A DNA stretch of 64,000 nt. It comes from an uncultured Lachnospiraceae bacterium. Lineage in GTDB: Bacteria; Bacillota; Clostridia; Christensenellales; UBA1242. Made by a program: the position numbers and the translations under genes. The notes beneath the pieces are model-generated. The model was not told where the DNA came from. It made no database searches and saw only the letters and a list, made by a program, of their open reading frames with translations. Numbering within the stretch: the first letter of the stretch is position 1; each line of letters begins with the position of its first letter. Positions 1 to 64,000 of the stretch are shown here, piece by piece. Location of the stretch: assembly GCA_964400145.1 (NCBI GenBank), contig CAYNTF010000003.1, positions 75,370 to 139,369 on the forward strand. The letters are read 5' to 3'.

Positions 1-1641
1 GAGTTCCCCACCTGTTGGAAAATCTGGACCTTTGATTATCTTCATCATATTGTCAAGACTGATCCGCGGATTGTCGATATACGCAACAACGCCGTCAATC
101 ACTTCGCCAAGATTGTGAGGCGGAATGTTTGTGGCAACACCAACTGCAATACCCGAAGTTCCATTGACCAAAAGATTTGGAAAACGCCCCGGAAGCACAT
201 CAGGTTCTTTCAAAGTGTCGTCAAAGTTAAGCCCCCAACGCACAGTGTCCTTTTCTAAATCACGAAGCAACTCCATTGCAAGCGGAGTCATGCGCGCTTC
301 GGTGTATCTCATTGCCGCCGCGCTATCTCCGTCCACCGACCCGAAGTTTCCATGCCCATCAACAAGCGGTGCACGCAAAATGAAATCTTGCGACATGCGC
401 ACCATGGCGTCATAGACAGAAGAGTCGCCGTGCGGATGATATTTACCCATGCAATCACCGACGATTCTGGCTGATTTTCTGTATGGTTTATCAGGAGTCA
501 ACCCAAGTTCCAGCATGGAATATAAAATTCTTCTTTGCACAGGTTTCAATCCGTCTTCAACACGCGGAAGCGCTCTGTCAAGCACAACATGTTCGGTGTA
601 TGGAATCATGGAATCGTGTAAAACTTCTTCAAGCGGTTTATACAAAATTCCATTCCCGCCGTAATATCCACCCACTGAATTTCCATCGCCGTGAATGTTG
701 TCGTCGTGAGTATGCATTTCCTCGTTTTGAGAAAATGTCATTTTTTCATTCAAATTTTCTTGTTTTCTGTCTTCTTTCATTTTTTCCTCTGGATTTTTTT
801 GTTTTAAATTTTCATTTTTTTGTTTTATATTCTCTTCGTCATCTTCTTCGGTGTCTTCTTCGTTTTCATCAAGATTTTCTTCTTCATATTCGTAACGATG
901 ATTTTGATAATCGTTCATATCAATTTCGATACTTTTTAAATATTTCTGATAAATCTTTTGATATTTCTCTGAATTTTCTTCTTCAACTTGCTCGTCTATA
1001 TCGTCATTTTCATCGCCATCATCATTGATGTTTATATCTTCATTCTTTTCATCTTTTTTGTCATTTTTTTTAGTTTTTTCATCGTTTTTTATTGATTTTT
1101 CTGTATTTTCATCATTTTTTTCGGGTTTTTCTTCAATTTTGATGTCAATTTCGTCATTTTCAATGTGATTTACATCAACATCTTCGTCTTTCTCGTTAAA
1201 TTTCTCTTCAAATTCTGTGATTTCTGTGTCATTTTGCTCGTTTTTTATCTCATTTTCATATATTTTTTCACTTTTTTCTTCATTTTTTTCGATTTTTTCG
1301 TGATTTATTTGATTTTTTTCATGATTTAGTTCGGTTGTTTCATAATTTTCTCTTTCGTTTTGTCGTTCATAAAAATCATTCTTTTTTTCTTCCGAATTTT
1401 TGTTTTCAGTCAAATTTTCAAGATTTTTTTCAATCTCATTTTGTCGAGTTATGCTTTGCGATATTTCTTTCTTTTCTTCCTTCTGTTCTTCCAAACTCCA
1501 AATGTCCAACTGCCCCTTTGCAACGCTGTGGTCTTCTTCAACTTTTTCTTCGTCTTGTTCTGGAAGCAAAAGTTCGTCATAGCATATTTGCCCAGGAATT
1601 GGCTCTATTGGCTCTCTGTCATCGAATTCATCATCTATCAT
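1..1641 (-). CDS. Type IIA topoisomerase subunit A (GyrA/ParC-type), 5' part, runs off the left edge; carries a ~320-codon acidic low-complexity N-terminal extension
   Basis: Hand translation of the minus strand from ATG 1641 (GAGGG 7 nt upstream) is open down to nt 1. Below ~nt 640 it reads [29 protein letters not shown]...[22 protein letters not shown]...[15 protein letters not shown]. It lies directly downstream of the B-subunit gene. Confidence 0.9.
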
Positions 1642-1699
1642 TCAAACGCCCTCGACTTTTTTTATTTTCAATCACATTCTTGAAAAAACTTCGAAAAAA

Positions 1700-3652
1700 T
1701 CAAATCTTTTTATATTCTTTCATAAACATATCTTCTTTGTCAAAGTTTGCATGCTCTGAAATATATGCCTTTCTCTCTTCAATCGCATCGCCCATGAGTG
1801 TGGTTATCATCTTCTCCGCTTGTGCTGCGTCTTCAATGGTCACCTGAATGAGTGTTCTGTTTTCTGGGTCCATGGTTGTTTCCCAAAGTTGTTCTGGATT
1901 CATTTCGCCAAGACCTTTATATCTCTGAATCATGTAACCCTTCCCCGCGCTTGCAACTGCTTCGGCAAGTTCAGCGTCGGAATAAACATATTTTTCATAA
2001 TCTTTTTTATACACCTTATAAAGCGGTGGAAGCCCAATGAAGACATGCCCGTCGGTGATGAGTTGTTTCATATATCGATAGAAGAAAGTCAGCAAAATTG
2101 CACGAATATGCGCGCCGTCTTGGTCGGCATCGGACAAGATGATCACCTTGTTATATCTCAATGTGGACAAATCAAAATCTTCTCCAAAACCTGTGTCAAG
2201 CGCCGAGATGATTGTTCTTATCTCTTCGTTGGCAAGCACTTGGTCAACTCTCTTCTTTTCAACATTAAGCGGTTTTCCGCGAAGTGGCAAAATGGCTTGA
2301 TATCTTCGATCTCTCCCCTGCTTTGCACTTCCGCCAGCCGAATCACCTTCCACGATGAACAATTCGTTCTTTGTTCTGTCGCGTGATGTGGAAGATGCAA
2401 GTTTTCCCACCAAATTGAAGTTCTCCGCATTGTTCTTTGCACGCGTTAACTCTTTGGCTTTTTTGGCTGCAATTCTCACTCTCGCCGCTTGCTTTGCTTT
2501 CTCAACGATAACTTCTGCCATTGTCGAATTTTGCTTTTCAGCAAGCAAACGCCCAAGTTCTTGCAGTGTCAGGGCTTCAACTTCGGTTCTGGCTTCTGGA
2601 TTTCCAAGTTTTGTTTTGGTCTGCCCTTCAAACTGCACATTATTCATCTTCAAATTGATGACCGTCACAAGCCCTTCACGAAAATCCTCGCCAAGCAAAT
2701 TTGGTTCTTTATCTTTCAAAAAGTTGTTGGAGCGCGCATAGTCGTTAAACGCTTTTGTGAAGGCACTCTTGAAACCAATCTCATGCATTCCACCTTCGGT
2801 TGTTGGAATGTTGTTGACATATGAGAATGTGTTTTCTGTGTAACTGTCGGTGGAGATGAAAGCCACTTCCAAATCAATAATCTTGGTCTGCGCATGGAAG
2901 AACATTGGAGTTTTGAAAAGCGGACTTTTTCCTTCAACAAGGTAGGAAACAAAATCGACCGTTCCGCCTTCGTAATGAAATTGGTCTTCCACGCCCGTTC
3001 TTAAATCTTTGACAACAATTCTCAAACCTTTGTTCAAAAATGCAAGTTCGCGCGCTCTTCTGGAAATCACTTCATAGTTAAACGACTGCTTTCCAAAAAC
3101 CCTGTCATCTGGCAAGAATGTGACAGATGTTCCGCTGGCATCACTTTCGCCGATTTCCTTTAATGGCGCTTTGGCAATACCGCTGTGAATTTTGCCTATT
3201 TCGTCTTCATATGAATGAAATTCGATAAAATATTTTTTTCCATCCTTGCACACTGTGACATTGCACCACCTTGACAATGCGTTGGTAACCGAAGCGCCCA
3301 CGCCGTGCAAACCACCTGAGAACTTATAGTTTTCGTTGTTAAACTTTCCGCCAGCATGCAAAGTTGTGTAGACAACTTCCACCCCGCTTTTGCGAAGAGT
3401 TGGATGCATATCAACAGGAATTCCTCGACCATTATCTTCAACGGTGGCACTGCCATCTTGATTTAATGTGATTCGAATTGTGTCGCCATGCCCATTGGAA
3501 ATTTCATCAATGGCGTTATCAACAATTTCCCACAAAATATGGTGAAACCCGCGCGCACTTGTTGTGCCGATATACATACCCGGACGCAATCTCACTGCAT
3601 CCAATCCATCCAACACGACAATATCTTTTGATTTGTATTCTTTCTCTGACAT
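1700..3652 (-). CDS. Type IIA topoisomerase subunit B (GyrB/ParE-type)
   Basis: ORF 1700..3679. MSEKEY start at 3652 has GGAG 6 nt upstream. Motifs LDGLDAVRLRPGMYIG, EIVDNAIDE, Toprim EGDSAGG and PLRGK. Confidence 0.95.
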   Translation of the reverse strand: MSEKEYKSKDIVVLDGLDAVRLRPGMYIGTTSARGFHHILWEIVDNAIDEISNGHGDTIRITLNQDGSATVEDNGRGIPVDMHPTLRKSGVEVVYTTLHAGGKFNNENYKFSGGLHGVGASVTNALSRWCNVTVCKDGKKYFIEFHSYEDEIGKIHSGIAKAPLKEIGESDASGTSVTFLPDDRVFGKQSFNYEVISRRARELAFLNKGLRIVVKDLRTGVEDQFHYEGGTVDFVSYLVEGKSPLFKTPMFFHAQTKIIDLEVAFISTDSYTENTFSYVNNIPTTEGGMHEIGFKSAFTKAFNDYARSNNFLKDKEPNLLGEDFREGLVTVINLKMNNVQFEGQTKTKLGNPEARTEVEALTLQELGRLLAEKQNSTMAEVIVEKAKQAARVRIAAKKAKELTRAKNNAENFNLVGKLASSTSRDRTKNELFIVEGDSAGGSAKQGRDRRYQAILPLRGKPLNVEKKRVDQVLANEEIRTIISALDTGFGEDFDLSTLRYNKVIILSDADQDGAHIRAILLTFFYRYMKQLITDGHVFIGLPPLYKVYKKDYEKYVYSDAELAEAVASAGKGYMIQRYKGLGEMNPEQLWETTMDPENRTLIQVTIEDAAQAEKMITTLMGDAIEERKAYISEHANFDKEDMFMKEYKKI

Positions 3653-3782
3653 ATTCGCTCCAAAAAAATAGATTTTCACTATATTTTAACACAAAAATCA
3701 ATTTTATTAAAACAAAAATGCGCATTTTTAACAAATTTTAGCAAATGAAATTATTTTATTGCAACCATAAAATAAAAAATTA

Positions 3783-3816
3783 AAAAAAATAAAAAGGCGG
3801 ACTTGAAGCCCGCTTG
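3783..3816 (-). terminator. Rho-independent terminator after plsC
   Basis: GGCGG/CCGCT stem followed by a T-run on the minus strand. Confidence 0.6.
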
Positions 3817-3873
3817 CTTTTTGCTCGCAACAATTTTTTTTAGCGACGACCGACAAAATTAATATGTCAGAAT

Positions 3874-4461
3874 TTATTTTTCTTCTCTCAGTTCAAGCAT
3901 CTTTTCACGAATAATTTGGTTGGCGCGTTCCAAAGTTTCTTCGTCAAGTTTGACGCCATAAAACTGTGAAAGTTCATATGGCTGTCCGATGTGATAGACG
4001 CTTCGGTGAAAAAGTTTGGGTTTCTTTTCAATCCAAATTGGCACAATCGGTGTTTTTGTTTTTATTGCAATCAGTGCCAGCCCGCTTTTTATCTCGCCCA
4101 GCACTTCGTTTTCATTTTTAAGCCTTGTGCCTTCTGGAAAAATGAAAAGTTGTTTGTTTTCCTTCAAAGCCTTCATGCATTGTTTTATGGCGTTGATGTC
4201 GTTGGCGTCGCGGTCAATTTCAATTCCGCCCAGATATCGCAGAATTGCTCCAAAAAATTTGTTCTTGAAAAGTTCCTTTTTTGCCAAAATCTTAACTTTT
4301 TTGCGTGTGTGCAAAAGATATAACACAATATCCCAATTTGAGCGATGATTTGCTGACAAAATCGCCTTCCCTTTTGGCAAATTTTTCTTTCCGATGATTT
4401 TGGTTGGATGCATGATTGAAAGTGGAATCCAAAGCAACGCTTTCAAAAGTTTATAGAACAT
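3874..4461 (-). CDS. plsC: 1-acyl-sn-glycerol-3-phosphate acyltransferase
   Basis: NHRSNWD (HX4D) and FPEGTR motifs. Start placed at MFYKLL; an upstream in-frame ATG at 4533 is also possible. Confidence 0.85.
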   Translation of the reverse strand: MFYKLLKALLWIPLSIMHPTKIIGKKNLPKGKAILSANHRSNWDIVLYLLHTRKKVKILAKKELFKNKFFGAILRYLGGIEIDRDANDINAIKQCMKALKENKQLFIFPEGTRLKNENEVLGEIKSGLALIAIKTKTPIVPIWIEKKPKLFHRSVYHIGQPYELSQFYGVKLDEETLERANQIIREKMLELREEK

Positions 4462-4691
4462 CAATCTCAACTCTCCCAGATATTTTTTCCATAAATATTT
4501 TTTATAACTATATGTGCCCCTATATGTGACCACATGATTATGTGGACTTATGTTGTGATATGATTATGTTGTAAATATAGTTATATAGTTATATGAATTA
4601 GATATAAATTTATTTGCCCGTATCATATCAGTTTAACTATATCATTATATCAGTTTAATTTCAAAAAAATCAATCTATTGTGAAATTAAAC

Positions 4692-5897
4692 TCACCTTTT
4701 ATCAAAATTTTTTGCACAAGAAACCGCTTCCGCCCAGCATATTTGCAAATTGAAACCGCCTGTCAGAGCGTCAACATCCAACACTTCACCCAAGAAATAA
4801 AGTCCGCTGACAAGTTTACTTTCAAAAGTTTTTGGATTGATTTGCGAAAGTTCCACTCCGCCACTTGTCACAATGCCCGCATCCAAGTCATAGAGTCCGC
4901 CAAAGTGAAGCGGAAATTCTTTAAGATTTTTGACAATCTTCTCTCGTTCTTCCTTGGTTATGGAATTTATCTTTTTCTCGCCATCAAGACCAATTTTTTT
5001 GACAAAAACTTCTGCAACCGCTTTTGGAAGAAGTCCGCGCATAACCGATTTCAATTCCTTATTCTTCGCTCCGTCAAAATCGCGCAAAAGACGATTTTCC
5101 AACTGCTTTGTTGAAAGCGCTGGCTTGAAATCAAGCGACAACTCCACTTCTCTCGCGCGATTGACAAAACTTGAAGTTGTCAACACAATCGGCCCCGTGA
5201 TTCCACAATCAGTGAACATCATCTCGCCAAAAAATTCTTTCTTTTTGCCGTCAAAATTCACTTTCAGCGAAACATTTTTAAGCGACACTCCTTGAAGAGA
5301 AGAAACATCATCTTTAAGCTTGATTGGACAAAGCGCCGGCACGATTGGCACAATCTTATGCCCAAAATTCTGAGCAAATTTATAACCGCTTCCGTCACTT
5401 CCTGTCGACGAATAACTCTTCCCGCCCGTTGCAACAACAACCTTATCAAACTCAAACTTATGTTCATCGGTTGTCAAGAGAAATTTGGCGCCCAATTTCT
5501 CAATCTTTTTCACATTTTGCTTAAAACAAAATTTAACATCACGGCAGTGTTCTTTCAAAACTTTGATGACATCACTCGACTTGTCGCTCTCGGGAAAAAC
5601 ACGATTTCCACGCTCCAACTTTGTTCTCAGCCCCAATTCTTCAAAGAAGTTGACCGTATCTTGACTTGTGAAATTATAAATTGCCGAGCGCACAAATTTT
5701 TCGCCACACACAACAGATTGCAAAAACTCATCCGGCGGACACAAATTTGTGAGATTGCATCTCCCCTTGCCTGTTATGTAAAGTTTCTTTCCAGCCTTTT
5801 CATTATGGTCAAGCACAGTGACATCATGCCCGCTCTTAGTCAAAAGCCCAGCCACCATAAGCCCGCTTGCGCCACCACCAACAACTGCAACTTTCAT
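4692..5897 (-). CDS. HI0933/BaiN-family NAD(P)/FAD-dependent oxidoreductase
   Basis: N-terminal VVGGGASG dinucleotide fold and TGKGRCNLTN motif; ~400 aa. Confidence 0.8.
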   Translation of the reverse strand: MKVAVVGGGASGLMVAGLLTKSGHDVTVLDHNEKAGKKLYITGKGRCNLTNLCPPDEFLQSVVCGEKFVRSAIYNFTSQDTVNFFEELGLRTKLERGNRVFPESDKSSDVIKVLKEHCRDVKFCFKQNVKKIEKLGAKFLLTTDEHKFEFDKVVVATGGKSYSSTGSDGSGYKFAQNFGHKIVPIVPALCPIKLKDDVSSLQGVSLKNVSLKVNFDGKKKEFFGEMMFTDCGITGPIVLTTSSFVNRAREVELSLDFKPALSTKQLENRLLRDFDGAKNKELKSVMRGLLPKAVAEVFVKKIGLDGEKKINSITKEEREKIVKNLKEFPLHFGGLYDLDAGIVTSGGVELSQINPKTFESKLVSGLYFLGEVLDVDALTGGFNLQICWAEAVSCAKNFDKR

Positions 5898-5962
5898 TTT
5901 TTATCTCTTCCTTTATTCAATGCTCTCATCATCAACAGCAAGTTCAGGATCATCTTCTCTCC

Positions 5963-6664
5963 TTAATTCCTGAAACTTTCAATCTCTTCTTGACTCATTG
6001 GCTTGGTCTTTCCGCGCGAAAGTCCGCCAAGACGAACATTCCCAATGCGCACTCTCTTCAAAAGAACAATCGTTCGCCCTATGCAATCAAACATTCTGCG
6101 CACTTGGTGATTTTGCCCTTCGTCAATACAAACAGAAAGTTTGGTGTTCCGTCCGTCAAAACTCAAAAACTTAACTTTCGCTTTTGGCATTCTCACGCCA
6201 TTTTCCACAACGCCGTTTCGAAGAACAGCAAGTTCGCTTTCCTTCATTTCACCTTCAACTGTGACTTGATATTCCTTTTCAAAGTGAAATTTTGGATGCG
6301 TCACAAGATTGGCAAACTCGCCGTCATTGGTCAAAAAAATCAATCCTTCGGTGTTATAATCCAGCCTGCCCACATGCACAAGTCTTTCGTCACAATCCAC
6401 CAAATCAAAGATGGTTTTTCTACCCTTTTCGTCCTTTCTGGTGCAAGCATAGCCCTTTGGTTTGTTTAATTTCAGATAGACGAATTCTTTTGGCATGACC
6501 ACATTTTGTCCGTCCACTTTGACAACATCTTTTTTCTCGTTTATGGTCGTGCCAAGTTCGTTGACAATTTTTCCATTGACCATAACGCGTCCAGAAGATA
6601 TGATTTCGTCACATTTTCTTCTTGAAGCCACTCCGCAAAGTGCCAGAAATTTGTTTAATCTCAT
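5963..6664 (-). CDS. rluB: rRNA pseudouridine synthase, RsuA/RluB family
   Basis: S4 domain at MRLNKFLA..GVASRR; GRLDYNTEGL catalytic motif. Confidence 0.85.
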   Translation of the reverse strand: MRLNKFLALCGVASRRKCDEIISSGRVMVNGKIVNELGTTINEKKDVVKVDGQNVVMPKEFVYLKLNKPKGYACTRKDEKGRKTIFDLVDCDERLVHVGRLDYNTEGLIFLTNDGEFANLVTHPKFHFEKEYQVTVEGEMKESELAVLRNGVVENGVRMPKAKVKFLSFDGRNTKLSVCIDEGQNHQVRRMFDCIGRTIVLLKRVRIGNVRLGGLSRGKTKPMSQEEIESFRN

Positions 6665-6783
6665 AAAAAAATCCTTTTTGCAAATTTATCAAAAAGTCAA
6701 TCAGCAAGAAGGATTTAAAAAGATTTTCAATCAAGTTGTTTCAACATCCAGCGCAACGGCACAAAGATGCGTCAACAACTCCT

Positions 6784-7956
6784 TTATTCATCAAGCGGTT
6801 CAACCGCCCAATTATTGAAGAAATCGCCCATTCTTTGCCAAATTGACTTAGGTTTGATTTCTTCTATTGTATAAATTTTTTCGGAAAATAGCAAGTCATT
6901 ATTCAAAAATATTTCAACTTTTCCAATTTCTGTGCCTTTTTCCAGCGGAGCTTCCACGCTTTGCGGATAGGTGTAGACAATTTTGATGTTTTCCAATTCG
7001 CTGTCAGTGAGCGGATAGACAAAACTTTCTTTGGTTCCAATTTTAGCGCTTTCCACTCGCCCGTCAACAACTTCAATCGTTTGGTTGTAGTCATAAAGTT
7101 CGGTTAAATCGTGAAGTTTGAAATTCTCTGCGCACTCTTGAAGCATGCTGGCACTTTCTGGAAACATAGGTCCACAATTAAGAACCACGCAAACAATTCT
7201 CATTCCGTCCTTTTCAATCGCAGAAACAAGACAGCGTCCCGCATCGTCTGTGAAGCCTGTTTTCACGCCTATGCACCCGTCAAGCGTGAAAAGAAGTTTG
7301 TTTTTGTTTTTCAAATATCTGTTTTCACCGTCGCCTTTTGTGATTTTGATGTTTTTTGTGCCGACAATCTCTCTGAAAGTGTCATTTTCCAACGCATAGG
7401 CAGTTATCAGCGCCAAGTCATAAGCGGTGGTGTAATGCCCGTCAGCGTCAAGCCCGTGCGTGTTGGCAAAGTGAGAATTTTCCGCCCCAATTTTACGCGC
7501 CAAATCATTCATCATCGTCACAAATTCGCTTGTCGAGCCAGCAACATGTTCAGCGATTGCCACAGAAGCGTCATTTCCAGAAATTAGCATCAAGGCATAC
7601 AAAAGGTCGCGCGTGGAATAGACATCGCCTTGTCGAAGATAGAGCGAAGTTCCCGGCACTCCAACTGCTTTTGGCGAAATTTCAAATTTTTCGTCAAGGT
7701 CAGTGCAATTTTCAAGCGCCGTGATTGCCGTCATAATTTTTGTCGTGCTTGCCATTGGAAGTTTTGCGTTTTCGTTGACAGCAAAAAGTTTTCGTTTTGT
7801 GGAAGTTTCAATCACCGCACAACCCTTTGCGGAAGTGTATAGATTGAGAGCGCTTGCGTTTAAACTGTATGTATTTGCAACTCCAAAAAAAAGGAAAATA
7901 GCACAGAAAGACAATATCACAAAAATCGAAAAAACCTTATTAATTCTCATCGACAT
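6784..7956 (-). CDS. D-alanyl-D-alanine carboxypeptidase (peptidase S11)
   Basis: Signal/TM segment, ASTTK (SxxK), SGND and KTG motifs. Start uncertain (7998, 7956 or 7950). Confidence 0.85.
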   Translation of the reverse strand: MSMRINKVFSIFVILSFCAIFLFFGVANTYSLNASALNLYTSAKGCAVIETSTKRKLFAVNENAKLPMASTTKIMTAITALENCTDLDEKFEISPKAVGVPGTSLYLRQGDVYSTRDLLYALMLISGNDASVAIAEHVAGSTSEFVTMMNDLARKIGAENSHFANTHGLDADGHYTTAYDLALITAYALENDTFREIVGTKNIKITKGDGENRYLKNKNKLLFTLDGCIGVKTGFTDDAGRCLVSAIEKDGMRIVCVVLNCGPMFPESASMLQECAENFKLHDLTELYDYNQTIEVVDGRVESAKIGTKESFVYPLTDSELENIKIVYTYPQSVEAPLEKGTEIGKVEIFLNNDLLFSEKIYTIEEIKPKSIWQRMGDFFNNWAVEPLDE

Positions 7957-8365
7957 TTTCTCCACCTTTTTCTTCTTTTTGTTTTTTATCTTTTTCAAGT
8001 TTTTGAAGAAGAGAATTGAACATATTTAAAACTGTTTGATAGAGAGATTTATTCTCCACATTAACAAAATCCACATCGCCATCAGAAGTCAAAATAAGAA
8101 ATCCAACAGGAGAAACACTCATCCCGCCTGAACTTCCACCTGTCATCGGAAAATGATTTCCAACCCGTCTTGCAGAAAGGTCGGCATATTCTCCGCCACC
8201 AACAACAAAGCCCACAGTCACTTTTGAAATTGGAATGATTGTTGTGCCGTCGGGCGCTTGAATGCTCTCGCCAACAATCGTGCTGGAATCGACAATCGTC
8301 TTGATTTTTTCCATGGCATTTGCAATCATGTCGTTGATTGAAGTTGAGTTTGTGTATACTCTCAT
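7940..8365 (-). CDS. ytfJ: Sporulation protein YtfJ/GerW
   Basis: PISKVTVGFVVGGGEY ... GGSGGGMSVSPVGFLIL. AGGAG precedes MRVYTN. Confidence 0.85.
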   Translation of the reverse strand: MRVYTNSTSINDMIANAMEKIKTIVDSSTIVGESIQAPDGTTIIPISKVTVGFVVGGGEYADLSARRVGNHFPMTGGSSGGMSVSPVGFLILTSDGDVDFVNVENKSLYQTVLNMFNSLLQKLEKDKKQKEEKGGENVDEN

Positions 8366-8447
8366 AACATCTCCTTTTTTTCGCTTATTGTGTTTTGCAT
8401 TGCATACTACCACAACATATTGTGTGGTATGCAACATAATACACCAC

Positions 8448-9092
8448 TTATTGCGTATTTTGTTTCTTTGTTAATATGAGCGAAAGAATAAAAGAATATA
8501 CAACATCAAAAAAAGAAATTGAAAGTGCCACCCTTCCTGCAATCTCGCTTTGCGGTTTGTTGTATGAAACCGTGTCGTAGATACAAAAGGATGCAGTCGG
8601 TTTTTTACTCTTCACAAAAAGACAAATGTAGGTGAAAATTTGATTGAGAAGTCCGCAAATCATGGCACTTTGAAAAGCGTCGCCCGTGCCAATGTTATAA
8701 AAAACCAAACATTTTTTAAGTCGTATTTTATCTTTGATTTGTCTGCCAAATTCTTCAATAAGAGCAAACTGCGGGCTGGAAAATTCCAACGCTTGCCGTT
8801 TTGTTTCTTTCTTGTTTTGAAGTTCAATATACTTTCCATGAAAGGAAACGATGAAATATAATATGTTGATTTTAAAAACAAAAATGGCAATCACCCCGCG
8901 ATTATACATCGGATTAAACGAAATGCGCACTTCAAAGAAAACAGGAAAAACAAGCAGTATGATGAACACTGCTGGAATTATGTAATAGAGTGAAATTTGC
9001 CAATCCATGTTTAATATTTTGTTTAAAATACTCAAAAAAATACGGAGCCGAAAAATCTTGTCCACTCCGCCTTTTTGTTTGTTGTTTTTCAC
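8448..9092 (-). CDS. ytfI: DUF2953 (YtfI-like) membrane protein
   Basis: Sits immediately upstream of ytfJ as in Bacillus; N-terminal TM segment; size fits. Start uncertain. Confidence 0.5.
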   Translation of the reverse strand: MKNNKQKGGVDKIFRLRIFLSILNKILNMDWQISLYYIIPAVFIILLVFPVFFEVRISFNPMYNRGVIAIFVFKINILYFIVSFHGKYIELQNKKETKRQALEFSSPQFALIEEFGRQIKDKIRLKKCLVFYNIGTGDAFQSAMICGLLNQIFTYICLFVKSKKPTASFCIYDTVSYNKPQSEIAGRVALSISFFDVVYSFILSLILTKKQNTQ

Positions 9093-10300
9093 TTTTTGTT
9101 TTTCATGGCATATCTGACAACTTTGTTGACATTTTGATAATTTATGTGAATGTTTATGCCAAAATAGTCCGCATAAGGTTGTTTCATAATCAACTGATAA
9201 ATCTCTTTGAAGGCATCTTTTTTGAGCGCTTTAAGTCCACTTTGAATTTCCGTCAACCGATTTGGATTTTCCATAAGAAAGTTCAATTTCTTTGTCAAGT
9301 CGTTCATATTTTTGAAACTCATGCACAAGCCTTTGTCTTCCAAATACTTTATGTTATATTTCTCTTGGCTTGGAAGTTTTTTCGTGGCAAGAAGTGGCAA
9401 CCCTTTGTTTATGCTTTCGGTCGTCGACAAACCACCGCCTTTTCCAACTAAACAATCGCAAGCACTCATGATGACATCAATTTCTTTTGAAAAGCCGATA
9501 TTTTGGATGATAAAATTGTTTGGACATCTTACAATTTTTCTGTCAATTTTCTGCTTGGTTTTCGCATCGTTGCCGTTCACAACAACAATTTGCACTTCCT
9601 TTTTTATTCTCTTCAACAAAGATTTCAAAATTTTGTAAGCCCCCGATGTTCCACCACCGAAAAGAATAAGAATTGTGAACACATCTTGCTTCAAACCCAA
9701 TTTTTCTTTGGCAATTCGCTTGTCAATTTTCTCGTTAAACTTCTCTGAAACAGGAAGACCTGTGCAAATCAGGTTTTCACTTTTAAAACCTCTGTCAATC
9801 AACTCCGCTTTGAATTTTTCTTCTGTCAGAGTGAGCAAGTCCACCCCGCCGATATTCGTTTCCCAAAACGGCGAGATGACATAGTCCAACATACACGCAA
9901 TGTTCACACTCGGCAATTTATACACCCGTCGCAAGTTCGCCAGCACCGTTCCACAAGCGTAGTGAGTGGCATATATAACATCTGGCTGAAAGTCATAGAT
10001 AATCTTCAACAAAAAGCCGTGAACTTTTCTGACAAATTTCTGGCACAGGCAATTTTTGTCATCTTTATAACTCTTCCGCTTATATTTGTTGTAAAAATGG
10101 TTAAAAAATGGAAGAAGATATTTCACCGAAAGAAAATACCCTTCATTCTGCTCCCAAGCAATAAATTTAAGTTTGGCGTCCTTGAAAATGTCCACCACTC
10201 TAACTTCGCAACCCGCCTTCTCCAACCTGTCTTTCATGGCATACGCAGCCGAATTGTGTCCATTCCCCGCCGTCACAGTTAAAATCAAAATCTTTTTCAC
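9089..10300 (-). CDS. MGDG-synthase/UgtP-like diacylglycerol glycosyltransferase (GT28)
   Basis: KKILILTVTAGNGHNSAA N-terminal motif. GTG start at 10300 chosen because the longer ORF overlaps the divergent gene. Confidence 0.75.
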   Translation of the reverse strand: MKKILILTVTAGNGHNSAAYAMKDRLEKAGCEVRVVDIFKDAKLKFIAWEQNEGYFLSVKYLLPFFNHFYNKYKRKSYKDDKNCLCQKFVRKVHGFLLKIIYDFQPDVIYATHYACGTVLANLRRVYKLPSVNIACMLDYVISPFWETNIGGVDLLTLTEEKFKAELIDRGFKSENLICTGLPVSEKFNEKIDKRIAKEKLGLKQDVFTILILFGGGTSGAYKILKSLLKRIKKEVQIVVVNGNDAKTKQKIDRKIVRCPNNFIIQNIGFSKEIDVIMSACDCLVGKGGGLSTTESINKGLPLLATKKLPSQEKYNIKYLEDKGLCMSFKNMNDLTKKLNFLMENPNRLTEIQSGLKALKKDAFKEIYQLIMKQPYADYFGINIHINYQNVNKVVRYAMKNKK

Positions 10301-10426
10301 CCCTTTATTATAACATTTTTTTTGATTTTGACAAATATTTTTAAAATTTGTTATGAAATATTTTTTATTTGAGTTAAAATAGACATGGAAAACATAAAAA
10401 AATCTTAAAAATGGAAAGGAGTGACA

Positions 10427-11977
10427 ATGAAAACAAAGACAAAAGAAAAAACACAACAAGCAAAAGGCGGAAAGTCATCAAGCGCAAAAAACGCGCAGAA
10501 AGTTTGTTTTGATAACGAACTGTATCTCAAACTTCAAAGCGAAAACATTGCCAAGAGAATAAAGAAGTTTCACAATAAACTGTATCTCGAATTTGGTGGC
10601 AAAATTTTCGACGACTTGCATGCTTCAAGAGTTTTGCCTGGTTTTGACCCAAACATAAAAATCAAACTTCTTCAAAAATTGAAAGATAAGACAGAAATCA
10701 TCTTTTGCATAAGTTCCAACGACATCGAAAAGAACAGAATTCGTGCTGACCTTGGGCTTTCGTATGACAACGAAGTTCTGCGCCTTGTGGACAATCTGCG
10801 AAGTCTGGGACTGTATATTTCTGCATTCGTCATCACATTGTATAAAGGTCAACAAAGCGCCACAAAGTTCGGCAAGAAATTGGAACAGCGTGGCGAACGC
10901 GTCTATTTCCACCAATACACAAAAGGCTATCCAAACGATGTTGAAACGATTGTTTCAGACGAAGGCTATGGCGCCAATCCGTTTGTGGAAACCACTCGCC
11001 CGCTGGTTGTTGTCACCGCGCCTGGCGCATCAAGCGGAAAACTTGCAACCTGTTTGTGCCAACTTTATCACGAATATAAGCGTGGCACAAAAGCAGGCTA
11101 TGCGAAGTTTGAAACCTTTCCTGTTTGGAATTTGCCACTCAAACACCCTGTGAACATCGCCTATGAAGCCGCCACGGCAGATTTATATGATGTCAACCAA
11201 ATCGACCAATATCACTTCAATGCCTACGGCAAACTTGCTGTCAACTTCAACCGCGACATCGCCGTATTTCCTGTTTTGCAGAACATTCTGACCAAAATCA
11301 CCGGCAAGGAAGTGTATAAATCGCCGACCGACATGGGCGTGAATATGGTGGCGTCGGCAATCATTGACGACAAAATTGCGCAAGAATACGCCCGAAAAGA
11401 AATTCTGCGAAGATATTATCGCGCCGAATGCGATTACAGACGCGGACAATGCACTTTTGAAACCCTTGAGCGCAACAAATCACTTGTCGCCGAATCGGAC
11501 GCAAAAAACAGTTTGAAAAAAGTGGTTGAAACCGCCAAGGAAACCTCCAAAACAAGTGGCTATCCTTGCGTGGCGCTGGAACTTCCAAATGGAAAAATTG
11601 TGACGGGTAAAACGAAAAAGATTGTTTCAGCATCTGCCGCCGTTGTTCTGAACGCCATTCGAACATTGGCTGGACTTGGCGATGATTTTGATGTCATCAC
11701 AGACGATGTTCTGCTCCCGATTGTCACATATCGCACAAAAGTTTTGAAAGAAAACAACAGCGTTCTGACTTTGGACGATGTTTTGGTGGCACTTTCCATT
11801 TGCACAAGCAAAAATGAGAAAGCAAAGCGCGCATTGGCGGAGATTGAAAAATTGCGTGGTTGCGATGCGCACTGCACATACATTTTGTCAAGCGCCGAAG
11901 AACAAACACTCAAAAAACTTGGCATAAACATCACCTGCGAACCAGTCTTTTTGAACTCAAACTTGTTTGAAGGTTAA
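10427..11977 (+). CDS. DUF1846 (UPF0371) family protein
   Basis: ~515 aa; LYLEFGGKIFDDLHASRVLPGFDPN signature. AAGGAG precedes ATG 10427. Confidence 0.8.
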   Translation: MKTKTKEKTQQAKGGKSSSAKNAQKVCFDNELYLKLQSENIAKRIKKFHNKLYLEFGGKIFDDLHASRVLPGFDPNIKIKLLQKLKDKTEIIFCISSNDIEKNRIRADLGLSYDNEVLRLVDNLRSLGLYISAFVITLYKGQQSATKFGKKLEQRGERVYFHQYTKGYPNDVETIVSDEGYGANPFVETTRPLVVVTAPGASSGKLATCLCQLYHEYKRGTKAGYAKFETFPVWNLPLKHPVNIAYEAATADLYDVNQIDQYHFNAYGKLAVNFNRDIAVFPVLQNILTKITGKEVYKSPTDMGVNMVASAIIDDKIAQEYARKEILRRYYRAECDYRRGQCTFETLERNKSLVAESDAKNSLKKVVETAKETSKTSGYPCVALELPNGKIVTGKTKKIVSASAAVVLNAIRTLAGLGDDFDVITDDVLLPIVTYRTKVLKENNSVLTLDDVLVALSICTSKNEKAKRALAEIEKLRGCDAHCTYILSSAEEQTLKKLGINITCEPVFLNSNLFEG

Positions 11978-12045
11978 GAGAAAAATTGAGAGAAAAAAGA
12001 TTGAAAAAGATTTGTTTTTTAAAGATAAAAAAAGATCAAGAAAGA

Positions 12046-12084
12046 TTAAAAAAACCTTAACGACAAGTTAAGGTTTTTCTTTTC
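12046..12084. terminator. Bidirectional terminator between convergent genes
   Basis: AACCTTAAC/GTTAAGGTT 9-bp stem flanked by A-run and T-run. Confidence 0.7.
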
Positions 12085-12130
12085 TAAAAATTTTAAAATT
12101 TTAATCTGACAATCTCAATTTTTTGAAAAA

Positions 12131-13453
12131 TCAAGCCACTTGGTCAAACTCGTCACCGTTTTCAAGGTCAATGTTGTCTTCGTCATCAAATGTTCCAGCG
12201 CCTTCAACAATCTTCTCGGTCAAATAGCCACCTTCACCTGTGTGCGCTCTTGTTGCGTCAACATAATTGCTGTCAAAGGCAACATCACCAACCAAACTTG
12301 TGCAGTTATAGAACATATTTGTGCTGTCAGTCACTCTTGCAGTTGACCAACCTGTTCCCACATAAATTACTGTAAGAGTCTGACAATTATAAAACATCCT
12401 ACCCATATTTGTCACTCTGCTGGTGTTCCAACTTGACAGGTCTAATTCAGAGAGCTTTAAACAACGATAAAACATCATTTCCATGTTAACAACATTTCTT
12501 GTGTTCCAATTTGAAACATCAACATTTGTCAAATTTGTGCAATTACAAAACATATACTGCATATATTCCGCATTGCTGGTGTTCCAATTTGAAACATCAA
12601 CAGTTTCAATCGGAGTGCTATAAAACATAGCAACAAAATATATCACATTGCTCACATCCCAATTTGCAACATTTATTTCTGCTAATGACTGGCAAGCTTC
12701 AAACATACTCTGCATTCTTATCACTCTACCTACATTCCACTTTGAAACATCAAGTGTGTTTAGCAAGGTGCAACTATAAAACATCCAACCCATGTTAGTC
12801 ACATTGCTCACATCCCATTCTGAAACATCAAGAGTTGTCAGCAATCCGCAGTTATAAAACATATAACTCATATCCGTCACTTTGCTTGTATCAAAGCCAG
12901 AAACATCAAGTGTTGTCAAAGAATCGCAACCATAGAACATATAACTCATGTTTGTAACATTCTTTGTGTTGAAATTGTTCAGAACAATTTCTTCAACGGA
13001 TGCAAAATTATAGAATGCATATGACATGTCAGCATTCACAACAATATCTTTGGTTGAAAGGATATAGATTGTTGTTTCGTCATTGTCTGTAACGCGGTAT
13101 AACCCAATTTGTGCGCCGTTCCAAACATAACTTTCCGCTTCTTGCCCTTCCAAAACATTCACTCCGTTTTCGGTGTATGTGTATTCGCCGTCTTCGGTTT
13201 GGGTATACTCACCACTTTCGTCTTTGTCATAATAATCAAAGACAATTCTTGTCACTGTTTCGTTTTCTTCTTGATAATTCTCGTTATTTTTCAGCAATGT
13301 GTTCAAGTCTTGTCCGCTTGTTATGTCTGTTTTCTCCCCGCTTGAAAGATAAATTGGAAGAAAGATTGCCAGAAACAGAACTGCCACCACTGCCACAACC
13401 GATGCCGTGATAATCGCCACCTTCTTCTTTTTGTTTGTTTCATTTTCAGCCAT
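12131..13453 (-). CDS. DUF285/BspA-like leucine-rich-repeat surface protein, N-terminal TM anchor (paralog 1)
   Basis: Repeated ~25-aa units of the form NVTNMSYMFYGCxSLTTLDVSxWDxS. KKKK followed by a hydrophobic anchor. AAGGAGGT RBS. Confidence 0.85.
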   Translation of the reverse strand: MAENETNKKKKVAIITASVVAVVAVLFLAIFLPIYLSSGEKTDITSGQDLNTLLKNNENYQEENETVTRIVFDYYDKDESGEYTQTEDGEYTYTENGVNVLEGQEAESYVWNGAQIGLYRVTDNDETTIYILSTKDIVVNADMSYAFYNFASVEEIVLNNFNTKNVTNMSYMFYGCDSLTTLDVSGFDTSKVTDMSYMFYNCGLLTTLDVSEWDVSNVTNMGWMFYSCTLLNTLDVSKWNVGRVIRMQSMFEACQSLAEINVANWDVSNVIYFVAMFYSTPIETVDVSNWNTSNAEYMQYMFCNCTNLTNVDVSNWNTRNVVNMEMMFYRCLKLSELDLSSWNTSRVTNMGRMFYNCQTLTVIYVGTGWSTARVTDSTNMFYNCTSLVGDVAFDSNYVDATRAHTGEGGYLTEKIVEGAGTFDDEDNIDLENGDEFDQVA

Positions 13454-13518
13454 TTTTTAATAACCTCCTTTTTATATTTTTTCTTTTGGCTTTTTAAGTT
13501 TTTTCCAAACTCAGTGAC

Positions 13519-13545
13519 ATTATAGCATGCGGGGGGGGAACGCAA
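13519..13545 (-). promoter_or_regulatory. Extended -10 promoter with a C8 tract in the spacer: TTGCGT-T-C8-GCATGC-TATAAT
   Basis: Read directly from the minus strand. G8 at 13531-13538 on the + strand; TGC-TATAAT at 13527-13519; 15-bp spacer. Confidence 0.65.
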
Positions 13546-13582
13546 GCATTTTTAAAAATTTTCAGAAAAATTTTTAAAAATG
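13546..13582. repeat. AT-rich near-perfect 17-bp inverted repeat abutting the -35
   Basis: GCATTTTTAAAAATTTTC-AG-AAAAATTTTTAAAAATG. The same element recurs at 52285-52322. Confidence 0.7.
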
Positions 13583-13710
13583 TTGCTTTTTTTGCCAAAA
13601 TCAGCCCAAAATTGACCAAAATTCGCCCATTTTGCCCAAAAATTCACAAAAAAAATGTGAATTTAAACTCAATGAAATTCATAAAAAATTGAAAATTCGC
13701 CGTTCCAAAC

Positions 13711-13745
13711 AAAAAAAAAGACTATAATTTTTATAGCCTTTTTTA
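13711..13745 (-). terminator. Terminator for the 13841..14104 gene
   Basis: GGCTATAA/TTATAGTC stem (one mismatch) then T9 on the minus strand. Confidence 0.55.
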
Positions 13746-13762
13746 ATCAAATGTCTTTATAT

Positions 13763-13818
13763 ATGATTTTGTTAATCTTATCAACCTAATACATGATTTT
13801 GTTAATCTTATCAACCTA
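13763..13818. repeat. Tandem direct repeat, 2 copies with a 30-bp period
   Basis: ATGATTTTGTTAATCTTATCAACCTA at 13763-13788 and 13793-13818, 26/26 identical. Confidence 0.9.
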
Positions 13819-13840
13819 TTCAAAATCAAACTTGAAATTC

Positions 13841-14104
13841 TTATCTTTCTTTTTCTTCTTGTCGACTCTTAATCTCTTCTTTGGTATCATACATCCCTTT
13901 TGTCAAGATATACGCACTCGACGACAGAAGCCCGCCGTAATACCCGCCAATAATCATCCCCTTGGCAACTTCATATCTTTGTTCATTGTTCGAACTGTTT
14001 TGGTTCGCAACAAGCCATGTCAAACCCGCCGAACCTGTCACAAACCCAAAAATCGCCACACAAGCAAAACATTTTAAAATCTTCTTATAAATCTTTCCTT
14101 TCAT
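13841..14104 (-). CDS. Small membrane protein, unknown function
   Basis: AAGGAG 8 nt before MKGKIYKK; two hydrophobic segments; own terminator. Confidence 0.5.
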   Translation of the reverse strand: MKGKIYKKILKCFACVAIFGFVTGSAGLTWLVANQNSSNNEQRYEVAKGMIIGGYYGGLLSSSAYILTKGMYDTKEEIKSRQEEKER

Positions 14105-14211
14105 CTCACGCGCTCCTTTTTCTTTATAACATCCAAGATTATACCACACAAGCAAATGTCTGTCAAGGTTGATTTCAAATTTTTCAAATGATTTTCAGTG
14201 TTTTTTCCTTT

Positions 14212-14940
14212 CTATTTTGAAATGAAATAGTGCCAGAAAAGTGGCAACATGCTTTCATTTGCCGTCACCATGAATTGCACCTGATATGATGGCTCGTTTC
14301 CGCCAACAAAGTGCTTCAGCCGTCGAGCAACTCCGTTTGCGCTGTCAAAAATTTCCACTCCCCGCCCAAAAATATCTTGAAATATCTCCTTCACAGCCAA
14401 ATAATGCGTGCAACCAAGCACAACTCCTTTCATTGATTGCTTAACTTCGGCAATATCGTTTTTCAAACTGTCTTTCAAGCACTGCAAATCATCCAAGTGA
14501 GCGTCTATATCGCTTGCCAGCGTCGGCATTGCTTTCAAAATCAGATTTGGCGTTTTGTTTATCAAAACATTGTGCTTGATTGTCACTTCTGTTGCCAAAA
14601 CCAAGATTTCTTTTGCGTCATATTTTTCCAGCGCTGGCTTGACGGCTGGAACTGTTCCAATGAAAGTTATGTTTGGAAAAACTTTTCGACAGACATCAAT
14701 ACAAGTGCAAGTGAGTGTGTTGCACGCCAGAATGACAATCTCAAATGGAAAAAATGTGTGTATGTCACGCAAATTTTTTAATGTGATTTCTTGCAACTCT
14801 CGCTTGCTTTTGTTGCCATATGGAAGATTTTTGTTATCGCAAAACATCAGAAAGTTGCACCCGCCCACCACGCTGACGCACTCTTTGAGTATGTTTATGC
14901 CCCCGCTTCCGCTGTCGATTAAAAGAACATTTTTCATCAT
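14212..14940 (-). CDS. murI: Glutamate racemase
   Basis: DSGSGG, ILACNTLT and GCTHY motifs. Confidence 0.85.
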   Translation of the reverse strand: MMKNVLLIDSGSGGINILKECVSVVGGCNFLMFCDNKNLPYGNKSKRELQEITLKNLRDIHTFFPFEIVILACNTLTCTCIDVCRKVFPNITFIGTVPAVKPALEKYDAKEILVLATEVTIKHNVLINKTPNLILKAMPTLASDIDAHLDDLQCLKDSLKNDIAEVKQSMKGVVLGCTHYLAVKEIFQDIFGRGVEIFDSANGVARRLKHFVGGNEPSYQVQFMVTANESMLPLFWHYFISK

Positions 14941-15050
14941 TCATATATATGCGGAAATCAAAATAACTTGCGTTTTTCAACTTTAATTTTAAATGTTTTA
15001 ACGCGCTTAACAAAACTGTGGTTCGTTTTTAGCACATATATGCGAATATA

Positions 15051-15797
15051 TCAAATCAGTGTGTCGATGACCTCTGCGACCAACCCAGACAGAAATTCAA
15101 TTTTCTCTTCCACATCTTTTTCTGCCAAGACAATCTCCTTTTTTTCGCCCAATGATGCGGAAGAAATCATCATCGGAACGCCCAAAGCAAAACACGGCAC
15201 ATTGAGAGTGGATTTGTTTATCGGCATTCCAAAATTGTTCATGGCACTGCCCGGCGTCAGTCCTGCGTCGTTGAATTGTATCGAAGTCCCCAGCCGAGAT
15301 AGCGTCTTTGTTGCAAGGCTATCAAACAAAAAGACCGCCGAAATGTCAAACGCTTCAACGACAAGTCGGATGATATCGCACGCGTTCAAACCTGTGTTGG
15401 CAAAAACATTTGGCATAATTTTGAAAACTCTATTTTTCTTCTTAAACGGCATTATGGTGATTTTCTCAACCGTTCTCACGCCGAAACTGTCCGCCATAAC
15501 CGCCGGATTGCCAATGCCAACAAAAAGAATTCGTCCACTTTTCGTAATTTTTTGTTCCTTAAACAAAAATTTTAAACGATAGGTGAGTTCTGTCTGCAAA
15601 ATTTCTCTGTGTTCTTCCATCAAAAGAGAAAGATTTGGCGCGTTTATGATGAAATAATGCCCCTTTTCAAAATCTTTTATCCGCCTGTTTTGATTGACAA
15701 AAAGTTTGCTTGCCGTGACGCCAAACTTCCCCAAATTGACAGTTTCATAGCCAAAAGCGGACAAATCTTCTCCACTTTCATCAATTAAATCGCTCAT
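15051..15797 (-). CDS. gpr: Germination protease-like endopeptidase (GPR, peptidase A25), short form
   Basis: ILFVGIGNPAVMADSFG ... DAGLTPGS ... ALGVPMM. Divergent from rpsT, as in Bacillus. Confidence 0.65.
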   Translation of the reverse strand: MSDLIDESGEDLSAFGYETVNLGKFGVTASKLFVNQNRRIKDFEKGHYFIINAPNLSLLMEEHREILQTELTYRLKFLFKEQKITKSGRILFVGIGNPAVMADSFGVRTVEKITIMPFKKKNRVFKIMPNVFANTGLNACDIIRLVVEAFDISAVFLFDSLATKTLSRLGTSIQFNDAGLTPGSAMNNFGMPINKSTLNVPCFALGVPMMISSASLGEKKEIVLAEKDVEEKIEFLSGLVAEVIDTLI

Positions 15798-15833
15798 AAT
15801 TCAAATATTGCCAAAAAAATATTGAAAAATAAG

Positions 15834-15862
15834 TTGATTTTTTAAAAAAAGTGTGCTATAAT
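15834..15862 (+). promoter_or_regulatory. rpsT promoter: TTGATT-17-TATAAT with a TGC extended -10
   Basis: Spacing counted directly; lies 35 nt upstream of the rpsT ATG. Confidence 0.6.
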
Positions 15863-15896
15863 GTGCAAGTTAGAGATTATCACAAGGAGAAAACAC

Positions 15897-16163
15897 ATGG
15901 CAAACATCAAATCAGCAAAGAAAAGAGTGTTAATTGAAAAAGAGAGAAGGGCAAGAAACAATTCCGTTAAGTCTGAAATCAAAACTTACATCAAAAAGTT
16001 TAAGGCTGACCTTGCACAAGATGTTGCAAAAGCGGAAGAATCATACAAAATTGCCGTTTCCAAACTTGATGCAGCGGCAAGAGAAGGTGTCATTCACCAA
16101 AATTCTGCTGACCGTAAAAAAGCACACTTTGCAAAAATGTTAGACGACGCTAAAAAAGCATAA
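15897..16163 (+). CDS. rpsT: 30S ribosomal protein S20
   Basis: MANIKSAKKR... with AGGAGA RBS. Confidence 0.95.
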   Translation: MANIKSAKKRVLIEKERRARNNSVKSEIKTYIKKFKADLAQDVAKAEESYKIAVSKLDAAAREGVIHQNSADRKKAHFAKMLDDAKKA

Positions 16164-16320
16164 GCGCCGGTTCTTTTTGCGAGTTATTTTCGGTTCTGTC
16201 AACTTATCAATCAACAAGCACATCTTCTGATGTGCTTTTTTGTTGCACTTTAACCATTTTAATTTATCACTTAATGTCATTTTGTTGCTCACCTGCCTTT
16301 TCATATGTTATAATATCCAC

Positions 16321-16980
16321 ATGATTAAGATAACAAAAAATTGGGCGAATTTGTTGAGTGGTGAATTTGAAAAACCTTATTTCAAAGAATTGCAAGCGTT
16401 TTTGGAAGAAGAATATTCCACTCGCACAATCTATCCACCTATGGAAAATATATTTTCGGCACTCAACGCCACAAAATATGAAGATGTCAAGGTGGTCATA
16501 ATTGGGCAAGACCCATATCATGAACCTAACCAAGCGCATGGCTTGGCATTTTCGGTGCAAGACGGCATCACTTTGCCACCTTCGTTGGAAAACATATACA
16601 AAGAAATTGAGTCCGACCTTGGCATAACTTGCGAAAAATCTGGAAATCTCATTCGCTGGGCAAAACAAGGTGTGCTTCTTCTGAACACTTCTCTCACCGT
16701 CCGTCGCGGACAAGCGAACTCTCATCGCGGTAAAGGCTGGGAAATTTTCACTGAACGCATCATTGAACTCCTTTCAAAGCGCTCCGACCCGATGGTTTTC
16801 ATGCTTTGGGGGTCAAACGCACAGGCATTCATACCAAAAATTGCTGGTCAACATTTGGTACTCAAAGCCCCGCACCCAAGCCCACTCTCTGCCTATCGCG
16901 GTTTTTTCGGATGCCACCATTTTTCAAAGGCAAACGAATTTTTGGCAGAACACGGGAAAACGCCGATTGATTGGCATTAA
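16321..16980 (+). CDS. ung: Uracil-DNA glycosylase
   Basis: GQDPYH and HPSPLS motifs; start at MIKITKNW. Confidence 0.95.
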   Translation: MIKITKNWANLLSGEFEKPYFKELQAFLEEEYSTRTIYPPMENIFSALNATKYEDVKVVIIGQDPYHEPNQAHGLAFSVQDGITLPPSLENIYKEIESDLGITCEKSGNLIRWAKQGVLLLNTSLTVRRGQANSHRGKGWEIFTERIIELLSKRSDPMVFMLWGSNAQAFIPKIAGQHLVLKAPHPSPLSAYRGFFGCHHFSKANEFLAEHGKTPIDWH

Positions 16981-17167
16981 TTTTTCCGTTAAATATTTCT
17001 TTAATTCATATTTTTTTGAACTTTTTTGTGTCCGATTTTTAGCACTTTTAGCGCTCGTTCAAAAGCAAAGTCAGTTGAAAACAATTTATTATGTCGAGTT
17101 TTGAAGACCTTAGTAAATCGTTGGAGTTGTTTCACTTTCTTGCAATAAATCATTTCCGTCACTGTCG

Positions 17168-17977
17168 TCACGCTCTTTTTCGCGTTTCGCGTTTTCTTAT
17201 CGGCACAATCTTGTCGTTCTCTTTGTCTTCAATCTCTTCAACAGACTTTCGCAACGCTTCCATAAGATTGGCAATCGCCTTTGGTTTTTCGCTTTTGACA
17301 ACCTGAATTTTTTGTCCAGCAATCTTGTTGTTTATGGCTTCCATGACGCGCTCTTTATACTCATTTTTATAATCTTTTATATCAAAGTTTTTGGTCATAT
17401 TTTCGATGAGTTTTACGGCAAGTTCCAACTCTTCTTTTTTGACATTTTCTTCTGGTTTATCAACAGGATTTTCTTGAACTTCGTCAGCAAAATGCAGTTT
17501 GGACGCCACAAGTCTGCCATCAATAACCCTGACGGCAAGCAAACATTCACTTGTGCCCAAAACTGCTTTGGCAATGCCAACTTTTTTCTCGTTTGAAAGC
17601 GCCTTAACAAGAAGAGCATAGGCATTTTTTGCACCTGCTGGCTGAACATAATAAGAATCTTCATAGAAAATCGGGTCAATTTCGTCAAGTTTGGAAAATT
17701 GTAAGATTTCAATGTTTTCATCTTTCTTACTTTTCAATTTTTCAAATTCTTCTTTTGTCAAAACCACATATTTGTCTTTTTCATATTCATACCCCTTCAC
17801 AATATCTTCCTGCGAAATTTTCGCTGGACAATCTTCGCAAGTTTTTTGATATTTAATTCTCTGCCCCGTCTTTTTGTGAATCAAATTGAAGCCGATATCA
17901 GCGTTCTTCGTGCATGAGTGAAGTGTGACGGGAATATAAACCAAACCAAATTGTATAGCCGTCTTAATTTTTGCCAT
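17168..17977 (-). CDS. ku: Ku DNA end-binding protein (NHEJ)
   Basis: MAKIKTAIQFGLVYIPVTLH..., typical bacterial Ku of ~270 aa with a basic C-terminal tail. Confidence 0.9.
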   Translation of the reverse strand: MAKIKTAIQFGLVYIPVTLHSCTKNADIGFNLIHKKTGQRIKYQKTCEDCPAKISQEDIVKGYEYEKDKYVVLTKEEFEKLKSKKDENIEILQFSKLDEIDPIFYEDSYYVQPAGAKNAYALLVKALSNEKKVGIAKAVLGTSECLLAVRVIDGRLVASKLHFADEVQENPVDKPEENVKKEELELAVKLIENMTKNFDIKDYKNEYKERVMEAINNKIAGQKIQVVKSEKPKAIANLMEALRKSVEEIEDKENDKIVPIRKRETRKRA

Positions 17978-18180
17978 AATATATCTCCTTGCCCTTATTA
18001 TGTGCAAAATTACATACAAAATGAGAAAATTTCTTTAAAAATACGCAAAATACTTAAAAATTTTTAAATATCTTTTTATATTATTAAAAAATGTTTGGAA
18101 GTTTTCCTTGTCTTGTGCTAGAATTAAACAAGAAACACATCGAAATCAACTTTTTGTCATTCATTTTGGAGGGAAGTATT

Positions 18181-19368
18181 ATGGTAATAACCCTTGTAAC
18201 CGACCAATTCTATCAAAACAATCACGGAACATCAATTTCTGCGCAAAGATTTTACGATGGACTCATAAAGCGTGGTCATATTGTGAGAGTGTTGTCGATC
18301 GACGATGAAAGCAACACAATCTATGCCTTGAAAGAAAGATATTTTGGCAAACCAATAAACAAAATCATCAATTCACAAGGGTTTCAGTTTGCAAAACCAA
18401 GCCCTGAAATAATCAAAAAAGCAGTTGAAGGTGCGGATATCGTGCATGTTTATATGCCGTTCAAACTTGGATATAAGACGATTGAAATTTGCCGTCAAAT
18501 GAATATTCCTTGCACTGCGGGATTTCATCTCGTGCCTGAAAACATAACTTTCACGCTGTATATGGAAGATTTTCACCTGCTTAACAATTCTCTGTGGAGA
18601 AGGTTCCATAACTCTACATACAGATATATTCAACATATTCACTGCCCGTCTGTTATGGTGGCAAAACAAGTTGAAAAGCATAATATTCACTCCAATTTGC
18701 ATGTTATATCAAATGGCTATAACGACTTTTTTAAGGTGAAAGAAGAAGAAAAACCAAAAATTTTTGATAACAAGATTGTCATCACTTTTGTTGGAAGATT
18801 TTCGCGCGAAAAACGCCATGATTTAATTATCAAAGCAGTCAATGCCAGCAAATATCGTGACCAAATTCAACTCGTCTTTGGCGGAAAAGGTCCAATGAAA
18901 AAACATATCATGAAAATGTCCAAGCGCCTGCCAAACTATCCTGTTTTCGGTTTCTTCACCAAAGAACAACTTTGCTCGCTGTTCAACTGTGCCGATTTAT
19001 ACATCCACCCTGCCGACATTGAAGTGGAAGGAATGAGTTGTTTGGAAGCAATCGCGTGCGGTTGCGTGCCGATTGTGTCAAACAGCACAAAGAGTGCCAC
19101 CCCGCAATTTACAACCCATGAACAAAGCATTTTTGAGCATGGAAATTTCCATGATTTAGCGAAGAAGATTGATTGGTGGATTGAACATCCTGACGAGATG
19201 AAAGCACAACGAGAGATAATTGCAAAACATGCAGAGAAGTTCAAGTTGGAGCGAAGCATGGATTTTTACATCAAAATGTTTGAAGATGCCATCAAAGATT
19301 GGGACAACACCTATGACGGCAAATCAAAGAACGCCCCAAAAACAAAAATAATCAACAACTATCAATAA
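18181..19368 (+). CDS. Glycosyltransferase family 4 (glycolipid-synthase-like)
   Basis: GGAGGG RBS; FVGRFSREK ... EGMSCLEAIACGCVPIV (EX7E region). Confidence 0.8.
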   Translation: MVITLVTDQFYQNNHGTSISAQRFYDGLIKRGHIVRVLSIDDESNTIYALKERYFGKPINKIINSQGFQFAKPSPEIIKKAVEGADIVHVYMPFKLGYKTIEICRQMNIPCTAGFHLVPENITFTLYMEDFHLLNNSLWRRFHNSTYRYIQHIHCPSVMVAKQVEKHNIHSNLHVISNGYNDFFKVKEEEKPKIFDNKIVITFVGRFSREKRHDLIIKAVNASKYRDQIQLVFGGKGPMKKHIMKMSKRLPNYPVFGFFTKEQLCSLFNCADLYIHPADIEVEGMSCLEAIACGCVPIVSNSTKSATPQFTTHEQSIFEHGNFHDLAKKIDWWIEHPDEMKAQREIIAKHAEKFKLERSMDFYIKMFEDAIKDWDNTYDGKSKNAPKTKIINNYQ

Positions 19369-19527
19369 TTCAAATTCATTCACAATCAAATAAAAATCAA
19401 AAAAATACATAACAAATTGGCTAAAAATTTGAACTAACAATAACAAAAATCATTTGTGCTAACAAAAAGATTGCCAGAATTATAAAACTACAATAAAATA
19501 AAGAATGCGTAAAACCTGTCTAAACAA

Positions 19528-19564
19528 TAAAAAATGATGTCAAAAAACAGACATCATTTTTTTG
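19528..19564. terminator. Bidirectional terminator
   Basis: AATGATGTC/GACATCATT stem, with T7 on the + strand. Confidence 0.65.
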
Positions 19565-19627
19565 TTGAAAGAATAATCTCAAGCTTTATTGTTTTTGTTC
19601 TGTGCCCTAAATTCAGTTATCTCAAAA

Positions 19628-19795
19628 TCATCTTTCTCTTTCATCGACGCTTTGCAAACGCGTTCTTCGTGGCAACTTGTTTGAATTATCTTTTTTCTCG
19701 GCAAGTTCCGCGCGCACTCTGCGCTCCGCATATATTTTATAACAACTTGTTCTTGAAATTTCTCCCAAATCTTTTTCAAATTCTTCTTTTTTCAT
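19628..19795 (-). CDS. Small helix-turn-helix-like protein (56 aa as read, or ~72 aa ending at 19579 if an A-run is one base shorter)
   Basis: GGAGGG 7 nt before the ATG; LGEISRTSCYKIYAE resembles an HTH. The continuing ORF 19579..19779 is in another frame, with the frames joining at A6 (19691-19696). Confidence 0.35.
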   Translation of the reverse strand: MKKEEFEKDLGEISRTSCYKIYAERRVRAELAEKKDNSNKLPRRTRLQSVDERER

Positions 19796-19896
19796 ATTTC
19801 CCTCCAACAGTGGCATTATATCACAGCGAACTGCATTTGTCAAGTTCAAAATGTTATGCTTAAATGTTGTTGTTCAGTATATTTTTGCTTGGGATG

Positions 19897-21357
19897 TTAC
19901 ACACCTATCAACACGCTTCCGTCAATCCATGATTGGAAAAAACTTTCCAAATTTGTTGACGCCGTTTTCGAAAAACTTTCTATCAATTTTTCTGCTGATG
20001 AGTTTTCAAATGCGTATTCTTCAAAATAATTTTTCAGGCAAGCAAAAAATTTTCGGTCGCTCATCATACTTCGCAAACTGTCGAACAAAAGCATACCTTT
20101 TGTGTATGTGATGTTCACATACTCTGGCTCAGTGGCGTATTCACTCAAATTTCTGTTCATGCTTTCATCCAACTGACCATATATACTTTTGAAAATGCGC
20201 ACAAAGTTTTGATAAGTTGCCATGGCGTTTTGCATGATTGTGTCATATTCCAACCCATACTCCGCGTTGATTTCAAAGAAGAGCGCACAAGAATATTCCG
20301 TCAGCCCCTCGTCAATCCAAGCGTCTGTATACTCATTGTTTCCCACAACGCCATACCACCACTGATGAGCAATCTCATGAACAATGACATAAACAATCGT
20401 TTCTTCGTCCGCCAAGTCGTCGGCAATCATGACAAGATTTGGATATTCCATTCCACCAAAACAGAAATCATTTTTGACAACTGAAAGTTGCGAATACGGA
20501 TATTCCCCAAAAAGTTCGCTGAATGTTTCCACCGCCATGACTGCCGTTTCAAGATGCGCTTGCGCATTCTCATCGTCATAATAAAAATAATTTATTTCCA
20601 CATCTCCCACGGTTGCCGTGAGCACTTCAAATTTTTCGCTTAAAACAAAGCAAAAATCCCGAACATTCTCCGCCTTGCAGACTGTTGTCTTTGTGCTTCC
20701 ATCGTCTGTCGTTGAAGTTTGTTCCCCCGTTGAAGCAAGAATGAAATTGTTTGGATAAATTATCGTCACATCAAAGTTTGCCACATCACTATAAAACGGG
20801 TCGCCATTCGTTGCAAAGTCATTCATGACAAACCCGTCATCATAGACGCACGCGATTGGAAAAAAGTTTCCAAAATTCACCGTGCTGTCGCCATAGCCCA
20901 AACGATGCCGAATGTTTGCCAAATTGACAGTGTATTCCATTGCAATCGTTATGGTTTCGTTTGGATAAAGATTTGAAGGCAATTTGACGGTCAAAACACT
21001 TCCACTTTCATTGATTTCATATTCCGCATCAGCGCCATCAATTTGTATGCTGGCAAACTCTATGTTGCCATAACTTTCGCCGTTGGGATAAGCCTTGACC
21101 GTATATGAAGTTGAAACCACCTTCTTTCCCTCTGCAAATGCATTTGGATATAAAAAGAAACAAACTTCACTCAACGAATTTTCACTGTCGTTGACATAAC
21201 ACACTTCTTGCATACAATCAAGATTTTTGTTCTCATCATCATATGTCGCCACAATGGTGTAAGAGTTCAAAATTTCATTTTCAGTTGTTGCACAACCAAA
21301 AACAAAAAGCGGAATTGCAAACAAAATCACAGCAAAAAGGCAAATCATTTTCTTCAT
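19897..21357 (-). CDS. M1-family zinc metallopeptidase, lipoprotein
   Basis: Lipobox LFVFGC; HEIAHQWWYG ... WIDEGLTEY (HEXXH-18-E). Confidence 0.85.
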   Translation of the reverse strand: MKKMICLFAVILFAIPLFVFGCATTENEILNSYTIVATYDDENKNLDCMQEVCYVNDSENSLSEVCFFLYPNAFAEGKKVVSTSYTVKAYPNGESYGNIEFASIQIDGADAEYEINESGSVLTVKLPSNLYPNETITIAMEYTVNLANIRHRLGYGDSTVNFGNFFPIACVYDDGFVMNDFATNGDPFYSDVANFDVTIIYPNNFILASTGEQTSTTDDGSTKTTVCKAENVRDFCFVLSEKFEVLTATVGDVEINYFYYDDENAQAHLETAVMAVETFSELFGEYPYSQLSVVKNDFCFGGMEYPNLVMIADDLADEETIVYVIVHEIAHQWWYGVVGNNEYTDAWIDEGLTEYSCALFFEINAEYGLEYDTIMQNAMATYQNFVRIFKSIYGQLDESMNRNLSEYATEPEYVNITYTKGMLLFDSLRSMMSDRKFFACLKNYFEEYAFENSSAEKLIESFSKTASTNLESFFQSWIDGSVLIGV

Positions 21358-21717
21358 TTTTTACTCCATTTTCGCAAAAAATCAACTTTTTTTCGATTTT
21401 TTTCGCATTTTTTTAATTTTTTTCAAATTTTTTTTGATTTTTTCTTATTTTTTGTTATTAATAAAATTCCTGATTTTTTTTCATATTTATATTTTTCTTT
21501 TTAATGGTTTTTTGTTTTTTTTCTTTCAGGTTAAGCTTATCGATTTTTCTAATTGTAGGTTCAAATCGTTTGATTTTTTATTGTTAAAATTTTGCAACTG
21601 ACAAAGCAATGTTTTTGACAAAACTATTCTATTCACTGCATAATCAAAACATTCGCGCCAAAAAGTTTGTCAAATTTTGTTTTTTGTGTTAATATATTCT
21701 TTGAAAAGGAGTTACTT

Positions 21718-23166
21718 ATGGCTTTTTGCAAATTCTCTGTGGACATGCTGGCAAACAACACAACTTCTGTGGACAACATTTTTATAAACAACTATCTCCC
21801 CTACGCCGACTCCGAAGCGGTGAAGGTCTATCTCTATGGGCTTTATAAATGCCAAGACTCCAACGCTTCCGACAACACATTGGAGCATTTTTCCAAAGAG
21901 CTTCATTTGGACGAAGAGAAAATTCAAAAGCATTTTGAATATTGGCAAGAGCAAGGGCTGGTGCAAATTTTAAATGTCATTCCATTTGAAGTGAGATATC
22001 TTCCACTCAGCGATGTCATTTCGAACACGAAAAAATATAATGAAAAACGATACGCAAACTTCAATGCTCAAGCGCAAGAAATTTTGCATGGACGAATGAT
22101 AACACCGAATGAATATCGCGAGTATTATGACATCATTGAAAGACTGCACATGAAAAAAGAAGCCCTGCTTTTGACCATTGATTATTGCGTCAAAACAAAA
22201 GGCGAAAATGTTGGATATCCATACATCATCACCGTCGCAAAAAATTGGATAAGTCAGGGACTTACAACCGAGCAACAAATCAAAGACAAGATTGTGGAGA
22301 TGGACATATTAAGTTCCAACATCGGCGACCTTATGAAAGTTCTTGGGCTGAAACAAATGTTCTCTATGGATGAATATGAACTCTACAAAAAATGGGTGGT
22401 CAAAGAAGGCTTTGACGAAGAGGTTGTCATCTATGTGGCAAAGAAGATGAAGAAAAAGTCAAAGAATTATATTTTTGAAGCGATTGACAGAGAATTGGAC
22501 AGACTATACTCTCAAAAACTCTTCACACTTGAAGAAATCAAAAATTTTGATGAGAACAGAGAAAAATTGAACCAAATTGCACGCGCTCTTGTGAAAAATT
22601 TGGGTCTATATTACGAAAATATAGAGCCCGTTGTGGACAATTATGTTTTCTCTTGGCTTAACACGGGCTTTTCGGAAAGTATGTTGGAGCAAATTTCCAC
22701 TTATTGTTTCAAAACAAATGTCCGCACCCTTGAAGGAATGAATAAAGTGTTGGCAAAATTCCATAAACTCGGCATTCTCACTGAAAAAAGTTTGAATGAA
22801 TATTTTGCCGAAGTGATATCTGTCGACAAAAAAATCAAGGATATTTTGGAAAATATCGGTCTGTCACGCAATGTCAACCAATTTGACCGCGATAAATACA
22901 AAATTTGGAAAGAATCTTGGGCAATGCCCGACGATGTGATTGAATACGCCTGCACCCTTTCTGTCGGAAAAGACCAACCTATGCAATATCTTGGCGGAAT
23001 TCTCTCTTCTTTTCATGACAAGAACATCAGAACAGTGCAAGATGCCAAAAATTCATTTGATATAGTCAATCAAAAGACCAAAAAATCAGATTTTTCAACA
23101 GGCAGAAGTTACACAAAAGAAGAAATGAACGCACTTTTTCAATCGATTGATGAAATTGAAATTTAG
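21718..23166 (+). CDS. DnaD-domain replication initiation/membrane attachment protein (Firmicute DnaB-like)
   Basis: DnaD/DnaB_2-like repeats (YPYIITVAKNWISQGL); immediately upstream of dnaI. Confidence 0.7.
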   Translation: MAFCKFSVDMLANNTTSVDNIFINNYLPYADSEAVKVYLYGLYKCQDSNASDNTLEHFSKELHLDEEKIQKHFEYWQEQGLVQILNVIPFEVRYLPLSDVISNTKKYNEKRYANFNAQAQEILHGRMITPNEYREYYDIIERLHMKKEALLLTIDYCVKTKGENVGYPYIITVAKNWISQGLTTEQQIKDKIVEMDILSSNIGDLMKVLGLKQMFSMDEYELYKKWVVKEGFDEEVVIYVAKKMKKKSKNYIFEAIDRELDRLYSQKLFTLEEIKNFDENREKLNQIARALVKNLGLYYENIEPVVDNYVFSWLNTGFSESMLEQISTYCFKTNVRTLEGMNKVLAKFHKLGILTEKSLNEYFAEVISVDKKIKDILENIGLSRNVNQFDRDKYKIWKESWAMPDDVIEYACTLSVGKDQPMQYLGGILSSFHDKNIRTVQDAKNSFDIVNQKTKKSDFSTGRSYTKEEMNALFQSIDEIEI

Positions 23167-23329
23167 ATGAAATTTACGAAAAAATAAGTTCTCAAAAAGA
23201 ATGATATAAATAACTAAATTTGCCAAAACAATTAGTTTGCAAAGAAAACAAAGAAAAATGCAACTTTTTTACCTTTTTTTGACAATTTTTGTGAGAAAAA
23301 TTAAGAAAATAAAATCAGGAGATGGCGTG

Positions 23330-24211
23330 ATGAAGCAAGACACAATACAAAAGGCGTTAAATATCATATCAGAGCGAAAGCGCAGTGCAAACAGTGCCTA
23401 CGAAGAAAAGATTGCGCCTTTATATTCAAATAAAAAATTTGTCGAAACTGAAAAAGAGTATAAACGACAAATGATTGAAAACGCGCGCAAAGAAAGTTAT
23501 GGCGAAAAAGTGGACAGAAGCGCCGAACTGAAACTTAAAGCAAACTTGGAACAAATGAAGAACAATCTCAAACCAAACTATTATTGCCAACTTTGCAACG
23601 ACGAAGGCTTTAAAAATGGAGAGATGTGTGTTTGTCTGAAAAAAGAAATTTCCAACATTCTTCTGAAAGAAAGTGGCTTTGAGAAATTAGAAAATTTTGC
23701 TGATTCAACTGTAACCGCTGGCGACATTGCGCCTGTCTATCACCTTATGCAAAAATGGTGCGCAAGCGACTTTAAGAAAAATTTGATTTATCTCGCCGGA
23801 CCAACAGGTGTGGGAAAGACCTATCTCATTCGTTGCATGGCAAATGCCCTGATTGAGCGTGGACTTATGGTCAAAATTGCCACCGCCTACCAAATCAATC
23901 AAGACTTCAAAGATTTTAACAAAAGTTTTGATGATGAACTTTTGAAAAAGTATACCGACATTGAAGTGTTGTTCATTGATGACCTTGGGGCAGAACCGCA
24001 ATATCGCAATGTGACGGTTGAGTTTTTCTATCTTCTTATAAATGAGCGCAAGACAAAAAAGTTGCCGACAATAATCACCAGCAACTTGGATATGGGAGAT
24101 TTGCGCGACCGATATAATGAACGCATATACTCCCGCATTGCCGACCGCGAAACATCAATCACGATATATCTGGACGGCGATGACAAGCGCATAAAGCAAA
24201 GAAAGTCATAG
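23330..24211 (+). CDS. dnaI: Helicase loader DnaI (IstB-like AAA+)
   Basis: N-terminal Cys cluster CQLCNDEG..CVC; Walker A GPTGVGKT; Walker B LFIDDLG. Confidence 0.85.
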   Translation: MKQDTIQKALNIISERKRSANSAYEEKIAPLYSNKKFVETEKEYKRQMIENARKESYGEKVDRSAELKLKANLEQMKNNLKPNYYCQLCNDEGFKNGEMCVCLKKEISNILLKESGFEKLENFADSTVTAGDIAPVYHLMQKWCASDFKKNLIYLAGPTGVGKTYLIRCMANALIERGLMVKIATAYQINQDFKDFNKSFDDELLKKYTDIEVLFIDDLGAEPQYRNVTVEFFYLLINERKTKKLPTIITSNLDMGDLRDRYNERIYSRIADRETSITIYLDGDDKRIKQRKS

Positions 24212-24417
24212 GGCGCAAAATTGAAAAGTCCGATAAATCAAGCAATATATCAAAAAACATAAAAAGATAAGCGATAACAACCGATTTTAATCTTATTATT
24301 TAATCTTAATTTTAATTTGATTTTTCAAGTTTAAAATTTTAATAAGTTAAAATCTGAATTTTTAATCTAAATCTTTAATCTAAGTCTTTGCACAAACCAG
24401 TGCAAAAACTTATTTTT

Positions 24418-25035
24418 CTATCTGCTTAAAAATTTTGTCCAAATCTTAATCACCTTGTCCTGCGTCTTTTTGTCGTTATCCTCACCGTGACCAGAGTGCA
24501 TGATTGTGTAATCTTCATTCAACAAAACTTCCAAACTTTGTTTCATTTGGATTTTGTTTCCGCCATATAAATCCACTCGTCCCATATCTCGCCCCAGCAA
24601 AATATCCCCGACAAAAATTTCATTGTCAATTTCATAAATCATATCGCCCTTGCTGTGCCCGCCAAGTTGTTTATATTTGATTTTAAAATCCCCCAAAACA
24701 AACTCCCCGTCACCAGAAAGAAAGACAAAATTTTGAAAATTTTTTATTTCAAAGAAAAGTCCTTCAAAGTCGGTGGAATAGTTTTTCTTATGGTCGGCAA
24801 GATATTCTTTTGCCATTTCACTTGCATAAACTTTTGTGTTCAAAGTTTTTGCATAATCGTCAGAATAAACCGCATGGTCAAAATGCCCATGTGTCAAAAG
24901 CACTCCAACAACTTTCTTTCCTTTGAGATGTCGCTGAATTTCAGAAGGCTCAACACCGCAGTCAACAATAAGTGCCTGATCACCTTTTTCCAAAACAAAA
25001 ACATTGCTATCATAAAAATCGCTCACAAGACGCAT
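24418..25035 (-). CDS. MBL-fold metallo-hydrolase
   Basis: THGHFDH motif; ~205 aa. Confidence 0.85.
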   Translation of the reverse strand: MRLVSDFYDSNVFVLEKGDQALIVDCGVEPSEIQRHLKGKKVVGVLLTHGHFDHAVYSDDYAKTLNTKVYASEMAKEYLADHKKNYSTDFEGLFFEIKNFQNFVFLSGDGEFVLGDFKIKYKQLGGHSKGDMIYEIDNEIFVGDILLGRDMGRVDLYGGNKIQMKQSLEVLLNEDYTIMHSGHGEDNDKKTQDKVIKIWTKFLSR

Positions 25036-25159
25036 TTTTCACCTCTGATAGAAATTGTATCCCTTTTTTGAAATAAAAGTCAAGAAAAAACAAAAAACTT
25101 TACAAATAAAAATCCACCACTTAAATAAAAAAACACCTTTGCGGCGTTATTTTTTCATT

Positions 25160-25233
25160 TGGCAGGGGTGGAAGGAATCGAACCCTCCTCTGGAGTTTTG
25201 GAGACTCTTATTCTACCGATGAACTACACCCCT
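25160..25233 (-). tRNA. trnW: tRNA-Trp (anticodon CCA), CCA encoded
   Basis: Hand-folded cloverleaf: AGGGGTG acceptor, CTCCAAA anticodon loop, GAGGG-TTCGATT-CCTTC T-arm. Confidence 0.9.
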
Positions 25234-25282
25234 AAATCAGTGCAAGACAGGCAATTTCACATTATGTTTTGCACGCAGTGTT

Positions 25283-25311
25283 ATTTTACTATAATTTTAA
25301 AAATATGTCAA
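25283..25311 (-). promoter_or_regulatory. tRNA-Trp promoter: TTGACA-17-TAAAAT
   Basis: Spacing counted directly; ~50 nt upstream of the tRNA. Confidence 0.55.
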
Positions 25312-25543
25312 TTATTTTTCGTTAAATCGTCAAATAATCTCAATCTTTGGCAATAGTTTTAATAAAATTTTGCTAGAAAGATGCAATTTTTACTTAAAAT
25401 CGCGATTTTATTTATGATTTTGACACTTTCCTAAGCAAAAGTTTATATAAATTGAAGAAAAATAAAAATCAAATGTTAATTAAGATAATAATTCAATCAA
25501 AAATGTGAAAAATATTAATAATATTGTGAATATAAAAACCGAA

Positions 25544-25576
25544 TAAAAAACACCTTAACTTTTTGTTGTTAAGGCG
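25544..25576 (-). terminator. Terminator after the DUF378 gene
   Basis: CGCCTTAAC/GTTAAGGTG stem then a T-run on the minus strand. Confidence 0.65.
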
Positions 25577-25606
25577 TTTTATTATTTCTCAAAATTTTTG
25601 AAAAAA

Positions 25607-25849
25607 TTATCTATTTTCGCTTTCTTTCTTGTATTTGCAACCCAAGTCCAGCATACCGCGAGAGATGATTGGTGAGATAATTAACCAAATTGCTGCAAGC
25701 AAAATGAGCACATAGATGGCAATCGCCCAACCATTGCGATAAGCCCCGCAAATCCAAGTGACAAGATTGAAGTCAAAAATGCCAACAAGCCCCCAATTTA
25801 ACGCACCAATCAGTGTCAAGACATAAGCGATGTAGTTTGCAATAATCAT
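25607..25849 (-). CDS. DUF378 small membrane protein
   Basis: LIGALNWGLVGIFDFNLV signature. Confidence 0.8.
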   Translation of the reverse strand: MIIANYIAYVLTLIGALNWGLVGIFDFNLVTWICGAYRNGWAIAIYVLILLAAIWLIISPIISRGMLDLGCKYKKESENR

Positions 25850-25942
25850 AAAAACACCTCCTTATAAGGAAGTATCTTCATTTTAAACAAAAAAATTCAA
25901 AAAAACCATAAAATATATTGTTTTTTAAAAAGAATTGACATT

Positions 25943-26773
25943 TTACTTGTAATAAGCCCCAACATTATTGTTGCGCCAATCTTTGTCAACCTTGACAAAA
26001 AGTTTGAGCACGCACTTCTTTTCAAGCAGATGTTCGGCATATTCTCTTGCCGATTTGCCAATCTTTTTCAAATTCTCACCGCCCTTGCCAATGATTATCC
26101 CTTTGTGCTGCTCGCGCTCGCAAATAATAAGCGCGTCAATTTGAACTCTTTCTTCGCTCTCTTCAAATTTTTCAATCACCACAGCCACACCATGTGGAAT
26201 TTCTTGATCCAAAAGTTCCAACAAAGCCCCGCGTATTTTTTCGCTTATCAAAAATGCAACACTTCTGTCTGTATATAAGTCTTCTTCAAAAATAGGTTCG
26301 CGATTTGGCAGTTTTTCAATGATTTTTTTCAGCAAATCGTCAACATTTTCGCCCGTTTTTACCGAAATTTTATGTGAGTTTTCAAGATTTTCAACTTGCT
26401 TTTTATCCAATTTGGTTTGAACTAAAATCAAATTATCTTCAACTTTCTCTTTCAAAGTTTGGATATACTCCCGTTCTTCGTCATCAATCTTCTTGCTTCC
26501 ATCAACAAGATAAAGCACAACATCTGCGCCAGCAATGGCACTGCGGACATTCTTCATCATAAATTTATCCAAATTGTTTTTGCTGTGATGAATGCCCGGC
26601 GTGTCCACAAAAATAATTTGATAATCAGCGTCACTTTTTATTCCCAATATGGAATTTCTTGTCGTTTGACGCCTGTGAGATATGATTGCCACTTCTTCGC
26701 CAACCAAAAAATTGACAAGACTGCTCTTGCCAGCATTTGACCTTCCCAAAACTGCAACATACCCACATTTCAT
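25943..26773 (-). CDS. era: GTPase Era
   Basis: GRSNAGKSSL, DTPG, and a KH domain at the C-terminus. ATGA overlap with the ybeY stop. Confidence 0.95.
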   Translation of the reverse strand: MKCGYVAVLGRSNAGKSSLVNFLVGEEVAIISHRRQTTRNSILGIKSDADYQIIFVDTPGIHHSKNNLDKFMMKNVRSAIAGADVVLYLVDGSKKIDDEEREYIQTLKEKVEDNLILVQTKLDKKQVENLENSHKISVKTGENVDDLLKKIIEKLPNREPIFEEDLYTDRSVAFLISEKIRGALLELLDQEIPHGVAVVIEKFEESEERVQIDALIICEREQHKGIIIGKGGENLKKIGKSAREYAEHLLEKKCVLKLFVKVDKDWRNNNVGAYYK

Positions 26774-27231
26774 CTTGTCACTCCACACCTTGTCAAAATT
26801 TCTTCCGCAGTTTTTTGCATGATTTTTTCATCTTGTTTTTCAACATGGTCATATCCCAAAAGGTGCAAAACTCCGTGAAGCGCCAAAAAACAAATCTCTC
26901 TTCTCAAATCATGTCCAAACTCTTTTGCCTGACTTTTTGCCACGCTTTTGCATATCACAACATCACCCAAAAACAAGGTATCGTCAAAAATTTCTTTTGA
27001 AAACTCGCTTAATTTTTGGTCAGCCTTTTTGTCTAAATTTGGAAAAGACAACACATCTGTGACTTTGTCAACGCCCCTAAATTTCAAATTTAATTTTTGA
27101 ATTTCTTGTTCGCTGACAAAATTGATTGAAACACTCACGCGCGAAAAATCTTCGCCCAAAACTTCGCTGGCAACATTCATAATTTTTTCAAACTTCTTTC
27201 GATAAGGAAAGATTTTGCCTTCAATAATCAT
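26770..27231 (-). CDS. ybeY: rRNA maturation RNase YbeY
   Basis: HGVLHLLGYDH motif. Confidence 0.95.
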   Translation of the reverse strand: MIIEGKIFPYRKKFEKIMNVASEVLGEDFSRVSVSINFVSEQEIQKLNLKFRGVDKVTDVLSFPNLDKKADQKLSEFSKEIFDDTLFLGDVVICKSVAKSQAKEFGHDLRREICFLALHGVLHLLGYDHVEKQDEKIMQKTAEEILTRCGVTR

Positions 27232-27243
27232 CTTTTCTCCCGT

Positions 27244-28377
27244 TCAACCACTGTAAGTTGTGGCAATACTTTCTTCCGTGACAATGCAATAGTTGACAAT
27301 CGTAACACCTGCAATGTGACGAATTGTGTAATACTCTTCTTTTATTGTATCACAATCTTCAACATTTTCCAAAGCATTTTCCCGCGCTTTTTCAATATAC
27401 TCATCTTTAACATCTTCGAAGTCCGTAACGATAACATTTTCCGTGAGTTCATAAATATAAGTTTTTCGAATTTTAAACGGAAGAAATAAATTTTCGACCA
27501 AGTTCACTTCTTCATACTCCACTTCATACATTTGAAAATCAAAATCTTCCTTGAAAGAATAAATTGTCAGCCCAAAAAGAGTGATTTCGTTTTGCACGGC
27601 AACATTCCCTGTTCTTTTCACTTCAATATATGTTTCATAGTGGTCAGCACTTCCTTCGTTATAGACATCCGCAACAATTTCTGCTTCTGCCTCCACCATT
27701 TTTATTGTGCCCGAAGTGTCGATTGTGTAAGGTTCAACAAGCACATCGCCCGCCTGCACAAAATCGCCCACTTTCACACATAAAGTGCCAGAAATAAGGT
27801 TAATTTGCGTTATTTTTCCACTTTTTTGTGCAACAAGTGGGGCAAAATCTCCATACATCTCTTCTGGAAGCAATTTTTCTTTGATATTGATAACCAGCGT
27901 CTGCCCTTTGATTATGCAGGACGCCAAACTTATCTCAGAAAAATTTTCCACCAAAGCCAATTCAATTTCATCAGTGTCGATTTTGCTCTTCACGGTTGAA
28001 TAATTGTCCTTGATGAAGTCGACAATTTCGCCACTTGACAACCTGTCCACCCCTTGCACATCAAACTGGATAACAAATTGATTTTGAACAAAATAGAAAA
28101 TGGAAAAAAGCACCACTGCAACAATAAGGCCATAGCATGTCAACATTTTTCTGATGCAACAAAAAAGCCCGTCATGAGTGACAGATTCCACCTTAATGCC
28201 CCTATTTTTCAATATTTTCAGCACTTTTTTATGCTCAAAATATGAACATTTGAACGATGAATTTGTTTTTGATTTGCGTTCAACTTCAAAAAGGGTGACA
28301 CTTTTGGAAATTTCATTGAGCAGTTTTTCTTGATTTAGTCCTGAAATTTGAAATTTGCTTTCATTTTTCCATTTCAT
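27244..28377 (-). CDS. yqfD: Sporulation protein YqfD
   Basis: ~375 aa with a central TM segment. TAATG overlap with the yqfC stop; gene order matches Bacillus. Confidence 0.8.
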   Translation of the reverse strand: MKWKNESKFQISGLNQEKLLNEISKSVTLFEVERKSKTNSSFKCSYFEHKKVLKILKNRGIKVESVTHDGLFCCIRKMLTCYGLIVAVVLFSIFYFVQNQFVIQFDVQGVDRLSSGEIVDFIKDNYSTVKSKIDTDEIELALVENFSEISLASCIIKGQTLVINIKEKLLPEEMYGDFAPLVAQKSGKITQINLISGTLCVKVGDFVQAGDVLVEPYTIDTSGTIKMVEAEAEIVADVYNEGSADHYETYIEVKRTGNVAVQNEITLFGLTIYSFKEDFDFQMYEVEYEEVNLVENLFLPFKIRKTYIYELTENVIVTDFEDVKDEYIEKARENALENVEDCDTIKEEYYTIRHIAGVTIVNYCIVTEESIATTYSG

Positions 28378-28640
28378 TAAATCTGTTCCACCTTCCTTAT
28401 TTGTCCACAAATTTTTATTGTGTTATCCGAAAGTTCGGACAAAATCATGTCCTGTCCTTCAACCAAAATCACTGCCTTTTTGACCTTGAACGAGATAAGT
28501 TCTTTTGAAAGTGTCACAAGCCCCAAGTGCCCTTCCACATACAAAAGATGCCCAGAGATGTTGATTAAATTGAACCCATTCAAGTCCAAGCCTTTCGGGT
28601 TTTTTATATTTTCTTTGACTTCATCTAAAAAATTGAACAT
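28377..28640 (-). CDS. yqfC: Sporulation protein YqfC
   Basis: ~87 aa; LYVEGHLGLVTLSKELISF... Start at MFNFLDEV. Confidence 0.8.
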   Translation of the reverse strand: MFNFLDEVKENIKNPKGLDLNGFNLINISGHLLYVEGHLGLVTLSKELISFKVKKAVILVEGQDMILSELSDNTIKICGQIRKVEQI

Positions 28641-28743
28641 TCCAACCACCCAAAATATTGTATGACGATTGAATTTTATAAATGAAAAAAGATGCACATG
28701 AAAGTTTGTGCATCTTTGCAAAGCAGAAATTTTAAAGCACCGC

Positions 28744-29511
28744 TTAATCTTCGTCATCAAAATTTCTTCGTTTCATAATTTCATCAAACAACACACTTCG
28801 AACATTTGGCGGATAGGCTTTCAGCATTTTGTCAATCTCTTTCAAATCCAAATCCTTGATTTCATCAAAATCGAAATTGCCCGTTTTGCGCTTGGACTCA
28901 TCACGATAGTCATTTTCATTTTCTTCATCAATATCACTGTCCGATTCATCATCGAAATCGTCAAACAAATCGTCGGGTTCAAAATCTTTATCGTTGTGAA
29001 GGAAATCATCAAATTTATGATTTTTCATATTCTTGTAATATTTTTCCAAATCATCATAATCTTGCCCATCATCTTCATCATAATCGTTTTCATCATATTT
29101 ATCTTCAAAATCTTGTTCAAATTCTTCATCGTCTTGGTTGTCATCTTGTTCATATTCATCTTGCTCTTCATCGTCAAGTTTCAGATTTTTTCTTAAAAAC
29201 TTTTTATATTCGTCGGCTTTTTTGTTAAGTTCATTCTCTTCATGGCGAAAATTTTGCGAAAATGGAAAAAAACGAGATTTTGTCTTGTTTTTTTCTTCCA
29301 AATTGGACTCTTCAAGCGAAAAATTTTCAAGTTGCGCGTCAACATAATTCTCTTTTTCTTCCTGTTCAATTTCTTTTTCAACTTGTTGCATCTTCAATTT
29401 TTGTTCTTCACAAAACTTTTTGTAGCGCCTTTTATTTTTTAAATTATTTAGCACAAAAAACAAAGTCAGACCCACAAAAACTATGACAATCGCAACACAA
29501 TACAAAATCAT
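28744..29511 (-). CDS. Membrane-anchored, extremely acidic low-complexity protein, unknown function
   Basis: N-terminal TM segment, then a D/E/K/N-rich sequence. Occupies the yqfB position between floA and yqfC. Confidence 0.6.
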   Translation of the reverse strand: MILYCVAIVIVFVGLTLFFVLNNLKNKRRYKKFCEEQKLKMQQVEKEIEQEEKENYVDAQLENFSLEESNLEEKNKTKSRFFPFSQNFRHEENELNKKADEYKKFLRKNLKLDDEEQDEYEQDDNQDDEEFEQDFEDKYDENDYDEDDGQDYDDLEKYYKNMKNHKFDDFLHNDKDFEPDDLFDDFDDESDSDIDEENENDYRDESKRKTGNFDFDEIKDLDLKEIDKMLKAYPPNVRSVLFDEIMKRRNFDDED

Positions 29512-29523
29512 ACAACCTCCAAA

Positions 29524-30519
29524 TCACATATCGTCGTCATCGTCGCTGTTCTTATTATTTCCCATCAACCGCCTTCTCATCTCGGTGTCCGCTTGCAAGT
29601 TCTGTAATTTGTAATAATCAAGCACATCTTTGATTTTCCCTTCTTCAATCGCTTTAACAATCGCTTTTGGCACTTCGGCTTCTTCTTCCACCACCTTGAT
29701 GCGCGCCCTTTCTGCCCTTGCTTTCATCTCTTGTTCTTCCGCCAAGGCAGTGAGTCTTCGTTGTTCCAATCTGTTTGCGGTCAAAATTCGTTGTTTTTCA
29801 ATTTCGTCTTTTTCGATCGCAAAACCCCTGTTTTTTCCCAAGTCAATGTCAATGACATCTGCGGAAACAAGTTCATATTTCGAATCTTCGTCGATTGTTG
29901 CATCAAAAATCGCTTTATCCAAAAGTTCCGGTCGAGATATCAACTCTTTCGCTCTTGCAGTGTTTGAAATTTTTGTCACGACCGCTTCAACTGCGCGCGC
30001 GGAAATTGTTTCTTCTGTCACACCGCCAAGAAAATTTTTGATTTTAACTTTAAGCGTCAATGAAACTTTGACATTTATTTCAAAATTATCTTGCGCCACG
30101 GCAGTCACAAGAGGAAGTTCGATAATTTTTGGATTTATACATTCGCGCACAACAGCAAGCACATCAAGCCCTGCAATATCAATCGCCTTAACAAAGTTGA
30201 AGTCAAAATTCAGTTTTGCCGTCTTTGCCGCATTCAAACCATCCACAATTTTGACAGGTCTGCCACCACTTGCAGAAACCACTTCCAAATCATAGAGTGT
30301 CACCCCAAGATGAGATTTTTTTGCAGTGATGTAAGCCGAAACAATTTCGTCAACATTTTCCTTGCGCATTTTCATGGAAATCAGTTTGAAAATTGAAATA
30401 TAACACCCCGAAAAAAGCGCTGTGAAATAAGTTTTTCGTGGCAACAAAATGATAAGAACGACCAGAAAAACCAACACAAGACCCGCAAAAACAACTCCGA
30501 TAATCCCACCTATGCTCAT
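29524..30519 (-). CDS. floA: Flotillin-like protein FloA (UPF0365/YqfA)
   Basis: N-terminal TM segment plus the conserved FTALFSG...ISMKMR region; ~330 aa. Confidence 0.9.
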   Translation of the reverse strand: MSIGGIIGVVFAGLVLVFLVVLIILLPRKTYFTALFSGCYISIFKLISMKMRKENVDEIVSAYITAKKSHLGVTLYDLEVVSASGGRPVKIVDGLNAAKTAKLNFDFNFVKAIDIAGLDVLAVVRECINPKIIELPLVTAVAQDNFEINVKVSLTLKVKIKNFLGGVTEETISARAVEAVVTKISNTARAKELISRPELLDKAIFDATIDEDSKYELVSADVIDIDLGKNRGFAIEKDEIEKQRILTANRLEQRRLTALAEEQEMKARAERARIKVVEEEAEVPKAIVKAIEEGKIKDVLDYYKLQNLQADTEMRRRLMGNNKNSDDDDDM

Positions 30520-30623
30520 ACTTTCTCCTCATAAACATTGTAGCACACTTTTGTCAGTTTGTCCATACCCTACCACAAAAATAATGAAAAATATCGATCT
30601 AAAAAATTTAAAAATCATATAAA

Positions 30624-30658
30624 AAAATAAAAAAAAGAAAGTGACAAACCCACTTTCT
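30624..30658 (-). terminator. Terminator after the 665-aa lipoprotein gene
   Basis: GAAAGTG/CACTTTC stem plus a long T-run on the minus strand. Confidence 0.65.
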
Positions 30659-30681
30659 TCAATATTATTTTTTATTTATTT

Positions 30682-32679
30682 TTAAACTGTGGCTTGTGCC
30701 AACATTTGATAAATTGCGACTTTGAAATCATAATTTTGGACTTTGCCTTTTTCTTTGTCAATGTCAAAAAAGATTTCAATATAATCACATTCACCTAAAA
30801 ACTTTTCATAATTCAAAGTGCCATAAAAACCATAAGTCGACGACTCGTTGAGCATATAATACTCTCTCGCACTGCTTCCCGCCGTTATGAGCATACTTTT
30901 ATACTCACTGTCATCGTCGTCAATGCCTGTGCTGTTGGCATACGGGTCTATTGCACTGTTTCCAATATCTTTTTTAAATTCGCTCAAAATAAATCCATCG
31001 CCAATCTCATAATCTGTGCCGGTTCCAGTGTCACTGAAAGTCACAAAATGCGCTTCATAACTTTCTTCATAATCACTGCTGGTGTTATCTGTTGGAAGAG
31101 GTTCATAATCAATGGTTATTGACACAACATAATCTCCTTCACCGTTGTTTATCAAACCCGTCGAAGAGTTATAGTATCTCAATCCCACATTGATTGTTAT
31201 TGATTTACCATAATTTATGCCCTCAGGGTCATCTTCATCATAATATTCAAACACCAACCAAAGGTCACCAATCGCCTTTCCATAATCTTCTTCATTTGGA
31301 TATATGATGATGCTTTGATATTCCGCTGCTGGAATATACGCAAAAATGTCATCATCCGAATTATCTATGAATGCCGGTCCAAAATAATTGCCTTCATAGT
31401 CAGTGATTTGCGATGCCAAAAACGCCTGATCCAACGCCAAAGGTTCGCCATCCGAACTTGTGCCGATTGGCGCTTTTTCGCAAGCATACTCAATGATATT
31501 GTTTATGATTGCATCATAGTTGCGATTGAATTGCAAATCGCCACTTGAATTGTGAACTCCGTTTTCATAGTATGCCACAGTAAACTCGCTCTGCATGTAT
31601 GCGTCTTCGCCGATAATCACATCTTTAATAAAATCTGCCACTTGCTTCTTGTTCTCTTCGGTCAAACCAACATATCCACCCAAAGCCTCATACAATTCTT
31701 TGACGCGCGCAAGTGCCGATTTTGTTTGCTCGTCCCCTTTTGAAACGGAAATAGGCTCATTTTCCCAACCGCCAACCAAGACATCCGTCACTTGTCCATT
31801 TTCGTCATACACAATCGTGAATTCAAAATATTTGGCATCGTCATCATAATCATAATAATCATATCCCAGCACAAACAAATAGACAGCATATTCCAACGCG
31901 TCTTGGAAATAGTTAACCGCATCCCCAATGTTGCCACTTTCAGTCAAGTTATAATAAGGCGAAATCCAATAATAGACATTGTCATTCTTATTGTTAACAT
32001 AGCCATCTTCACCATAAGTATAGAACTCCGAGAAAGAAGAAAGATCAATATCTACCTCATATATATGAAACCAATCATCATAGTCATCTCCTGAAAAACT
32101 GAAAGAATTCCCACTGTTTATAACATCTGAAGCTTTTAAAAATACAATTTCTTTGTCTTTGGCATCATTGGAGATTGTCCAATTCCAAGCACTGTTTGTG
32201 TCAATTTCAACAACGATACTTTCAAGATTGTCGTCAACATAAACCTTCTCAACTTGAGTGATTGTGTATCTCAAACTGTCATACAGATAGTATAATTGAT
32301 CATCATCACTTGTTTCGGAAGAATATGTGTAACCATTTGATGTGTCAAGACTTTTGTAACCATTTTCAAGATCTGTTTCTGTTGGATTATAAATGATTGC
32401 TCTCACATCTTCATCTGTTCGCGAAGTTACGCTGTCATCTTCGTATACATTATATAACAAATTCAAAACTTCTCTTGCGAATAAGTTATAATAATTTTCG
32501 GAATAAACATCAACTGCCTCAGCAAAATCATAGTCGGCAGGTTTTGAAAGCACTTTCACCCCTTCCATGGATAACTCTGAATCATCCAAAAGACTGCTTG
32601 GACCGCCGTCCACGCATCCAACAAAGAACAAAAACATAAAACAAAACAAGAATGAAAGAAATCTTTTTTTATTCTTCAT
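30682..32679 (-). CDS. Large acidic D/Y/E-rich lipoprotein, unknown function
   Basis: Signal peptide with lipobox FFVGC; no recognisable domain. Confidence 0.7.
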   Translation of the reverse strand: MKNKKRFLSFLFCFMFLFFVGCVDGGPSSLLDDSELSMEGVKVLSKPADYDFAEAVDVYSENYYNLFAREVLNLLYNVYEDDSVTSRTDEDVRAIIYNPTETDLENGYKSLDTSNGYTYSSETSDDDQLYYLYDSLRYTITQVEKVYVDDNLESIVVEIDTNSAWNWTISNDAKDKEIVFLKASDVINSGNSFSFSGDDYDDWFHIYEVDIDLSSFSEFYTYGEDGYVNNKNDNVYYWISPYYNLTESGNIGDAVNYFQDALEYAVYLFVLGYDYYDYDDDAKYFEFTIVYDENGQVTDVLVGGWENEPISVSKGDEQTKSALARVKELYEALGGYVGLTEENKKQVADFIKDVIIGEDAYMQSEFTVAYYENGVHNSSGDLQFNRNYDAIINNIIEYACEKAPIGTSSDGEPLALDQAFLASQITDYEGNYFGPAFIDNSDDDIFAYIPAAEYQSIIIYPNEEDYGKAIGDLWLVFEYYDEDDPEGINYGKSITINVGLRYYNSSTGLINNGEGDYVVSITIDYEPLPTDNTSSDYEESYEAHFVTFSDTGTGTDYEIGDGFILSEFKKDIGNSAIDPYANSTGIDDDDSEYKSMLITAGSSAREYYMLNESSTYGFYGTLNYEKFLGECDYIEIFFDIDKEKGKVQNYDFKVAIYQMLAQATV

Positions 32680-32701
32680 ATTTATATGATATCACAAAAG
32701 A

Positions 32702-32741
32702 CAAAAAAAAACAAGGAATTTTAACCATTCCTTGTCGTTTT
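32702..32741. terminator. Terminator between lipoprotein genes
   Basis: ACAAGGAAT/ATTCCTTGT 9-bp stem flanked by A-run and T-run. Confidence 0.7.
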
Positions 32742-32744
32742 TAT

Positions 32745-34223
32745 TTATTTTGTGTATCCTATTTCTTTCAAAAGCGAAGTTGAAGAATAAAGGCTTCGAT
32801 TTCCGTTGTCAATTTCTTTTGTTGAATATACAGAAGCTTCCCAATATTTTGTGTTGCTTATAATATTGGCAATGGCATTTTTCTCACCCAAATATATTGA
32901 TGAAGCAACCCCCATTTGCAAAAGTTGCATTTGCCCATCAATTTCCACCAAATAATATTGGTCCCAAGAAGCGACATATCCATAAGTTGAACTTGCGTAC
33001 ACACCAAAAACCGGAGTTTTGAAAGCGTAATAAATCTTATCAACAGTCACCCCAGCTTTTTCAAGCACTCTTTCAGTCAATGCTTCAAACTCTTCTTTAT
33101 GCTCACTTTCATAGTCGTCATCCAAAGTTGTATATTCAACTTCCTGAGTGCTCTTTGTTCTATATTTGGTTTTTTTCATTGAATTTAAAAACTCTTTAAA
33201 TTCTTTTTGAGTTTGATACTCTCCATTCGCAAAACCGGTATAAAGATCGTCATCACCTATATAAGAGTATCTATAATATGTGTCGTCAAGTTTATCTGTG
33301 CAATGTTTCACGATAGTGCCAAATCCAATCATGTCAACATCTGCGTCAATATACAAAACCTCGCTGATGTAATAACTATCATCTGACGCCCTTTCAGAAA
33401 GAATATCTCTTCCAAACTGGTTGTCACCTAATATCCAAGGCACAAGAACTTCATAAATCGCAGAAATGTTGAAAATATAGTTTCCATTTGAATCGATTTC
33501 ATAGATGTTTTCGCCCTCTGCTGTGTCTTCAATTTCTGGCAAATCAACAACTGTCGTTCCAATGTCGGTGATAACAATTTCTTCATCAGAGAAATTCAAC
33601 AACATCTCGCCATTGCTGATTTGCATTGTCACTGTTTCGCCGTCAATGGTTCCGGTCAATATGTTGTTGTTCGCATCGAATTCAGTCCAGTTGATGTCTT
33701 TAAGGTCTGAAACAATGATAGAAACAGCCGTCGAAATATCAAGTTGGTCTGTGGAATTTTTCTGCCATGCACCATTTTCATATGTTATTGCATAATTGAC
33801 GCCGTCTTCAAGAACATAATAAGCCACCACTCCATTGTCATCAACTTCCACCATATCGCCGTCAAAATTATATAATGCATAATCCCCCGAAGAACTTGTG
33901 ATGGAATATGTGAAATTGCCATTTTCCATGGAACTGATATAAGAATTCACTGTGGCAACCGCTTCATCTAAATTGTCGCTTTCATCAAGATTGCTATCCA
34001 CCATTTTTTCAGATTGTTCCTCCACCTTGTTTTGCTCTGATTCACTTTGTTCTGACTCGTTGTAGGTATCTTCTGGAACAGTTTGAACAATTTGAATATC
34101 GTCCGAATTTGACTCATCAACATTTGAACTTGCTTGGCTCCCACACCCCACAAATTCAAAAGCGCTCACAACGGCGATGCCAGATGAAATTGCAAACAAT
34201 GCGAATTTTTTAAGATTTTTCAT
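32745..34223 (-). CDS. Lipoprotein, unknown function (family member A)
   Basis: Lipobox EFVGC; GGGAGG 8-9 nt before the second ATG. Shares the DIGTTVVxLPE C-terminal motif with the two downstream paralogs. Confidence 0.7.
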   Translation of the reverse strand: MKNLKKFALFAISSGIAVVSAFEFVGCGSQASSNVDESNSDDIQIVQTVPEDTYNESEQSESEQNKVEEQSEKMVDSNLDESDNLDEAVATVNSYISSMENGNFTYSITSSSGDYALYNFDGDMVEVDDNGVVAYYVLEDGVNYAITYENGAWQKNSTDQLDISTAVSIIVSDLKDINWTEFDANNNILTGTIDGETVTMQISNGEMLLNFSDEEIVITDIGTTVVDLPEIEDTAEGENIYEIDSNGNYIFNISAIYEVLVPWILGDNQFGRDILSERASDDSYYISEVLYIDADVDMIGFGTIVKHCTDKLDDTYYRYSYIGDDDLYTGFANGEYQTQKEFKEFLNSMKKTKYRTKSTQEVEYTTLDDDYESEHKEEFEALTERVLEKAGVTVDKIYYAFKTPVFGVYASSTYGYVASWDQYYLVEIDGQMQLLQMGVASSIYLGEKNAIANIISNTKYWEASVYSTKEIDNGNRSLYSSTSLLKEIGYTK

Positions 34224-34252
34224 TTTCATATCCTCCCTTTTTGTTTTTATTC

Positions 34253-34281
34253 ATTTTATCACAAAATTTTAAAAAATACAA
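34253..34281 (-). promoter_or_regulatory. Promoter TTGTAT-17-(TGa)TAAAAT for the 32745..34223 gene
   Basis: Spacing counted directly; lies inside repeat copy A. Confidence 0.5.
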
Positions 34282-34394
34282 TAAATTTTTAAATATTTTT
34301 CAAAATTTTACAATATAATTTCATTTTCCAAAATTGAAGCAAACTTCTTCAAATTTGACAAACTTAATAACAAAATTCCATGTTAAAAACTTAA

Positions 34395-34427
34395 CAAAAA
34401 AGACAAGGGGCGTTAAAGCACCTTGTC
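34395..34427 (-). terminator. Terminator overlapping the stop codon of the 34413 gene
   Basis: GACAAGG/CCTTGTC stem enclosing the TAA stop, then T6 on the minus strand. Confidence 0.6.
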
Positions 34428-35093
34428 ATTTTCTGCAAGTTTAGCTGAAATTACATCTTCACTCGTGTTGTCAATAACATTCTCAGGCAATGTCACAATC
34501 GTTGTTCCAATGTCACTGAAAACATACAATCCACCTGGGGCTTTATAGTAAATTTCCCCATTCTCAATTTTAATATCACTAGAAAATCCGACCATACTAT
34601 TTCCTGATAACACACCTTCTTCTTGATCATATGAGAACCACTTAATTGTTTTTGCTAATATCATTGGATAGCTTCGTATATCATCTATAAGAGTTGCATT
34701 TTCCAAAATCCTACTACTCCAATAGCCATCATCATCCTTACGTATTTGATAAACCACACCATTTTCAGTGTAATAATAATAACTCTTTCCCAAATATGTG
34801 TATTCAACCAAATCGTTATCAAGTTTAAAATAGTACTCCAATTCTTGACTATCCGTATTATAACAAGTTAAAGTAAAATTGCTCCCTTCTTGAACAGCAA
34901 CCAAGCATTCAGTTACTTCTGCAACTGCATTTTCAAAAAGTTCTTCTTGCCCTTTTTCTTCTTCACTTTTGGACAAGCCACACCCAGCAAAAGCGAATGC
35001 TGTCGTCAAAGAAATTCCAGAAGCAAGCGCAAATGTGACAAATTGTTTAAGATTTTTAATTTTCCTATCCCCCCTTTTTTGTTTTTTATTCAT
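34413..35093 (-). CDS. Lipoprotein paralog P1; start codon uncertain (ATG 35093 or ATT 35060)
   Basis: Lipobox FAFAGC; ~50-60% identical by eye to P2. ATG 35093 overlaps the predicted -10 element. Confidence 0.6.
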   Translation of the reverse strand: MNKKQKRGDRKIKNLKQFVTFALASGISLTTAFAFAGCGLSKSEEEKGQEELFENAVAEVTECLVAVQEGSNFTLTCYNTDSQELEYYFKLDNDLVEYTYLGKSYYYYTENGVVYQIRKDDDGYWSSRILENATLIDDIRSYPMILAKTIKWFSYDQEEGVLSGNSMVGFSSDIKIENGEIYYKAPGGLYVFSDIGTTIVTLPENVIDNTSEDVISAKLAENDKVL

Positions 35094-35120
35094 TTTATCA
35101 CAAAACTTTAAAAAATACAA
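35092..35120 (-). promoter_or_regulatory. Promoter TTGTAT-17-(TGa)TAAAAT for P1
   Basis: Duplicate of the promoter at 34253-34281. Confidence 0.5.
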
Positions 35121-35233
35121 TAAATTTTTAAATATTTTTCAAAATTTTACAATATAATTTCATTTTCCAAAATTGAAGCAAACTTCTTCAAATTTGACAA
35201 ACTTAATAACAAAATTCCATGTTAAAAACTTAA

Positions 35234-35266
35234 CAAAAAAGACAAGGGGCGTTAAAGCACCTTGTC
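35234..35266 (-). terminator. Terminator overlapping the P2 stop codon
   Basis: Duplicate of the terminator at 34395-34427. Confidence 0.6.
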
Positions 35267-35896
35267 AGTTTCTGCAAGTTTAGTTGTTGAAATTTCATCT
35301 TCAGTCGTGTCGTCAATGACATTCTCAGGCAATGTCACAGTCGTTGTTCCAATGTCACTGAAAACACACAATCCACCTGGGGCTTTATAGTAAATTTCCC
35401 CATTATTTACACTCATTTGAATTGAATAGCCATCTTGTGTTCCTGACAATACATTTTCTTCTTCATTATATGACGACCAGTTAATTGTTTCTAATAATGT
35501 TGTTGAAAAAGTACGGAAAATTTCAATAAAATATGGGTCATCCATAATTTCAGTCTTCCAATATCCATCGTCATCCTGCGACATTTGATAAAGGATATCA
35601 TTTTCAGTGTAACAATATTTAAGATCACCTAAATATAGATACTCCACTAAATCACCATCAAATTTGAAATAATAGACCAGTCGATTATTAAGATATCTAG
35701 TATAAGTGAAATTATTCATTTCTTGAACAGCAGTCAAGCGTTCTGTTACTTCTTCAACCGCGTTTTCAAAAACTTCTTCTTGCCTTTTTTCTTCTTCACT
35801 CATGAACAACTCACACCCAGCAAAAGCGAATGCTGTGGTTAGAGAAATTCCGGAAGCAAGCGCAAGTGTGGCAAATTTTTTAAGATTTCCTTTCAT
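35252..35896 (-). CDS. Lipoprotein paralog P2
   Basis: Lipobox FAFAGC. A G7 run (35903-35909) acts as the SD, 6 nt before ATG 35896. Confidence 0.7.
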   Translation of the reverse strand: MKGNLKKFATLALASGISLTTAFAFAGCELFMSEEEKRQEEVFENAVEEVTERLTAVQEMNNFTYTRYLNNRLVYYFKFDGDLVEYLYLGDLKYCYTENDILYQMSQDDDGYWKTEIMDDPYFIEIFRTFSTTLLETINWSSYNEEENVLSGTQDGYSIQMSVNNGEIYYKAPGGLCVFSDIGTTTVTLPENVIDDTTEDEISTTKLAETDKVL

Positions 35897-35923
35897 AAAC
35901 ATCCCCCCCTTCTTCCTATGTCA

Positions 35924-35952
35924 ATTCTATCACAAATTTGCAAAATAATCAA
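35924..35952 (-). promoter_or_regulatory. Promoter TTGATT-17-(TGa)TAGAAT for P2
   Basis: Spacing counted directly. Confidence 0.5.
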
Positions 35953-36095
35953 CATTTTTTTCAATAAATTTTATAATTTTTTAAAAAATTTTCCAAAAAT
36001 ATGCCAAATTTCGCAAATTAAACCTAGTTTTTCAGGGAAATAATCGGTTTCTTAATCAAATTTACAATGTTAAATTTCGGTAAAATTGTTCAAAT

Positions 36096-36941
36096 TTAAC
36101 TTTCCGAACGCATAAAATAGAACAGATATTGCTGAGCATATCCAGAAAAGTTGCCAAATTCCGCAGTTAAATTTTTTCGAATTTGCTCCCTTGTCAAAGT
36201 ATTCTTCTCAGATTTAGGAGCATGACAATAAAACTTATAATACATTTTTTCAATCCAAGTGTCAACAGGAAAGACATCTCCACGCCCATATCCAAACAGA
36301 AGCACGCAGTCTGCAACTTTTGGACCAACCCCAGCGAGTGAAATAAGTTTATTCCTGAGTTCATTTGTTGACAGAGTTTGCCATTGCCAAAGAGTATTTT
36401 CGTCAACCTGTCTGAGCACTTTGAAAAGATATTTGTCGCGATATCCTGCACCGATATCAGCAAAAAACTTTTCGTCCACCGAGAGCAGTTGTTCACGAGT
36501 TGGAAAAGCGTGAAATTCACCCATATCGTCACCCAATCTTTCGCGCATACGCCCCAAAATCATTTGAATTCGTTTTATATTGTTATTAGCAGACACAATA
36601 AACGAAATCAGAGTTTCAAACAAATCTTGTTTCAAGATTCTTATTCCGTGCCCAAATTTTATCGGTTCAACCAAAATTTGATGTTTTCCCAGCAAATTTT
36701 TCAGTTTCCCATAATCAGTTTTTAAGTCAAAAAAGTTTTCAAAATAGAGCGGGTCATCTGTCAAAATTTCAAACCCATTTTTGTTTTCGTATATCTTTGC
36801 CATTTTATTTTTGGAAAGCACCTTCCAACAATTTTCTGCCTTTTCATATGAAAAAATTTGCCCACATTCCAAAATATGTGAAGGGACAAAATCTTCTTTT
36901 CCAAAAATCTCAATCTTGTTTGAACTTAAAGTATATTTCAT
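36096..36941 (-). CDS. ogg: HhH-GPD 8-oxoguanine DNA glycosylase/lyase (clostridial Ogg type)
   Basis: LAGVGPKVADCVLLFG...VFPVDTW motif; ~280 aa. Confidence 0.8.
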   Translation of the reverse strand: MKYTLSSNKIEIFGKEDFVPSHILECGQIFSYEKAENCWKVLSKNKMAKIYENKNGFEILTDDPLYFENFFDLKTDYGKLKNLLGKHQILVEPIKFGHGIRILKQDLFETLISFIVSANNNIKRIQMILGRMRERLGDDMGEFHAFPTREQLLSVDEKFFADIGAGYRDKYLFKVLRQVDENTLWQWQTLSTNELRNKLISLAGVGPKVADCVLLFGYGRGDVFPVDTWIEKMYYKFYCHAPKSEKNTLTREQIRKNLTAEFGNFSGYAQQYLFYFMRSES

Positions 36942-37046
36942 ACATCACCTTTTCGTTTTGTAACAAAAGCAACCTTCTCTGCACTGAAATCTTGCGAAAT
37001 CTGCACGAAGTTGTTGACTGTTCAACAGCATATCACAAAAGTCGCT

Positions 37047-37096
37047 AATCGCCGTGCTATAAACGACCACCAATCGCCGTGGTATAAACAATCACC
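37047..37096. repeat. Tandem 25-bp direct repeat, 2 copies, upstream of ogg
   Basis: AATCGCCGTGCTATAAACGACCACC followed by AATCGCCGTGGTATAAACAATCACC. Confidence 0.85.
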
Positions 37097-37132
37097 AGCC
37101 CCGTCGATTTGAAGAGTTGATTTGAAGATATG

Positions 37133-37152
37133 AAAAAAGGGCTATTTAGCCC
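37133..37152 (-). terminator. rpmA terminator
   Basis: GGGCT-AAAT-AGCCC stem-loop enclosing the stop codon, then T6. Confidence 0.65.
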
Positions 37153-37421
37153 TCTGCAATGACAGAAACAACATTTTTGCCGTTGCTTTTTTCAAAAACC
37201 ACTTTGCCATCTTTGAGTGCGAAAAGCGTGTAGTCCTTTCCAAGTCCAACATTTGTGCCTGGATACACCTTTGTGCCACGCTGTCTTAAAATGATTGAGC
37301 CTGCTGTGACAGTTTCGCCAGCGTAGGCTTTGACACCAAGACGCTTGCTTTGGCTATCTCTGCCGTTTTTGGTGCTTCCGCCACCCTTTTTATGAGCAAA
37401 AAGTTGTAAATTAACAAACAT
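37146..37421 (-). CDS. rpmA: 50S ribosomal protein L27 with cleavable N-terminal extension
   Basis: [23 protein letters not shown]... Confidence 0.95.
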
Positions 37422-37740
37422 CTTTTTTAACCTCCATTTTTACAAATTTTGAATATTCCTTTACAATACTTTCCAGTGTGATTTCCATGGTGCGAAGAAG
37501 ATTTTGAGCAATTTCGTTTTCAACATCATCAGCGTTCAGACGAACGGAGAGATATCCCTCTCGCATATCGCTTTCAACATCCAAATTCAAAACTTCTTTC
37601 AACCCGATGAGAGCCATTTGCGTTGCGGTCGAAATTGCCGAACAAACAATGTCGCTTCCTTCTTCCGCATAACCGCTGTGACCTTTCACTTGGAATGCAT
37701 AAATTTTGTTTTCTTTTTCAAAAATCAATATTTTTGTCAT
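37411..37740 (-). CDS. prp: Ribosomal-processing cysteine protease Prp
   Basis: [18 protein letters not shown] motif; located between rplU and rpmA. Confidence 0.9.
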
Positions 37741-37763
37741 AACAATCCATTCACTTTTGAAAA

Positions 37764-38072
37764 TTACATTTTTATTGAAACAATTTTAAGTTCAGTCCAT
37801 GGTTGTCTGTGACCTTGTTTCTTGCGTTCGTTTTTCTTTGGCTTATATTTGAAAACTACAATCTTTTCGCCTTTGCCGTGAGCAAGAACTTCTGCAACCA
37901 CTTCTGCATTCTTAACCGTAGGCGTTCCAGCAACTGTCTTATTCCCGTCAGAAACCAAGAGTGCTTCAAGAGAAATCTTTTCACCAACAGTTTTTTCAAG
38001 TTTTTCAACCTTGATAATGTCGTTTTCTGTGACATTATATTGCTTTCCGCCTGTTTGAATAACTGCAAACAT
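37764..38072 (-). CDS. rplU: 50S ribosomal protein L21
   Basis: MFAVIQTGGKQY... Confidence 0.95.
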   Translation of the reverse strand: MFAVIQTGGKQYNVTENDIIKVEKLEKTVGEKISLEALLVSDGNKTVAGTPTVKNAEVVAEVLAHGKGEKIVVFKYKPKKNERKKQGHRQPWTELKIVSIKM

Positions 38073-38200
38073 AATCTAACCTCCTCTAACCAAACTCGCT
38101 GTCGTTAGGTGGTGGCAAAGCCACTTTTTGACAAATTGATTTTATATTTGGTCACCACAATCGCGCATATTCGCAAAGTTTCTGCGACATTGCAAAACGC
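38073..38200 (-). ncRNA. Possible L21-operon leader
   Basis: Position upstream of rplU and a GTGGTG...CACCAC helix. Not compared to a covariance model. Confidence 0.3.
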
Positions 38201-38466
38201 TGTAAATTTTCGCTGTGATTTTCAAAAAAAATAATAAATCATTCTTTTGCGACCAATCGTTTTCGATAAACGAAACGACAAAAATCAAAATTCAAATTTT
38301 TCTTTGAACCCAACACATGCGGATACTTGCATAGTATACCAAAAAAGCGCGTCAATGTCAAGCATTTACGCAAAATATTCACCAATTTTTCTCCATTTTT
38401 TTCGGCAAAAGTTTTAGTCAAAATTACAAATTTACATTGTTAAAGCATCATCACAAAAAAGAGCTT

Positions 38467-39006
38467 CACTTATTAAAAACCTTGACTTCACAGTTGTCAA
38501 CTTCATAAACATTCAAATCTCCATTTTCAGGGAATCCATAAAAATAACAACAAGAAACTCTTGCAATGCCATTATGTGCGGCAACAAGAATGTTTTTGTC
38601 GGGATATTTCTTCAATATTTCGTCATAAAAACTTTTTACTCGGTTATAAGGTCGATTATAGTTTCCATTCCAGTCACATTCAAGTCAAGTTTCATTTCCC
38701 AAATTTTTGAGTAAAGAGTGTTATTTTCGTCAACAACACCCTCAAGCATTCCAAAGTTTCTCTCCTTTATTCTTTCGTCAAAAAGAAGCGCAACATCTTT
38801 GTGAAATCTTAAAATTTCTTTTGCTGTCTGCTTTGCTCTTTTCATAGGTGAACAAAAGCAAATATCAATCTTGACATCTTTCAATTTTTCAGCAATTTGC
38901 TTTGCTTGTTTCTTCCATTTTCATTCAATGGAACATCTTGATTGGAGCCTGAAATTATGAATTTCAAATTATCATTTGTTTGTCCGTGTCTTACAAAATA
39001 TATCAT
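38467..39006 (-). pseudogene. Histidine phosphatase (phosphoglycerate-mutase family) gene split over three frames
   Basis: MIYFVRHGQTNDN... stops at 38881. Continues as KQAKQIAEKLKDVKIDICFCSPMKRAKQTA in the next frame (ORF 38636..38884). The tail YNRVKSFYDEILKKYPDKNILVAAHNGIAR is in a third frame. Each junction fits a 1-nt loss in a short A-run or T-run. Confidence 0.8.
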
Positions 39007-39172
39007 TTCAAAAACCTATTTTTTATTTTTTTTGCGTTTAAAATTGCCATATATAAAGCATTATTGACAATTTTTATTATAAAAATTCTAATTCAGTTGA
39101 TATACACTCTTTTCGTTGCATTTTTTCTAAAATTTGATTTTTTATTTAATTTTTGCGAATTTTGGTGAAATT

Positions 39173-40072
39173 TTATCGAATTTTTTCAATAAATTTTTCA
39201 AAATAGTCAGGAAGTGGAACTTCAAATGTCATCTCTTTATTTGTTCTCGGATGTGTGAATGAAAGTTTGTATGCATGCAAAAGTTGCCCGTTCAAACCCT
39301 TAACTTCATGACCATACACCTTGTCCCCCACAACCGCGTGGTGAAGAAACTTGGCATGCACTCGAATTTGGTGGGTTCGCCCTGTTTGTAAAACAAACTC
39401 AACCAAGCAATATTTTTCAAACCTTTCAACCACCTTATAATCTGTCACAGCAAGTCTGCCAGAAGACTGCACACTCATCTTTTTTCGGTCTTTTGGGTCC
39501 CTTTTGATATATGTTTCCACACGCCCAGCGTCATCTTTCAAGTTACCTTCCAAAAGTGCCAGATAGTGACGATGACAAGTTCTCTCTTTTATTTGTTCCG
39601 CCAAACTTCTGTGAGCAAAATCGTTTTTTGCAATCACCAAAAGCCCGCTTGTGTCCTTATCCAATCTGTGAACAATCCCAGGTCTTAGACTGCCGTTTAT
39701 TCCGCTCAAATCTTTGACATGAAAAAGCAACGCATTGACAAGTGTTCCATGTTTTGTTGAAGAGCAAGGATGGACAACCAGTCCTTGCGGTTTGTTAACA
39801 ACGACAACATCTTGGTCTTCAAAAACAATGTCAAGCGGGATATTTTCGCCCGCTGTGGAAATTTTTTCTGGCTTCAAGATTGTCACTTCAATTTTCATGC
39901 CAACTTTCAAGTTAAGCCCCGCTTTCAAATCTGTGCAATCATTCACTTTAACAAGTTTATTTTCAATCAGGTTTTTAATGTGAGAGCGCGAAAAATCAGG
40001 AAAATTTTCCAAAAGAAAGACATCCAATCTTTTGCCAGCATTTTCATTTGTAACAACGAAATTATCAGTCAT
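39173..40072 (-). CDS. rluD: RluA/RluD-family pseudouridine synthase
   Basis: S4 domain; HRLDKDTSGLL motif. Start at MTDNFV overlaps the lspA stop. Confidence 0.9.
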   Translation of the reverse strand: MTDNFVVTNENAGKRLDVFLLENFPDFSRSHIKNLIENKLVKVNDCTDLKAGLNLKVGMKIEVTILKPEKISTAGENIPLDIVFEDQDVVVVNKPQGLVVHPCSSTKHGTLVNALLFHVKDLSGINGSLRPGIVHRLDKDTSGLLVIAKNDFAHRSLAEQIKERTCHRHYLALLEGNLKDDAGRVETYIKRDPKDRKKMSVQSSGRLAVTDYKVVERFEKYCLVEFVLQTGRTHQIRVHAKFLHHAVVGDKVYGHEVKGLNGQLLHAYKLSFTHPRTNKEMTFEVPLPDYFEKFIEKIR

Positions 40073-40733
40073 CTTCGTTTCCCTTCTTTTCTGTTTTGCG
40101 CTTGGATTTTTTTCGCTCCTTTTGCGCACTGGAATTGCCATTTATCTCTTCCTGATTGTCAACATCTTGCTCATCAAAATCTTGTTCGTCGGCATAATTT
40201 TCAATTTTTATTCCATTATTTTTCGAATTTTTGCTCAAAATTTTTGATTTTTTGCTTTCTTTAACAAAATAAATTATCAAATAAATGACAAAAATCACAA
40301 CGCCAATGCTCAAAAACACATCTGCGAAATTAAACACAGGAAAACTTTGCCAAAAATCGAACTGAATGAAGTCACGAACATAGCGAATCACAACACGGTC
40401 ATAGAGATTTCCCAAGCAACCTCCAACCAAAAATGCATAAGCAACCGTCAAAAGCCAAGTTTTATTTTTTTCTTTGACATAATAAAAAGTGAAAATGAAC
40501 AAAAACACAATGCTCATAACAATCAAGAAGACCTGTTTGCCAGATAAAACGCCCCATGCTGCCCCATCGTTGTATACCATTTTGAAGTTAAAAAGATACG
40601 GAATGATGGTGTAAATCTGTCCATATTCAAGATTTGCATCCAAAAGATATTTTGTCAATAAATCTATCAACAAAATAACCGAAATAATCGCCACAAGCAC
40701 ACAAATTTTGATTTTTGTTTCTTTTTTCATCAA
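40065..40733 (-). CDS. lspA: Signal peptidase II with a ~60-aa charged C-terminal tail
   Basis: NDGAAWG and FNFADV motifs. 222 aa, against the usual ~160. Confidence 0.9.
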   Translation of the reverse strand: MMKKETKIKICVLVAIISVILLIDLLTKYLLDANLEYGQIYTIIPYLFNFKMVYNDGAAWGVLSGKQVFLIVMSIVFLFIFTFYYVKEKNKTWLLTVAYAFLVGGCLGNLYDRVVIRYVRDFIQFDFWQSFPVFNFADVFLSIGVVIFVIYLIIYFVKESKKSKILSKNSKNNGIKIENYADEQDFDEQDVDNQEEINGNSSAQKERKKSKRKTEKKGNEDD

Positions 40734-40832
40734 TTTTCCCTAATTTTTGTTTATTTTAGCCAATTTTAAAACTATTTTTTATTTTTTTGTGAATTTTTTA
40801 TCTATTTTTGTCAATTTCTTCAATCTCAATAT

Positions 40833-41201
40833 TTAATCATCTTTTTCAATTTCCATGTTTTTTGGCAAAAAGATGTAGAGATTTTTGTCCACAAACTCGA
40901 TTTTTGCCCCCAAAACATCAATCACACCTTGATAATAATCCATAATTTTATTTTTTTCATACGAAGAACAAGCTCGAAAATCGATAAAAAATGGTGTGCT
41001 TTTCTTCAATAATTCAACTTTATCCTTACAATCTTCAAAAAATTCAGGATAAAAAACTCTCACCCCGTCAATTTCGTCTGGCAACTTTTTTGTAACTTTG
41101 AGATTATATGACGCCTTTTGAGTTGACTGTTTTTTCTTAACAACCTTCACATCGTCCGCTTCAAACCCAAAGATTTTATAAATATAATTCATTAAACCCA
41201 T
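40833..41201 (-). CDS. sepF: Cell division protein SepF-like (DUF552)
   Basis: Size and C-terminal domain pattern (VFYPEFFEDCKD...IDF...). Confidence 0.65.
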   Translation of the reverse strand: MGLMNYIYKIFGFEADDVKVVKKKQSTQKASYNLKVTKKLPDEIDGVRVFYPEFFEDCKDKVELLKKSTPFFIDFRACSSYEKNKIMDYYQGVIDVLGAKIEFVDKNLYIFLPKNMEIEKDD

Positions 41202-41316
41202 AAACGCACCTCAATTTTGAATAGTGTAACACAAAAATGCCAAAAATCAAAATGTTTTACAAATAAGTTTGCTTAAACAAAAAAAATGTGATAAAATAAA
41301 GTCGAAGGAGTGAAAA

Positions 41317-42735
41317 ATGGCAACAAAAAACAATAAAATTGAAAACAAATTGGAAAAAATTGCAAAAGTCAAAAACAAATGGTGTCTTTGTGATGAAAAA
41401 AGCAAGAAAGTGGTGTTTGACTTTGCGGAAAAATATAAATCTTTCATTTCAGACAACAAAACAGAGCGCGAATGTTTGGAATACGCTGTCAGCGAAGCAA
41501 AAAAACATGGATTCATAGATTTGAAAGATGCAATCAAAAAGAAAACAAAACTCAAGGCTGGCGACAAAGTCTATGCCGTCATTCAAGACAAGTCGATTGT
41601 GATGTTTGTGCTTGGCACGGACGATTTGGAAAAAGGCTTAAACATTCTTGGCGCACACATCGACAGTCCACGCCTTGATTTGAAGTCATCTCCGCTTTAT
41701 GAAAAAAATGGATTTTGTCTTTTTGACACGCATTATTACGGCGGAATAAAGAAATATCAATGGGTGACCATACCCCTTGCCATGCACGGCGTTGTGGTGA
41801 AAAAGGATGGCACAGTCATAAAAGTGAACATTGGCGAAAATGGAACCGACCCTGTTTTCTACATCTCCGACCTTCTCCCACATTTGAAAAAAGAGAAGTC
41901 AGCAGAAGAAGTCAGTGGCGAGCAGTTGGATGTTGTTGTTGGAAATATGTCTTTCAAGAACGAGAGCGAAAAGCGCGAGATTGTCATCGAAAATTTGCGC
42001 AAAATTCTTTCTTCTCACAACATTGAAGAGGATGATTTAATCAGCGCCGAACTTGAAATTGTCCCAGCGGGCAAAGCGCGCGACATGGGCTTGGATCGCT
42101 CAATGATTGTGGGCTATGGTCAAGATGACCGCTCGTGCGCCTACACATCCCTTCAAGCAATTTTCGAATGCGAAAAGCCAAAGCGCACCGCCGTTTGTCT
42201 TTTGGTGGACAAGGAAGAGATTGGAAGTTATGGCGCAACAGGAATGAAAAGTCGTTTCTTTGAAAATATGGTTGCGGAAGTTATCAATCTCATGGGCGAA
42301 TACAGCGGACTTAAACTCAAAAGATGTCTAAACAATTCCAACATGATTTCCAGCGATGTCACAGCGGGATATGACCCAACATGGGCGTCGTCATACAACA
42401 TTCAAACGGACGCATTTTTGGCGTGCGGACTCACATTCAACAAATACACCGGCGCTCGCGGAAAAAGCGGTTCGAACGACGCCTCGCCTGAATACATTGC
42501 CCAACTTCGCAAAATTTTGGACGACAACAACCTTTTCTATCAGTTCACCGAAATGGGTAAAGTTGACCAAGGTGGCGGTGGAACAATCGCCTACATTTTG
42601 GCGGAATATGGCATGAATGTCATCGACGCCGGCATTCCACTTCTTTCCATGCACGCACCATGGGAAGTTTCTTCGAAACTTGATGTTTATCACGCCTACC
42701 TTTTCTACAAAGCTTTTTTGAAAGATATGAAGTGA
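41317..42735 (+). CDS. M18-family aminopeptidase
   Basis: GAHIDSPRLDLK, DDRSCAY and MHAP... motifs; 472 aa. Confidence 0.75.
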   Translation: MATKNNKIENKLEKIAKVKNKWCLCDEKSKKVVFDFAEKYKSFISDNKTERECLEYAVSEAKKHGFIDLKDAIKKKTKLKAGDKVYAVIQDKSIVMFVLGTDDLEKGLNILGAHIDSPRLDLKSSPLYEKNGFCLFDTHYYGGIKKYQWVTIPLAMHGVVVKKDGTVIKVNIGENGTDPVFYISDLLPHLKKEKSAEEVSGEQLDVVVGNMSFKNESEKREIVIENLRKILSSHNIEEDDLISAELEIVPAGKARDMGLDRSMIVGYGQDDRSCAYTSLQAIFECEKPKRTAVCLLVDKEEIGSYGATGMKSRFFENMVAEVINLMGEYSGLKLKRCLNNSNMISSDVTAGYDPTWASSYNIQTDAFLACGLTFNKYTGARGKSGSNDASPEYIAQLRKILDDNNLFYQFTEMGKVDQGGGGTIAYILAEYGMNVIDAGIPLLSMHAPWEVSSKLDVYHAYLFYKAFLKDMK

Positions 42736-42901
42736 GATAGAAATCAAAATTTAATCTAAATTAAAAACATAAAAAATAAAATAAAAAATGAAATAGGGAA
42801 TGAAAAAGATAACTATAAAAACAAAATAAATCAAACAATTAAATCGCCTAAAAAACAGATTAAAACAAAAAAAGTGACATCAATTTGTCACTTTTTTTCG
42901 A

Positions 42902-43912
42902 TCAATCTTTATCTTTGCCGTCACGCTTTTCATTCACATGGAACTCTTCATCATAAAGTTTTCTGCTTCTTTCATTCAAAATATTTTTTTTATCAGGGAT
43001 TTCTCTCCCCAAAGCTTTCAATTCATTGCAAAATCTTTTCACTTCATTGTCATAAATGTAGGTAAAATCTTTATAAATCTTTCTTGTATCACGCGCTATT
43101 TTTTTAAATAAAGCATCTTCTTCATTTAACCCTTCTTGCTTTTCTCTCATTGAGTCAAGAAGTCCATCGCAAGCATGATTATAACATATTGTATAATTAT
43201 TTAAATTAATTGAGTCATCACAGGCGATAATATCAGAAATTCTGGCTTGACCATCTGGAAGTTCTGCCACTTCTGACAACCTAAGCATCAATTTGACACT
43301 TTCTGAAAACTCTGTGCTGATTTTAAGATATCTGAAAAGCTCCGGATCTTCCTTTACCATATCAAAAAGTTTTGTATCAAACCCGCTGTAACCATTATTA
43401 CCAGTTATATAAATTGTATCACTATGTTTAATTATCTCTTCTTTTTTGTCAGTAGTTTTCGAAACGGCGGTTTTTGGAGCAGCGTTTTTGTTTTGTTTAG
43501 CGCCGGCCGTTGCTGTCATCTCTATCAATTCATCAACACTTTGTGGAACTTTTTCCGTTGGCTTTTTCTCAACAACCTTTCCAAAAACTTCTTTGTCAAT
43601 ATCATCGTTGTAAAACTCAATAGAATTTAACTGACTTGCGATTTCAAGAATCATGTGATTTTCCTCTTTGGAAAATCTCTTTCCAGAGCGTGAGTTTTGA
43701 ATTTTGACATCCGAAAACTGTTGAGATAAGCGCTCAACATCCCGTCTTGTTTTAGCAATATTTTTTTCAATCTTTTGCTTTTGTTTATCGGTGAATTTTT
43801 GATTTATCGGTGAAAACATATCTTTGCTAAACATTTGGCTAACAGCAGCCAAATTATTCTTGCATTCATTCAATTTTGCATGTATGTTCGTCAATTTTTT
43901 AATTGTGTTCAT
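42902..43912 (-). CDS. Hypothetical protein, 336 aa; coiled-coil N-terminus; no signal peptide
   Basis: Long ORF; GGGGAAATG start context 8 nt after the upstream gene's stop. No motif I recognise. Confidence 0.7.
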   Translation of the reverse strand: MNTIKKLTNIHAKLNECKNNLAAVSQMFSKDMFSPINQKFTDKQKQKIEKNIAKTRRDVERLSQQFSDVKIQNSRSGKRFSKEENHMILEIASQLNSIEFYNDDIDKEVFGKVVEKKPTEKVPQSVDELIEMTATAGAKQNKNAAPKTAVSKTTDKKEEIIKHSDTIYITGNNGYSGFDTKLFDMVKEDPELFRYLKISTEFSESVKLMLRLSEVAELPDGQARISDIIACDDSINLNNYTICYNHACDGLLDSMREKQEGLNEEDALFKKIARDTRKIYKDFTYIYDNEVKRFCNELKALGREIPDKKNILNERSRKLYDEEFHVNEKRDGKDKD

Positions 43913-43920
43913 TTCCCCTC

Positions 43921-44445
43921 CTAGTCCCCGAGAGTTTTGCCATCACTAATTTTATAAGTGTGACTCATGATTGGTTTTGGTTCAGAATATTCTCTTTCGG
44001 TTGCATAATTCAAAAAAACTGAACCATATTCATCTGTTTGCATAACTTGCCTTTCAACATAATCGCTTTCACTGACATCCACCTTAATTTGCCCGTTGCT
44101 TAAAAGACCAAGTTTTTGGATAGTCTTGCCAAAATCCTCAACTTTTTTGCCTAATTTTGACATGAATTCATCTCGTGCACACGCATATGCACCATTTTCA
44201 AAAAAGAATTTTTCAACAAATTGCCTAAATGATGAATCATATTTGTTGAAAATCACTTCTTCAAGGTCTTCAAAAAGCCCAAAATTGTCATTCCAACTTC
44301 TTCTTCCAAACCTATTATCGCCTTCGATGGACATTTGAATGCAAATTGTGTTCCCATTTTGCTCTTTTGCAAGAGGGTTGGTTGAAGGCTTCATAAAGTC
44401 ACCTCCAATCTCAAAATCAAATTGGTCATGTGTTCTTGTATTCAT
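43921..44445 (-). CDS. Hypothetical protein, ~174 aa; no signal peptide
   Basis: GGAGGT 8 nt before ATG 44445 (MNTRTHDQ...). The ATG at 44460 is too close to the -10 element. Confidence 0.7.
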   Translation of the reverse strand: MNTRTHDQFDFEIGGDFMKPSTNPLAKEQNGNTICIQMSIEGDNRFGRRSWNDNFGLFEDLEEVIFNKYDSSFRQFVEKFFFENGAYACARDEFMSKLGKKVEDFGKTIQKLGLLSNGQIKVDVSESDYVERQVMQTDEYGSVFLNYATEREYSEPKPIMSHTYKISDGKTLGD

Positions 44446-44471
44446 TGTTTTTACCTCCATTATTTTTTGCC

Positions 44472-44500
44472 ATTATAGCACGGGGGGGGGAACTTGTCAA
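44472..44500 (-). promoter_or_regulatory. Perfect consensus promoter TTGACA-17-TGcTATAAT with a C9 tract in the spacer
   Basis: Minus strand reads TTGACA AGTT C9 GTGC TATAAT. G9 lies at 44482-44490 on the + strand. Confidence 0.75.
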
Positions 44501-44872
44501 GTATTTTTTTAAAAAAGTTTATTTTTTGTTTAATTTCACTATTTTTGTCAATTTTTTTTGATTTTGACAATTTTTTGGTTATGATTTTGGCAAGTTTTTG
44601 AATGTTTCTTACTTTTTTGTTTCTTTTCATTTTTTCTAAATTTTCGTTAACTTTCTTCATTTTAGCAATGTTTTGGCTAAACAAAAATTTAAACAATAAA
44701 AATATATAACAAAAAACAAGTCAAGAAATCACCTAAACAAACATAAAAACATAATAACATAATAAACAAAAAACAACTCACCAAATGTAAAACAAACCAA
44801 GTTCAAAACAACTTAACAAGGCGAAATAAAGAAGATAAAGAATAATTCGGAATAAAAATTTAAGTAAATATA

Positions 44873-44912
44873 ATAAAAAAAAGACCACCAGCGGAAAATG
44901 GTCTTTTTTTTG
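44873..44912. terminator. tuf terminator (bidirectional)
   Basis: AAGACCA/TGGTCTT stem flanked by A8 and T8. Confidence 0.75.
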
Positions 44913-44955
44913 TTTTATATTTTTTTGTTTATTGTCGTTGATTTCGTCAAACGAA

Positions 44956-46158
44956 TTATTCAATGATCGAAGAAACAACACCAGAACCAACTGTTCTGCC
45001 ACCTTCACGGATAGCGAAACGAAGTCCTTGTTCAATAGCGATTTCTTTGTTCAAAGTGATTGTCATTCTGACATTGTCACCTGGCATAACCATTTCAACG
45101 CCTTTTTCAAGTTCGATTGTTCCGGTTACATCAGTTGTTCTGAAATAGAATTGTGGTCTATATCCATTGAAGAATGGTGTGTGGCGCCCACCTTCTTCTT
45201 TCTTTAAAACATACACTTCGGCAGTGAATTTTGTGTGTGGGTGAATTGAGCCTGGCTTGCAAAGAACTTGTCCTCTTTCGATTTCTGTTCTTTGAATTCC
45301 ACGAAGAAGAATGCCGACATTGAATCCTGCGATACCTTCGTCAACAGTTTTTCTGAACATTTCAACGCCAGTTACAACTGTTTGCTTCTTTGCGCCCATA
45401 CCAACGATTTCAACAACATCGTTGATCTTAACCTTACCTCTTTCAATTCTTCCTGTTGCAACAGTTCCACGACCTGTGATTGTGAACACGTCTTCAACAG
45501 GCATAAGGAAAGGTTTGTCTGTATCTCTTTCTGGTTCTGGGATATAAGAATCCAAAGCGTCCAAAAGTTCTTGGATGCAAGTGCAAGATGGATCTGTTAC
45601 ATTTCCTGCTTGAGCAGCTTCCAAAGCTTTGAGAGCAGAACCTTTGATGATTGGAGTGTCATCCCCTGGGAATCCATATTCGCTCAAAAGTTCACGGATT
45701 TCCATTTCAACGAGGTCAAGAAGTTCTGGATCGTCAACTTGATCAGTTTTGTTCATGAACACAACGATGTATGGAACACCAACCTGTCTTGCAAGCAAGA
45801 TGTGTTCTCTTGTTTGAGGCATTGGACCATCAGTTGCGGCAACAACAAGGATGGCACCATCCATTTGAGCAGCACCTGTGATCATGTTCTTAACATAGTC
45901 GGCGTGTCCCGGGCAGTCAACGTGTGCATAGTGACGCTTGTCTGTTTGATACTCAACATGCGCTGTGTTGATTGTGATACCACGAGCCTTTTCTTCTGGC
46001 GCCTTATCAATTTCATCATATCTCATTTTTTGTGCATAACCCTTTGCAGCACTATACATAGTGATGGCAGCAGTGAGGGTTGTTTTACCGTGGTCAACGT
46101 GACCGATTGTGCCGACGTTAACGTGAGGTTTACTGTTATCATATTTACCTGTAGCCAT
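44956..46158 (-). CDS. tuf: Elongation factor Tu
   Basis: [14 protein letters not shown] and NKTD motifs; 400 aa. Confidence 0.98.
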
Positions 46159-46373
46159 TTTACTTTTTCTCCTTTTTCTTTTTATTGTCTACTATGACAT
46201 TTTATCATACTTTTTCAAAATCTCAAAACGATTTTGAGATATTTTTTTATTTTTTTTAAAAATTTGTCAAATTACTTTTCAAAAACATGCATGTTTCCAA
46301 AAAATATTTTGTTTTGCGCTATGTTTTGCTCTGGCACTCGACTCACAAAGCGCAAAAACACCGATTTGGCAGA

Positions 46374-48452
46374 TTATTTTGCTTCTTTCTTTCTCTGTCC
46401 AACGATGGTTTCTGCAATGTTCTTTGGAACTTCGGAATATTTCAAAAATTCCATTGTGAAAGTTCCGCGCCCCTGTGTTTGAGAACGAAGGTCGGTTGCA
46501 TAACCGAACATTTCTCCAAGTGGCACTTCGGCATTGACGATTTGAACGCCCGGTCTGGTTTCATTTCCTGTCAAGATTCCACGACGAGAAGTGAGATTGC
46601 CCATAACCGTTCCAAGATATTCGTCTGGAACTTCAACTTGCACTTTCATCACAGGTTCAAGAAGAACAGGATTTGCCTTCATTGCGCCGTCTTTAAACGC
46701 CATTGAACCGGCAATCTTGAACGCCATTTCGGAAGAGTCCACTTCGTGATATGACCCGTCGATGACAGTCACTTTGAAGTCAACAGTTTCATATCCAGCA
46801 ATGACACCATTCTTGCTTGCTTCTTGAATTCCGTTGTTGATTGGTTGGATGTATTCCTTTGGAATTGAACCACCAACGGTCTTGTCTTCAAATTGATAAC
46901 CCGTTCCTGCTGGCAATGGTTCGATGTCGATGATACAGTGACCGTATTGCCCCTTACCACCGCTTTGGCGGATGAACTTGCCTTCCGCTCTTGCAGGTTT
47001 GCGGATTGTTTCTTTGTATGCAACTTGTGGTTTGCCGACATTTGCTTCAACTTTGAATTCACGAAGAAGTCTGTCAACAATGATTTCAAGGTGAAGTTCG
47101 CCCATACCAGCGATGATTGTTTGACCTGTTTCTTGATCGGTGTATGTCTTGAAAGTTGGGTCTTCTTCTGCCAACTTGATGAGCGCAAGCACCATTTTTT
47201 CTTGCATAAGTTTGGTTTTTGGCTCGATTGACATGCTGATAACTGGGTCAGCGAAATCCATACTTTCCAACACGATTGGATGTTTTTCGTCGCAAAGAGT
47301 TTCACCTGTGATGGTGTCTTTCAAGCCGACGATGGCAGCGATGTCGCCCGCGCCAACTTCTTTGATTTCTTCTCTTTGGTTAGCGTGCATTCTGATAAGA
47401 CGACCAACACGCTCTTTTTCGCCCTTATTTGAGTTATAGACATAAGAACCAGCGGTCAATTTTCCAGAATATACGCGGAAGAATGCCAAACGCCCAACAA
47501 ATGGGTCTGTCATAATCTTGAACGCAAGTCCAGCAAGTGGAGCGTCTTCGCTTGGCGCTCTCGTTTCGGTTTCGCCAGTTTCTGGGTTTACGCCTTCAAT
47601 ATGGTCGATATCAAGTGGACTTGGAAGAAGTTCGACCATGGCGTCAAGGAGCATCTGAACGCCCTTGTTTTTGTATGAAGAACCGCAAAGCACAGGCACA
47701 ACAGCACGAGAAATTGTTGCTGCGCGAAGTGCTTTTTTAAGTTCGTCGATGGAGATTTCTTCTCCTTCAAAGAATTTTTCGAGCAAAGCATCATCTGTTT
47801 CAACAATCTTTTCAACCATTTCGTTGTGCATTTTTTCTGCTTTTGCCTTATATTCTTCTGGAATCTCAACGATATCAATCTTTGTTCCCAAGTCGTCTGC
47901 ATAGACTTCTGCTTTCATGGTCATAAGATCGATAATTCCGCTGAAAGTGTCCGCTTCGCCAATAGGCATTTGGATGGCAAGCGGATTTGTTTTCAATCTG
48001 TCTCTGATTGAGTCAATGCAACCATAGAAATCGGCAGCATCTCTGTCCATTTTGTTGACATAAATGATTGTTGGTACTTTATATTTTGACGATTGACGCC
48101 AAACTGTTTCTGTTTGAGGTTGAACTCTGTCGCGAGCAGAAAGCACAAGCACAGCACCATCAAGCACCTTCAAAGAGCGTTCAACTTCGACAGTGAAGTC
48201 CACGTGTCCCGGCGTGTCGATGATGTTGATTTTATGTCCTTTCCAATGGCAAGTTGTGCAGGCAGAAGTGATGGTGATTCCACGCTCTTGTTCTTGCGCC
48301 ATCCAGTCCATAGTGGCTTGACCGTCATGAACTTCACCGATTTTGTGATTTTTGCCGGTGTAGAACAAAATACGCTCTGTGGTTGTGGTTTTTCCTGCGT
48401 CAATGTGAGCCATAATGCCGACATTGCGCACCATAGTTAAATCGGTAACCAT
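46374..48452 (-). CDS. fusA: Elongation factor G
   Basis: [17 protein letters not shown] and NKMD motifs; 692 aa. Confidence 0.98.
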
Positions 48453-48472
48453 ATTTTTCTCCTTTTTAAAAT

Positions 48473-49033
48473 TTATTTGGTTTTTATACCATTATATTCA
48501 AGTATAGATTTGCTTTTACTTACATACTTATTATAATTATCCAAATATGTTCGTCCAAAAGCATTCGTCATCTCAGAAACAAAAGCATTTTGAGAAATCT
48601 CTTCTTGTTTTCGTTCTTCTTGAGAAGTTTGGAAATGTAAATTTCCTTTACTATCACTTTCCATAATAGGAAAATCTTGAGCAATCAAATTTTTATTCTG
48701 TTTATATGAACTATTAAGCAATAGATTTGTAAAGTGTAAATTATAATCGCTTATTGATACATAACCCACCTTCTGCTCTTCCATTGTTTTTTTGTTCAAT
48801 TTAATGATTTTTAACATTACTATTTTTTCATTTTTGCTGTAATCAACTCTTTTTATACATCCAGCAACTTTTTTATATTCATAATTCAAAATTTCATAGA
48901 ACATGCTGTCATACCATTCTTTTGGATAATGCATCTCCGTTGATTTTTTTGCAATATATTTAATATTGTCATCGTTTAGCAAGTCTAAATATCCATTGAT
49001 AAAATAATCTAAATGGTGATTTCTAACGGTCAT
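48473..49033 (-). CDS. Hypothetical 186-aa protein inserted between rpsG and fusA
   Basis: AAAGGAGAG 6 nt before the ATG; clean ORF. Much more AT-rich than its neighbours. No motif I recognise. Confidence 0.7.
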
Positions 49034-49209
49034 ATTTCTCTCCTTTAAAATTAATTCAAAAAAATTGCCTTATCTGTCAATTTGTATAGAATTATTGTCT
49101 TTAGAATGTGCTTTATGCCTATGAGTGTAGATTTTTTTGTAGTTTTTCTTTAACCTTTTGCTCGTGCAGCAAGTTGCCTTGCTTTTGCATCGCTATATGT
49201 TTTCATATA

Positions 49210-49683
49210 TTACCACTTATAGTGAGCGAACGCCTTGTTGGCTTCTGCCATTCTGTGCATTTCGTCGCGCTTTTTGATTGAAGCGCCTGTGTTGTTGTAT
49301 GCATCCATAAGTTCACCAGCAAGTTTTTCATTCATATTTCTCTCGCCTGTTCTCTTTCTTGCATTGTTGACAATCCAACGAATTGCAAGTGTTTGGCGTC
49401 TTTCTGGACGAATTTCCATAGGAACTTGGTATGTTGCACCGCCAACTCTGCGACCTTTTGTTTCAAGCATAGGCTTAACATTTTCAATCGCTGTCAGGCA
49501 GACATCAAGAGGTTCCAAACTTGTTTTTTCTTTTATAATGTCAAAAGAGCCATAAACAATTCTCTGTGCAAGACCTTTCTTTCCACTCATCATAATTTGA
49601 TTGATAAGTTTTGTGACAACTTTGTTTCCATAAATTGGGTCTGGCAAAACATCTCTTTTAACCGCACTATTTCTTCTTGGCAT
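49210..49683 (-). CDS. rpsG: 30S ribosomal protein S7
   Basis: [19 protein letters not shown]... Confidence 0.98.
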
Positions 49684-49817
49684 TGTTTTCTCCTTTTAAG
49701 CCACAATGGGCAACATGTGTTTGATTTTTGTTACGCAAACAAAAATCTGACATTTTCAATCTTTTCAAAAAATCATATCCTTGCAAATTTGATAATCAAG
49801 TTGCAAATGCGAAGGGT

Positions 49818-50198
49818 TTATTTTCCTGCTTTTGGTTTCTTTGCGCCATATTTTGAACGGCTTTGCTTTCTGTTTGCAACGCCAGCGGTGTCAAGAGTTC
49901 CGCGAATGATGTGATATCTCACACCTGGCAAGTCCTTAACACGCCCGCCACGAACAAGCACAACGCTGTGCTCTTGCAAATTGTGACCAATTCCAGGAAT
50001 GTAGCAAGTTCCTTCTTGATTGTTTGAAAGTTTCACTCTGGCAATCTTACGAAGCGCTGAGTTAGGCTTTTTTGGAGTGGCAGTTCTCACAGACAAGCAC
50101 ACGCCACGCTTTTGAGGGCACTCTTCAAGAAGTGGTGCTTTTTTCTTTTTTTCGAAAGATTTTCTTCCTTTTCTCACAAGTTGGTTGAATGTAGGCAT
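49818..50198 (-). CDS. rpsL: 30S ribosomal protein S12
   Basis: [12 protein letters not shown]...[10 protein letters not shown]... Confidence 0.98.
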
Positions 50199-50292
50199 TT
50201 TGTTCTCCTTTTAAGGCAATCATCTTTTGACGAACTGCCAAACTCGACTTTGTTTTAAATCGAAGTCACGATTTGTCTTTCGCTTATTTGTT

Positions 50293-50324
50293 AAAAACAA
50301 AAAAGGCACGATATATTTCGTGCC
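50293..50324 (-). terminator. Terminator/attenuator hairpin ~100 nt upstream of rpsL
   Basis: GGCACG-AAATATAT-CGTGCC then T6 on the minus strand. Confidence 0.55.
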
Positions 50325-50589
50325 ATGAAAAATGCTTTATCTTTCAAACATGAACAACACAATCACATTTCTGCGACTCCAAGAAAAACTTTCTTGAATC
50401 GGTGGAATTGGAATTTTTGCAACAGAACATCGTTTCAACCTATTATATAAGCGATAAGCCAAAACAAATCAAGATTGCACAAATTGTACCATTTTGGGCA
50501 CAGCCACCTGTTGTTTGTTTATGCTTAACCGTCAAGGTTTCCCCCGACAAATTCAAAGCATGGGTTTCCGACAACGAAACACATTTTGT

Positions 50590-50618
50590 ATTATAAACAT
50601 TTCGCCAATCGTTGTCAA
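50590..50618 (-). promoter_or_regulatory. Perfect consensus promoter TTGACA-17-TATAAT
   Basis: Spacing counted directly; ~385 nt upstream of the rpsL ATG. Confidence 0.65.
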
Positions 50619-50705
50619 GTGTTTTTATCAAGAAAATTAAGTTTTTTAAAAAACAATCTTTCAAGTGTGTTCAGTTTTTTGTGAGGACAAATAATGAGTG
50701 TCGAT

Positions 50706-52091
50706 TCAGTCATTGTCACCGTCAAGGTTGCCAGTGGCTTTTTCGCTGATGTCGGTCAAATAGCCATAAGCCTGCAACTCTTCTTTGTATCCAGCATAGG
50801 CGTATGTTTTGTTCGTGACACTTCCATTTTCAGTGAAATTTGGAAGAGATGTGCATCTAGAGAACATTGATGAATCAGTTTCAACCGCATCTGTTGACCA
50901 GCCTTCACCAACATAGATTGTTTCAAGGCTTGTGCAACCAGTGAACATACAATACATATTCGTCACTTTGCTGGTGTCAAAGCTTGAAATGTCTATTGAA
51001 GTCACATTTCCTAAACCTGCAAACATATATTCCATGTCTGTCACATCACTTGTGTTAAAATTCGACAAATCTAATTCTCCAGTTAAACCTGCCCAAGCAA
51101 ACATCCATTTCATATCTGTGGCACTGCTGGTGTTCCAATTTGAAAGAAAATCAATTCCTGTCAATTTAAAGCAGTTAAAAAACATACCATTAAATTCCTT
51201 CACATTGCTTACATCCCAATTTGATATATCACCAAAATTTGTTAACTTTTCACAAGTACCAAACATCCAACTCATGCTTGTCACACTGCTTACATCCCAA
51301 TTTGAAAGGTCAACTTCTTCCAAAGCGCTACAGCCACTGAACAAATTAAACATTTCTATCACATTGCTTGTATCCCACTTGGAAACATCAATAGTTGTCA
51401 AAGAACTGCAGTGGAGAAACAAAGACCCCATACTTGTCACATTACTCGTGTTCCAATTTGAAACATCAAGTTCGTCTAAAGATCTACAACCTGCAAACAT
51501 TGTCCACATGCTTGTCACATTGCTCACATCCCACTTGGAAACATCAAGCGTTGTCAAAGAACTGCAATTATAAAACATCCACCCCATATCTGTCACACTG
51601 CTTGTGTTGAAATTGTTGAAAGCAATCTCTTCAACGGATGTAAAATTATAGAATGAATATGATGCATCTTCATTTGCAACAATTTCTTCGGTTGAAAGGA
51701 TGTAGATTGTTGTGTCAACGCGATATAAGTCAATCTGTGTTTTGTTCCAAGTGTATGACTCCGCTGTTTGCCCTTCCAAAACATTTACATCATCTTCGGT
51801 GTAAGTATAGTTGCCATCCTCGGTTTGTGTATAGGCACCACTTTCGTCTTTGTCATAGTAGTCAAAAACAATTCTCTTCACTGTGGTGTCTTCCGCTGTG
51901 TAACTATCACTTTTTTTCAACAATGTGTTCAAAGTCGAACCGCTTGGCAAATTTGTGTTGTCTGTTTCACTTGATTTTTGAGTGAGATAGATTGGAAGAA
52001 AAATCGCCAGAAACAGAACCGCCACCACGCCTACAACTGACGCTGTGATGATTGCCACCTTTTTCTTTTTGTTTGTTTCATTTTCAGCCAT
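50706..52091 (-). CDS. DUF285/BspA-like leucine-rich-repeat surface protein (paralog 2)
   Basis: The same N-terminal ~170 aa as paralog 1 (MAENETNKKKKVAIITASVV...); divergent repeats of the form SVTDMGWMFYNCSSLTTLDVSKWDVSNVT. Confidence 0.85.
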   Translation of the reverse strand: MAENETNKKKKVAIITASVVGVVAVLFLAIFLPIYLTQKSSETDNTNLPSGSTLNTLLKKSDSYTAEDTTVKRIVFDYYDKDESGAYTQTEDGNYTYTEDDVNVLEGQTAESYTWNKTQIDLYRVDTTIYILSTEEIVANEDASYSFYNFTSVEEIAFNNFNTSSVTDMGWMFYNCSSLTTLDVSKWDVSNVTSMWTMFAGCRSLDELDVSNWNTSNVTSMGSLFLHCSSLTTIDVSKWDTSNVIEMFNLFSGCSALEEVDLSNWDVSSVTSMSWMFGTCEKLTNFGDISNWDVSNVKEFNGMFFNCFKLTGIDFLSNWNTSSATDMKWMFAWAGLTGELDLSNFNTSDVTDMEYMFAGLGNVTSIDISSFDTSKVTNMYCMFTGCTSLETIYVGEGWSTDAVETDSSMFSRCTSLPNFTENGSVTNKTYAYAGYKEELQAYGYLTDISEKATGNLDGDND

Positions 52092-52256
52092 TTTTTAATA
52101 ACCTCCCTTTAATATTTTTTCTTTTGGCTTTTTCATAGTTTTTGCATAACCAACCATATATATAAGTTCAATTTGTCAGTTTTCACTGATTTCAATCCGA
52201 CGCGCAGATTTCAAATCTTGACGAATTATATAGTCAGTTTTCGCAAACCCAATACC

Positions 52257-52284
52257 ATTGTAGCATGCGGGGGGGGGAAGGCAA
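52257..52284 (-). promoter_or_regulatory. Extended -10 promoter with a C9 tract in the spacer: TTGCCT-T-C9-GCATGC-TACAAT
   Basis: G9 at 52269-52277 on the + strand; 16-bp spacer. Confidence 0.6.
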
Positions 52285-52322
52285 GCATTTTTAAAAATTT
52301 TCAGAAAATTTTTTAAAAATGC
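52285..52322. repeat. AT-rich inverted repeat abutting the -35 (copy of 13546-13582)
   Basis: GCATTTTTAAAAATTTTC-A-GAAAATTTTTTAAAAATGC. Confidence 0.7.
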
Positions 52323-52517
52323 TTGTATTTTTCCAAAAAATCAGCCCAAAATTGACCAAAAATTGCTCATTTTGCCAAAAATTCATAAAAAAATGACAAA
52401 TTTTCGCTCATCATTTCTCAAAAAAATATCAAAAAAAGTTGTAAATTTAACAAAAAAAATGCCAATTCCTGCAAGAAATTGACATAAAAAATTTTACTTT
52501 TTTCAATTACACAAAAA

Positions 52518-54476
52518 TCACAGCGAAAATTTTTCGAAAAACTCGCTCTCATTCAAAATCGCAACTCCCAAACTCTTCGCTTTGTCAAGTTTGCTCCCCG
52601 CTTCTTCACCAGCAAGAACATAGGATGTATTTTTCGAAACTGACGACGCTGTTTTTCCGCCGTTCTCTTCAATAATCTTTGTCATCTCAGCGCGTGAATG
52701 GTTCGGCAATGTTCCCGTCAGCACAAAAGTCAGTCCAGAAAGTTTGCTCGATTTTGCTTCATCCACCTTTTCAATCTCCACGCCAACTTCAAAGAGTTTT
52801 TCAATCTCATCCAAGTTGTCTTGGTTCTTGAAAAAGTCCACTATGTTTTGCGCGATAATTTCTCCAACATCTTCAATCATGCACAACTGTTCACATGTGG
52901 CACTTTTGATTTGGTCAAGATTTTTGTATGTCTTTGTCAAATCTTTCGCCGTCTTGATGCCAACTTCGCTTATGCCCAGCGCGAACAAAAAGCGATAAAA
53001 TTCAATTTTTTTGCTTTTTTCAAGGCTTTTTATGCAATTTTCCGCCTTCTTTTCTGCAAATTTCTCCAAATTTACAAGTTGCTCTTTTGTCAGTTTGAAT
53101 AGGTCGGAATATTGGCGCAAGCCCAAATCGTCATAGAACTGAATTATGGTTTTCTCGCTTAAACCCTCAATATTGAACGCTTCGCGACTGACAAAATGCG
53201 TCAGCCTTGCAACAACTTGCTCTTTGCAACCGTCGTGATTTGGACAAAAAATGAGCGGTCCTTTCTTTATCAAAACACTTTCGCAACATGGGCAATTTTT
53301 TGGTTCATAAATTGGAAGTGAGTTGTCATATTTTTCCGCCAGCCCCAAAACTTCTGGAATAACTTCGTTTGAACGGCGGATGAAAACTCGGCTCTTCAAA
53401 AAGACATTCTTCTTTCTTATGTCTTCAATGTTGTTGAGTGTTGCACGGCTTATCGTTGCCCCCGCAAGTTCGACAGGCTCTAGGATTGCCGTTGGAGTCA
53501 CCTTTCCGCTTCTGCCCACTTGCCAAACAACATCTTCAAGCATGGTGGAAACTTCTTCGGCTTCAAACTTGAACGCTCTTGCCCACTTTGGAAATTTGTT
53601 GGTGTAACCAATCTCTTCACGCGGGCCAACTTCGTTGAGTTTGATGACAAGCCCGTCAATCATGACATCAAGGTCATTCTTCTTTTTATCGATTTCATCA
53701 ATGATTTTTTCCGCTTCTTCTTCCGTTTTAACCACCTTGAAAAAATCGCCTGTTTTGAAACCATTATCTTTCAAAAATTTGTTCATCTCTGCCTGTGTTT
53801 GAAATTTTTTGCCTTCCGATAACAAAACTGCATAGCAAAAATAATCAAGTTGCCTGCGCGCTGTTTCTTTTGGGTCAAGGTTTCGAATTGCGCCAGCAAC
53901 TCCATTTCTTGGGTTTTTAAGTGGTTCGCTTGCCGTTTTGTTATAACGCTTGAAACTTGAATTTGTCATCATACCTTCACCCTGCAAAATCAGACGGCTC
54001 TTGAAAGGAATTTCAAGCGGAACACTTCGAATTGTCTTAACCTGCTCTGTGACATCTTCGCCAATCTCGCCGTTTCCGCGAGTTGTGGCACAAACAAAAT
54101 GACCACCGTCATATTCTGTCACGATTGTCAAACCATCGAATTTATACTCCACGGCAAAGGTTGGATTTTTCACAAACTTTTTCATCTCAACGAAAAAATC
54201 TTTAAGTTCGTCAAAAGAGCGAACCTTGTTCATTGAATATAATCTCACTTCGTGTTTTTTCTTGACGAATTTCGAAAGAACATCCCCGCCCACGCGTTGA
54301 GTTGGTGAGTTTGGAAGAACAACACTTAACTCTTTTTCAAGGTCAACAAGTTCGTCATAGAGTTTGTCATATTCCTTGTCGGAAATGGTTGGATTATCAA
54401 GTTCGTAATAGTTGCGATTATGAATCAAAAGTTCGCTCACCAACGATTTCATCCTTTCAAGTTTTTTATTATCCAT
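52518..54476 (-). CDS. ligA: NAD-dependent DNA ligase
   Basis: EYKFDGL adenylation motif, Cys4 zinc finger, HhH and BRCT domains; 652 aa. Confidence 0.95.
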   Translation of the reverse strand: MDNKKLERMKSLVSELLIHNRNYYELDNPTISDKEYDKLYDELVDLEKELSVVLPNSPTQRVGGDVLSKFVKKKHEVRLYSMNKVRSFDELKDFFVEMKKFVKNPTFAVEYKFDGLTIVTEYDGGHFVCATTRGNGEIGEDVTEQVKTIRSVPLEIPFKSRLILQGEGMMTNSSFKRYNKTASEPLKNPRNGVAGAIRNLDPKETARRQLDYFCYAVLLSEGKKFQTQAEMNKFLKDNGFKTGDFFKVVKTEEEAEKIIDEIDKKKNDLDVMIDGLVIKLNEVGPREEIGYTNKFPKWARAFKFEAEEVSTMLEDVVWQVGRSGKVTPTAILEPVELAGATISRATLNNIEDIRKKNVFLKSRVFIRRSNEVIPEVLGLAEKYDNSLPIYEPKNCPCCESVLIKKGPLIFCPNHDGCKEQVVARLTHFVSREAFNIEGLSEKTIIQFYDDLGLRQYSDLFKLTKEQLVNLEKFAEKKAENCIKSLEKSKKIEFYRFLFALGISEVGIKTAKDLTKTYKNLDQIKSATCEQLCMIEDVGEIIAQNIVDFFKNQDNLDEIEKLFEVGVEIEKVDEAKSSKLSGLTFVLTGTLPNHSRAEMTKIIEENGGKTASSVSKNTSYVLAGEEAGSKLDKAKSLGVAILNESEFFEKFSL

Positions 54477-54779
54477 TTCGCCCTCTTTTTTGCTTTTTGC
54501 ATATTTTATTTTATATTTTTTTACTTTACATTTTCCTATTTTTGTAATTTTTATTTATTTTTAATATTTTTTTATTTTCGTATATTTTTCACTTTTTTTA
54601 TAAAAAATCGTGTTTTTTTGCGTTTTTTTTGCAAAAATTTTGATTTTTTTAAAGTTTTTTTCGATTTTTTTAATATTTTTCTATTTTTTGTTCTTTATTT
54701 TTTCTATTTTATTTTTCGGATTTATTGTATTTTTTCTTTATTAATTTTTTAAAAATTCAATTATTTTATTCTTTCAATT

Positions 54780-56915
54780 TCACTCAATTTTTTCAAGTTT
54801 TGCCATGTTAAGCATCAAACTCTTTTTTCCAAAATCTTCGAACTCAATGTCTGCCACAAGTCCGTCATCTGATATATCCACAATTCTTCCAACTCCAAAA
54901 CGATTATGCGAAATCACATCCCCAATTTCAAACCCCGAATCAAAATATTCATTTTCTTTTTCCGCTTGAACAAAGTCGCTTGAAATGATTTTTGTTTTCT
55001 TCTTGTCCACAATTCCAAGTTCGGACAAAAACCTGCTTGACGTTTGATAATTGTTCTTTCCATACATATATCTCTTTGCTGTGTGAGTGAGAAAGATTTG
55101 CTCTTCCGCCCGAGTGATTGCAACATACATCAATCGGCGTTCTTCTTCCATTTCGGCAGATGAATTTGTGGCGCGCGCAAGTGGAAAAATTCCTTCTTCA
55201 AGCCCAACCACAAACACAACCCTAAATTCCAGCCCCTTGACAGAATGAATTGTCGAAAGGGTCACAAAACCGTTTTCTTGAATTTGGTCGCTGTCGGTTT
55301 TGAGCATAACTTCCGCAAGGTATTCCGAAAGTGTGGCATCGTGATTGTCGTTTGAAAACTCTCGTACACCCGAGAGCAAACTGTCAATGTTTCCAAGTTT
55401 GTTTATTGATTCTTCATCCTTGCCCGCATATTCTTCTTCAATTCCAAACACCTGAACAACTTTTCTGACAAAGTCATAAAGCGGAATTTGATTGAGTTGT
55501 TTCTTCAAAATTTTGATGTTTTCAACAAATTTATCAAGTTTGGAATAATACTTTGAAAACTTAAAACGGTCACTTAAAAGATATTGCAAAAGTGGACTTT
55601 CCCCCGCTTCATTTTGCAAATTTGCTATTGCAACATCACCTATTCCACGCTTTGGAAAATTGATGATTTTAAGAAGCGAAATGTCATCTTTTTCATTGAC
55701 GAAAATGCTTAAATATGACAAAATCATCCGAATTTCAGCACGCTCATAGAACTTAAATCCACCATAGAGTTTGTATGGAATTTGAAGAGACATCAGCCCT
55801 TCTTCCAACGCTCTTGAAAGAGCATTCACACGCATAAGCACCGCAAAATCGCTGTAAGAAAAACCTTCTGCAACCAAGTCTTCAATGCGCCTTGCAACAA
55901 AAAGTGCTTCATCGCGCTCGTCAAATGCGGTGTAGACCACAGGCCCTTCGCCAGCATCCTTATCCGTCCACAACTTCTTTTCCAACCTTTCACGATTGTT
56001 GGATATGACATTGTTTGCCAGCGTCAAGATGTTTTTTGTCGAACGATAGTTGCGTTCAAGTTTAAAAACTTTAACATCTGAAAAATCATTTTTCAAATTG
56101 AAAATATTGTGAAAGTTTGCGCCCCGCCAAGAGTATATACACTGGTCCTCGTCCCCGACAACGAAAAGATTTCCATGCACACTTGCAAGAAGTTTGATAA
56201 GTTTATATTGCACCAAATTTGTGTCTTGAAATTCATCCACCAAAATATACTGAAAACGGTCGGAATAGTGAAAAAGCACATCTTTATAGTTGTGAAAAAG
56301 GAAGAGTGTTTTGTTTAACAAGTCATCAAAATCCAAAGCATTGTTTTTATGCAAATATTCTTCATACTCTTCGCAAATTTTTTGATAATCATTCAAATCT
56401 TTAAGATTTTGTCCAAACTCGCGAAGTGGTTGAAAATATTCGTCAAAATCAAGTCCCTTGTTTTTGATATTTTCCAAGTGGAACGAAACTTTTGACTTCT
56501 CATCTTCTTTTCGTTCGTGTTTTTTTAAAAGGTCTTTGATAATTTTATCTCTGTCATTTTCCGCAATTATTGTGAAATTTTTGTCAAATCCGTCAAGAAG
56601 CGAAATATTCTCCCGCAAAATTCTCACACACATGGAATGAAAAGTGGATATCCACATCGAGCAGTTGCACATCTTTGCAATGCGTTCTTTCATTTCATTT
56701 GTCGCTTTGTTGGTGAAAGTTATCGCCAAAATATTGAACGGCGAAACATTTTTCTCCTGAATGAGATAACATATGCGGTGCGTCAAAAGACGCGTCTTTC
56801 CACTTCCCGCACCCGCAGTGACAAGCACAACACCTTCGGTTTCAAAAAGTGCCTGTTTTTGCTCGTCATTCAAACTTTCAATCTCGTATCCGCCACTTCC
56901 ATTTCTGATATTCAT
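54780..56915 (-). CDS. pcrA: ATP-dependent DNA helicase PcrA/UvrD
   Basis: AGAGSGKTR, DEFQDT and helicase motifs. Upstream of ligA, as in Firmicutes. Confidence 0.95.
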   Translation of the reverse strand: MNIRNGSGGYEIESLNDEQKQALFETEGVVLVTAGAGSGKTRLLTHRICYLIQEKNVSPFNILAITFTNKATNEMKERIAKMCNCSMWISTFHSMCVRILRENISLLDGFDKNFTIIAENDRDKIIKDLLKKHERKEDEKSKVSFHLENIKNKGLDFDEYFQPLREFGQNLKDLNDYQKICEEYEEYLHKNNALDFDDLLNKTLFLFHNYKDVLFHYSDRFQYILVDEFQDTNLVQYKLIKLLASVHGNLFVVGDEDQCIYSWRGANFHNIFNLKNDFSDVKVFKLERNYRSTKNILTLANNVISNNRERLEKKLWTDKDAGEGPVVYTAFDERDEALFVARRIEDLVAEGFSYSDFAVLMRVNALSRALEEGLMSLQIPYKLYGGFKFYERAEIRMILSYLSIFVNEKDDISLLKIINFPKRGIGDVAIANLQNEAGESPLLQYLLSDRFKFSKYYSKLDKFVENIKILKKQLNQIPLYDFVRKVVQVFGIEEEYAGKDEESINKLGNIDSLLSGVREFSNDNHDATLSEYLAEVMLKTDSDQIQENGFVTLSTIHSVKGLEFRVVFVVGLEEGIFPLARATNSSAEMEEERRLMYVAITRAEEQIFLTHTAKRYMYGKNNYQTSSRFLSELGIVDKKKTKIISSDFVQAEKENEYFDSGFEIGDVISHNRFGVGRIVDISDDGLVADIEFEDFGKKSLMLNMAKLEKIE

Positions 56916-57225
56916 AACAATTATATTCTAACACATCAAACAAGAAATTACAAAAGAAAAACTCAAAATTAATTCATAAGAAAATCTAAATCAGTATGCA
57001 AAAACGCACCCGAAATTTCAGCGCTCGTCGCTCAAAGTGTCAATAATCTCTCCATTTTTAAAATTTGCGATAACGCCCTTTTATTTTTAAATATTTTCAA
57101 AAAAATATTTAAAAAAATAAGCAAAAGCAGGCAAAACAAAATTTTATTTCTCAACTTTATCTCAATTTTTATCAAATTTAACATTTTTCTAGAACAATTC
57201 ATATAACAAAAGCGAAGGAGTTGAC

Positions 57226-57825
57226 ATGGAAAATATTTTTAAAAATAAAAAAGGTTGGTTGACAGGACTTCTAATCGCCCTGATAGTTCTCACCGCCTTA
57301 AATTTTATAGTCACCATGATTGATTATGGCTCTCATTTGCAATCTGCGGAAAATTATGTTGTTTTAACAATCACAACAATCATCGAAATTCTGATATATT
57401 CTTTTGCGATATGTGCGTTGTTGAAAAATGATAATTTTTGGTGCAAAACATTGTTTATTATCGTTTTTTCATACATTTTTCTCAACTGTCTTTTGACATT
57501 TATAACCGCAATTTACTATTTTTCATATAACACAATTTATGTTTTTTATGGCATCGGACAAATCATTGACTGCCTGTTGGTTGTTGCAATCGGCGTGGTG
57601 TATTTGCTGACCAAATACGGAACAATCAAAAATGAAAGAGTTGTCAACATTCTGCTATACATTCGTCTGGTAATGATTTTAATCAATTTCATAATAGGCA
57701 TAATCATGATTGCACAAGATTATCTTAATTGGATAACAATCACAACATTTTTCATGGACGCCATTTTGACAATAATATATTTCCTAGCAATCAACGACCA
57801 TGCTCCAAAATCTTTGAACGGATAA
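57226..57825 (+). CDS. Polytopic membrane protein, unknown function
   Basis: GAAGGAG RBS; about 5-6 hydrophobic segments. Confidence 0.6.
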   Translation: MENIFKNKKGWLTGLLIALIVLTALNFIVTMIDYGSHLQSAENYVVLTITTIIEILIYSFAICALLKNDNFWCKTLFIIVFSYIFLNCLLTFITAIYYFSYNTIYVFYGIGQIIDCLLVVAIGVVYLLTKYGTIKNERVVNILLYIRLVMILINFIIGIIMIAQDYLNWITITTFFMDAILTIIYFLAINDHAPKSLNG

Positions 57826-57916
57826 TATAAAAAATAATTTGCATTTTTCTATGGCAATAAAAGTTTTTTAACAATCTTGAAATCTCAAATCATAAATCAG
57901 TAATAAATAAAAGAAT

Positions 57917-57944
57917 AAAAAATCCGAAAATAGTCGGATTTTTT
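57917..57944. terminator. Bidirectional terminator
   Basis: TCCGA/TCGGA stem flanked by A-run and T-run. Confidence 0.6.
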
Positions 57945-57949
57945 GCCTT

Positions 57950-58477
57950 TTAAAGCATTTTTTTATAAAAATTAGTGTCATTCCAATCTAAACATAATGG
58001 ATTTTTGTATATTTCAAAGCCATTATTCAATAGAACTTTGTTTGAGCCAACATTGTTAATATTACATTGAGCAATAACTTCTTTCATGTCAAATTCTTTT
58101 GCTCGCTCCAACAGCATTTTGACAAATTGTGAACAATAACCTTTTTTACGCTCACCTGGTCTTGTTTTATACCAAATATGTCCACGATGTTTACGCCAAA
58201 AATTAGTCATTTCAAGTATAAGTCCACCAATCACAACGGGTTTATTATCTGCAAAAAGAATATAGTTTTCACTTTTGGGATGCTCTTCACTATTATTGAA
58301 CCCATAAGCATATCTCATCATTTCAGCAATTTTTTCTTTAACTTTCTGCTTAGTCATGCCATTATATTCATTGTGCTGTTCAAATTCATCAACAACAGGG
58401 ATTTCTTGCAACATTTCATATACACCACAATCTTCATCAATCATCCATGTACGCAACTCTTGCAACTTATAATTCAT
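57950..58477 (-). CDS. GNAT-family N-acetyltransferase
   Basis: RKKGYCSQFVKMLLERAKE ... NINNVGSNKVLLNNGF, consistent with motif A/B topology. Confidence 0.75.
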   Translation of the reverse strand: MNYKLQELRTWMIDEDCGVYEMLQEIPVVDEFEQHNEYNGMTKQKVKEKIAEMMRYAYGFNNSEEHPKSENYILFADNKPVVIGGLILEMTNFWRKHRGHIWYKTRPGERKKGYCSQFVKMLLERAKEFDMKEVIAQCNINNVGSNKVLLNNGFEIYKNPLCLDWNDTNFYKKML

Positions 58478-58502
58478 AGAACATCTTTCCTTTCTAACTT
58501 AA

Positions 58503-58877
58503 TTATCCATTCGATTCAAGAAAGCTCTTTATATTTACTATTATTATAGACTTCACTTTTAATTCTGGTGGCAAATTTTCAGTTTCTTCAAATCTTTTTA
58601 TTTCTTCAAATAGCTCTCCCCTTTCGCAAATTTCTGCAACTCCTTCAATTTTATATTGTAAATCATCTTGCTCTGGAAAATAAACATTGATAAAACATTT
58701 ATTGTTATTTTTTATGTTTTCAATGCTTTTTTTCATTTGTATATTAGACAAAATAATTCTATCTTTTTCGATTCGACTAGGTATCACACATATACTTCTC
58801 GGAAAGCCATTTAAGCCGATAGTAGAAAAAATAACTTTTTCAATATTCTTAATATTTTGTACTTGATTTTCAGTCAT
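58503..58877 (-). CDS. Pyridoxamine-5'-phosphate-oxidase-like (FMN-binding split-barrel) protein
   Basis: Size and pattern only (IFSTIGLNGFPRSI...); GAGGAGGA RBS. Confidence 0.45.
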   Translation of the reverse strand: MTENQVQNIKNIEKVIFSTIGLNGFPRSICVIPSRIEKDRIILSNIQMKKSIENIKNNNKCFINVYFPEQDDLQYKIEGVAEICERGELFEEIKRFEETENLPPELKVKSIIIVNIKSFLESNG

Positions 58878-59044
58878 ATATCCTCCTCAACTTTCACTCC
58901 AATGCCCCACTTCGCAAGAGAGTTGCGACCAACTCGCCAGCATAAGCGCGAGTTGCGTTTGGTCGCAAAGATGAAAAAACAAGCGTTAAGCGAAGCTTTT
59001 TGGCACTTGTGACAAAAACGAGCCCACAGCGCAGTTTTTTCATT

Positions 59045-59130
<86 letters not shown>

Positions 59131-59387
59131 ATTTTGCATTCATAAAAGTCAATTTATGATATTTTCAAAATCCCCCACCACATATTGCTTTCAAATCAAT
59201 GCCATTTTGGGTTTTCGCACATTCATGCCAACTTATTCTTTTTCAACATTTATGTTTTCTTTCTCTTCCCGATTGAAATATTTTTAAAAAAATTGAGAAA
59301 AATTCTCAAAATTTTATAAATCAATCTATTAACCTAAAATTTAGGGGGTTAAGTGACACAAAATGTCAATTCACTTCGTGTCACTTC

Positions 59388-59462
59388 TGGAGGTACCACC
59401 CGGATTTGAACCGGGGAATAAAGGTTTTGCAGACCTTTGCCTTACCACTTGGCGATGGTACC
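59388..59462 (-). tRNA. trnC: tRNA-Cys (anticodon GCA), CCA encoded
   Basis: Hand-folded: AAGGT-CTGCAAA-ACCTT anticodon arm; discriminator T. Confidence 0.9.
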
Positions 59463-59485
59463 ACGCTTGAAAGGATGACATGTAA

Positions 59486-59514
59486 ACTATACCACATTAA
59501 AACAGTTTTGTCAA
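59486..59514 (-). promoter_or_regulatory. tRNA-Cys promoter: TTGACA-17-(TGg)TATAGT
   Basis: Spacing counted directly. Confidence 0.6.
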
Positions 59515-59678
59515 ATGTTTTTAAAATTAATTTGCTATTTTCAAATTTATTTTGAATTTTTTTTGATTTTTCAGGACTTTTATTCAAAAATTTCACTCAA
59601 ATTTTCTGTTATATCACCATATTATTTATTATATGCAAAATTTTTTATCAGTGTTTTTGAAAAAATATTGAAAAATGC

Positions 59679-59707
59679 TTGATTTTTTTCTTTAAATTTG
59701 TTATCAT
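59679..59707 (+). promoter_or_regulatory. tRNA-Gly promoter: TTGATT-17-TATCAT
   Basis: Spacing counted directly. Confidence 0.5.
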
Positions 59708-59730
59708 ATTGGAGTGCTTGATTGTTTCTT

Positions 59731-59805
59731 GCGGGAATGGCTTAGTGGTATAGCGCAGCCTTGCCAAGGCTGAGGTCGCGGGTTCGATCCCCGTTTCCCG
59801 CTCCA
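59731..59805 (+). tRNA. trnG: tRNA-Gly (anticodon GCC), CCA encoded
   Basis: GCGGGAA acceptor, CAGCC-TTGCCAA-GGCTG anticodon arm, GGTTCGATCC T-loop. Confidence 0.92.
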
Positions 59806-59841
59806 AAAAAACATCTTCGTTTGTGAAGATGTCTTTTTTTT
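59806..59841. terminator. Bidirectional terminator (tRNA-Gly / rmuC)
   Basis: ACATCTTC/GAAGATGT stem flanked by A7 and T9. Confidence 0.75.
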
Positions 59842-59859
59842 ATCAAAATATCAATCTCT

Positions 59860-61170
59860 TCATTCGCTGTCTGTGTCGGTCAAGTCTTCCAAGCCCAAAA
59901 CCTTCAAACTTTCTTTTGTGTCCAGACGCTCAACAGAGCGCAATTTGCTTGCAAGCAGTCGGCTTCGCGTGCCAACAAGCGTGTCAAAATCTTTGCTGGT
60001 GCGCTCGAACTGTCCGCGAATTTTGACAACGATATCATTAAATTTGTCAAATTCAGTTCTCACAGCACCCAAAATCTTCCAAACTTCGCCCGATTTTTTC
60101 TGTATGGCAAGTGTTTTGAAACCCATTTGCAGACTGTTCAACAGTGCAGACATGGTGGTCGGACCTGCAATGGTCACGCTGTATTTCTCTTGCAACTCTT
60201 CAATCAGTCCCATTTTGGCAACTTCGGCATAGAGCCCTTCAACAGGCAAAAACATTACGGCAAAATTGGTTGTTCTTGGTGGGCAAATGTATTTTTGATT
60301 AATGTCCTTTGCCATACCTTTGATTGTGGTTTTGAGTTGCTCCTTTTTCTGCTTGACTTGTTCAAACTCATTGTTTTCATACGCACTCTGCAAGTCGCCA
60401 TATACAGTGTATGGAAATTTGCTGTCAACAGGCAAATAGACAAACTCCCCTTCCGACTGCCCCGGAAGTTTGATGGCATACTCCACAGGCTCGTGACCTT
60501 CCCCTGTCACAAAGTTGGTTTCATATTGGTCTTTTGTCAACATTTGGTCGAAGATTGCACCAAGTTGAATTTCACCAAATATGCCCGTTGTTTTGACATT
60601 TGAAAGCATTTTAGTCAAATTGCCAACATCGCTGGCGATATTTTGCATTTCGCCCAAACTTTTGTAAACACTTTCAAGTTGATTGGAAAGCACTGCAAAA
60701 CTCTCTTTAAACCTGTCGTTGATGGTCTTGGACAATTTTTCGTCAACCGTTTCGCGCATCCTGTCAAGTTGGCGATTGTTGTCTTCTTGAAGAGATTTGA
60801 TGTGCGCGTCGTTGGAGCGCCTTATGTTCTCCAACTTTTCTTCTTGCATTTTGGAAATGTTCTGCATACGCTCGTCAAGTTGACCGATAAGTTCCATAAC
60901 CCGCTTTTCAAGTGATTGCGAATTTCCCGATAAATTTTCTTGAAAGGCTCTTAGTGTCTGCAAAACCGCTTCATTGTTCGCCCTTTGCGTTTCGCTTATA
61001 CTTTTGCTGATGAAGTCGACATTGTTGTTAAACGAATTTTTTATCTCTTCCTTATCCCTTACCGACAACTCGCTCCTGTTTCTCGTTTTCAAGCAAACGA
61101 AAATGCAAACAAGGCTCAAAAGAACGGATATCCCAACCAGCACGCACAAAATTATCATTTCAAAACTCAT
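59860..61170 (-). CDS. rmuC: DNA recombination protein RmuC
   Basis: N-terminal TM segment, long coiled coil, and a C-terminal RmuC nuclease-like domain (FAVMFLPVEGLY...). Confidence 0.85.
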   Translation of the reverse strand: MSFEMIILCVLVGISVLLSLVCIFVCLKTRNRSELSVRDKEEIKNSFNNNVDFISKSISETQRANNEAVLQTLRAFQENLSGNSQSLEKRVMELIGQLDERMQNISKMQEEKLENIRRSNDAHIKSLQEDNNRQLDRMRETVDEKLSKTINDRFKESFAVLSNQLESVYKSLGEMQNIASDVGNLTKMLSNVKTTGIFGEIQLGAIFDQMLTKDQYETNFVTGEGHEPVEYAIKLPGQSEGEFVYLPVDSKFPYTVYGDLQSAYENNEFEQVKQKKEQLKTTIKGMAKDINQKYICPPRTTNFAVMFLPVEGLYAEVAKMGLIEELQEKYSVTIAGPTTMSALLNSLQMGFKTLAIQKKSGEVWKILGAVRTEFDKFNDIVVKIRGQFERTSKDFDTLVGTRSRLLASKLRSVERLDTKESLKVLGLEDLTDTDSE

Positions 61171-61229
61171 TTTCTTCTCCTTTATTCATAATTGGAATTT
61201 TTATGAATTATATCATACAAATTATATCA

Positions 61230-61263
61230 TAAAAAAAGTGTTTTTCAAAAACAAAAAACACTT
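61230..61263 (-). terminator. Terminator after the DUF4097-like gene
   Basis: AGTGTTTTT/AAAAACACT stem then T7 on the minus strand. Confidence 0.6.
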
Positions 61264-61316
61264 CTAAATAATCAATTCAAGCAATTTGTTTGCCAAAATG
61301 TTTGTGGTTGTCAAAA

Positions 61317-62858
61317 TCAAACCAAATTGAAATAAATTGAGCCGTTGGTATAAATTGTCATTATTCCATTTGTGCCACTTTCATTGGCGTTTACTTCAAG
61401 CGGATTGTTTGAATCCCCCGACAAGTTTCCAATTTCAACATGAATTTTACTGCTGTTGCCATCAAGTTGATTTCTGTTTGCATCATACATCGTCGCTGTG
61501 AATTTTGCCGAACTTGTTATGTTGATTGTCACATTTCCGCTTGTGCTGTCAATGACCACACCAACAACACCTCCCGATGTTCCTGTGGCTGCTGAAACCG
61601 AACCGTTAAAGGTCAAAACGATGTTCCCTGAGCCATTTTGTATGTCGATAATTTCGTTGTTGCCGTCTGCGATTGTCAAATTGACAGAAAGTTTGCCACC
61701 ACTTCGGCTGTTGACTTCCACTTCGCCCATAACTTCGCCGACAGTCAAGTTTCCGTCATCTGCGTAAACAATCAAATCACCTGTGATTTTTGCAATATTC
61801 AAACTTGGCGCACTGTCGTCATCATCGGCATAAAAACTGAAATTGCCATATATCGCATTTCTCACTGTGATGTTTGGCGATATGACAGTGTTTATTGAGT
61901 CACCAAAGGACAGATTTCCGTAAACTTCTGTGAAAACATAGTTGCCTTGCTCGCACGAAGAGAACATTGTTGAATCTGCAACAAGATATCCAATGGCAAC
62001 ATTCCCCGTCTTGCAAGTGATTTCAACATCGTTTTCATTTGAATATGCGGATGCATCAACCTTCAAAATGTTTAAGTCTATCGTCCCTTTTTGTGTTTCA
62101 AAATACACAGGACAATCAACATCAAGACCTGTTCCTGTCTTGGTTTCTTCATTAGTGGTTGTTATTGTCACACTTTTTCTTGAAGTTATATCGCCACTTG
62201 TGGTTTTCAGCGAGATGTTTTTCAGCACATCTGTGTCCAACCTGTTTGTGATTGTTATATCCCCGCTTTCTGTTGTGACATCAACTGACTTTATTTTTGT
62301 CAGTTCTGTGTTCGTTCCCGCATTGAAAGAACCACCCAAATTCACAGACCCATCTGTTGTTATGATTTTGATGTTGATGTTTTCAAAATTTATATCACTG
62401 TTCTCTCGTGCATGCAAAACGATTGTCACGCTTTTGGAGAAATAAAGAAACCCTGTCGGTTCTGTGACCTCAACGGTCAATTTTTTGCCAGAACTTGAAA
62501 GTGTTGCCGTGTAACTGAACTGCACAGCATTGCTTGCCGCCGTGAAACCTTTTGCGCCATTTTTGATGAATATTCCGTCTTGCTTGTATGAATCGTTGTC
62601 ATCTTTTTCAATAATCACATCTGCGTATGAACATGTGATGTCAATTTCTTCCAATTCATCCCAATTTATTGTTGTGCCATTGCTGTCTTGCGTGCTTATC
62701 ACTTTTGTTTCATTGGAAGAAAAATATTGCAACCAAAGGACACTTTTGCCCGGATTAAAAATCATAATCACGACGCAAACCATAAACACCGCGAACAAAA
62801 CCAAAACAAACAATCCAAAATAGAAGAAAAACCCTTTTCTAATCTGTCCTTGTGGCAT
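61317..62858 (-). CDS. Membrane-anchored beta-helix repeat protein (DUF4097/putative adhesin-like)
   Basis: N-terminal TM segment; recurring SGDITI/GNVxI/GNLTV turns typical of DUF4097 repeats. Confidence 0.55.
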   Translation of the reverse strand: MPQGQIRKGFFFYFGLFVLVLFAVFMVCVVIMIFNPGKSVLWLQYFSSNETKVISTQDSNGTTINWDELEEIDITCSYADVIIEKDDNDSYKQDGIFIKNGAKGFTAASNAVQFSYTATLSSSGKKLTVEVTEPTGFLYFSKSVTIVLHARENSDINFENINIKIITTDGSVNLGGSFNAGTNTELTKIKSVDVTTESGDITITNRLDTDVLKNISLKTTSGDITSRKSVTITTTNEETKTGTGLDVDCPVYFETQKGTIDLNILKVDASAYSNENDVEITCKTGNVAIGYLVADSTMFSSCEQGNYVFTEVYGNLSFGDSINTVISPNITVRNAIYGNFSFYADDDDSAPSLNIAKITGDLIVYADDGNLTVGEVMGEVEVNSRSGGKLSVNLTIADGNNEIIDIQNGSGNIVLTFNGSVSAATGTSGGVVGVVIDSTSGNVTINITSSAKFTATMYDANRNQLDGNSSKIHVEIGNLSGDSNNPLEVNANESGTNGIMTIYTNGSIYFNLV

Positions 62859-63042
62859 ATGAACTCCTTTGACAACAATTTGATATATCTTTTTTGATAA
62901 ACTCGTTATAATTGTATTATATCAAAACGAAAAGAATTTGTCAAATGAATGCAAAAACAAAACAATTCTCCAAAAAACAATTCCAAAACAAAAATATTTT
63001 TATCAATTCAATCAATAAATTTGTCAATAAACAATTCAAAAA

Positions 63043-64000
63043 TCAATCCAAAATTGCTTTAATTCTGCGCACCCCGCTTGAAGAACTCTCTTCTTTGATA
63101 ATTTTCAAATGATGCAAATCTTTGGTGTTTTTCGCATGAGGTCCGCCACAAATTTCCTTAGAAACATCGCCCACAGAATAGACTTTCACAACTTGCCCAT
63201 ACTTACTCTCAAAAACGCCAACTGCACCGCTCTTTTTTGCATCAGCGACGCTCATTTCTTCGCAAGTGACAGGAATTTCACGCGCAATGGCATCATTGAC
63301 GAATTTTTCAAGTTCAGCAATCTCTTGCGGGGTCATCTTGTGGTCGAAATTAAAGTCAATTCGAAGTCGCTCTGGCGTGATGTTTGAACCCTTTTGCATA
63401 ACTTGCGAACCGAACATTTTTCGCAAGCCCGCCATAATCAAATGTGTTGCTGTGTGCAACTTTGCACTTTCGTAAGAACTGTCCGCAAGTCCACCCTTAA
63501 AGACGCCAGCCGACGCCGTTCGGCTTTTTTCTTGGTGCTCTTGAAATGCTTTTTTGAAACCTTCTTCGTCGACATCATATCCTCTTTCGCGTGCCAATTC
63601 TTTTGTCAACTCAAACGGAAAACCAAAGGTGTCATAAAGTCTGAAACAAGCCTTGCCAGAGATGATATTTTCCACAACTTCGCCCTTTTGTGAAGCAAAT
63701 GCCTTGTGTTTTTCAATGCCAGCGATGACCTTTTCAAATTCTTTATGTCCTTCTTCCAGCGCCTTGGAAAATTTTTCAACTTCGGCGTTAAGTTCTTCCT
63801 TAATCTTTTGTCTGTTTTTCTTTAAATCGGAATAATAATCTTGATATTCATCAACATACATATCCACAATATGCTCAAAGTTTGCTGTGTCAAAGCCGAT
63901 GTTTCGCGCACAGTTAACCGCCCTGCGAATAAATCTGCGCAAGATGTAACCCTGTCCAACATTGGATGGGGCCACTGCGCGATAATCCCCCAAAATGAAA
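63043..64000 (-). CDS. alaS: Alanine--tRNA ligase, 3' part (runs off the right edge)
   Basis: HTATHLIMAGLR ... CGGPH ... SSSSGVRRIKAI (editing domain). The ORF is open to nt 64000. Confidence 0.9.
   Translation of the reverse strand, partial: FILGDYRAVAPSNVGQGYILRRFIRRAVNCARNIGFDTANFEHIVDMYVDEYQDYYSDLKKNRQKIKEELNAEVEKFSKALEEGHKEFEKVIAGIEKHKAFASQKGEVVENIISGKACFRLYDTFGFPFELTKELARERGYDVDEEGFKKAFQEHQEKSRTASAGVFKGGLADSSYESAKLHTATHLIMAGLRKMFGSQVMQKGSNITPERLRIDFNFDHKMTPQEIAELEKFVNDAIAREIPVTCEEMSVADAKKSGAVGVFESKYGQVVKVYSVGDVSKEICGGPHAKNTKDLHHLKIIKEESSSSGVRRIKAILD

What the first reader, a model, noticed from the sequence alone, without database searches (positions are those of the whole stretch)
13519..13545. 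C8 tract in the promoter spacer of DUF285 surface-protein paralog 1 (spacer currently 15 bp)
The minus strand reads TTGCGT-T-CCCCCCCC-GCATGC-TATAAT, with a TGC extended -10. The layout matches the 44.5 kb and 52.3 kb promoters, but with C8 and only a 15-bp spacer. That predicts a weaker or OFF state compared with a C9 or C10 allele. The gene it drives is a membrane-anchored BspA/DUF285 leucine-rich-repeat protein, a family typical of variable surface antigens in Mollicutes and host-associated Firmicutes.
Basis: partly seen in the sequence, partly recalled or inferred. Interest (0 to 1): 0.7.

Follow-up and report, generated by a model that had tools for sequence, protein, structure and literature searches.

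The report
Poly-C switch in surface-protein promoter
A run of eight C's lies between the two recognition boxes of the promoter of a surface-protein gene in an uncultured spore-forming Clostridia bacterium; it is most likely a slippage-prone on/off or dimmer switch of a kind well known in pathogens, but this could not be tested at this locus.

Summary
The minus strand reads TTGCGT (13545-13540), T, C8 (13538-13531), GCATGC, TATAAT (13524-13519). That gives a 15-bp spacer with a TGn extended -10. It sits 59 nt upstream of a monocistronic, terminator-bounded gene (12131-13453) for a DUF285/PARCEL leucine-rich-repeat protein with an N-terminal membrane anchor.

The tract is not chance. The 37% GC window has three G/C runs of 8 or more, against 0.14 expected, and all three lie in promoter spacers (15, 16 and 17 bp). 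The paralog-2 promoter cassette is about 87% identical and differs by one C. Two remote relatives carry G10 and C10 tracts in TTGACA...-10 spacers (18 and 20 bp) upstream of homologous genes. Ordinary promoter-like motifs in the window peak at 17 bp, and 15 bp is at background.

The best reading is a porA/TP0126-type contingency promoter, currently in a low or OFF state. No same-locus population data could be retrieved, and the perfect extended -10 may soften the effect.

The host is a Clostridia MAG, not a Mollicute, and the protein is not a lipoprotein. One new detail is a 36-bp palindrome abutting the -35 whose core matches the CodY box.

Verdict: a new member of a known kind, of moderate interest.

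The parts
13714..13744 (-). Intrinsic terminator of the upstream small membrane-protein gene (13841-14155). It insulates the C8 promoter from read-through.
   Evidence: 14-nt arms, 93% complementary, 3-nt loop, followed by a T9 run (I6). RNA fold -11.4 kcal/mol, z = -4.0, 0 of 200 shuffles as stable.
13590..13651 (-). Phased T-tract motifs, TTTTGG(G)C on the minus strand, at spacings of 10/30/40 bp. Likely curved or UP-like upstream DNA. Conserved in paralog 2.
   Evidence: the repeat finder families D1/D2; conserved block in the alignment of the two paralog upstream regions. The curvature and function are inferred.
13547..13582 (.). Perfect 16-nt inverted repeat (CATTTTTAAAAATTTT / AAAATTTTTAAAAATG, 4 nt between arms) abutting the -35. 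Its centre (13557-13571) matches the CodY box AATTTTCWGAAAATT with 1 mismatch.
   Evidence: I1. The paralog-2 copy at 52296-52310 is a perfect match. Matches with at most 1 mismatch: 2 observed against 0.30 expected. The two copies are paralogous, so they count as one event.
13540..13545 (-). -35 hexamer TTGCGT (3 of 6 to TTGACA).
   Evidence: It is the best available -35 at any spacing from 15 to 18.
13531..13538 (-). C8 homopolymeric tract (G8 on the + strand) inside the 15-nt spacer. This is the proposed slippage-prone element.
13519..13527 (-). Extended -10: TGC + TATAAT.
   Evidence: The same TGn-plus-hexamer design occurs at the 44.5 kb and 52.3 kb promoters.
13454..13512 (-). Predicted 5' UTR of about 59 nt, unstructured, with RBS AAGGAGG at 13470-13464.
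   Evidence: fold -4.5 kcal/mol, z = -0.9. The TSS position is inferred, not mapped.
12131..13453 (-). DUF285/PARCEL (BspA-type LRR) paralog 1, 440 aa, with an N-terminal KKKK + 23-residue hydrophobic anchor and no lipobox.
   Evidence: It is 52% identical to paralog 2, with a near-identical N-terminal 120 aa.
12048..12080 (-). Intrinsic terminator ending the monocistronic unit.
   Evidence: 14-pair stem plus T-run.
52257..52284 (-). Sister promoter of DUF285 paralog 2 (50706-52091): TTGCCT-T-C9-GCATGC-TACAAT, spacer 16.
44472..44500 (-). Third tract promoter: TTGACA-AGTT-C9-GTGC-TATAAT, spacer 17. It drives two orphan proteins (43921-44445 and 42902-43912).
   Evidence: No Pfam, PADLOC, NCBIfam or PHROG family.

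Best explanation
The C8 run is the variable part of the spacer of a sigma-A (sigma-70-type) promoter that is the main promoter of a monocistronic DUF285/PARCEL surface-anchored LRR protein gene.

Proposed mechanism:
- Slipped-strand mispairing during replication adds or removes C's.
- Each C changes the -35/-10 spacing by 1 bp and the angular register by about 34 degrees.
- C10 gives the optimal 17 bp, C9 gives 16 bp (active), and C8, the assembled allele, gives 15 bp (weak or OFF).
- Cells in a population would therefore differ heritably but reversibly in whether they display this protein.

The gene is one of at least three tract-controlled units in the window. It belongs to a paralog family that shares a conserved 5' 'expression cassette' (curved AT-rich DNA, palindrome, tract promoter, 5' UTR, N-terminal anchor domain) in front of divergent LRR regions. 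This would allow combinatorial surface variation. A CodY-like palindrome abutting the -35 may add nutrient-responsive control.

Shown: the anatomy, the non-random tracts, tract-length differences between paralogs and relatives, and the local preference for 17/16-bp spacers.
Inferred: hypermutability at this locus, the TSS, the OFF state at C8, and CodY binding.
For: - Exact promoter anatomy with TGn extended -10.
- Three G/C runs of 8 or more against 0.14 expected, 0 of 300 simulations reaching 3, all in promoter spacers on the gene strand.
- The unit is insulated by terminators on both sides, so this promoter is the likely sole driver.
- The paralog-2 cassette is about 87% identical over -166 to -49 and differs by one C in the tract.
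- Independent examples exist in remote relatives of the same gene family. L004 has TTGACA-AGGCG-C10-TCGGC-TAAAAT, spacer 20, before a gene with the family N-terminal domain. L001 has TTGACA-AATTTCGC-G10-TATATT, spacer 18, before an operon ending in a DUF285 gene.
- The five spacers are 15, 16, 17, 18 and 20, scattered around the optimum as expected for loci that drift between ON and OFF.
- Ordinary promoter-like motifs in the window peak sharply at 17 (23 hits) and 16 (12 hits), against 5 at 15 and a background of about 7.
- The closest relative also carries G9 tracts in a variable island, so homopolymeric switches are a habit of the lineage.
- The mechanism is established for porA, TP0126 and related loci (PMC7864442, read).
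Against: - There are no read-level or multi-strain data for this locus. The species is represented by one assembly, and exact-protein look-ups for neighbouring genes found nothing.
- A perfect TGnTATAAT can support transcription with a poor or misplaced -35. The -35 here is only 3 of 6, so tract length may tune expression only modestly.
- The C8 call rests on one metagenome-type assembly, and homopolymer length is the class of error assemblies make most often.
- The G9 tract in the relative is identical in four contigs from three sequencing runs plus a MAG. These are probably one population, and consensus sequences hide minority lengths.
- The evidence for tract-length differences comes from paralogs and remote homologs, not alleles.
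Confidence: 0.6

Rival explanations
1. The promoter is dominated by its extended -10. It fires from TGnTATAAT largely independently of the weak -35, so the gene is expressed at C8. Tract slippage, if it happens, is a mild rheostat or selectively neutral.
For: Perfect TGcTATAAT. The -35 is only 3 of 6. TGn is common at promoter-like sites in this window. It is established that extended -10 promoters tolerate poor -35 elements.
Against: - It does not explain why the only three long G/C runs in 64 kb all sit in spacers.
- It does not explain why unrelated-sequence promoters in L001 and L004 repeat the design.
- The 44.5 kb promoter combines a perfect TTGACA with the tract at exactly 17 bp.
Confidence: 0.15
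2. The C-run is a fixed cis element rather than a mutable spacer. It could be a binding site for a poly(C)/poly(G)-recognising regulator, or a structure-forming (i-motif or G-rich template) element affecting open-complex formation. Its length would be conserved within the species.
For: In T. pallidum tprL, the authors proposed that a poly-G overlapping the -10 acts through effects other than spacing (PMC7864442). The G9 tract in relatives is identical in four contigs.
Against: Lengths differ (8, 9, 9, 10, 10) across the five promoters. Both the flanks and the strand of the run differ: C-run in the window and L004, G-run in L001. Only its placement between the hexamers is shared.
Confidence: 0.08
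3. Transcription of paralog 1 starts from another promoter in the AT-rich 260-bp region, or the assembled C8 is a homopolymer miscall of C9, as in paralog 2. Either way, the '15-bp, OFF' state would be an artefact of reading the consensus.
For: A weak alternative exists: TTGGCA-17-AAAAAT at 13598-13570, 9 of 12. AT-rich DNA offers many -10-like hexamers. Only a single assembly is available.
Against: The alternative hexamers are much poorer than TGcTATAAT and lie inside or upstream of the palindrome. Coding homopolymers in the window are intact: S7 and S12 are 100% identical to the relative and EF-G has the same length. That argues against a systematically error-prone assembly.
Confidence: 0.1

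Closest known systems
Neisseria meningitidis porA (poly-G in the -35/-10 spacer; van der Ende 1995) and Treponema pallidum TP0126 (poly-G between -35 and -10; Giacani 2015), as summarised in PMC7864442
   Same: A homopolymeric G/C tract lies wholly between the sigma-70-type -35 and -10 hexamers of a surface or outer-membrane protein gene. Expression is set by the resulting spacer length, with the optimum at 17 bp.
   Different: The host is a Gram-positive, spore-forming Clostridia MAG. The promoter has a strong TGn extended -10 and a weak -35. The product is a DUF285/PARCEL LRR protein. Variability and its effect on expression have not been measured here.
N. meningitidis opc (poly-C overlapping -35), nadA (repeat tract plus NadR operators; PMC2791445), B. 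pertussis fim (poly-C between the BvgA site and -10; from my own knowledge), and T. pallidum tprE/G/J (poly-G plus CRP)
   Same: A repeat tract is combined with a nearby regulator-binding site, so stochastic and environmental control are layered. Here the candidate site is the palindrome/CodY-like box abutting the -35.
   Different: In those systems the tract changes activator or repressor geometry. Here the tract is inside the core spacer. CodY binding is only a motif match.
Mollicute variable surface protein families with repeat tracts in the promoter spacer (M. hyorhinis vlp poly-A, M. mycoides Vmm TA repeats, M. capricolum Vmc; from my own knowledge, with Wise 2006 cited in PMC2996958) and DUF285 'drp' families (PMC2824730)
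   Same: A multigene family shares a conserved 5' expression cassette (promoter plus N-terminal export region) in front of divergent repeat regions, and each copy has its own tract. DUF285/PARCEL repeats are the same domain family as the Mollicute drp proteins.
   Different: The proteins here are not lipoproteins (no lipobox). The genome uses the standard code and encodes sporulation genes. For the M. agalactiae drp genes, phase variation was judged unlikely by the authors (PMC2824730), so tract-controlled DUF285 genes would be a new combination.

Membership tests
Homopolymeric-tract promoter-spacer contingency loci (porA / TP0126 type) | A mononucleotide run of about 7 nt or more located between recognisable -35 and -10 hexamers of the gene's promoter | tested here: met
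   TTGCGT-T-C8-GCATGC-TATAAT. The same design occurs at 44.5 kb and 52.3 kb.
Homopolymeric-tract promoter-spacer contingency loci (porA / TP0126 type) | The tract is over-represented relative to genome composition (selected, not chance) | tested here: met
   Three runs of 8 or more against 0.14 expected; 0 of 300 simulations reach 3.
Homopolymeric-tract promoter-spacer contingency loci (porA / TP0126 type) | Tract length varies within populations or between strains at the same locus | tested here: inconclusive
   Only paralog differences (C8 against C9) and remote-homolog differences (C10, G10) were seen. No second genome of the species is on record. The relative's G9 is invariant in 4 contigs.
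Homopolymeric-tract promoter-spacer contingency loci (porA / TP0126 type) | Transcript or protein level changes with tract length, and the TSS maps downstream of the -10 | not testable with these tools
   This needs RNA 5'-end mapping and reporter or expression data. The only indirect support is the preference for 17/16-bp spacers in this window.
DUF285 / PARCEL (BspA-type LRR) surface proteins | PF03382 and TIGR02167 repeats above curated cut-offs | tested here: met
   PF03382 at 191.4 bits (cutoff 25), PF13306 at 65.6 bits (cutoff 27.7), and TIGR02167 at 238.6 bits (cutoff 30) with 8 stretches.
Mollicute variable surface lipoproteins (Vlp/Vsp/Vmm/drp) | Lipoprotein signal peptide with lipobox Cys; Mollicute host (UGA = Trp, no sporulation genes) | tested here: not met
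   The N-terminus MAENETNKKKKVAIITASVVAVVAVLFLAIFLPIYLSSGE has no Cys. The window encodes YtfJ, YqfD and GPR, and has long table-11 ORFs. LigA relatives are named 'MAG: Clostridia bacterium'.
CodY-regulated promoters | 15-bp CodY box AATTTTCWGAAAATT in or near the promoter | tested here: met
   0 mismatches at 52296-52310 and 1 mismatch at 13557-13571. Matches with at most 1 mismatch are expected 0.30 times. The two sites are paralogous and lie in very AT-rich DNA, so the significance is modest.
CodY-regulated promoters | A codY gene in the genome and CodY binding or regulation at the site | not testable with these tools
   No CodY domain was found among the window ORFs scanned. The rest of the genome is not available.

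The most novel reading that the evidence does not exclude
An uncultured, spore-forming Clostridia lineage runs a Mycoplasma/Neisseria-style contingency system. A family of DUF285/PARCEL surface proteins, plus at least one orphan two-gene cassette, is carried on small islands inserted between housekeeping genes (ligA-rpsL and tuf-pepM18). Each island has its own poly-C/G promoter-spacer switch, and for the DUF285 genes a shared CodY-type operator. Nutrient status would gate, and slippage would randomise, which surface variants each cell displays. Translational poly-G switches in the sister species would belong to the same toolkit.
Probability: 0.2. Interest if true: 0.6.

Novelty: new member of a known kind. 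Interest (0 to 1): 0.45.

Why it matters
Phase variation in Clostridia and gut Firmicutes is mostly discussed in terms of invertible promoters. I found no paper linking BspA/DUF285 proteins or Clostridia to homopolymeric promoter-spacer switches. For Mycoplasma agalactiae drp (DUF285) genes, the authors considered phase variation unlikely (PMC2824730).

If confirmed, this locus and its sisters would show three things:
- SSR-based transcriptional switching of surface LRR proteins operates in uncultured spore-forming Clostridia.
- It offers a simple sequence signature (a G/C run of 8 or more between -35 and TGn -10) for mining contingency genes in low-GC MAGs.
- It warns that consensus MAG sequences freeze one state of a heterogeneous population.

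The mechanism itself is textbook, so the value is in extending its range, not its concept.

Tried and rejected
**Failed look-ups**
- Exact-protein contig look-ups found nothing on record for paralog 1, EF-Tu, S20, and family members P0033, P0030 and P0043. The 13.5 kb locus could therefore not be compared in any other genome.

**Collection scans**
- The genome-contig scan with the N-terminal domain found only L001, at 45% identity.
- The metagenome-contig scan with the N-terminal alignment found nothing.
- The second scan, with CCCCCCCGCATGCTAYAAT, gave one chance hit in unrelated DNA, L021. The viral-contig scan found nothing.
- The profile search with the N-terminal alignment was swamped by low-complexity words and returned only P0121.

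**Unrelated hits**
- High-coverage DUF285 hits P0077 and P0026 turned out to be an unrelated lineage of 50-53% GC without tracts.
- The LigA-81% species (L007-L016) has different synteny, no DUF285 gene and no tracts.

**Other negative searches**
- Searches of plasmids and phages with the promoter region and the N-terminal domain found no match.
- Rfam found nothing in either 5' UTR; the window has only 4 tRNAs.
- PDB sequence search for the protein found no hit.

**Readings rejected**
- A Mollicute origin.
- A lipoprotein product.
- A CRP-like TGTGA/TCACA site upstream, because the spacing is wrong.
- Homology of the L004 upstream region to the window cassette: the alignment shows only AT-richness, so L004 is an independent example of the design rather than an ortholog.

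Full report
**1. The observation**

Reading the minus strand of 13380-13740 gives ...aaaaatgcTTGCGTtCCCCCCCCgcatgcTATAATgtcactgag... The elements are:
- -35 TTGCGT at 13545-13540.
- A 15-nt spacer: T, C8 at 13538-13531, then GCATGC.
- -10 TATAAT at 13524-13519, preceded by TGc, which makes an extended -10.

No alternative -35 at 16-18 bp matches TTGACA at more than 2 of 6 positions.

A homopolymer census shows only three G/C runs of 8 or more in the 64-kb, 37% GC window: 13531-13538 (8), 44482-44490 (9) and 52269-52277 (9). All three are G on the + strand, and all lie between -35- and -10-like hexamers reading on the minus strand:
- TTGACA-17-TATAAT at 44.5 kb.
- TTGCCT-16-TACAAT at 52.3 kb.

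A first-order Markov model expects 0.14 such runs, and 0 of 300 simulations gave three.

**2. The transcription unit**

The gene at 12131-13453 (-) encodes a 440-aa protein.
- It scores PF03382 DUF285 at 191 bits, BspA-type LRR_5 at 66 bits, and has 8 TIGR02167 'PARCEL' repeats.
- Its N-terminus (MAENETNKKKK + 23 hydrophobic residues) looks like a signal anchor. There is no cysteine, so it is not a lipoprotein.
- An RBS (AAGGAGG, 13470-13464) precedes the ATG.
- The predicted 59-nt leader is unstructured.
- Upstream, the small membrane-protein gene 13841-14155 ends in a hairpin plus T9 terminator at 13714-13744 (-11.4 kcal/mol, z = -4.0).
- Downstream, a 14-pair terminator lies at 12048-12080.

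The unit is therefore monocistronic and insulated, which makes the C8 promoter its likely sole driver. The consensus scanner, limited to 16-18-bp spacers, does not call it. The only other candidate upstream is weak: TTGGCA-17-AAAAAT, 9 of 12.

**3. A shared expression cassette**

Paralog 2 (50706-52091, 461 aa) is 52% identical overall but nearly identical over the first 120 residues.

At the DNA level the region from about -166 to -49 is about 87% identical between the two genes. This region holds phased T-tracts, a palindrome, the -35, the tract and the -10. The tracts differ by exactly one C. Paralog 2 also carries a roughly 100-nt insertion in its leader.

Five further family members with the same N-terminal domain exist in NCBI assemblies: P0030, P0033, P0043, P0049 and P0061. 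P0043 comes from a contig of the same length (168,436 bp) as the one holding the window's LigA, so a third paralog probably sits outside the window. Their DNA could not be retrieved.

**4. Relatives**

The window's LigA has one exact match (NCBI) and many homologs at 70-92%. The few that carry names are called 'MAG: Clostridia bacterium'. The window encodes YtfJ, YqfD and the germination protease, so the host is a spore-forming Clostridia lineage, not a Mollicute.

The closest genome with DNA is GCA_964594865.1 (L005/L017), at 81-92% nucleotide identity with identical S7 and S12. It is collinear with the window but lacks two cassettes:
- The paralog-2 cassette. Its ligA-rpsL gap holds different, Cys-rich small ORFs with two G9 tracts.
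- The 44.5 kb two-gene cassette. Its tuf-pepM18 gap is only 273 bp.

The tract-bearing units are therefore accessory islands.

Two remote relatives show the same promoter design with unrelated flanks:
- L004: TTGACA-AGGCG-C10-TCGGC-TAAAAT, spacer 20, upstream of a gene with the family N-terminal domain.
- L001: TTGACA-AATTTCGC-G10-TATATT, spacer 18, upstream of an operon of an anchored 204-aa protein, a SipW-like signal peptidase and a 768-aa DUF285 protein.

Across the five promoters the spacers are 15, 16, 17, 18 and 20.

**5. Is 15 bp 'off'?**

I counted TTGACA-like/TATAAT-like pairs at every spacing from 12 to 22 in the window. With at most one mismatch per hexamer:

| Spacer | Pairs |
|---|---|
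| 17 bp | 23 |
| 16 bp | 12 |
| 15 bp | 5 |
| background | about 7 |

With TGn required, the counts are 17, 10 and 2. This organism's promoters therefore follow the canonical 17±1 rule, and 15 bp is not a used spacing.

The mechanism is the one documented for porA and TP0126 (PMC7864442).

There is a caveat. The -10 is a perfect TGnTATAAT and the -35 matches only 3 of 6, so some -35-independent activity is plausible. The tract could act as a dimmer rather than a switch.

**6.

Abutting the -35 is a perfect 16-nt inverted repeat with a 4-nt centre at 13547-13582. In paralog 2 it extends to 20 nt and overlaps the -35.

Its core is the CodY consensus AATTTTCWGAAAATT (consensus checked; e.g. PMC5314169, PMC10415144):
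- A perfect match at 52296-52310.
- One mismatch at 13557-13571.

Matches with at most one mismatch are expected 0.30 times in the window. The two sites are copies of one cassette in very AT-rich DNA, so this is a lead, not a result. No codY gene lies in the window. If real, it would layer nutrient control on the stochastic switch, as NadR does at nadA (PMC2791445).

**7. What could not be done**

The decisive test is tract-length heterogeneity at this locus in reads or other strains. It was out of reach. The species has one assembly on record, and look-ups for paralog 1, EF-Tu, S20 and the family members all failed. The collection scans found no close relative.

The only same-locus comparison available is the relative's G9 tract in four contigs from three runs plus the MAG. 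It shows no difference, but these are consensus sequences, probably of one population.

**8. Comparison and verdict**

By architecture this is a porA/TP0126-type promoter-spacer contingency locus. The family organisation (a conserved 5' cassette, divergent repeats, one tract per copy) resembles Mollicute variable-surface-protein families. However, it fails their defining features of lipoprotein signal and Mollicute host.

I found no literature linking DUF285/BspA proteins or Clostridia with homopolymeric promoter switches. For M. agalactiae drp genes the authors thought phase variation unlikely.

I file this as a new member of a known kind. Confidence is about 0.6 that the tract is a functional slippage switch or dimmer with C8 as the low state. 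Interest is 0.45.

Noticed in passing
window 42902-44500: The third C9-tract promoter (perfect TTGACA-17-TGnTATAAT) drives two soluble-looking orphan proteins (174 and 336 aa) ending in a terminator. They have no Pfam, NCBIfam, PADLOC or PHROG family. The whole cassette is absent from the closest relative, whose tuf-pepM18 gap is only 273 bp in L017.
   Followed up: partly
L005 5960-6910 (= L017 8650-9600; also L006, L018-L020): In the sister species the ligA-rpsL gap holds Cys-rich small ORFs with two G9 tracts inside coding sequence. At 6653-6661, a G10 allele would fuse the ORF MHRCPICNELL... to the 77-aa ORF 6677-6910. At 6062-6070, a G8 allele would extend a leader ORF to a TGA overlapping the ATG of the 141-aa ORF. 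These look like frameshift-type contingency genes, currently OFF. The 6653-6661 tract is G9 in all six loci; the 6062-6070 tract lies outside L019 and L020 and is G9 in the other four.
   Followed up: partly
window 13547-13582 and 52282-52325: A 36-44-bp AT-rich palindrome abuts or overlaps the -35 of both DUF285 promoters. Its core equals the CodY box AATTTTCWGAAAATT, perfect in paralog 2 and with 1 mismatch in paralog 1.
   Followed up: partly
window 52140-52245: A roughly 100-nt insertion in the 5' UTR of paralog 2 relative to paralog 1 contains a 10-nt direct repeat, GTCAGTTTTC (52175-52184 and 52233-52242). It folds into a long hairpin (leader -29.4 kcal/mol, z = -2.5) and has no Rfam match. 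It may be a small MITE-like element or a leader structure.
   Followed up: partly
window 13759-13818: A 30-nt tandem duplication (2.0 copies, 96% identical) lies between the stop of the 104-aa membrane-protein gene and its terminator.
   Followed up: no
window 35894-35909 and 35069-35074: G7 and G6 runs (minus strand) form the Shine-Dalgarno regions of two adjacent genes without a Pfam match (34413-35120 and 35252-35902). The second gene encodes a lipoprotein signal (…AFAFAGC). The G7 sits 6 nt before the likely ATG (35894), not in a promoter spacer.
   Followed up: partly
L001 770-5163: The G10-spacer promoter in a Clostridia MAG (CALWKE010000001.1) precedes an operon. It holds a 204-aa N-terminally anchored protein, a 395-aa protein with a SipW-type signal peptidase domain, and a 768-aa DUF285 protein. 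This suggests dedicated processing of the surface proteins in that lineage.
   Followed up: partly
window 12732-12918 and 51359-51602: 78-nt periodic tandem repeats (2.4-3.1 copies, 70-74% identical) lie inside both DUF285 genes. These are the PARCEL/LRR units (3 x 26 aa) and a possible substrate for repeat-number change or recombination between paralogs.
   Followed up: no

What the first reader, a model, noticed from the sequence alone, without database searches (positions are those of the whole stretch)
42902..44445. Orphan two-gene operon of unknown function under the C9-tract promoter
Two tightly linked ORFs of ~174 aa and 336 aa sit 8 nt apart. They lie between an M18 aminopeptidase gene and the tuf terminator. 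Neither has a signal peptide, TM segment or any motif I recognise. The larger protein has a coiled-coil N-terminus, a Lys/Thr/Ala-rich linker and a Cys/His-containing C-terminal domain (CDDSINLNNYTICYNHACDG). The other two tract-bearing promoters in this window drive surface proteins. A cytoplasmic pair under the same kind of switch is unexpected. It would fit a phase-variable regulator, a defence or abortive-infection module, or a toxin-immunity pair.
Basis: inference. Interest (0 to 1): 0.7.

Follow-up and report, generated by a model that had tools for sequence, protein, structure and literature searches.

The report
Slippage-tuned promoter driving a hypervariable protein pair
A real two-gene operon of unknown protein families sits behind a perfect promoter whose spacing is set by a run of nine Cs. 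In related gut Clostridia the same run varies (7, 8 or 9 Cs) between otherwise identical strains, which makes this a stochastic expression dial on a fast-evolving accessory protein.

Summary
On the minus strand, a 174-aa gene (43921-44445) and a 336-aa gene (42902-43912) lie 8 nt apart between two terminators. Their promoter is TTGACA-AGTT-C9-GTGC-TATAAT, a 12/12 consensus match with a 17-nt spacer and a TG motif.

No Pfam, NCBIfam, PADLOC, PHROG, PDB, phage or plasmid match exists. The pair is not a strict orphan, however. It is conserved in at least two other lineages of uncultured Clostridia at about 30% identity, with dN/dS of 0.14-0.31.

One sister lineage keeps the same promoter design. 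Across 21 assemblies its tract is C7 (5), C8 (6), C9 (5) or an interrupted 9-mer (5). Two assemblies identical over 1.6 kb differ only in tract length. That is strong comparative evidence for a porA/opc-type slippage rheostat giving 15-, 16- or 17-nt spacers.

In the sister lineage, amino-acid variation in the large protein is confined to a central domain (37 N : 11 S versus 3 N : 24 S elsewhere, p=3e-8). The small partner does not co-vary. One strain carries a nonsense allele.

I read this as a dispensable contingency locus whose cargo faces a fast-evolving antagonist. The biochemical function is unresolved. The mechanism is of a known kind in a new host and protein family.

The parts
44504..44516 (-). 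T6A7 block (ttttttaaaaaaa) 3 nt upstream of the -35. It looks like an UP element, or it may be a shared cassette motif.
   Evidence: Read from the sequence. A T5-6/A4-7 block sits in the same place in the other two tract promoters of the window and in both promoter copies of the sister lineage. It is absent immediately upstream of the -35 in the 4 other perfect consensus promoters of the window. Function is inferred.
44495..44500 (-). -35 hexamer TTGACA
   Evidence: Promoter scan gave 12 of 12 matches. The hexamer is conserved in homologous loci.
44482..44490 (-). C9 homopolymer inside the 17-nt spacer (AGTT-C9-GTGC). It is the proposed slippage-prone length dial.
   Evidence: The homologous tract in the sister lineage is C7, C8, C9, C3TC5 or C4TC4. 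It is C9 in all 3 assemblies of this organism.
44472..44481 (-). GTGC + TATAAT: extended -10 (TG motif) and -10 hexamer
   Evidence: 'TG_before_second: yes'. GTGY-TATAMT is conserved in the sister lineage.
44454..44458 (-). Ribosome-binding site GGAGG, 8 nt before the ATG at 44445
   Evidence: Read from the sequence.
43921..44445 (-). Small gene, 174 aa. The protein is acidic (pI 4.8), hydrophilic and of no known family. It is the partner of the large protein.
   Evidence: It is a weak but collinear homologue of the upstream small genes of the related operons (hhalign E=5e-4 over 103 columns). L004 versus L007 small proteins give E=1e-17. dN/dS in the sister lineage is 0.14-0.31.
43913..43923 (-). 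Junction TAG-GAGGGGAA-ATG. The stop codon overlaps the GGAGG RBS of the large gene, an arrangement compatible with translational coupling.
   Evidence: Read from the sequence.
42902..43912 (-). Large gene, 336 aa. It has a conserved helical N-terminal domain (residues ~1-115) and a K/T/A-rich linker. The central domain (~145-267) is poorly conserved and is hypervariable in the sister lineage. A helical C-terminal region and a K/D tail follow.
   Evidence: Regional identity to homologues is 43-44% for the N-terminal domain against 15-23% for the linker and central part. Diversifying pattern. Residue mapping.
42867..42898 (-). Intrinsic terminator of the operon
   Evidence: 13-pair stem followed by a T run.
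44875..44911 (-). tuf terminator. It insulates the operon from upstream transcription.

Best explanation
This is a contingency locus: an autonomous, terminator-bounded two-gene operon whose transcription level is set stochastically by the length of a poly-C tract in the spacer of a sigma-A promoter that is otherwise perfect.

With C9 the spacer is the optimal 17 nt, so the window shows the fully ON state. Loss of one or two Cs by slipped-strand mispairing gives 16-nt and 15-nt spacers, which should give reduced and near-off expression. The extended -10 TG motif probably leaves some residual activity, so the switch behaves as a rheostat rather than a strict on/off.

The cargo is a soluble protein pair with no recognisable enzyme domain. 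The large protein has conserved N- and C-terminal helical regions, which I take to be the scaffold or assembly part. They frame a central domain that is the specificity or recognition surface, and this domain evolves under diversifying selection. The small acidic protein is a constant partner, perhaps a chaperone or adaptor.

The locus is dispensable. I infer that the pair acts at an interface with a fast-evolving antagonist. Both proteins lack any export signal, so my favoured reading (about 30%) is an intracellular phage-sensing or exclusion module. Its cost or counter-selection would then be managed by switching.

Status of each step:
- Shown: operon anatomy, promoter quality, conservation of the pair, tract-length polymorphism in the sister lineage, localised excess of amino-acid polymorphism, and a nonsense allele.
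- Inferred: the effect of spacer length on transcription, reversibility, switching in this organism itself, the protein-protein partnership, and the biological role.

The confidence given (0.6) is for the contingency-locus reading as a whole. The promoter-switch part alone I put at about 0.85, and the phage-related role at about 0.3.
For: Anatomy: the promoter is a 12/12 match with a 17-nt spacer and a TG motif, there are terminators on both sides and strong RBSs.

The genes are real. Homologous small+large pairs occur in different genomic contexts, with dN/dS of 0.14-0.31.

The switch is supported as follows.
- The sister-lineage operon promoter has the same design. Its tract is C7 x5, C8 x6, C9 x5, C3TC5 x3 and C4TC4 x2 in 21 assemblies from different samples.
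- L015 and L018 have 0 differences in 1600 nt downstream and 80 nt upstream, yet carry C8 and C7.
- Every interrupted, slippage-resistant allele has a total length of 9, which is the 17-nt spacing. This points to 17 nt as the functional ON state.
- A second copy of the cassette in that lineage varies independently: C7, C8, C9 and C4TC4.
- The promoter core is about 83% identical between the window and L007, while the proteins share about 30% identity.
- Homopolymers between -35 and -10 are an established phase-variation mechanism in porA, opc and fetA (PMC2791445).

The cargo faces an antagonist. Amino-acid polymorphism is confined to residues 151-275 (37 N: 11 S versus 3 N: 24 S, Fisher p=3e-8). 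pN/pS exceeds 1 at residues 211-270, and pN is 0 in the N- and C-terminal parts.

The locus is dispensable. L029 has an in-frame TAA together with a C7 promoter.

Accessory character: GC3 is 0.29-0.30 against 0.33-0.48 for the neighbouring housekeeping genes, sepF (0.32) excepted, the insertion site differs in each lineage, and one strain has a transposase-like gene downstream.
Against: - No tract variation has been seen in the window's own lineage. There are only 3 assemblies, all C9 and probably from one study.
- Tract lengths come from consensus assemblies, not from reads, so within-population switching and reversibility are not shown.
- The L004 lineage runs the homologous operon from a tract-less promoter, so switching is not intrinsic to the module.
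- There is no positive evidence for a phage-related role. PADLOC and PHROG gave no hit, there is no effector-like domain, and there is no defence-island context. A consensus-strength promoter would be unusual for a toxic abortive-infection system.
- The diversifying-selection signal comes from the sister lineage and is transferred to the window protein by homology.
- Recombination between alleles could inflate that signal.
- The AlphaFold models are uninformative, with pLDDT of 45 and 35.
Confidence: 0.6

Rival explanations
1. The large protein is a surface or extracellular structural antigen of the cell or spore, exported or deposited without a classical signal peptide. The small acidic protein is its chaperone. 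The layout resembles flagellin: conserved terminal helices build the assembly and the hypervariable middle is exposed. Switching and hypervariability would then serve evasion of host antibodies or of phages that use the protein as a receptor.
For: The protein has conserved N- and C-terminal helical regions with a hypervariable centre. The very strong promoter and RBS are typical of abundant structural proteins. The other tract promoters in this genome drive surface proteins. The organisms appear to be spore formers: YqfD is in the window, and spoIIR, sipL, sleB and ypeB lie next to the sister locus. Spore-surface proteins need no signal peptide. The small partner is acidic, like secretion chaperones (pI 4.8-5.8 in two of the three lineages, 6.3 in L004).
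Against: There is no signal peptide, TM segment, sortase motif or cell-wall-binding domain, and no Flagellin, WXG or LXG Pfam match. No secretion genes are adjacent. The promoter is a textbook sigma-A promoter, not a mother-cell sigma-E or sigma-K type, which argues against a late spore-coat protein (read from the sequence).
Confidence: 0.25
2. In this organism the C9 run is simply a fixed, C-rich spacer of a strong constitutive promoter. It could also be a binding site for an unknown factor. The operon would then be expressed constitutively, and the tract-length differences in the sister lineage would be neutral drift or assembly noise.
For: All three assemblies of this lineage have C9. C9 gives exactly the optimal 17-nt spacing. 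Interrupted 9-mers show that a stable 17-nt spacer is viable and sometimes favoured. The L004 lineage has no tract at all.
Against: C7, C8 and C9 alleles occur at comparable frequencies across more than 20 independent samples, with invariant flanks. One pair is identical over 1.6 kb. Two cassette copies on the same contig differ independently. Runs of C8 or longer are strongly over-represented in this 37% GC window, and all three sit in promoter spacers. A C9 run retained at the same position across lineages whose proteins share only about 30% identity is not expected for a neutral spacer.
Confidence: 0.12
3. A phase-variable regulator or cell-differentiation factor. For example, a coiled-coil adaptor acting on division, morphology or sporulation, whose ON/OFF states create subpopulations.
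For: The proteins are cytoplasmic, coiled-coil and helical-bundle rich, and non-enzymatic. In the sister lineage the neighbour under the second cassette copy is a generic coiled-coil protein. It gives only sub-threshold coiled-coil matches, ZapB and DivIC among many unrelated ones. Sporulation genes lie nearby.
Against: A hypervariable central domain with pN/pS above 1 is not expected of an internal regulator that contacts conserved cellular machinery. The module is dispensable and has a very narrow distribution. There is no DNA-binding or signalling domain.
Confidence: 0.1
4. A toxin-antitoxin or toxin-immunity pair.
For: It is a two-gene operon with a small gene first. The distribution is sporadic, the insertion sites vary and the genes are AT-rich.
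Against: One small-gene sequence, identical at the DNA level, accompanies four different large-gene alleles, so the variable domain is not co-evolving with the partner. No toxin, antitoxin or immunity family matches. A nonsense allele truncates the large gene while the small gene stays intact. The sizes (174 + 336 aa) and the long disordered linker are atypical.
Confidence: 0.05

Closest known systems
Neisseria meningitidis porA / opc / fetA promoters (homopolymeric tract between -35 and -10)
   Same: A poly-G or poly-C run sits in the promoter spacer. Slipped-strand gain or loss of single bases changes the -35/-10 spacing and gives high, medium or low expression (PMC2791445). Here a C7-C9 run gives 15-, 16- or 17-nt spacers in a TTGACA/TATAAT promoter, with natural length polymorphism.
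   Different: The hosts are uncultured, apparently spore-forming, low-GC Clostridia rather than Gram-negative mucosal pathogens. The cargo is a signal-less soluble protein pair, not an outer-membrane protein. The promoter is a reusable cassette with a T/A block, duplicated within one locus. Switching rates and expression effects have not been measured.
Mycoplasma variable surface protein systems (vlp poly-A promoter tracts; poly-G tracts 5' of M. agalactiae spma genes; DUF285 'drp' family)
   Same: These are also low-GC Firmicutes-related genomes that use homopolymer tracts near promoters of variable genes. DUF285 proteins are part of the variable surface repertoire there (PMC2824730). In this window, two DUF285 genes sit behind C8 and C9 promoters.
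   Different: Those cargos are lipoproteins with signal peptides. The pair studied here has none and has no sequence relationship to them.
Flagellin-type architecture (conserved terminal helices, hypervariable central domain, no signal peptide, often phase-variable)
   Same: The pattern of conservation along the large protein is the same, and there is no signal peptide.
   Different: There is no Flagellin_N or Flagellin_C match or any other sequence similarity. There are no flagellar genes nearby. This is a resemblance of design only, recalled from general knowledge.
Two-gene abortive-infection/defence modules of Firmicutes (e.g. lactococcal Abi systems), some defence systems being phase-variable
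   Same: The genes are small, AT-rich, sporadically distributed, dispensable accessory operons of unknown fold. A hypervariable domain is typical of sensors in an arms race.
   Different: There is no match to any of the 5027 PADLOC models or to PHROGs. No effector domain is present. The locus is embedded among housekeeping genes rather than in a defence island.

Membership tests
SSR promoter-spacer phase variation (porA/opc type) | Homopolymeric tract located between the -35 and -10 hexamers of a recognisable promoter | tested here: met
   TTGACA-AGTT-C9-GTGC-TATAAT, a 12/12 match with a 17-nt spacer.
SSR promoter-spacer phase variation (porA/opc type) | Tract length differs between closely related genomes while the flanks stay the same | tested here: met
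   Met in the sister lineage: C7, C8 and C9 plus interrupted alleles in 21 assemblies. L015 and L018 are identical over 1.68 kb but carry C8 and C7. Not observed in the window's own lineage, where all 3 assemblies have C9.
SSR promoter-spacer phase variation (porA/opc type) | Tract length changes transcription level | not testable with these tools
   Inferred from the known spacer-length dependence of sigma-70/sigma-A promoters. All interrupted alleles keep the 17-nt spacing, which is indirect support.
SSR promoter-spacer phase variation (porA/opc type) | High-frequency, reversible switching within a clonal population | not testable with these tools
   This needs read-level data or culture. 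Contig breaks at the tract turned out to be caused by a duplicated promoter cassette, not by heterogeneity.
Known anti-phage defence systems (PADLOC) | Match to a defence-protein model | tested here: not met
   0 families at E<=1 for both proteins.
Known anti-phage defence systems (PADLOC) | Location in a defence island or mobile element | tested here: not met
   The neighbours are tuf and an M18 peptidase (window), rseP and rimP-nusA-infB (L004), and sporulation genes and ppdK (L030). There are no flanking repeats. No phage, plasmid or viral-contig homologues were found.
Toxin-antitoxin / toxin-immunity pair | Recognisable toxin, antitoxin or immunity domain | tested here: not met
   No Pfam, NCBIfam or PADLOC match.
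Toxin-antitoxin / toxin-immunity pair | Co-variation of the two partners | tested here: not met
   A small gene of identical DNA sequence is paired with four large-gene alleles.
Type VII secretion substrates (WXG100/LXG with small partners) | WXG100 or LXG domain or W-x-G motif; T7SS genes nearby | tested here: not met
   No Pfam match at E<=1. No conserved W-x-G is visible in the alignments. No T7SS genes are in the fetched flanks. Whole genomes were not searched.
Flagellin | Flagellin_N / Flagellin_C domains | tested here: not met
   No match. Only the conservation pattern is similar.
Diversity-generating retroelement target | Template repeat matching the variable region, with a nearby reverse transcriptase | tested here: not met
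   No repeat of the variable region within 21 kb. No RT among the neighbours.

The most novel reading that the evidence does not exclude
Uncultured spore-forming gut Clostridia may carry a portable phase-variable promoter cassette: a T/A block, a -35, a C7-9 tract, a TG motif and a -10. The cassette has been kept across lineages whose cargo proteins share only about 30% identity. It is duplicated within loci and is sometimes locked ON by a C-to-T interruption. One of its cargos is a new family of signal-less proteins with an ultra-conserved helical frame and a positively selected central domain. That cargo could be a new type of phase-variable anti-phage sensor. Alternatively it could be a new, non-classically displayed surface or spore filament subunit.
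Probability: 0.25. Interest if true: 0.75.

Novelty: new member of a known kind. Interest (0 to 1): 0.55.

Why it matters
Homopolymer-spacer promoter switches are textbook for Neisseria, Haemophilus, Bordetella and mycoplasmas. My literature searches found no description of them in commensal, spore-forming Clostridia.

This locus gives a clean, comparatively validated example in that group. It includes natural 'locked' alleles and a duplicated cassette. It also points to a small set of switch-controlled genes in these uncultured organisms: two BspA/DUF285 surface proteins plus this pair.

The cargo is an uncharacterised protein family with a sharp signature of diversifying selection. It is therefore a concrete candidate for a new host- or phage-interaction determinant.

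The practical lesson is that tract-length polymorphism across public assemblies can be used to call contingency loci in uncultured bacteria.

Tried and rejected
- Family and structure searches on both proteins and their homologues gave only sub-threshold coiled-coil noise. This covered Pfam, NCBIfam, PADLOC and PHROGs and PDB profile searches. A Spore_Cse60 hit at E=0.017 for the sister small protein is too weak to use.
- The k-mer-indexed search of 5.8 billion proteins found only self-matches. Exhaustive HMMER found the two distant relatives. A profile re-search added nothing.
- Single-sequence AlphaFold models were poor (pLDDT 45 and 35). The Foldseek hits were generic three-helix bundles.
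- Viral contigs, phage genomes and plasmids contained no relatives.
- Rfam found no riboswitch or leader in the 5' region.
- DGR and mobile-element hypotheses were rejected, because there are no template or flanking repeats.
- I first read contigs beginning inside the tract as evidence of within-sample heterogeneity. I withdrew this after finding that a second copy of the promoter cassette explains the assembly breaks.
- A metal-binding Cys/His motif was rejected because it is not conserved.
- The Lys-rich ORF (66 aa as called by Logan; 78-aa open frame at 44460-44696) that reads through the tract was judged spurious. It has no RBS and is not called in the sister loci.
- Looking for other strains of the window organism through its DUF285 proteins failed, because the exact products are not on record.
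- Sample accessions could not be traced in the literature, so the habitat is unverified.
Full report
**1. What is there**

The finding lies on the minus strand. The ORF listing gives a 336-aa ORF at 42902..43912 and an upstream ORF at 43921..44460.

The credible start of the upstream gene is the ATG at 44445, which gives 174 aa. A GGAGG lies 8 nt before it, whereas the alternative 179-aa ATG overlaps that ribosome-binding site. The two genes are 8 nt apart. The sequence TAG-GAGGGGAA-ATG places the second RBS over the first stop codon.

The unit is insulated. The tuf terminator lies upstream at 44911-44875 and the operon's own terminator lies downstream at 42898-42867. Downstream, on the other strand, is an M18 aminopeptidase (Pfam E=3e-84).

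The promoter is TTGACA-AGTT-CCCCCCCCC-GTGC-TATAAT. This is a 12/12 consensus match with a 17-nt spacer and an extended -10 TG. The C9 run occupies 44482-44490.

Runs of C8 or longer occur at three sites in the 37% GC window, against 0.18 pattern matches expected by chance. All three sit in promoter spacers. The other two drive paralogous DUF285/BspA-LRR proteins with N-terminal membrane anchors.

**2. Are the genes real, and are they orphans?**

Neither protein matches Pfam, NCBIfam, PADLOC or PHROGs. Neither has a solved relative by sequence. Both are hydrophilic and have no hydrophobic segment.

The indexed search of 5.8 billion proteins returned only the proteins themselves. An exhaustive HMMER scan found two distant relatives of the large protein: P0006 (E=1e-20) and P0007 (E=2e-19).

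In both cases an unannotated 143-147-aa gene lies immediately upstream. Those two small proteins are clearly homologous to each other (E=1e-17). The window's small protein aligns with them collinearly at the profile level (E=5e-4 over 103 columns).

The P0007 lineage is well populated. Its 90% clusters hold 47 large-protein variants and 36+14 small-protein variants from many metagenomes. One member is a MAG titled 'uncultured Clostridia bacterium'. Within that lineage dN/dS is 0.14-0.31 for both genes.

The pair is therefore a genuine, conserved two-gene module of a small unannotated family, and not a strict orphan.

The genomic context differs in each lineage:
- tuf and the M18 peptidase in the window;
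- rseP on one side and rimP-nusA-infB on the other in L004;
- a sporulation-gene neighbourhood and ppdK in L030.

The window organism is a Firmicute that carries the sporulation gene yqfD, along with SepF, FloA, Ku and DnaB_2/DnaI-type proteins.

**3. The promoter is the best-conserved part, and its tract varies**

In the P0007 lineage the operon is preceded by TTGACA-ATTA-Cn-GTGT-TATACT. This is the same design as in the window, including a T/A block just upstream of the -35. The core is about 83% identical to the window's promoter, although the proteins share only about 30% identity.

I fetched 21 assemblies with a complete promoter from different samples. The tract is C7 in 5, C8 in 6 and C9 in 5. 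It is an interrupted 9-mer in 5 (CCCTCCCCC x3 and CCCCTCCCC x2), and the flanks are almost invariant.

L015 and L018 show no difference in 1600 nt downstream and 80 nt upstream, but they carry C8 and C7. Every interrupted allele has a total length of 9 and so keeps the optimal 17-nt spacer. Interruptions suppress slippage, so these look like independently 'locked-ON' alleles.

A second copy of the cassette (TTGACT-TCTA-Cn-GTGT-TATACT) lies right after the large gene in that lineage. It drives a 108-116-aa coiled-coil protein, and its tract varies independently: C7, C8, C9 and C4TC4.

That duplication also explains why several contigs begin inside the tract. I had first taken those breaks as a sign of heterogeneity, and I withdrew that reading.

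The third lineage (L004) has a tract-less TTGACA-N18-TAGAAT promoter.

In the window's own lineage all three available assemblies show C9.

Homopolymers between -35 and -10 that modulate expression by slipped-strand changes of spacing are established for porA, opc and fetA (PMC2791445). The comparative data fit that mechanism well. The effect on transcription and the reversibility remain inferred.

**4. What the proteins look like**

The large protein has an N-terminal domain of about 115 residues that is predicted to be helical. It is 43-44% identical across lineages. A low-complexity K/T/A-rich linker follows. The central region is poorly conserved (15-23% across the linker and central part). 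A helical C-terminal region and a K/D-rich tail complete the protein.

Among 11 distinct alleles of the sister lineage, amino-acid polymorphism is confined to residues 151-275: 37 non-synonymous against 11 synonymous states. The rest of the protein has 3 against 24 (Fisher p=3e-8). Sliding-window pN/pS exceeds 1 at residues 211-270, and pN is 0 in the terminal regions despite synonymous variation there. This segment maps to residues ~145-267 of the window protein.

The small gene does not co-vary. One identical small-gene DNA sequence accompanies four different large-gene alleles.

One strain (L029) combines a C7 promoter with an in-frame stop at codon 270 of the large gene. The module is therefore dispensable.

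The genes are AT-richer at third codon positions than the neighbouring housekeeping genes, sepF excepted (GC3 0.29-0.30 against 0.33-0.48).

No DGR-like template or flanking repeats are present. No phage, plasmid or viral relatives were found.

**5. Interpretation**

Four features define a contingency locus:
- a slippage-tuned, otherwise consensus promoter;
- natural locked alleles;
- a loss-of-function allele;
- a sharply localised excess of amino-acid change.

Expression is diversified stochastically because the product is sometimes advantageous and sometimes costly. The variable domain is engaged with a rapidly changing partner.

Both proteins lack export signals. I therefore slightly favour an intracellular, phage-facing role as a sensor or exclusion module. 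In that reading the large protein is the specificity component and the small one a constant partner.

This is inference only. There is no defence-family match, no effector domain and no defence-island context.

A signal-less surface or spore-surface structural antigen is nearly as likely. Its flagellin-like layout of conserved terminal helices around a variable centre fits the data. The strong promoter and the surface-protein cargo of the sister promoters in this genome also fit. The sigma-A-type promoter argues against a late spore-coat protein.

A toxin-immunity pair is disfavoured by the lack of co-variation. A regulator is disfavoured by the hypervariability.

A residual possibility is that the C9 run is fixed and not used as a switch in this particular organism.

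**6. Novelty and verdict**

The regulatory mechanism is of a known kind. The host group, the portable and duplicated cassette, and the unannotated hypervariable cargo are new. My literature searches found no prior description of such promoter tracts in Clostridia.

I rate it a new member of a known kind, of moderate interest (0.55). About one chance in four remains that the cargo is a new class of phage-defence or surface-display protein.

Noticed in passing
window 13531-13538 (-) and 52269-52277 (-); genes 12131-13453 (-) and 50706-52091 (-): Two paralogous promoters share about 100 nt of upstream sequence. They read TTGCGT-T-C8-GCATGC-TATAAT (15-nt spacer) and TTGCCT-T-C9-GCATGC-TACAAT (16-nt spacer). 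Both drive DUF285/BspA-LRR proteins with nearly identical N-terminal membrane anchors. Both spacers are shorter than optimal, so these copies may be in low-expression states, and C10 or C11 would restore 17 nt.
   Followed up: partly
window 44504-44516 (-), 13545-13565 (-), 52285-52305 (-); sister loci e.g. L019:1425-1450 and 3115-3142: Every C-tract promoter has a T5-6/A4-7 palindromic block 3-6 nt upstream of its -35. This holds for all three in the window and for both cassette copies in the sister lineage. The four other perfect TTGACA-N17-TATAAT promoters of the window lack it at that position. It could be an UP element or a protein-binding site that belongs to the cassette.
   Followed up: partly
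L009:3396-3767, L011-L029 (about 1.7 kb downstream of the first cassette): The sister lineage has a second, independently varying copy of the poly-C promoter cassette. It drives a 108-116-aa generic coiled-coil protein with only sub-threshold coiled-coil Pfam matches, ZapB and DivIC among many unrelated ones. This gene is absent from the window and from L030/L031. In L030/L031 the first promoter instead carries the second cassette's core (TTGACT-TCTA-CCCCTCCCC), which suggests recombination or gene conversion between the copies.
   Followed up: partly
L029:1948-3054: The large gene is split by an in-frame TAA at codon 270. The same locus has a C7 tract, and the base just 3' of the tract is A instead of G. 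This looks like a decaying or off-locked allele.
   Followed up: yes
window 44460-44696 (-): A Lys-rich open frame (78 aa from its TTG start) ends by reading through the C9 tract (...FPPPCYNGKK). Logan called it as a 66-aa gene from an internal ATG. It has no RBS and is not called in the sister lineage, so it is probably an artefact of A-rich sequence.
   Followed up: partly
window 35903-35909 (G7 on the - strand) before ORF 35252-35902 (-): A G7 run forms the Shine-Dalgarno region directly before the start of a 216-aa predicted lipoprotein (lipobox AFAGC) with no Pfam family. A C6/G6 run lies at 35069-35074 inside the next ORF. These may be further slippage-prone sites.
   Followed up: no
window 30682-32679 (-), 32745-34229 (-), 61317-62858 (-), 28744-29511 (-), 57226-57825 (+), 48473-49033 (-): Several sizeable ORFs (186-665 aa) have no Pfam match at all. 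This organism carries many unannotated proteins.
   Followed up: no
L002 (SRR7039263) gene 1111-2163 = P0003: The 350-aa 'variant' of the large protein in the protein collection is the same DNA sequence with the TGA stop read through as Trp. This is a gene-calling artefact (wrong genetic code), not a real isoform.
   Followed up: yes
L030:7141-9283 (-), L008:4341-5270 (-): Two unannotated genes of 286-309 aa and 366-395 aa lie upstream of the sister operon and are transcribed divergently from it. Their sizes vary between strains and they have no family match. They have no counterpart in the window (tblastn).
   Followed up: partly

What the first reader, a model, noticed from the sequence alone, without database searches (positions are those of the whole stretch)
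44472..44500. Perfect consensus promoter whose 17-bp spacer is built around a C9 homopolymer: candidate slipped-strand ON/OFF switch
The minus strand reads TTGACA-AGTT-CCCCCCCCC-GTGC-TATAAT. That is a perfect -35, a perfect -10, a TGn extended -10, and an exactly optimal 17-bp spacer, of which 9 bp are one C run (G9 at 44482-44490 on the + strand). The window is AT-rich, and the only G/C runs of 8 or more that I found are this one and two others (13531, 52269), all in the same promoter position. A homopolymer inside the -35/-10 spacer is the textbook design for phase variation by slipped-strand mispairing, as in the Mycoplasma hyorhinis vlp poly-A tract and the Neisseria and Haemophilus promoter tracts. 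Gaining or losing one C changes the spacer to 18 or 16 bp. I am not aware of this mechanism being a recognised feature of sporulating Clostridia-like Firmicutes.
Basis: partly seen in the sequence, partly recalled or inferred. Interest (0 to 1): 0.85.

Follow-up and report, generated by a model that had tools for sequence, protein, structure and literature searches.

The report
Poly-C tract inside a consensus promoter
A run of nine C's sits exactly between the two recognition boxes of a textbook-perfect promoter in an uncultured spore-forming gut Clostridia genome; elsewhere this design lets bacteria randomly dial a gene up or down, and here the tract is clearly kept by selection, but no length change has yet been seen at this locus.

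Summary
On the minus strand, 44500..44472 reads TTGACA-AGTT-C9-GTGC-TATAAT. The window has only three G/C runs of 8 or more, against about 0.006 expected, and all three lie in extended -10 promoter spacers.

The promoter drives a 2-kb, AT-rich, terminator-bounded cassette of two near-orphan genes. The closest relatives lack this cassette. The other two tracts (C8, C9) lie in paralogous promoters of two PARCEL/DUF285 membrane-anchored surface proteins.

The only homologous cassette I could find is in another spore-former. Its proteins are about 30% identical, yet it carries the same module: TTGACA-N4-C9-GTGN-TATAMT, 38 of 46 nt identical. The tract is therefore under selection.

A sister species has a G9 tract that frameshifts a conserved syntenic gene, and G10 would restore it.

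These results favour a slipped-strand contingency promoter. I expect a volume control rather than a strict ON/OFF switch, because the -10 is extended.

Variation at this locus is not shown. Four same-strain assemblies and the distant homologue all read C9, so a static, sequence-specific role for the tract remains a real rival.

If it is a switch, it is a new member of a known kind in an unexpected lineage.

The parts
44495..44500 (-). -35 hexamer TTGACA
44482..44490 (-). C9 homopolymer (G9 on + strand). It fills the centre of the 17-bp spacer (44478-44494).
   Evidence: The same C9 occurs in L135 at 4516-4524.
44472..44480 (-). TG-C-TATAAT: extended -10 (TG at 44480-44479) plus the -10 hexamer at 44477-44472. 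The predicted TSS is near 44465.
   Evidence: The TSS is inferred and was not tested.
44501..44620 (-). A-tract-rich upstream region. It includes CTTTTTTAAAAAAATAC (44517-44501), which is conserved with L135. Likely an UP-element or curved DNA.
   Evidence: 38/46 nt identical module. Function is inferred.
43921..44445 (-). First cassette gene, 174 aa. It is an ORFan with a GGAGG Shine-Dalgarno at 44458-44454 and no signal peptide.
   Evidence: (only self-hit among 5.8 billion clusters)
42902..43912 (-). Second cassette gene, 336 aa, all-helical. It has only two distant homologues (30-33% identity).
42867..42898 (-). Terminator closing the cassette. It is shared with the relative L083 and marks the right boundary of the insertion.
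44875..44911 (-). tuf terminator. It marks the left boundary of the roughly 2-kb insertion (about 44874..42899, GC 31.8%).
13519..13545 (-). Paralogous promoter, site 2: TTGCGT-T-C8-GCATGC-TATAAT (15-bp spacer, TGn).
52257..52284 (-). Paralogous promoter, site 3: TTGCCT-T-C9-GCATGC-TACAAT (16-bp spacer, TGn).
12131..13453 (-). PARCEL/DUF285 surface protein with an N-terminal TM anchor, driven by site 2.
50706..52091 (-). PARCEL/DUF285 surface protein, a paralogue (52% identity; the 5' cassette is conserved), driven by site 3.

Best explanation
The C9 run is a contingency tract built into a portable sigma-A promoter module: A/T-rich UP region, TTGACA, 4 nt, C9, GTGn, TATAAT. The module drives an accessory two-gene cassette of unknown function.

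Proposed mechanism:
- During replication the homopolymer slips, so a minority of cells carry C8 or C10.
- That changes the -35/-10 spacer from the optimal 17 bp to 16 or 18 bp. Transcription of the 174-aa and 336-aa genes then falls heritably but reversibly.
- Because the -10 is perfect and TG-extended, I expect graded 'volume control', not full silencing.
- The same device, with different flanks, sits on the promoters of two PARCEL surface-protein paralogues. Their present spacers are 15 and 16 bp, which are suboptimal states.
- Poly-G tracts in a sister species act within coding sequence.
- Together these tracts would form a small poly-G/C 'phasome' in this spore-forming Clostridia lineage.

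What is shown: the anatomy, the non-randomness, conservation of the tract, a one-base tract difference between the paralogues, a tract-associated frameshift in the sister species, and the accessory nature of the cargo.

What is inferred: that slippage occurs at a useful rate, that expression depends on tract length, and that the TSS lies where predicted.
For: 1. About 0.006 G runs of 8 or more are expected and 3 are observed. The run-length spectrum is bimodal. All three runs lie in TG-extended promoter spacers, which cover 0.93% of the window. The other 33 such spacers are A/T-rich.
2. The only full-length homologue of the 336-aa protein (P0021, 30% identity) lies in a different spore-former contig, next to SpoIIR, SipL and Veg. 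It sits behind TTGACA-ATTA-C9-GTGT-TATACT with a 17-bp spacer. The promoter module is 38/46 nt identical without gaps, while the coding DNA has no colinear blastn match. An uninterrupted C9 would not survive that divergence without selection.
3. The paralogous promoters at sites 2 and 3 align base for base apart from a single-C indel in the tract, C8 versus C9.
4. In the sister species (L083, 81-93% nt identity), a G9 tract splits a Zn-ribbon gene. The G10 reading is 52-64% identical, without gaps, to intact syntenic orthologues. Tract length has therefore changed in this genus, with an ON/OFF consequence.
5. The cargo is typical of contingency loci.
   - The cassette is absent from the closest relatives and is inserted between two terminators.
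   - Sites 2 and 3 drive TM-anchored PARCEL/DUF285 surface proteins with a conserved 5' cassette and a divergent body.
   - In Mycoplasma, PARCEL genes are described with homopolymer or dinucleotide contingency loci in their 5' flanks (PMC2996958; PMC2824730).
6. The island is AT-rich (31.8% GC), so the tract is not a residue of GC-rich foreign DNA.
Against: - No length polymorphism was seen at this locus. The window and three Logan assemblies (SRR7039257, SRR7039262, SRR7039263) all read C9. These are 100% identical DNA from one study, so they represent one strain.
- The independent homologue also reads exactly C9. This fits a fixed sequence requirement at least as well as a switch sampled twice in its ON state.
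- The sister-species G9 tracts are also identical in four assemblies.
- The perfect hexamers and the TGn motif should buffer a 1-bp change in spacer length.
- The cargo of this particular promoter shows no surface or restriction-modification features. It has no signal peptide and no Pfam, PADLOC, PHROG or NCBIfam hit.
- Mismatch-repair status, the TSS and expression were not testable.
Confidence: 0.55

Rival explanations
1. Static promoter element. The C9·G9 block is a fixed, sequence-specific part of this promoter module. It could be a rigid, A-form-like spacer that sets twist or supercoiling sensitivity, or the binding site of an unknown factor. It is conserved for that reason. Slippage is incidental and selected against.
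For: - C9 occupies the same position, 4 nt from each hexamer, in two cassettes whose proteins are only about 30% identical.
- Every assembly of each strain gives the same consensus length.
- The flanking GTG and the CTTTTTTAAAAA block are also conserved.
Against: - I found no precedent for a factor or requirement that needs an uninterrupted C9 in a sigma-A spacer (literature searches). The other 33 extended -10 spacers in the window are A/T-rich.
- The paralogous promoters tolerate C8 and C9 with different flanks.
- The same genus has G9 tracts inside coding sequence, where a promoter-structure role cannot apply. One of them is frameshifting.
- A 9-nt G/C run is physically slippage-prone whatever its purpose (established knowledge).
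Confidence: 0.28
2. Translational rather than transcriptional switch. The tract lies inside a small lysine-rich ORF (44460..44696; the gene caller used for the Logan contigs called 66 aa), and its length sets that ORF's reading frame.
For: A gene caller annotated a 66-aa ORF across the tract in L001 and L128. The tract would encode PPP.
Against: - The ORF is low-complexity A-rich sequence without a Shine-Dalgarno.
- It overlaps a 12/12 consensus promoter.
- L135 keeps the promoter module, but the upstream sequence there is unrelated.
Confidence: 0.03
3. Chance, or a by-product of horizontally acquired DNA or of sequencing and assembly, with no function.
For: The cassettes are strain-specific insertions.
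Against: - The expected count is about 0.006 against 3 observed.
- The island is AT-rich.
- Independent assemblies give identical sequence.
- The tract is conserved in L135.
Confidence: 0.02
4. Invertible-promoter switch of the Clostridioides difficile or Bacteroides type, with the tract incidental.
For: A 10-nt inverted repeat (44491-44500 / 44564-44573) overlaps the -35.
Against: - The arms are short and enclose only 63 bp, which does not include the -10.
- No recombinase gene lies nearby.
- All assemblies show one orientation.
Confidence: 0.02

Closest known systems
Neisseria meningitidis porA (poly-G), opc and fetA (poly-C) promoter-spacer tracts
   Same: A G/C homopolymer of about 9-13 nt lies between -35 and -10. 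Tract length sets the spacer length and so the transcription level. Expression is graded rather than binary (own knowledge; general SSR phase-variation context in PMC5320596 and PMC5953494, listed).
   Different: - Those are Gram-negative pathogens with documented length polymorphism and switching, and outer-membrane cargo.
- Here the host is a spore-forming Firmicute, variation is not shown, and the cargo is cytoplasmic-looking orphan proteins.
- Here the hexamers are perfect and the -10 is TG-extended.
Mycoplasma hyorhinis vlp (poly-A) and the M. mycoides/capricolum Vmm/Vmc (TA)n promoter-spacer switches, including contingency loci 5' of PARCEL/DUF285 genes
   Same: - A repeat tract sits in the promoter spacer.
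- A conserved 5' cassette (promoter, UTR, anchor) precedes a divergent surface-protein body, exactly as at sites 2 and 3.
- PARCEL proteins are the cargo (PMC2996958).
- Poly-G tracts are conspicuous in AT-rich genomes (PMC2824730).
   Different: - Mollicutes are wall-less, non-sporulating and use lipoprotein signal peptides.
- Here the proteins have an uncleaved TM anchor with no lipobox Cys, the tract is poly-C, and the host has sporulation genes.
Bordetella pertussis fim2/fim3 promoter C-stretch
   Same: A poly-C run lies upstream of the -10. Its length sets the register between an upstream recognition site and the -10 (own knowledge; Bordetella homopolymer survey PMC1891110, listed).
   Different: - Those tracts are longer (about 13-15 C), replace a -35 and depend on the activator BvgA.
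- Here a consensus -35 is present. Sites 2 and 3 instead have a CodY-box-like palindrome upstream.
Campylobacter and Helicobacter poly-G/C phasome
   Same: The genome is AT-rich with a bimodal excess of G/C runs of 8-10 nt at accessory or surface loci. Tracts occur both between and within genes (L083; PMC6321876 listed).
   Different: - Those tracts are mostly intragenic, number dozens per genome, lie in MMR-deficient hosts, and have measured switching rates.
- Here only 3 tracts were seen in 64 kb plus 2 in 22 kb of the sister species, and MMR status is unknown.
Clostridioides difficile phase variation (cwpV, flgB, cmrRST, pdcB/pdcC)
   Same: Heritable stochastic control of accessory or surface functions in a spore-forming Clostridia (PMC11868660).
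   Different: That system works by site-specific inversion of promoter-bearing segments, not by repeat slippage. No inverton features are present here.

Membership tests
Promoter-spacer homopolymer contingency locus (slipped-strand transcriptional phase variation) | Uninterrupted mononucleotide repeat of slippage-prone length (G/C of 8 or more) | tested here: met
   C9 at 44482-44490. Expected count about 0.006.
Promoter-spacer homopolymer contingency locus (slipped-strand transcriptional phase variation) | Tract lies between the -35 and -10 of the promoter, so that its length sets the spacer length | tested here: met
   TTGACA-17-TATAAT with the tract central. The promoter is defined by sequence only.
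Promoter-spacer homopolymer contingency locus (slipped-strand transcriptional phase variation) | Promoter is functional (TSS downstream of the -10) | not testable with these tools
   No transcriptome data. Supporting context only: a Shine-Dalgarno and ATG 20-27 nt downstream, terminators on both sides, and conservation in L135.
Promoter-spacer homopolymer contingency locus (slipped-strand transcriptional phase variation) | Tract length differs among cells, strains or orthologous loci | tested here: inconclusive
   - Site 1: C9 in the window, in 3 same-strain Logan assemblies and in the distant homologue L135.
- Closest relatives lack the locus.
- The paralogous promoters differ, C8 versus C9.
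- No read-level data.
Promoter-spacer homopolymer contingency locus (slipped-strand transcriptional phase variation) | Expression level depends on tract length; switching is reversible and frequent | not testable with these tools
   Needs reporter fusions and fluctuation assays.
Mycoplasma-type modular contingency cassette for PARCEL/DUF285 surface proteins | Conserved 5' cassette (promoter with repeat tract, UTR, N-terminal anchor) joined to a divergent PARCEL-repeat body | tested here: met
   Applies to sites 2 and 3. The 5' region is 87-93% nt identical and the proteins are 52% identical overall. They hit TIGR02167 at 1e-72 and 5e-79. Does not apply to site 1.
Mycoplasma-type modular contingency cassette for PARCEL/DUF285 surface proteins | Lipoprotein signal peptide with lipobox cysteine | tested here: not met
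   The N-terminus MAENETNKKKKVAIITASVVAVVAVLFLAIFLPIYL has a hydrophobic anchor but no Cys.
Campylobacter-type poly-G/C phasome | Genome-wide excess and bimodal length distribution of G/C tracts, concentrated in accessory or surface genes | tested here: inconclusive
   - Bimodal in the 64-kb window.
- All 3 tracts lie at accessory loci.
- 2 more lie in the sister species' island.
- None in about 95 kb of more distant relatives.
- Whole genomes were not available.
Campylobacter-type poly-G/C phasome | Frameshifted (OFF) alleles of otherwise intact genes at tracts | tested here: met
   L083 7598-7606. G9 is out of frame, and G10 restores a protein 52-64% identical to intact orthologues. This is in the sister species, not in the window.
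Invertible promoter (inverton) | Promoter flanked by inverted repeats of about 15-30 bp, with a nearby or global invertase; both orientations occur | tested here: not met
   Only a 10-nt inverted repeat enclosing 63 bp without the -10. No recombinase among the annotated neighbours. All assemblies show one orientation.

The most novel reading that the evidence does not exclude
Uncultured spore-forming gut Clostridia carry a portable 'C9 promoter module': UP region, TTGACA, N4, C9, GTGn, TATAAT. It travels with very fast-evolving orphan gene cassettes and, in a variant form, with PARCEL surface proteins. The uninterrupted tract is kept at the ON length by selection for mutability. These bacteria would then have a repeat-based phasome of the Campylobacter/Mycoplasma kind, a mode of phase variation so far described in Clostridia only through DNA inversion.
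Probability: 0.35. Interest if true: 0.7.

Novelty: new member of a known kind. Interest (0 to 1): 0.5.

Why it matters
Repeat-mediated phase variation is a hallmark of host-adapted pathogens such as Neisseria, Haemophilus, Campylobacter and Mycoplasma. In Clostridia, the phase variation covered by a recent review is inversion-based (PMC11868660).

If these tracts do switch, spore-forming gut commensals would also use slipped-strand contingency promoters to diversify surface proteins and orphan accessory cassettes. That would affect three things:
- how strain-level heterogeneity in metagenomes is read;
- how MAG consensus sequences hide ON/OFF states;
- where to look for colonisation or phage-interaction genes.

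The conserved 46-nt module also gives a concrete search key and a ready-made test construct.

Tried and rejected
- **Orthologous loci for tract comparison.** The 174-aa protein has no homologue. The closest relatives, reached through the EF-G 90% cluster and through S12, lack the cassette altogether.
- **GTDB genome scan with the DUF285 protein.** It returned 80 loci at 50% identity or less across many phyla. None had a related promoter or tract.
- **JGI metagenome scan.** The pattern CTTGN{2,5}TTCCCCCCCN{1,12}TGCTAYAAT gave 37 unrelated hits, mostly GC-richer with C7. The pattern was too narrow and would have missed L135.
- **N-terminal 176 aa of the PARCEL paralogue.** No hits.
- **Viral contigs.** No relative of the cassette and no promoter module, so a phage moron origin is not supported.
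- **Function of the cargo.** Pfam, PADLOC, PHROGs and NCBIfam were all empty. The AlphaFold models were poor (pLDDT 35 and 56). Foldseek against the PDB gave only generic helical bundles with E above 0.3.
- **Contig ends as a proxy for heterogeneity.**
  - L002 starts 16 nt before the tract, which does not match the break point a C8/C9/C10 bubble would give at k=31 (my reasoning).
  - L132 and L133 stop at 13613, before site 2.
  - Both cases are uninformative.
- **Genetic code 4.** Suggested by a 350-aa Logan gene call. Rejected because TGA ends 23 of 51 long ORFs and Trp is read from TGG.
- **Source study.** A literature search for the SRR accession prefix found nothing.

Full report
**Observation**

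The minus strand from 44500 to 44472 reads TTGACA-AGTT-CCCCCCCCC-GTGC-TATAAT. That is a 12/12 match to the sigma-70/sigma-A consensus, with a 17-bp spacer and a TGn extended -10.

The window is 37% G+C. It has only three G/C runs of 8 or more: G8 at 13531-13538, G9 at 44482-44490 and G9 at 52269-52277. The + strand G-run counts for lengths 1 to 9 are 7530, 1109, 94, 10, 2, 0, 0, 1, 2. Markov extrapolations of order 1 to 4, with the three tracts masked, expect 0.0006-0.006 G runs of 8 or more.

All three runs lie inside spacers of TG-extended promoter-like sites. Such spacers cover 0.93% of the window, and the other 33 are A/T-rich.

Sites 2 and 3 are copies of one promoter, so they count as a single event. 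They read TGCTTGC[G/C]TT-C8/C9-GCATGC-TA[T/C]AAT, and their spacers are 15 and 16 bp.

**What the promoter drives**

Downstream lie a GGAGG Shine-Dalgarno, a 174-aa ORF (43921-44445) and a 336-aa ORF (42902-43912). The tuf terminator (44911-44875) bounds the unit upstream and a second terminator (42898-42867) bounds it downstream.

The 174-aa protein has no homologue among 5.8 billion protein clusters. An exhaustive HMMER search of 1.84 billion representatives found only two distant relatives of the 336-aa protein. Pfam, PADLOC, PHROGs and NCBIfam gave nothing. Structure prediction and Foldseek were also uninformative.

Sites 2 and 3 drive two paralogous PARCEL/DUF285 repeat proteins with an N-terminal membrane anchor. 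Their promoter, 5' UTR and anchor-coding region are 87-93% identical in DNA. The proteins as a whole are 52% identical.

**Lineage and synteny**

The window encodes YqfD and the germination protease Gpr, so the host is a spore-forming Firmicute. TGA is a stop codon.

I reached relatives through the EF-G 90% cluster and through ribosomal protein S12. They share the backbone uvrD-ligA-[x]-rpsL-rpsG-fusA-tuf-[y]-SepF.
- At [y], every relative lacks the two-gene cassette. The alignment places the roughly 2-kb insertion (31.8% G+C) exactly between the two terminators.
- At [x], the window has a PARCEL gene with its C9 promoter.
- At [x], the sister species (L083, GCA_964594865.1, 81-93% nt identity) has other small genes with two G9 tracts.
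- At [x], more distant relatives have a 110-aa Zn-ribbon gene and no long G/C run.

Long G/C tracts in this group are therefore confined to accessory islands.

**Key comparative result**

The one full-length homologue of the 336-aa protein (P0021, 30% identity) lies on an ENA contig next to SpoIIR, SipL and Veg, so its host is another spore-former. A 147-aa gene, weakly similar to the 174-aa one, precedes it.

Upstream of that pair is TTGACA-ATTA-CCCCCCCCC-GTGT-TATACT, which again gives a 17-bp spacer. It is the only long G/C run on that 6-kb, 34% G+C locus.

From CTTTTTTAAAAA to the end of the -10, the two promoter modules are 38/46 nt identical without gaps. The coding DNA has no colinear blastn match. 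A perfect C9 cannot persist neutrally across that divergence, so the tract is selected.

**Does tract length change in this lineage?**

Two results say it does.
- The paralogous promoters differ by exactly one C within otherwise aligned flanks.
- In the sister species, a G9 run splits a Zn-ribbon gene into two frames. Read as G10, it gives a 107-aa protein that is 52-64% identical, without gaps, to intact syntenic orthologues that have no homopolymer at that place.

Against this, every consensus I could reach is constant:
- C9 at site 1 in three Logan assemblies (SRR7039257, SRR7039262, SRR7039263). These are 100% identical to the window, so they are the same strain.
- G9 in four assemblies of the sister strain.
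- C9 in the distant homologue.

No read-level data were available.

**Mechanism**

My preferred explanation (about 0.55) is a slipped-strand contingency promoter. Slippage of C9 to C8 or C10 changes the spacer to 16 or 18 bp and lowers transcription heritably and reversibly.

Two points rest on established knowledge. A 9-nt G/C run is inherently indel-prone. A 1-bp change in the spacer alters sigma-70-type promoter strength. A perfect, TG-extended -10 also lessens the promoter's dependence on the -35.

The four promoter tracts seen give spacers of 17, 17, 16 and 15 bp. At least one coding tract in the sister species is out of frame. This mix of states is what a phasome looks like.

The main rival (about 0.28) is that C9 is a fixed, sequence-specific spacer element. 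That fits the exact C9 conservation. It has no precedent that I could find. It also does not explain the coding-sequence tracts in the sister species or the C8/C9 paralogues.

I regard the other rivals as excluded or very unlikely: chance, artefact, a small overlapping ORF, and an inverton.

**Comparison with known systems**

The design matches the promoter-spacer tracts of Neisseria (porA, opc, fetA), Bordetella fim and Mycoplasma vlp/Vmm/Vmc.

The PARCEL link has a direct precedent. Mycoplasma PARCEL genes are reported with homopolymer or dinucleotide contingency loci in their 5' flanks (PMC2996958). Poly-G tracts are also noted at the 5' ends of M. agalactiae surface-protein genes (PMC2824730).

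The defining functional features were not testable here: length polymorphism at the locus, length-dependent expression and reversibility. I therefore do not claim membership as proven.

A 2025 review of phase variation mentions Clostridia only for invertible promoters (PMC11868660). If the tract is a switch, it is a new member of a known kind in an unexpected lineage.

**Verdict**

Interest is 0.5. The decisive test is cheap: count tract-length alleles in the existing SRR70392xx reads and in further copies of the 46-nt module.

Noticed in passing
L083 7533-7855 (G9 at 7598-7606); orthologues at L084 8212-8544, L085, L086, L129-L131: In the sister species a G9 tract splits a small Zn-ribbon gene (CPIC...CPAC) into two frames. 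Read as G10 it is 52-64% identical, without gaps, to intact syntenic 110-115 aa orthologues that have no homopolymer there. The tract is G9 in all four assemblies.
   Followed up: yes
L083 6984-7075 (G9 at 7007-7015): A second G9 lies in a 15-codon leader ORF ahead of a 141-aa orphan gene whose Shine-Dalgarno sits in a CACCT-GTGG-AGGTG hairpin. In the G10 frame the leader ORF would end at an ATGA overlap with the gene's start codon. This suggests tract-dependent translational coupling. Read by eye only.
   Followed up: partly
window 52296-52310 and 13557-13571: The only 0- and 1-mismatch matches in the window to the CodY box AATTTTCWGAAAATT lie at the centre of a roughly 45-bp A/T palindrome that abuts the -35 of the two PARCEL promoters. 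These surface proteins may also be under nutritional (CodY) control.
   Followed up: partly
window 52092-52250 (minus strand): The 5' UTR of the PARCEL gene 50706-52091 carries a roughly 100-nt insertion relative to its paralogue. It folds into a long stem with two internal hairpins (MFE -29.4 kcal/mol, z = -2.5) and matches no Rfam family above threshold.
   Followed up: partly
window 50200-52500 and 42870-44880; L083, L084, L129-L131: The ligA-rpsL and tuf-SepF/M18 intergenic regions are hot spots where related species carry different accessory cassettes (PARCEL gene, orphan operon, Zn-ribbon gene, 141-aa gene) within an otherwise conserved ribosomal-protein/EF backbone.
   Followed up: yes
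window 35903-35909 and 35069-35074 (G7 and G6 on the minus strand): The only other G/C runs of 6 or more sit at the Shine-Dalgarno position of two adjacent Pfam-less genes (35252-35902, 34413-35120). Two near-identical promoters TTGTAT-N17-TAAAAT lie at 35120-35092 (upstream of 34413-35120) and 34281-34253 (upstream of the next gene, 32745-34229). The runs may be poly-G ribosome-binding sites in another orphan gene cluster (30682-35902).
   Followed up: no
L132 and L133 (window 13613-15427): Logan contigs from two different runs both end at window position 13613, about 70 nt upstream of the site-2 C8 tract. This suggests a graph branch (a further paralogue or population heterogeneity) in the PARCEL promoter region.
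   Followed up: no
L001 1111-2163 versus window 42902-43912: The gene call on the Logan contig reads through the TGA stop (350 aa instead of 336 aa), apparently by using genetic code 4 on a short AT-rich contig. In the window TGA ends 23 of 51 long ORFs, so this is an annotation artefact.
   Followed up: yes

Follow-up and report, generated by a model that had tools for sequence, protein, structure and literature searches.

The str operon in the DNA analysed here carries an optional gene between rpsG and fusA, an interval that we found to be an accessory slot for one or two genes. The window, that is, the whole stretch of DNA under analysis, comprises 64,000 nt (contig CAYNTF010000003.1 of assembly GCA_964400145.1, forward-strand positions 75,370-139,369), and on its minus strand the operon reads rpsL, rpsG, a 186-aa ORF (gene X), fusA and tuf. 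The order rpsL-rpsG-fusA-tuf is generally treated as near-invariant, with all of its genes presumed to be core. Our comparison of relatives shows that the rpsG-fusA junction can host an optional gene that is exchanged at the strain level. X itself genuinely codes for a protein and belongs to a small orphan family that is endemic to one clade of uncultured gut Clostridia. To our overall explanation, in which X is a functional accessory cassette exchanged by recombination, we give an even chance. A full-text literature search yielded no description of a gene between rpsG and fusA, either in PMC1924603 or in the titles and abstracts of the other papers.

Positions 48453-49209 make up the entire rpsG-fusA gap of 757 bp, with 176 bp preceding X and 20 bp following it (Table 1). 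This agrees with the preliminary description, in which an insert of about 750 bp with a same-strand 186-aa ORF and a strong RBS had been noted. The RBS of X belongs to an 'aaaggaga' start-region type that is also present at rpsL, rpsG, fusA and tuf, and the sigma-70 consensus match upstream of rpsL is likely the operon promoter. A consensus scan of the rpsG-fusA gap gave no terminator-like site on the minus strand, in line with the earlier statement that no convincing terminator precedes fusA; good sites of this kind are confined to the region upstream of rpsL (50324-50305) and to that following tuf (44911-44875). Structured RNAs were absent from the gap and the leader at Rfam gathering thresholds, with only noise at E up to 1. 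Since no terminator intervenes and a spacer of just 20 nt leads into fusA, co-transcription of X with fusA is plausible, as had been proposed. Judged from this layout, read-through from the str promoter would probably transcribe X and its own strong RBS would drive translation, so that production of X would always go along with that of S7, EF-G and EF-Tu. No paralogue of X was found elsewhere in the window.

Table 1. Features of the str operon and of gene X in the window.
Feature	Position	Strand	Description
sigma-70 consensus promoter upstream of rpsL	50590..50618	-	TTGACA, 17 nt, TATAAT; 12/12 matches
rpsL (S12)	49818..50198	-	ORF; first operon gene
rpsG (S7)	49210..49683	-	ORF; conserved flank upstream of slot; Pfam S7 in homologous loci
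18-codon stump MKTYSDAKARQLAARAKG* of post-rpsG sORF	49150..49206	-	translation; start four nt past rpsG stop
rpsG-X spacer	49034..49209	-	176 bp; contains broken remnant of a small basic ORF intact in relatives
Shine-Dalgarno AAAGGAGAG of X	49038..49046	-	four nt upstream of ATG; read directly
gene X	48473..49033	-	561-bp ORF, ATG start; 186-aa predicted soluble protein; allele type A
X-fusA spacer	48453..48472	-	20 nt; carries fusA RBS; nearly identical in occupied and empty loci
fusA (EF-G)	46374..48452	-	ORF; conserved flank downstream of slot; EF-G Pfam domains in homologous loci
tuf (EF-Tu)	44956..46158	-	ORF; last operon gene; terminator-like hairpin follows
25-nt direct repeat, copy 1	48453..48477		fusA translation-start region; repeat search
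25-nt direct repeat, copy 2	49032..49056		X translation-start region; 80% identical to copy 1
1245-nt tract 100% identical to locus L009	48720..49964		background about 90% identity

Several lines of evidence establish X as a real gene. At the GC content of X, about 8.5% of random triplets would be stop codons (calculated from base composition), and the chance of a 186-codon open frame is therefore about 6e-8. The X family consists of about 30 sequences among the billions searched, and its members diverge to about 25-30% identity (30-91% at readable loci). The alignments showed conserved residues and in-frame indels, with 13-14 columns invariant or nearly so across the family. The dN/dS of X was 0.16-0.42 vs 0.01-0.10 for neighbouring genes, which is 3-40 times the neighbours' values; it stayed below 1 in every comparison, close pairs included (0.27-0.42). 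These values bear on the possibility that X is a mere passenger, selfish or nearly neutral: an orphan of forgotten mobile-element origin that is carried along by harmless read-through and reshuffled by recombination without benefit to the host. Such a passenger would be short, AT-rich, fast-evolving, narrowly distributed and often lost, as X is, and these are the traits that Daubin and Ochman, in the ORFan literature of 2004, are said to have described as classic for orphan genes. However, the signature of purifying selection, the nearly invariant columns, a modelled fold that appears to be conserved at 29% identity and the retention of X at the locus for long enough to diverge to about 30% identity all speak against it, and we regard a passenger as unlikely.

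The fold was predicted with good agreement between distant members. An AF2 model of the window X reached a pLDDT of 89 and a pTM of 0.82, and a second model, of a member 29% identical to the first, had a pLDDT of 79 and an agreeing topology; in both, N-terminal helices are followed by an antiparallel sheet and two long C-terminal helices. The protein had been described as lacking a recognisable motif, and our family searches bear this out. Neither Pfam nor NCBIfam gave a credible match for X or any of 11 family members, and no PDB sequence matched X in single-sequence or profile searches. Foldseek returned nothing at E <0.05 for either model against the whole PDB, and with the first model also run against BFVD no hit had an E <0.04 and TM scores were at most 0.29. 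Weak matches to SH3b_T and GxGYxYP were rejected, as they were below threshold and absent from other members. A p32/Mam33- or Aha1-like fold (helix, long antiparallel sheet, two helices) was likewise set aside as a superficial likeness; the Foldseek alignments to 3rpx and 3n72 were noise (E 0.2-0.5, TM about 0.2). Both models leaned towards GNAT/MYST cores at a sub-threshold, noise-level score (E 0.3-1, TM 0.2-0.25), and X had neither an acetyltransferase Pfam match nor the Q/R-x-x-G-x-G/A CoA-binding motif of GNAT proteins; its only invariant Gly sits in K-[IV]-G-Y-V, inside a beta strand.

We then compared the slot across 42 loci, where the S7-EF-G interval measured 201-1120 bp and fell into five content states. 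Among close relatives it is empty apart from a sORF of about 50 aa, or holds X of type A (the state of the window), X of type B together with a second small gene Y, X of type C, or several hundred bp of AT-rich non-coding DNA. The content of the examined gaps was limited to X, Y, the sORF or an unrelated 103-aa ORF, none of them with a Pfam match. X is strain-variable over very short distances. X is missing from nine of ten sampled places with an S7 protein (P0054) that differs by one residue from that of the X carrier L001, while the tenth has a type-B allele of X, 51-54% identical, together with Y. In two of the empty loci (L033 and L036), EF-G has 99.7% identity to that of L001, and species with S7 95% and 85% identical to that of the window lack X and have only AT-rich non-coding gaps. 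More generally, X alleles that are only 38-54% identical coexist among genomes with EF-G 97-99.7% identical. X is plainly dispensable, and its reading as an optional insert rather than a fixed, clade-wide component is supported by genomes with near-identical S7 that lack X or carry a different allele.

This pattern also decides on whether X might be a native, vertically inherited translation factor or ribosomal accessory protein with a clade-wide housekeeping role. X does occupy the same str-operon position in many lineages, with a strong RBS and only 20 nt from fusA. The absence of X from nine of the ten sampled P0054 places, two of them with near-identical EF-G, and from two related species already contradicts such a role; the tree of X alleles conflicts with that of the flanking genes, and the elevated dN/dS points the same way. 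We therefore consider a housekeeping role highly improbable.

At loci of type B, X starts with the first ~15 codons of an ORF (sORF-B) that is intact at empty sites. The type-B cassette has replaced the 3' part of this sORF, which points to a real insertion. Lineages without X have a non-coding spacer of 338-846 bp with a GC content of 22-23%, close to that of X. This similarity in composition, together with the lack of any X homologue outside the clade, would be expected if X had arisen de novo, or been heavily remodelled, from the clade's long AT-rich rpsG-fusA spacer. But the family is old, its members having diverged to about 25-30% identity, its complex multi-strand fold was confidently predicted, and the spacers have no detectable similarity to X: the X family HMM scored at most 2.2 bits on spacers without X vs up to 7 bits in shuffled controls. 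An origin from the spacer is thus very unlikely. We also considered whether the 571-846-bp gaps of sister species hold a decayed copy of X and found this unsupported, with one marginal tblastn match (E 0.04).

Gene Y, which lies beside X in type-B loci, encodes 100 aa (100-104 aa in its different versions). Y was seen next to X at type-B loci and in L018 only, in a variable order, and X has no such partner in the window or at any type-A or type-C locus; this is not the pattern of a type II toxin-antitoxin pair. The Y100 and Y104 versions are homologous to each other (E 3e-11). That Y is a truncated paralogue of X was not established; the alignable part is limited to a C-terminal motif of 23 residues (hhalign E 4.6e-4, probability 33%).

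The family is bound to its locus. With a single exception, every X homologue whose upstream flank could be read is located between rpsG and fusA, even at identities as low as about 30%. In the exception, L011, the 3' end of rpoB is upstream of X and fusA is still directly downstream; this 1.6-kb contig could be chimeric. For the most distant member, P0021 (L019), the upstream ORF is not S7 and the 939-bp contig ends before any downstream gene. X homologues were found neither outside the clade nor in IMG/VR, INPHARED (tblastn) or PLSDB. The family is rare in JGI metagenomes, a scan of which added a single locus (L020, type B with Y).

We next considered how the slot content changes. A 1245-nt tract that is identical between the window and L009 runs from the 3' end of rpsL through rpsG and the spacer into X, of which it takes in the first 314 nt. 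We read this tract as the footprint of recent recombination. Between the window and L001, X has 88% nucleotide identity and a dS of 0.35, while the flanks have 79-86% identity and a dS of 0.8-1.7. Conversely, L001 and L005 share 97% identity in the EF-G protein and 51% in X, where dS is 2.4. The relationships among X alleles accordingly conflict with those of the flanking genes. Taken together, the incongruence between alleles and flanks and the identical tracts crossing the junction indicate that homologous recombination in the conserved flanks moves, replaces and deletes the cassette. Spread through recombination in the conserved flanks could by itself account for the fidelity of the family to this one locus, without a functional link.

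Mobile-element machinery is not involved in this exchange. Among the loci examined, we found no transposase, integrase or recombinase in the gap; X has no terminal inverted repeats; and no link to mobile elements emerged among its neighbours in the window or in phage, plasmid and viral collections. The sole direct repeat flanking X has 25 nt at 80% identity and coincides with the RBS/ATG regions of X and fusA; in L001 these start regions match at 20 of 20 nt. A target-site duplication was not favoured, as the repeat resembles the translation-start consensus found across the operon and may merely reflect it.

The base composition of X had been taken as a sign of foreign origin. X is indeed AT-rich, with a GC content of 0.265 vs 0.446 for fusA and 0.431 for tuf, and is the lowest among the 53 window ORFs of at least 120 aa (mean 0.380, sd 0.042). 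The contrast had been exaggerated, though, because fusA and tuf are themselves above the genome average; X also shares its GC content with an ordinary PNPOx-like gene of the window. Amino acid composition accounts for about half of the GC deficit of X, its codon adaptation is mid-range (rank 13 of 50), and its homologues are equally AT-rich in every host. Together with the restriction of the family to one clade and one locus and the lack of phage, plasmid or viral-contig homologues, this speaks against a recent import from a distant donor. A phage-derived origin found no support in PHROGs, INPHARED (tblastn) or IMG/VR. PHROGs gave nothing for the window X, and the only repeated match, phrog_30141 (E 0.004-0.07), was confined to near-identical type-B sequences; the weak PHROGs matches were rejected as chance-level or limited to those sequences. 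X resembles bacterial orphan genes in being short, having the lowest GC in the window, evolving at a dN/dS several-fold above that of its neighbours and occurring in a narrow clade. It differs from them in a stable fold that is confidently predicted and kept at 29% identity, in its long residence at one locus and in having no detectable phage link.

The slot is reminiscent of hotspots of horizontal gene transfer that are flanked by core genes and lack mobile elements (Oliveira, Touchon, Cury and Rocha 2017, PMC5635113). As in those hotspots, the same pair of core genes bounds an interval whose content turns over fast among close relatives, integrases and transposases are absent, and recombination is evident in the flanking core genes. 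Measured against the hotspot definition, the likeness covers constant flanking core genes with variable content and homologous recombination in the flanks, these two features only. In contrast to those hotspots, the X slot lies inside an operon whose translation genes are essential and very highly expressed, and it holds just one or two genes, from one or two families found nowhere else.

Hotspot cargo raises the possibility that X is a conflict gene unconnected with translation, serving for example in anti-phage defence, as orphan immunity or as an anti-toxin, and that the str operon is merely a constitutive, readily recombining site for it. The presence/absence polymorphism, the deep coexisting alleles, the relaxed but purifying selection, the AT-richness and the occasional adjoining of the small gene Y in varying order are typical of such cargo (PMC5635113). 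On the other hand, PADLOC defence-protein models had zero matches for X or 16 family members, and PHROG, phage and plasmid homologues were either absent or neither significant nor consistent. In addition, X is single in the window, with no defence neighbours and no toxin gene nearby, and defence and immunity genes usually occur in several genomic contexts, whereas the X family is tied to one junction. On balance, a conflict gene seems rather improbable to us.

Within the accessory-cassette explanation, our guess at the function is held at low confidence. X may be a cytoplasmic, non-enzymatic alpha/beta binding protein whose partner would be EF-G or the ribosome, acting as an optional protective or modulating factor for translation; we offer this as a tentative possibility. 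The threat to be countered would then be a translation-targeting antibiotic, an interbacterial toxin or a phage factor. We favour a non-enzymatic protein because the invariant residues are mostly structural (aromatic, Gly and Pro, plus one Asp and one Asn), because Cys and His are not conserved (members have 0-4 Cys, with no Cys column in alignments A2 or A3) and because the pI ranges from 4.9 to 9.5. A link to fusA is suggested since in L011 the upstream gene differs and X still directly precedes fusA. However, the EF-G sequence does not track X, being 99.7% identical between a carrier and empty loci, which counts against a link to EF-G.

By analogy, this proposal follows the logic of FusB-type target protection, although X shows no homology to FusB. 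FusB and FusC are EF-G-binding target-protection proteins, and FusB consists of a four-helix bundle and an alpha/beta domain with a C4 zinc finger (PMC3352095; PMC12008383). Proteins of this class attach to domain IV of EF-G and rescue translation from fusidic acid. FusB and X are alike in being small (about 200 aa), cytoplasmic, optional and strain-variable, although the function of FusB concerns EF-G and that of X is only proposed to do so. X has no conserved Cys, showed no membership of the FusB/FBP family (in Pfam/NCBIfam for X and 11 members, and in PDB sequence and profile searches), and neither FusB nor FusC entries were among the best 50 PDB Foldseek hits for each X model. Genes of the fusB type reside on plasmids or islands and are not known from positions beside fusA. 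A lineage-specific, dispensable gene that is embedded in and co-expressed with the str genes has a precedent in Bacillus subtilis ybxF (rplGB), an L7Ae-like, non-essential gene of the str cluster between rpoC and rpsL. Unlike ybxF, which lies upstream of rpsL, is conserved and is not known to be strain-variable, and whose product has the known L7Ae fold, X matches no Pfam family. A bolder reading, that the junction is a dedicated, recombination-exchanged slot for a new class of translation-guarding proteins strikes us as doubtful. On that reading X would have a new fold, be produced along with EF-G and bind EF-G or the ribosome, shielding or retuning it against a natural product, an interbacterial toxin or a phage factor aimed at either target; alleles A, B and C, with or without Y, would be under diversifying selection, and X would be a functional analogue of FusB without being its homologue.

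The near-isogenic empty and occupied loci constitute a natural system for studying how accessory genes are tolerated inside essential operons, and what a protein of unmatched fold, presumably made alongside EF-G, does there. Should X turn out to act on EF-G or the ribosome, gut anaerobes would have yielded a new kind of translation-protection factor; should it not, the locus would still warn against reading function from operon context.

Lastly, the spacer between rpsG and X retains a trace of the post-rpsG sORF, which is intact in relatives at 47-57 aa. When aligned with L001, L003, L010 and L031, the spacers of the window and L009 showed a 26-nt deletion and a 1-nt insertion, and the sORF HMM scored 23 bits in the window spacer vs 36-95 bits at intact sORFs.

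Within the str operon, we located the 186-aa ORF, here termed X, between rpsG and fusA and on their strand, as the preliminary description had claimed; the interval assigned to it there is the entire rpsG-fusA gap, in which X is flanked by 176 bp before and 20 bp after. The strong RBS noted for the ORF is AAAGGAGAG, 4 nt 5′ of the ATG, and a scan of the minus strand found no terminator-like hairpin between rpsG and fusA, in line with the earlier impression that no convincing terminator precedes fusA. The rpsL gene is preceded by a perfect sigma-70 consensus promoter, and tuf is followed by a long hairpin. We infer with good confidence that read-through transcription covers X and that its own RBS drives its translation. 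About 265 nt past the promoter upstream of rpsL lies a GC-rich hairpin with a T-run, ∼105 nt 5′ of the rpsL ATG, an arrangement that would fit an attenuating leader or a small RNA; this promoter-hairpin region had no Rfam match. Another promoter-like site falls within the 3′-terminal part of X, ∼80 nt 5′ of the fusA start, and the X cassette may be a source of an internal promoter for fusA.

Positions of the features discussed, in the window or in the homologous locus (L number) of a relative
Feature	Locus	Position	Strand	Remark
rpsL	window	49818-50198	minus	gene call
rpsG	window	49210-49683	minus	gene call
rpsG-fusA gap	window	48453-49209		757 bp
X	window	48473-49033	minus	ATG start, 186 codons
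fusA	window	46374-48452	minus	gene call
tuf	window	44956-46158	minus	gene call
promoter-hairpin region	window	50305-50618	minus	perfect TTGACA, 17 nt, TATAAT
promoter-like site in X	window	48530-48557	minus	TGGACG, 16 nt, TATAAT; matches 10/12
run identical to L009	window	49964 to 48720		1245 nt
sORF stump	window	49150-49206	minus	MKTYSDAKARQLAARAKG*
sORF, intact	L001	5813-5974
sORF, intact	L031	3478-3636
sORF, intact	L032	3480-3638
sORF, intact	L014	1006-1179
Y	L005	6644-6946
Y	L038	4118-4420
Y	L018	693-1007
gap without X	L021-L030	3975-4820
gap without X	L041-L047	3475-3812
three-hairpin element	L021	3140-3230 and 3988-4075
three-hairpin element	L041	3480-3570
PNPOx-like gene	window	58503-58877	minus	PF01243; GC 0.266
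surface-protein gene	window	50706-52091	minus	DUF285/LRR (PF03382, E 3.5e-59)
surface-protein paralogue	window	12131-13453	minus

By calculation, the chance of a 186-codon open frame at the base composition of X is ∼6e-8. Among 5.8 billion protein clusters searched, 15 were relatives at 52-100% identity; an exhaustive HMMER search of 1.84 billion cluster representatives added 6 at ∼25-44%, and a profile search brought the total to 24. In the most divergent family alignment, 7 columns are invariant and 13 nearly so, and indels in the X alignments are in frame. In every informative pair the dN/dS of X was clearly less than 1 (0.16-0.42), at 3-40 times the values of S12, S7, EF-G and EF-Tu between those genomes (0.01-0.10); that X is a near-neutral passenger is unlikely. 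The structure prediction called for earlier gave confident AlphaFold2 models of X (pLDDT 89, pTM 0.82, from only 11 aligned sequences) and of a member 29% identical to it (pLDDT 79, pTM 0.76), with a common predicted order of N-terminal helices, a 6-8-strand antiparallel sheet and two long C-terminal helices. Given the conserved columns, the in-frame indels, dN/dS below 1 and these models, X is a real protein-coding gene.

With a single exception, the homologues on contigs that extend upstream lie between rpsG and fusA. This holds for the 83% and 78-91% relatives (L001-L004, L009, L010), for the 54% group (L005-L008, L020, L038) and for members at 25-44% (L013, L014-L016, L017, L018). On the 1.6-kb metagenomic contig L011, the 3′ end of rpoB (1-453, acidic tail) takes the place of rpsG and fusA follows X directly; either the operon is arranged differently there or the assembly is chimeric. 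In the most distant member, L019, on a very short contig, the ORF upstream of X is not S7. Carriers are labeled only "uncultured Lachnospiraceae bacterium" or "uncultured Clostridia bacterium".

Presence and absence, whose examination had been proposed earlier, were followed in relatives sampled via S7, independently of X. For the S7 protein P0054, one residue from that of the carrier L001, 9 of the 10 places shown have a gap of ∼200 bp with only a 47-52-aa small ORF; the remaining one, L038, holds a 197-aa X of the type-B allele (that of the window being type A) and a 100-aa gene. X was likewise missing from the species with S7 P0041 (95% identical to that of the window; L021-L030, gap 571-846 bp, 23% GC) and P0109 (85% identical; L041-L047, gap 338 bp, 22% GC), whose gaps have no called gene. 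In the P0041 gaps, no X remnant was detectable, as the family HMM reached no more than 2.2 bits and shuffled controls scored higher. L033 and L036, both empty, encode an EF-G 99.7% identical to that of L001. Thus X is not clade-wide; it is dispensable and strain-variable. These data contradict the idea that X is a housekeeping factor, which we regard as hardly credible. Across 42 tabulated loci the gap spans 201-1120 bp with five content states, and proportions among them are not frequencies, as the X-positive loci were fetched by X search.

Species without X retain this 338-846 bp of non-coding, 22-23% GC DNA inside the str operon, and its length in the P0041 species varies by strain (571, 652, 763 and 845 bp). 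A second orphan family, Y (100-104 aa), shares the gap with X in some loci, after X in type-B loci and before it in L018. The two Y versions are 29% identical (E 3e-11), and likeness to X is limited to a short C-terminal motif (FG-x-EY).

X and its flanks tell discordant histories. Between the window and L001, the flanks are 79-86% identical in nucleotides (dS 0.8-1.7) and X 88% (dS 0.35). Between L001 and L005, the flanks are 87-93% identical (EF-G 97% in amino acids) and X 64% (51% in amino acids, dS 2.4), with an extra gene; between L001 and L014, the values are 81-86% and 60%. The L014 X is 38% (tblastn) to 42% (global alignment) identical in amino acids to that of the window. Furthermore, the window and L009 (MAG contig CAZQMZ010000002.1), ∼10% different overall, are 100% identical over a 1245-nt run that extends from the rpsL 3′ end through rpsG and the spacer to cover the first 314 nt of X, the footprint of a very recent recombination ending inside X. 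This run and the incongruence indicate that X alleles move between lineages by homologous recombination using conserved flanks.

Junction alignment showed the empty type-A site L031 to be the occupied L001 minus the segment from the X RBS to just before the X stop codon. The first ∼15 codons of type-B X are those of a small ORF (MRSKLMKGY...) found whole in empty type-B sites, which implies that an X-Y cassette inserted into this ORF and replaced its 3′ part. When we looked for the target-site duplication suggested earlier, the only flanking direct repeat was one of 25 nt (80% identity in the window, 20/20 nt in L001) that corresponds to the translation-start regions (RBS and ATG) of X and fusA. 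Because it resembles the "taaaaggaga...ATG" start consensus of all operon genes, we did not count it as such a duplication. Transposases, integrases and inverted repeats are all absent, the window holds no X paralogue, and IMG/VR, INPHARED phages and PLSDB plasmids contained no relative.

The ∼27% GC reported for the ORF, below fusA and tuf, held on recount (0.265 versus 0.446 and 0.431) and is the lowest among 53 window ORFs of at least 120 aa (mean 0.380, sd 0.042). AT-richness is a trait of the family, whose homologues have a GC of 0.22-0.32 in every host versus 0.37-0.42 for S7. The X amino acids with genome-average codon choice predict 0.323, the lowest of 50 window genes; X falls 0.058 short even of this, and only one of these genes has a larger deficit. 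Codon adaptation to an S12/S7/EF-G/EF-Tu reference set is unremarkable (0.50, rank 13 of 50), and the PNPOx-like gene demonstrates equally low GC in ordinary genes of the same genome. For these reasons the composition fits a fast-evolving accessory gene resident in the clade rather than one newly acquired from a donor of different composition. The reading of X as an inserted accessory gene is partly right, holding as regards its accessory nature, with empty and occupied sites; the recent foreign origin that it implied is not supported. An origin de novo from the AT-rich rpsG-fusA spacer is very improbable.

Taken together, X belongs to an orphan family and fills a small accessory slot within the str operon; flank recombination exchanges, replaces and deletes its cassette. 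Core-gene-flanked transfer hotspots without mobile elements are known (PMC5635113), and the gap behaves like such a slot; what is unusual is that it sits within an operon that is essential and highly expressed, and that the genes it carries are endemic.

The preliminary description had found no recognisable motif, and Pfam, NCBIfam and PADLOC gave nothing credible for X or other members; PDB sequences gave no match by single sequence or profile. Foldseek, run with both models against PDB and with the first also against BFVD, gave nothing below E 0.04 (TM at most 0.29). Sub-threshold fold lists lean toward GNAT/MYST acetyltransferases, which we rejected, as there is no acetyltransferase Pfam match and the CoA-binding motif A is missing. 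PHROGs gave weak matches only; phrog_30141 (E 0.004-0.07), matched solely by mutually near-identical type-B sequences, was treated as noise. The family (pI 4.9-9.5) has no conserved Cys or His. Aromatic residues, Gly and Pro dominate its invariant positions, which also include one Asp and one Asn; these traits would suit a binding protein better than an enzyme.

Tentatively, the X product may be a non-enzymatic binding protein with EF-G or the ribosome as its target, where it would serve as an optional factor that protects or modulates. This is suggested by a position kept across members diverged to ∼30% identity, a tight X-fusA pairing that persists behind a different upstream gene in L011, production coupled to that of translation factors, and an optional, polymorphic distribution resembling target-protection or immunity genes. 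FusB is a small accessory protein able to rescue EF-G (PMC3352095; PMC12008383), and interbacterial toxins acting on translation factors exist, such as an Rhs toxin that ADP-ribosylates EF-Tu (PMC9825190). Against such a role, EF-G does not co-vary with X, and recombination spread alone could explain the fixed position; that X is instead a conflict gene unrelated to translation is possible, if doubtful. One site here unites an exchangeable orphan gene, a confidently predicted fold without a match and a junction commonly regarded as invariant, and the question is experimentally tractable since natural empty and occupied variants exist.

The small basic ORF directly after rpsG (sORF; 47-57 aa, pI about 9.5, shared motif KK[IL]YA.RH) occurs in many relatives of the window, has no Pfam match, and is intact in empty as well as occupied loci. 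Its start, 4-6 nt past the rpsG stop without an RBS of its own, suggests that it may be translationally coupled to rpsG. In the window and L009, a 26-nt deletion and a 1-nt insertion have broken it, leaving a stump. A ∼90-nt three-hairpin element (CTTTTCTA..TAGAAAAG, GGGGAGTTTCGATTCTCCCC, CTTACTTT..AAGTAAG) follows rpsL and again rpsG in species without X. It is conserved between the two with S7 95% and 85% identical to that of the window, which itself lacks the element; a REP-like repeat and a regulatory RNA are both possible identities. Lastly, a surface-protein gene lies directly upstream of the str operon, the PF03382 assignment covering this copy only; it shares 20 identical N-terminal residues (MAENETNKKKKVAIITASVV) with a paralogue elsewhere in the window.
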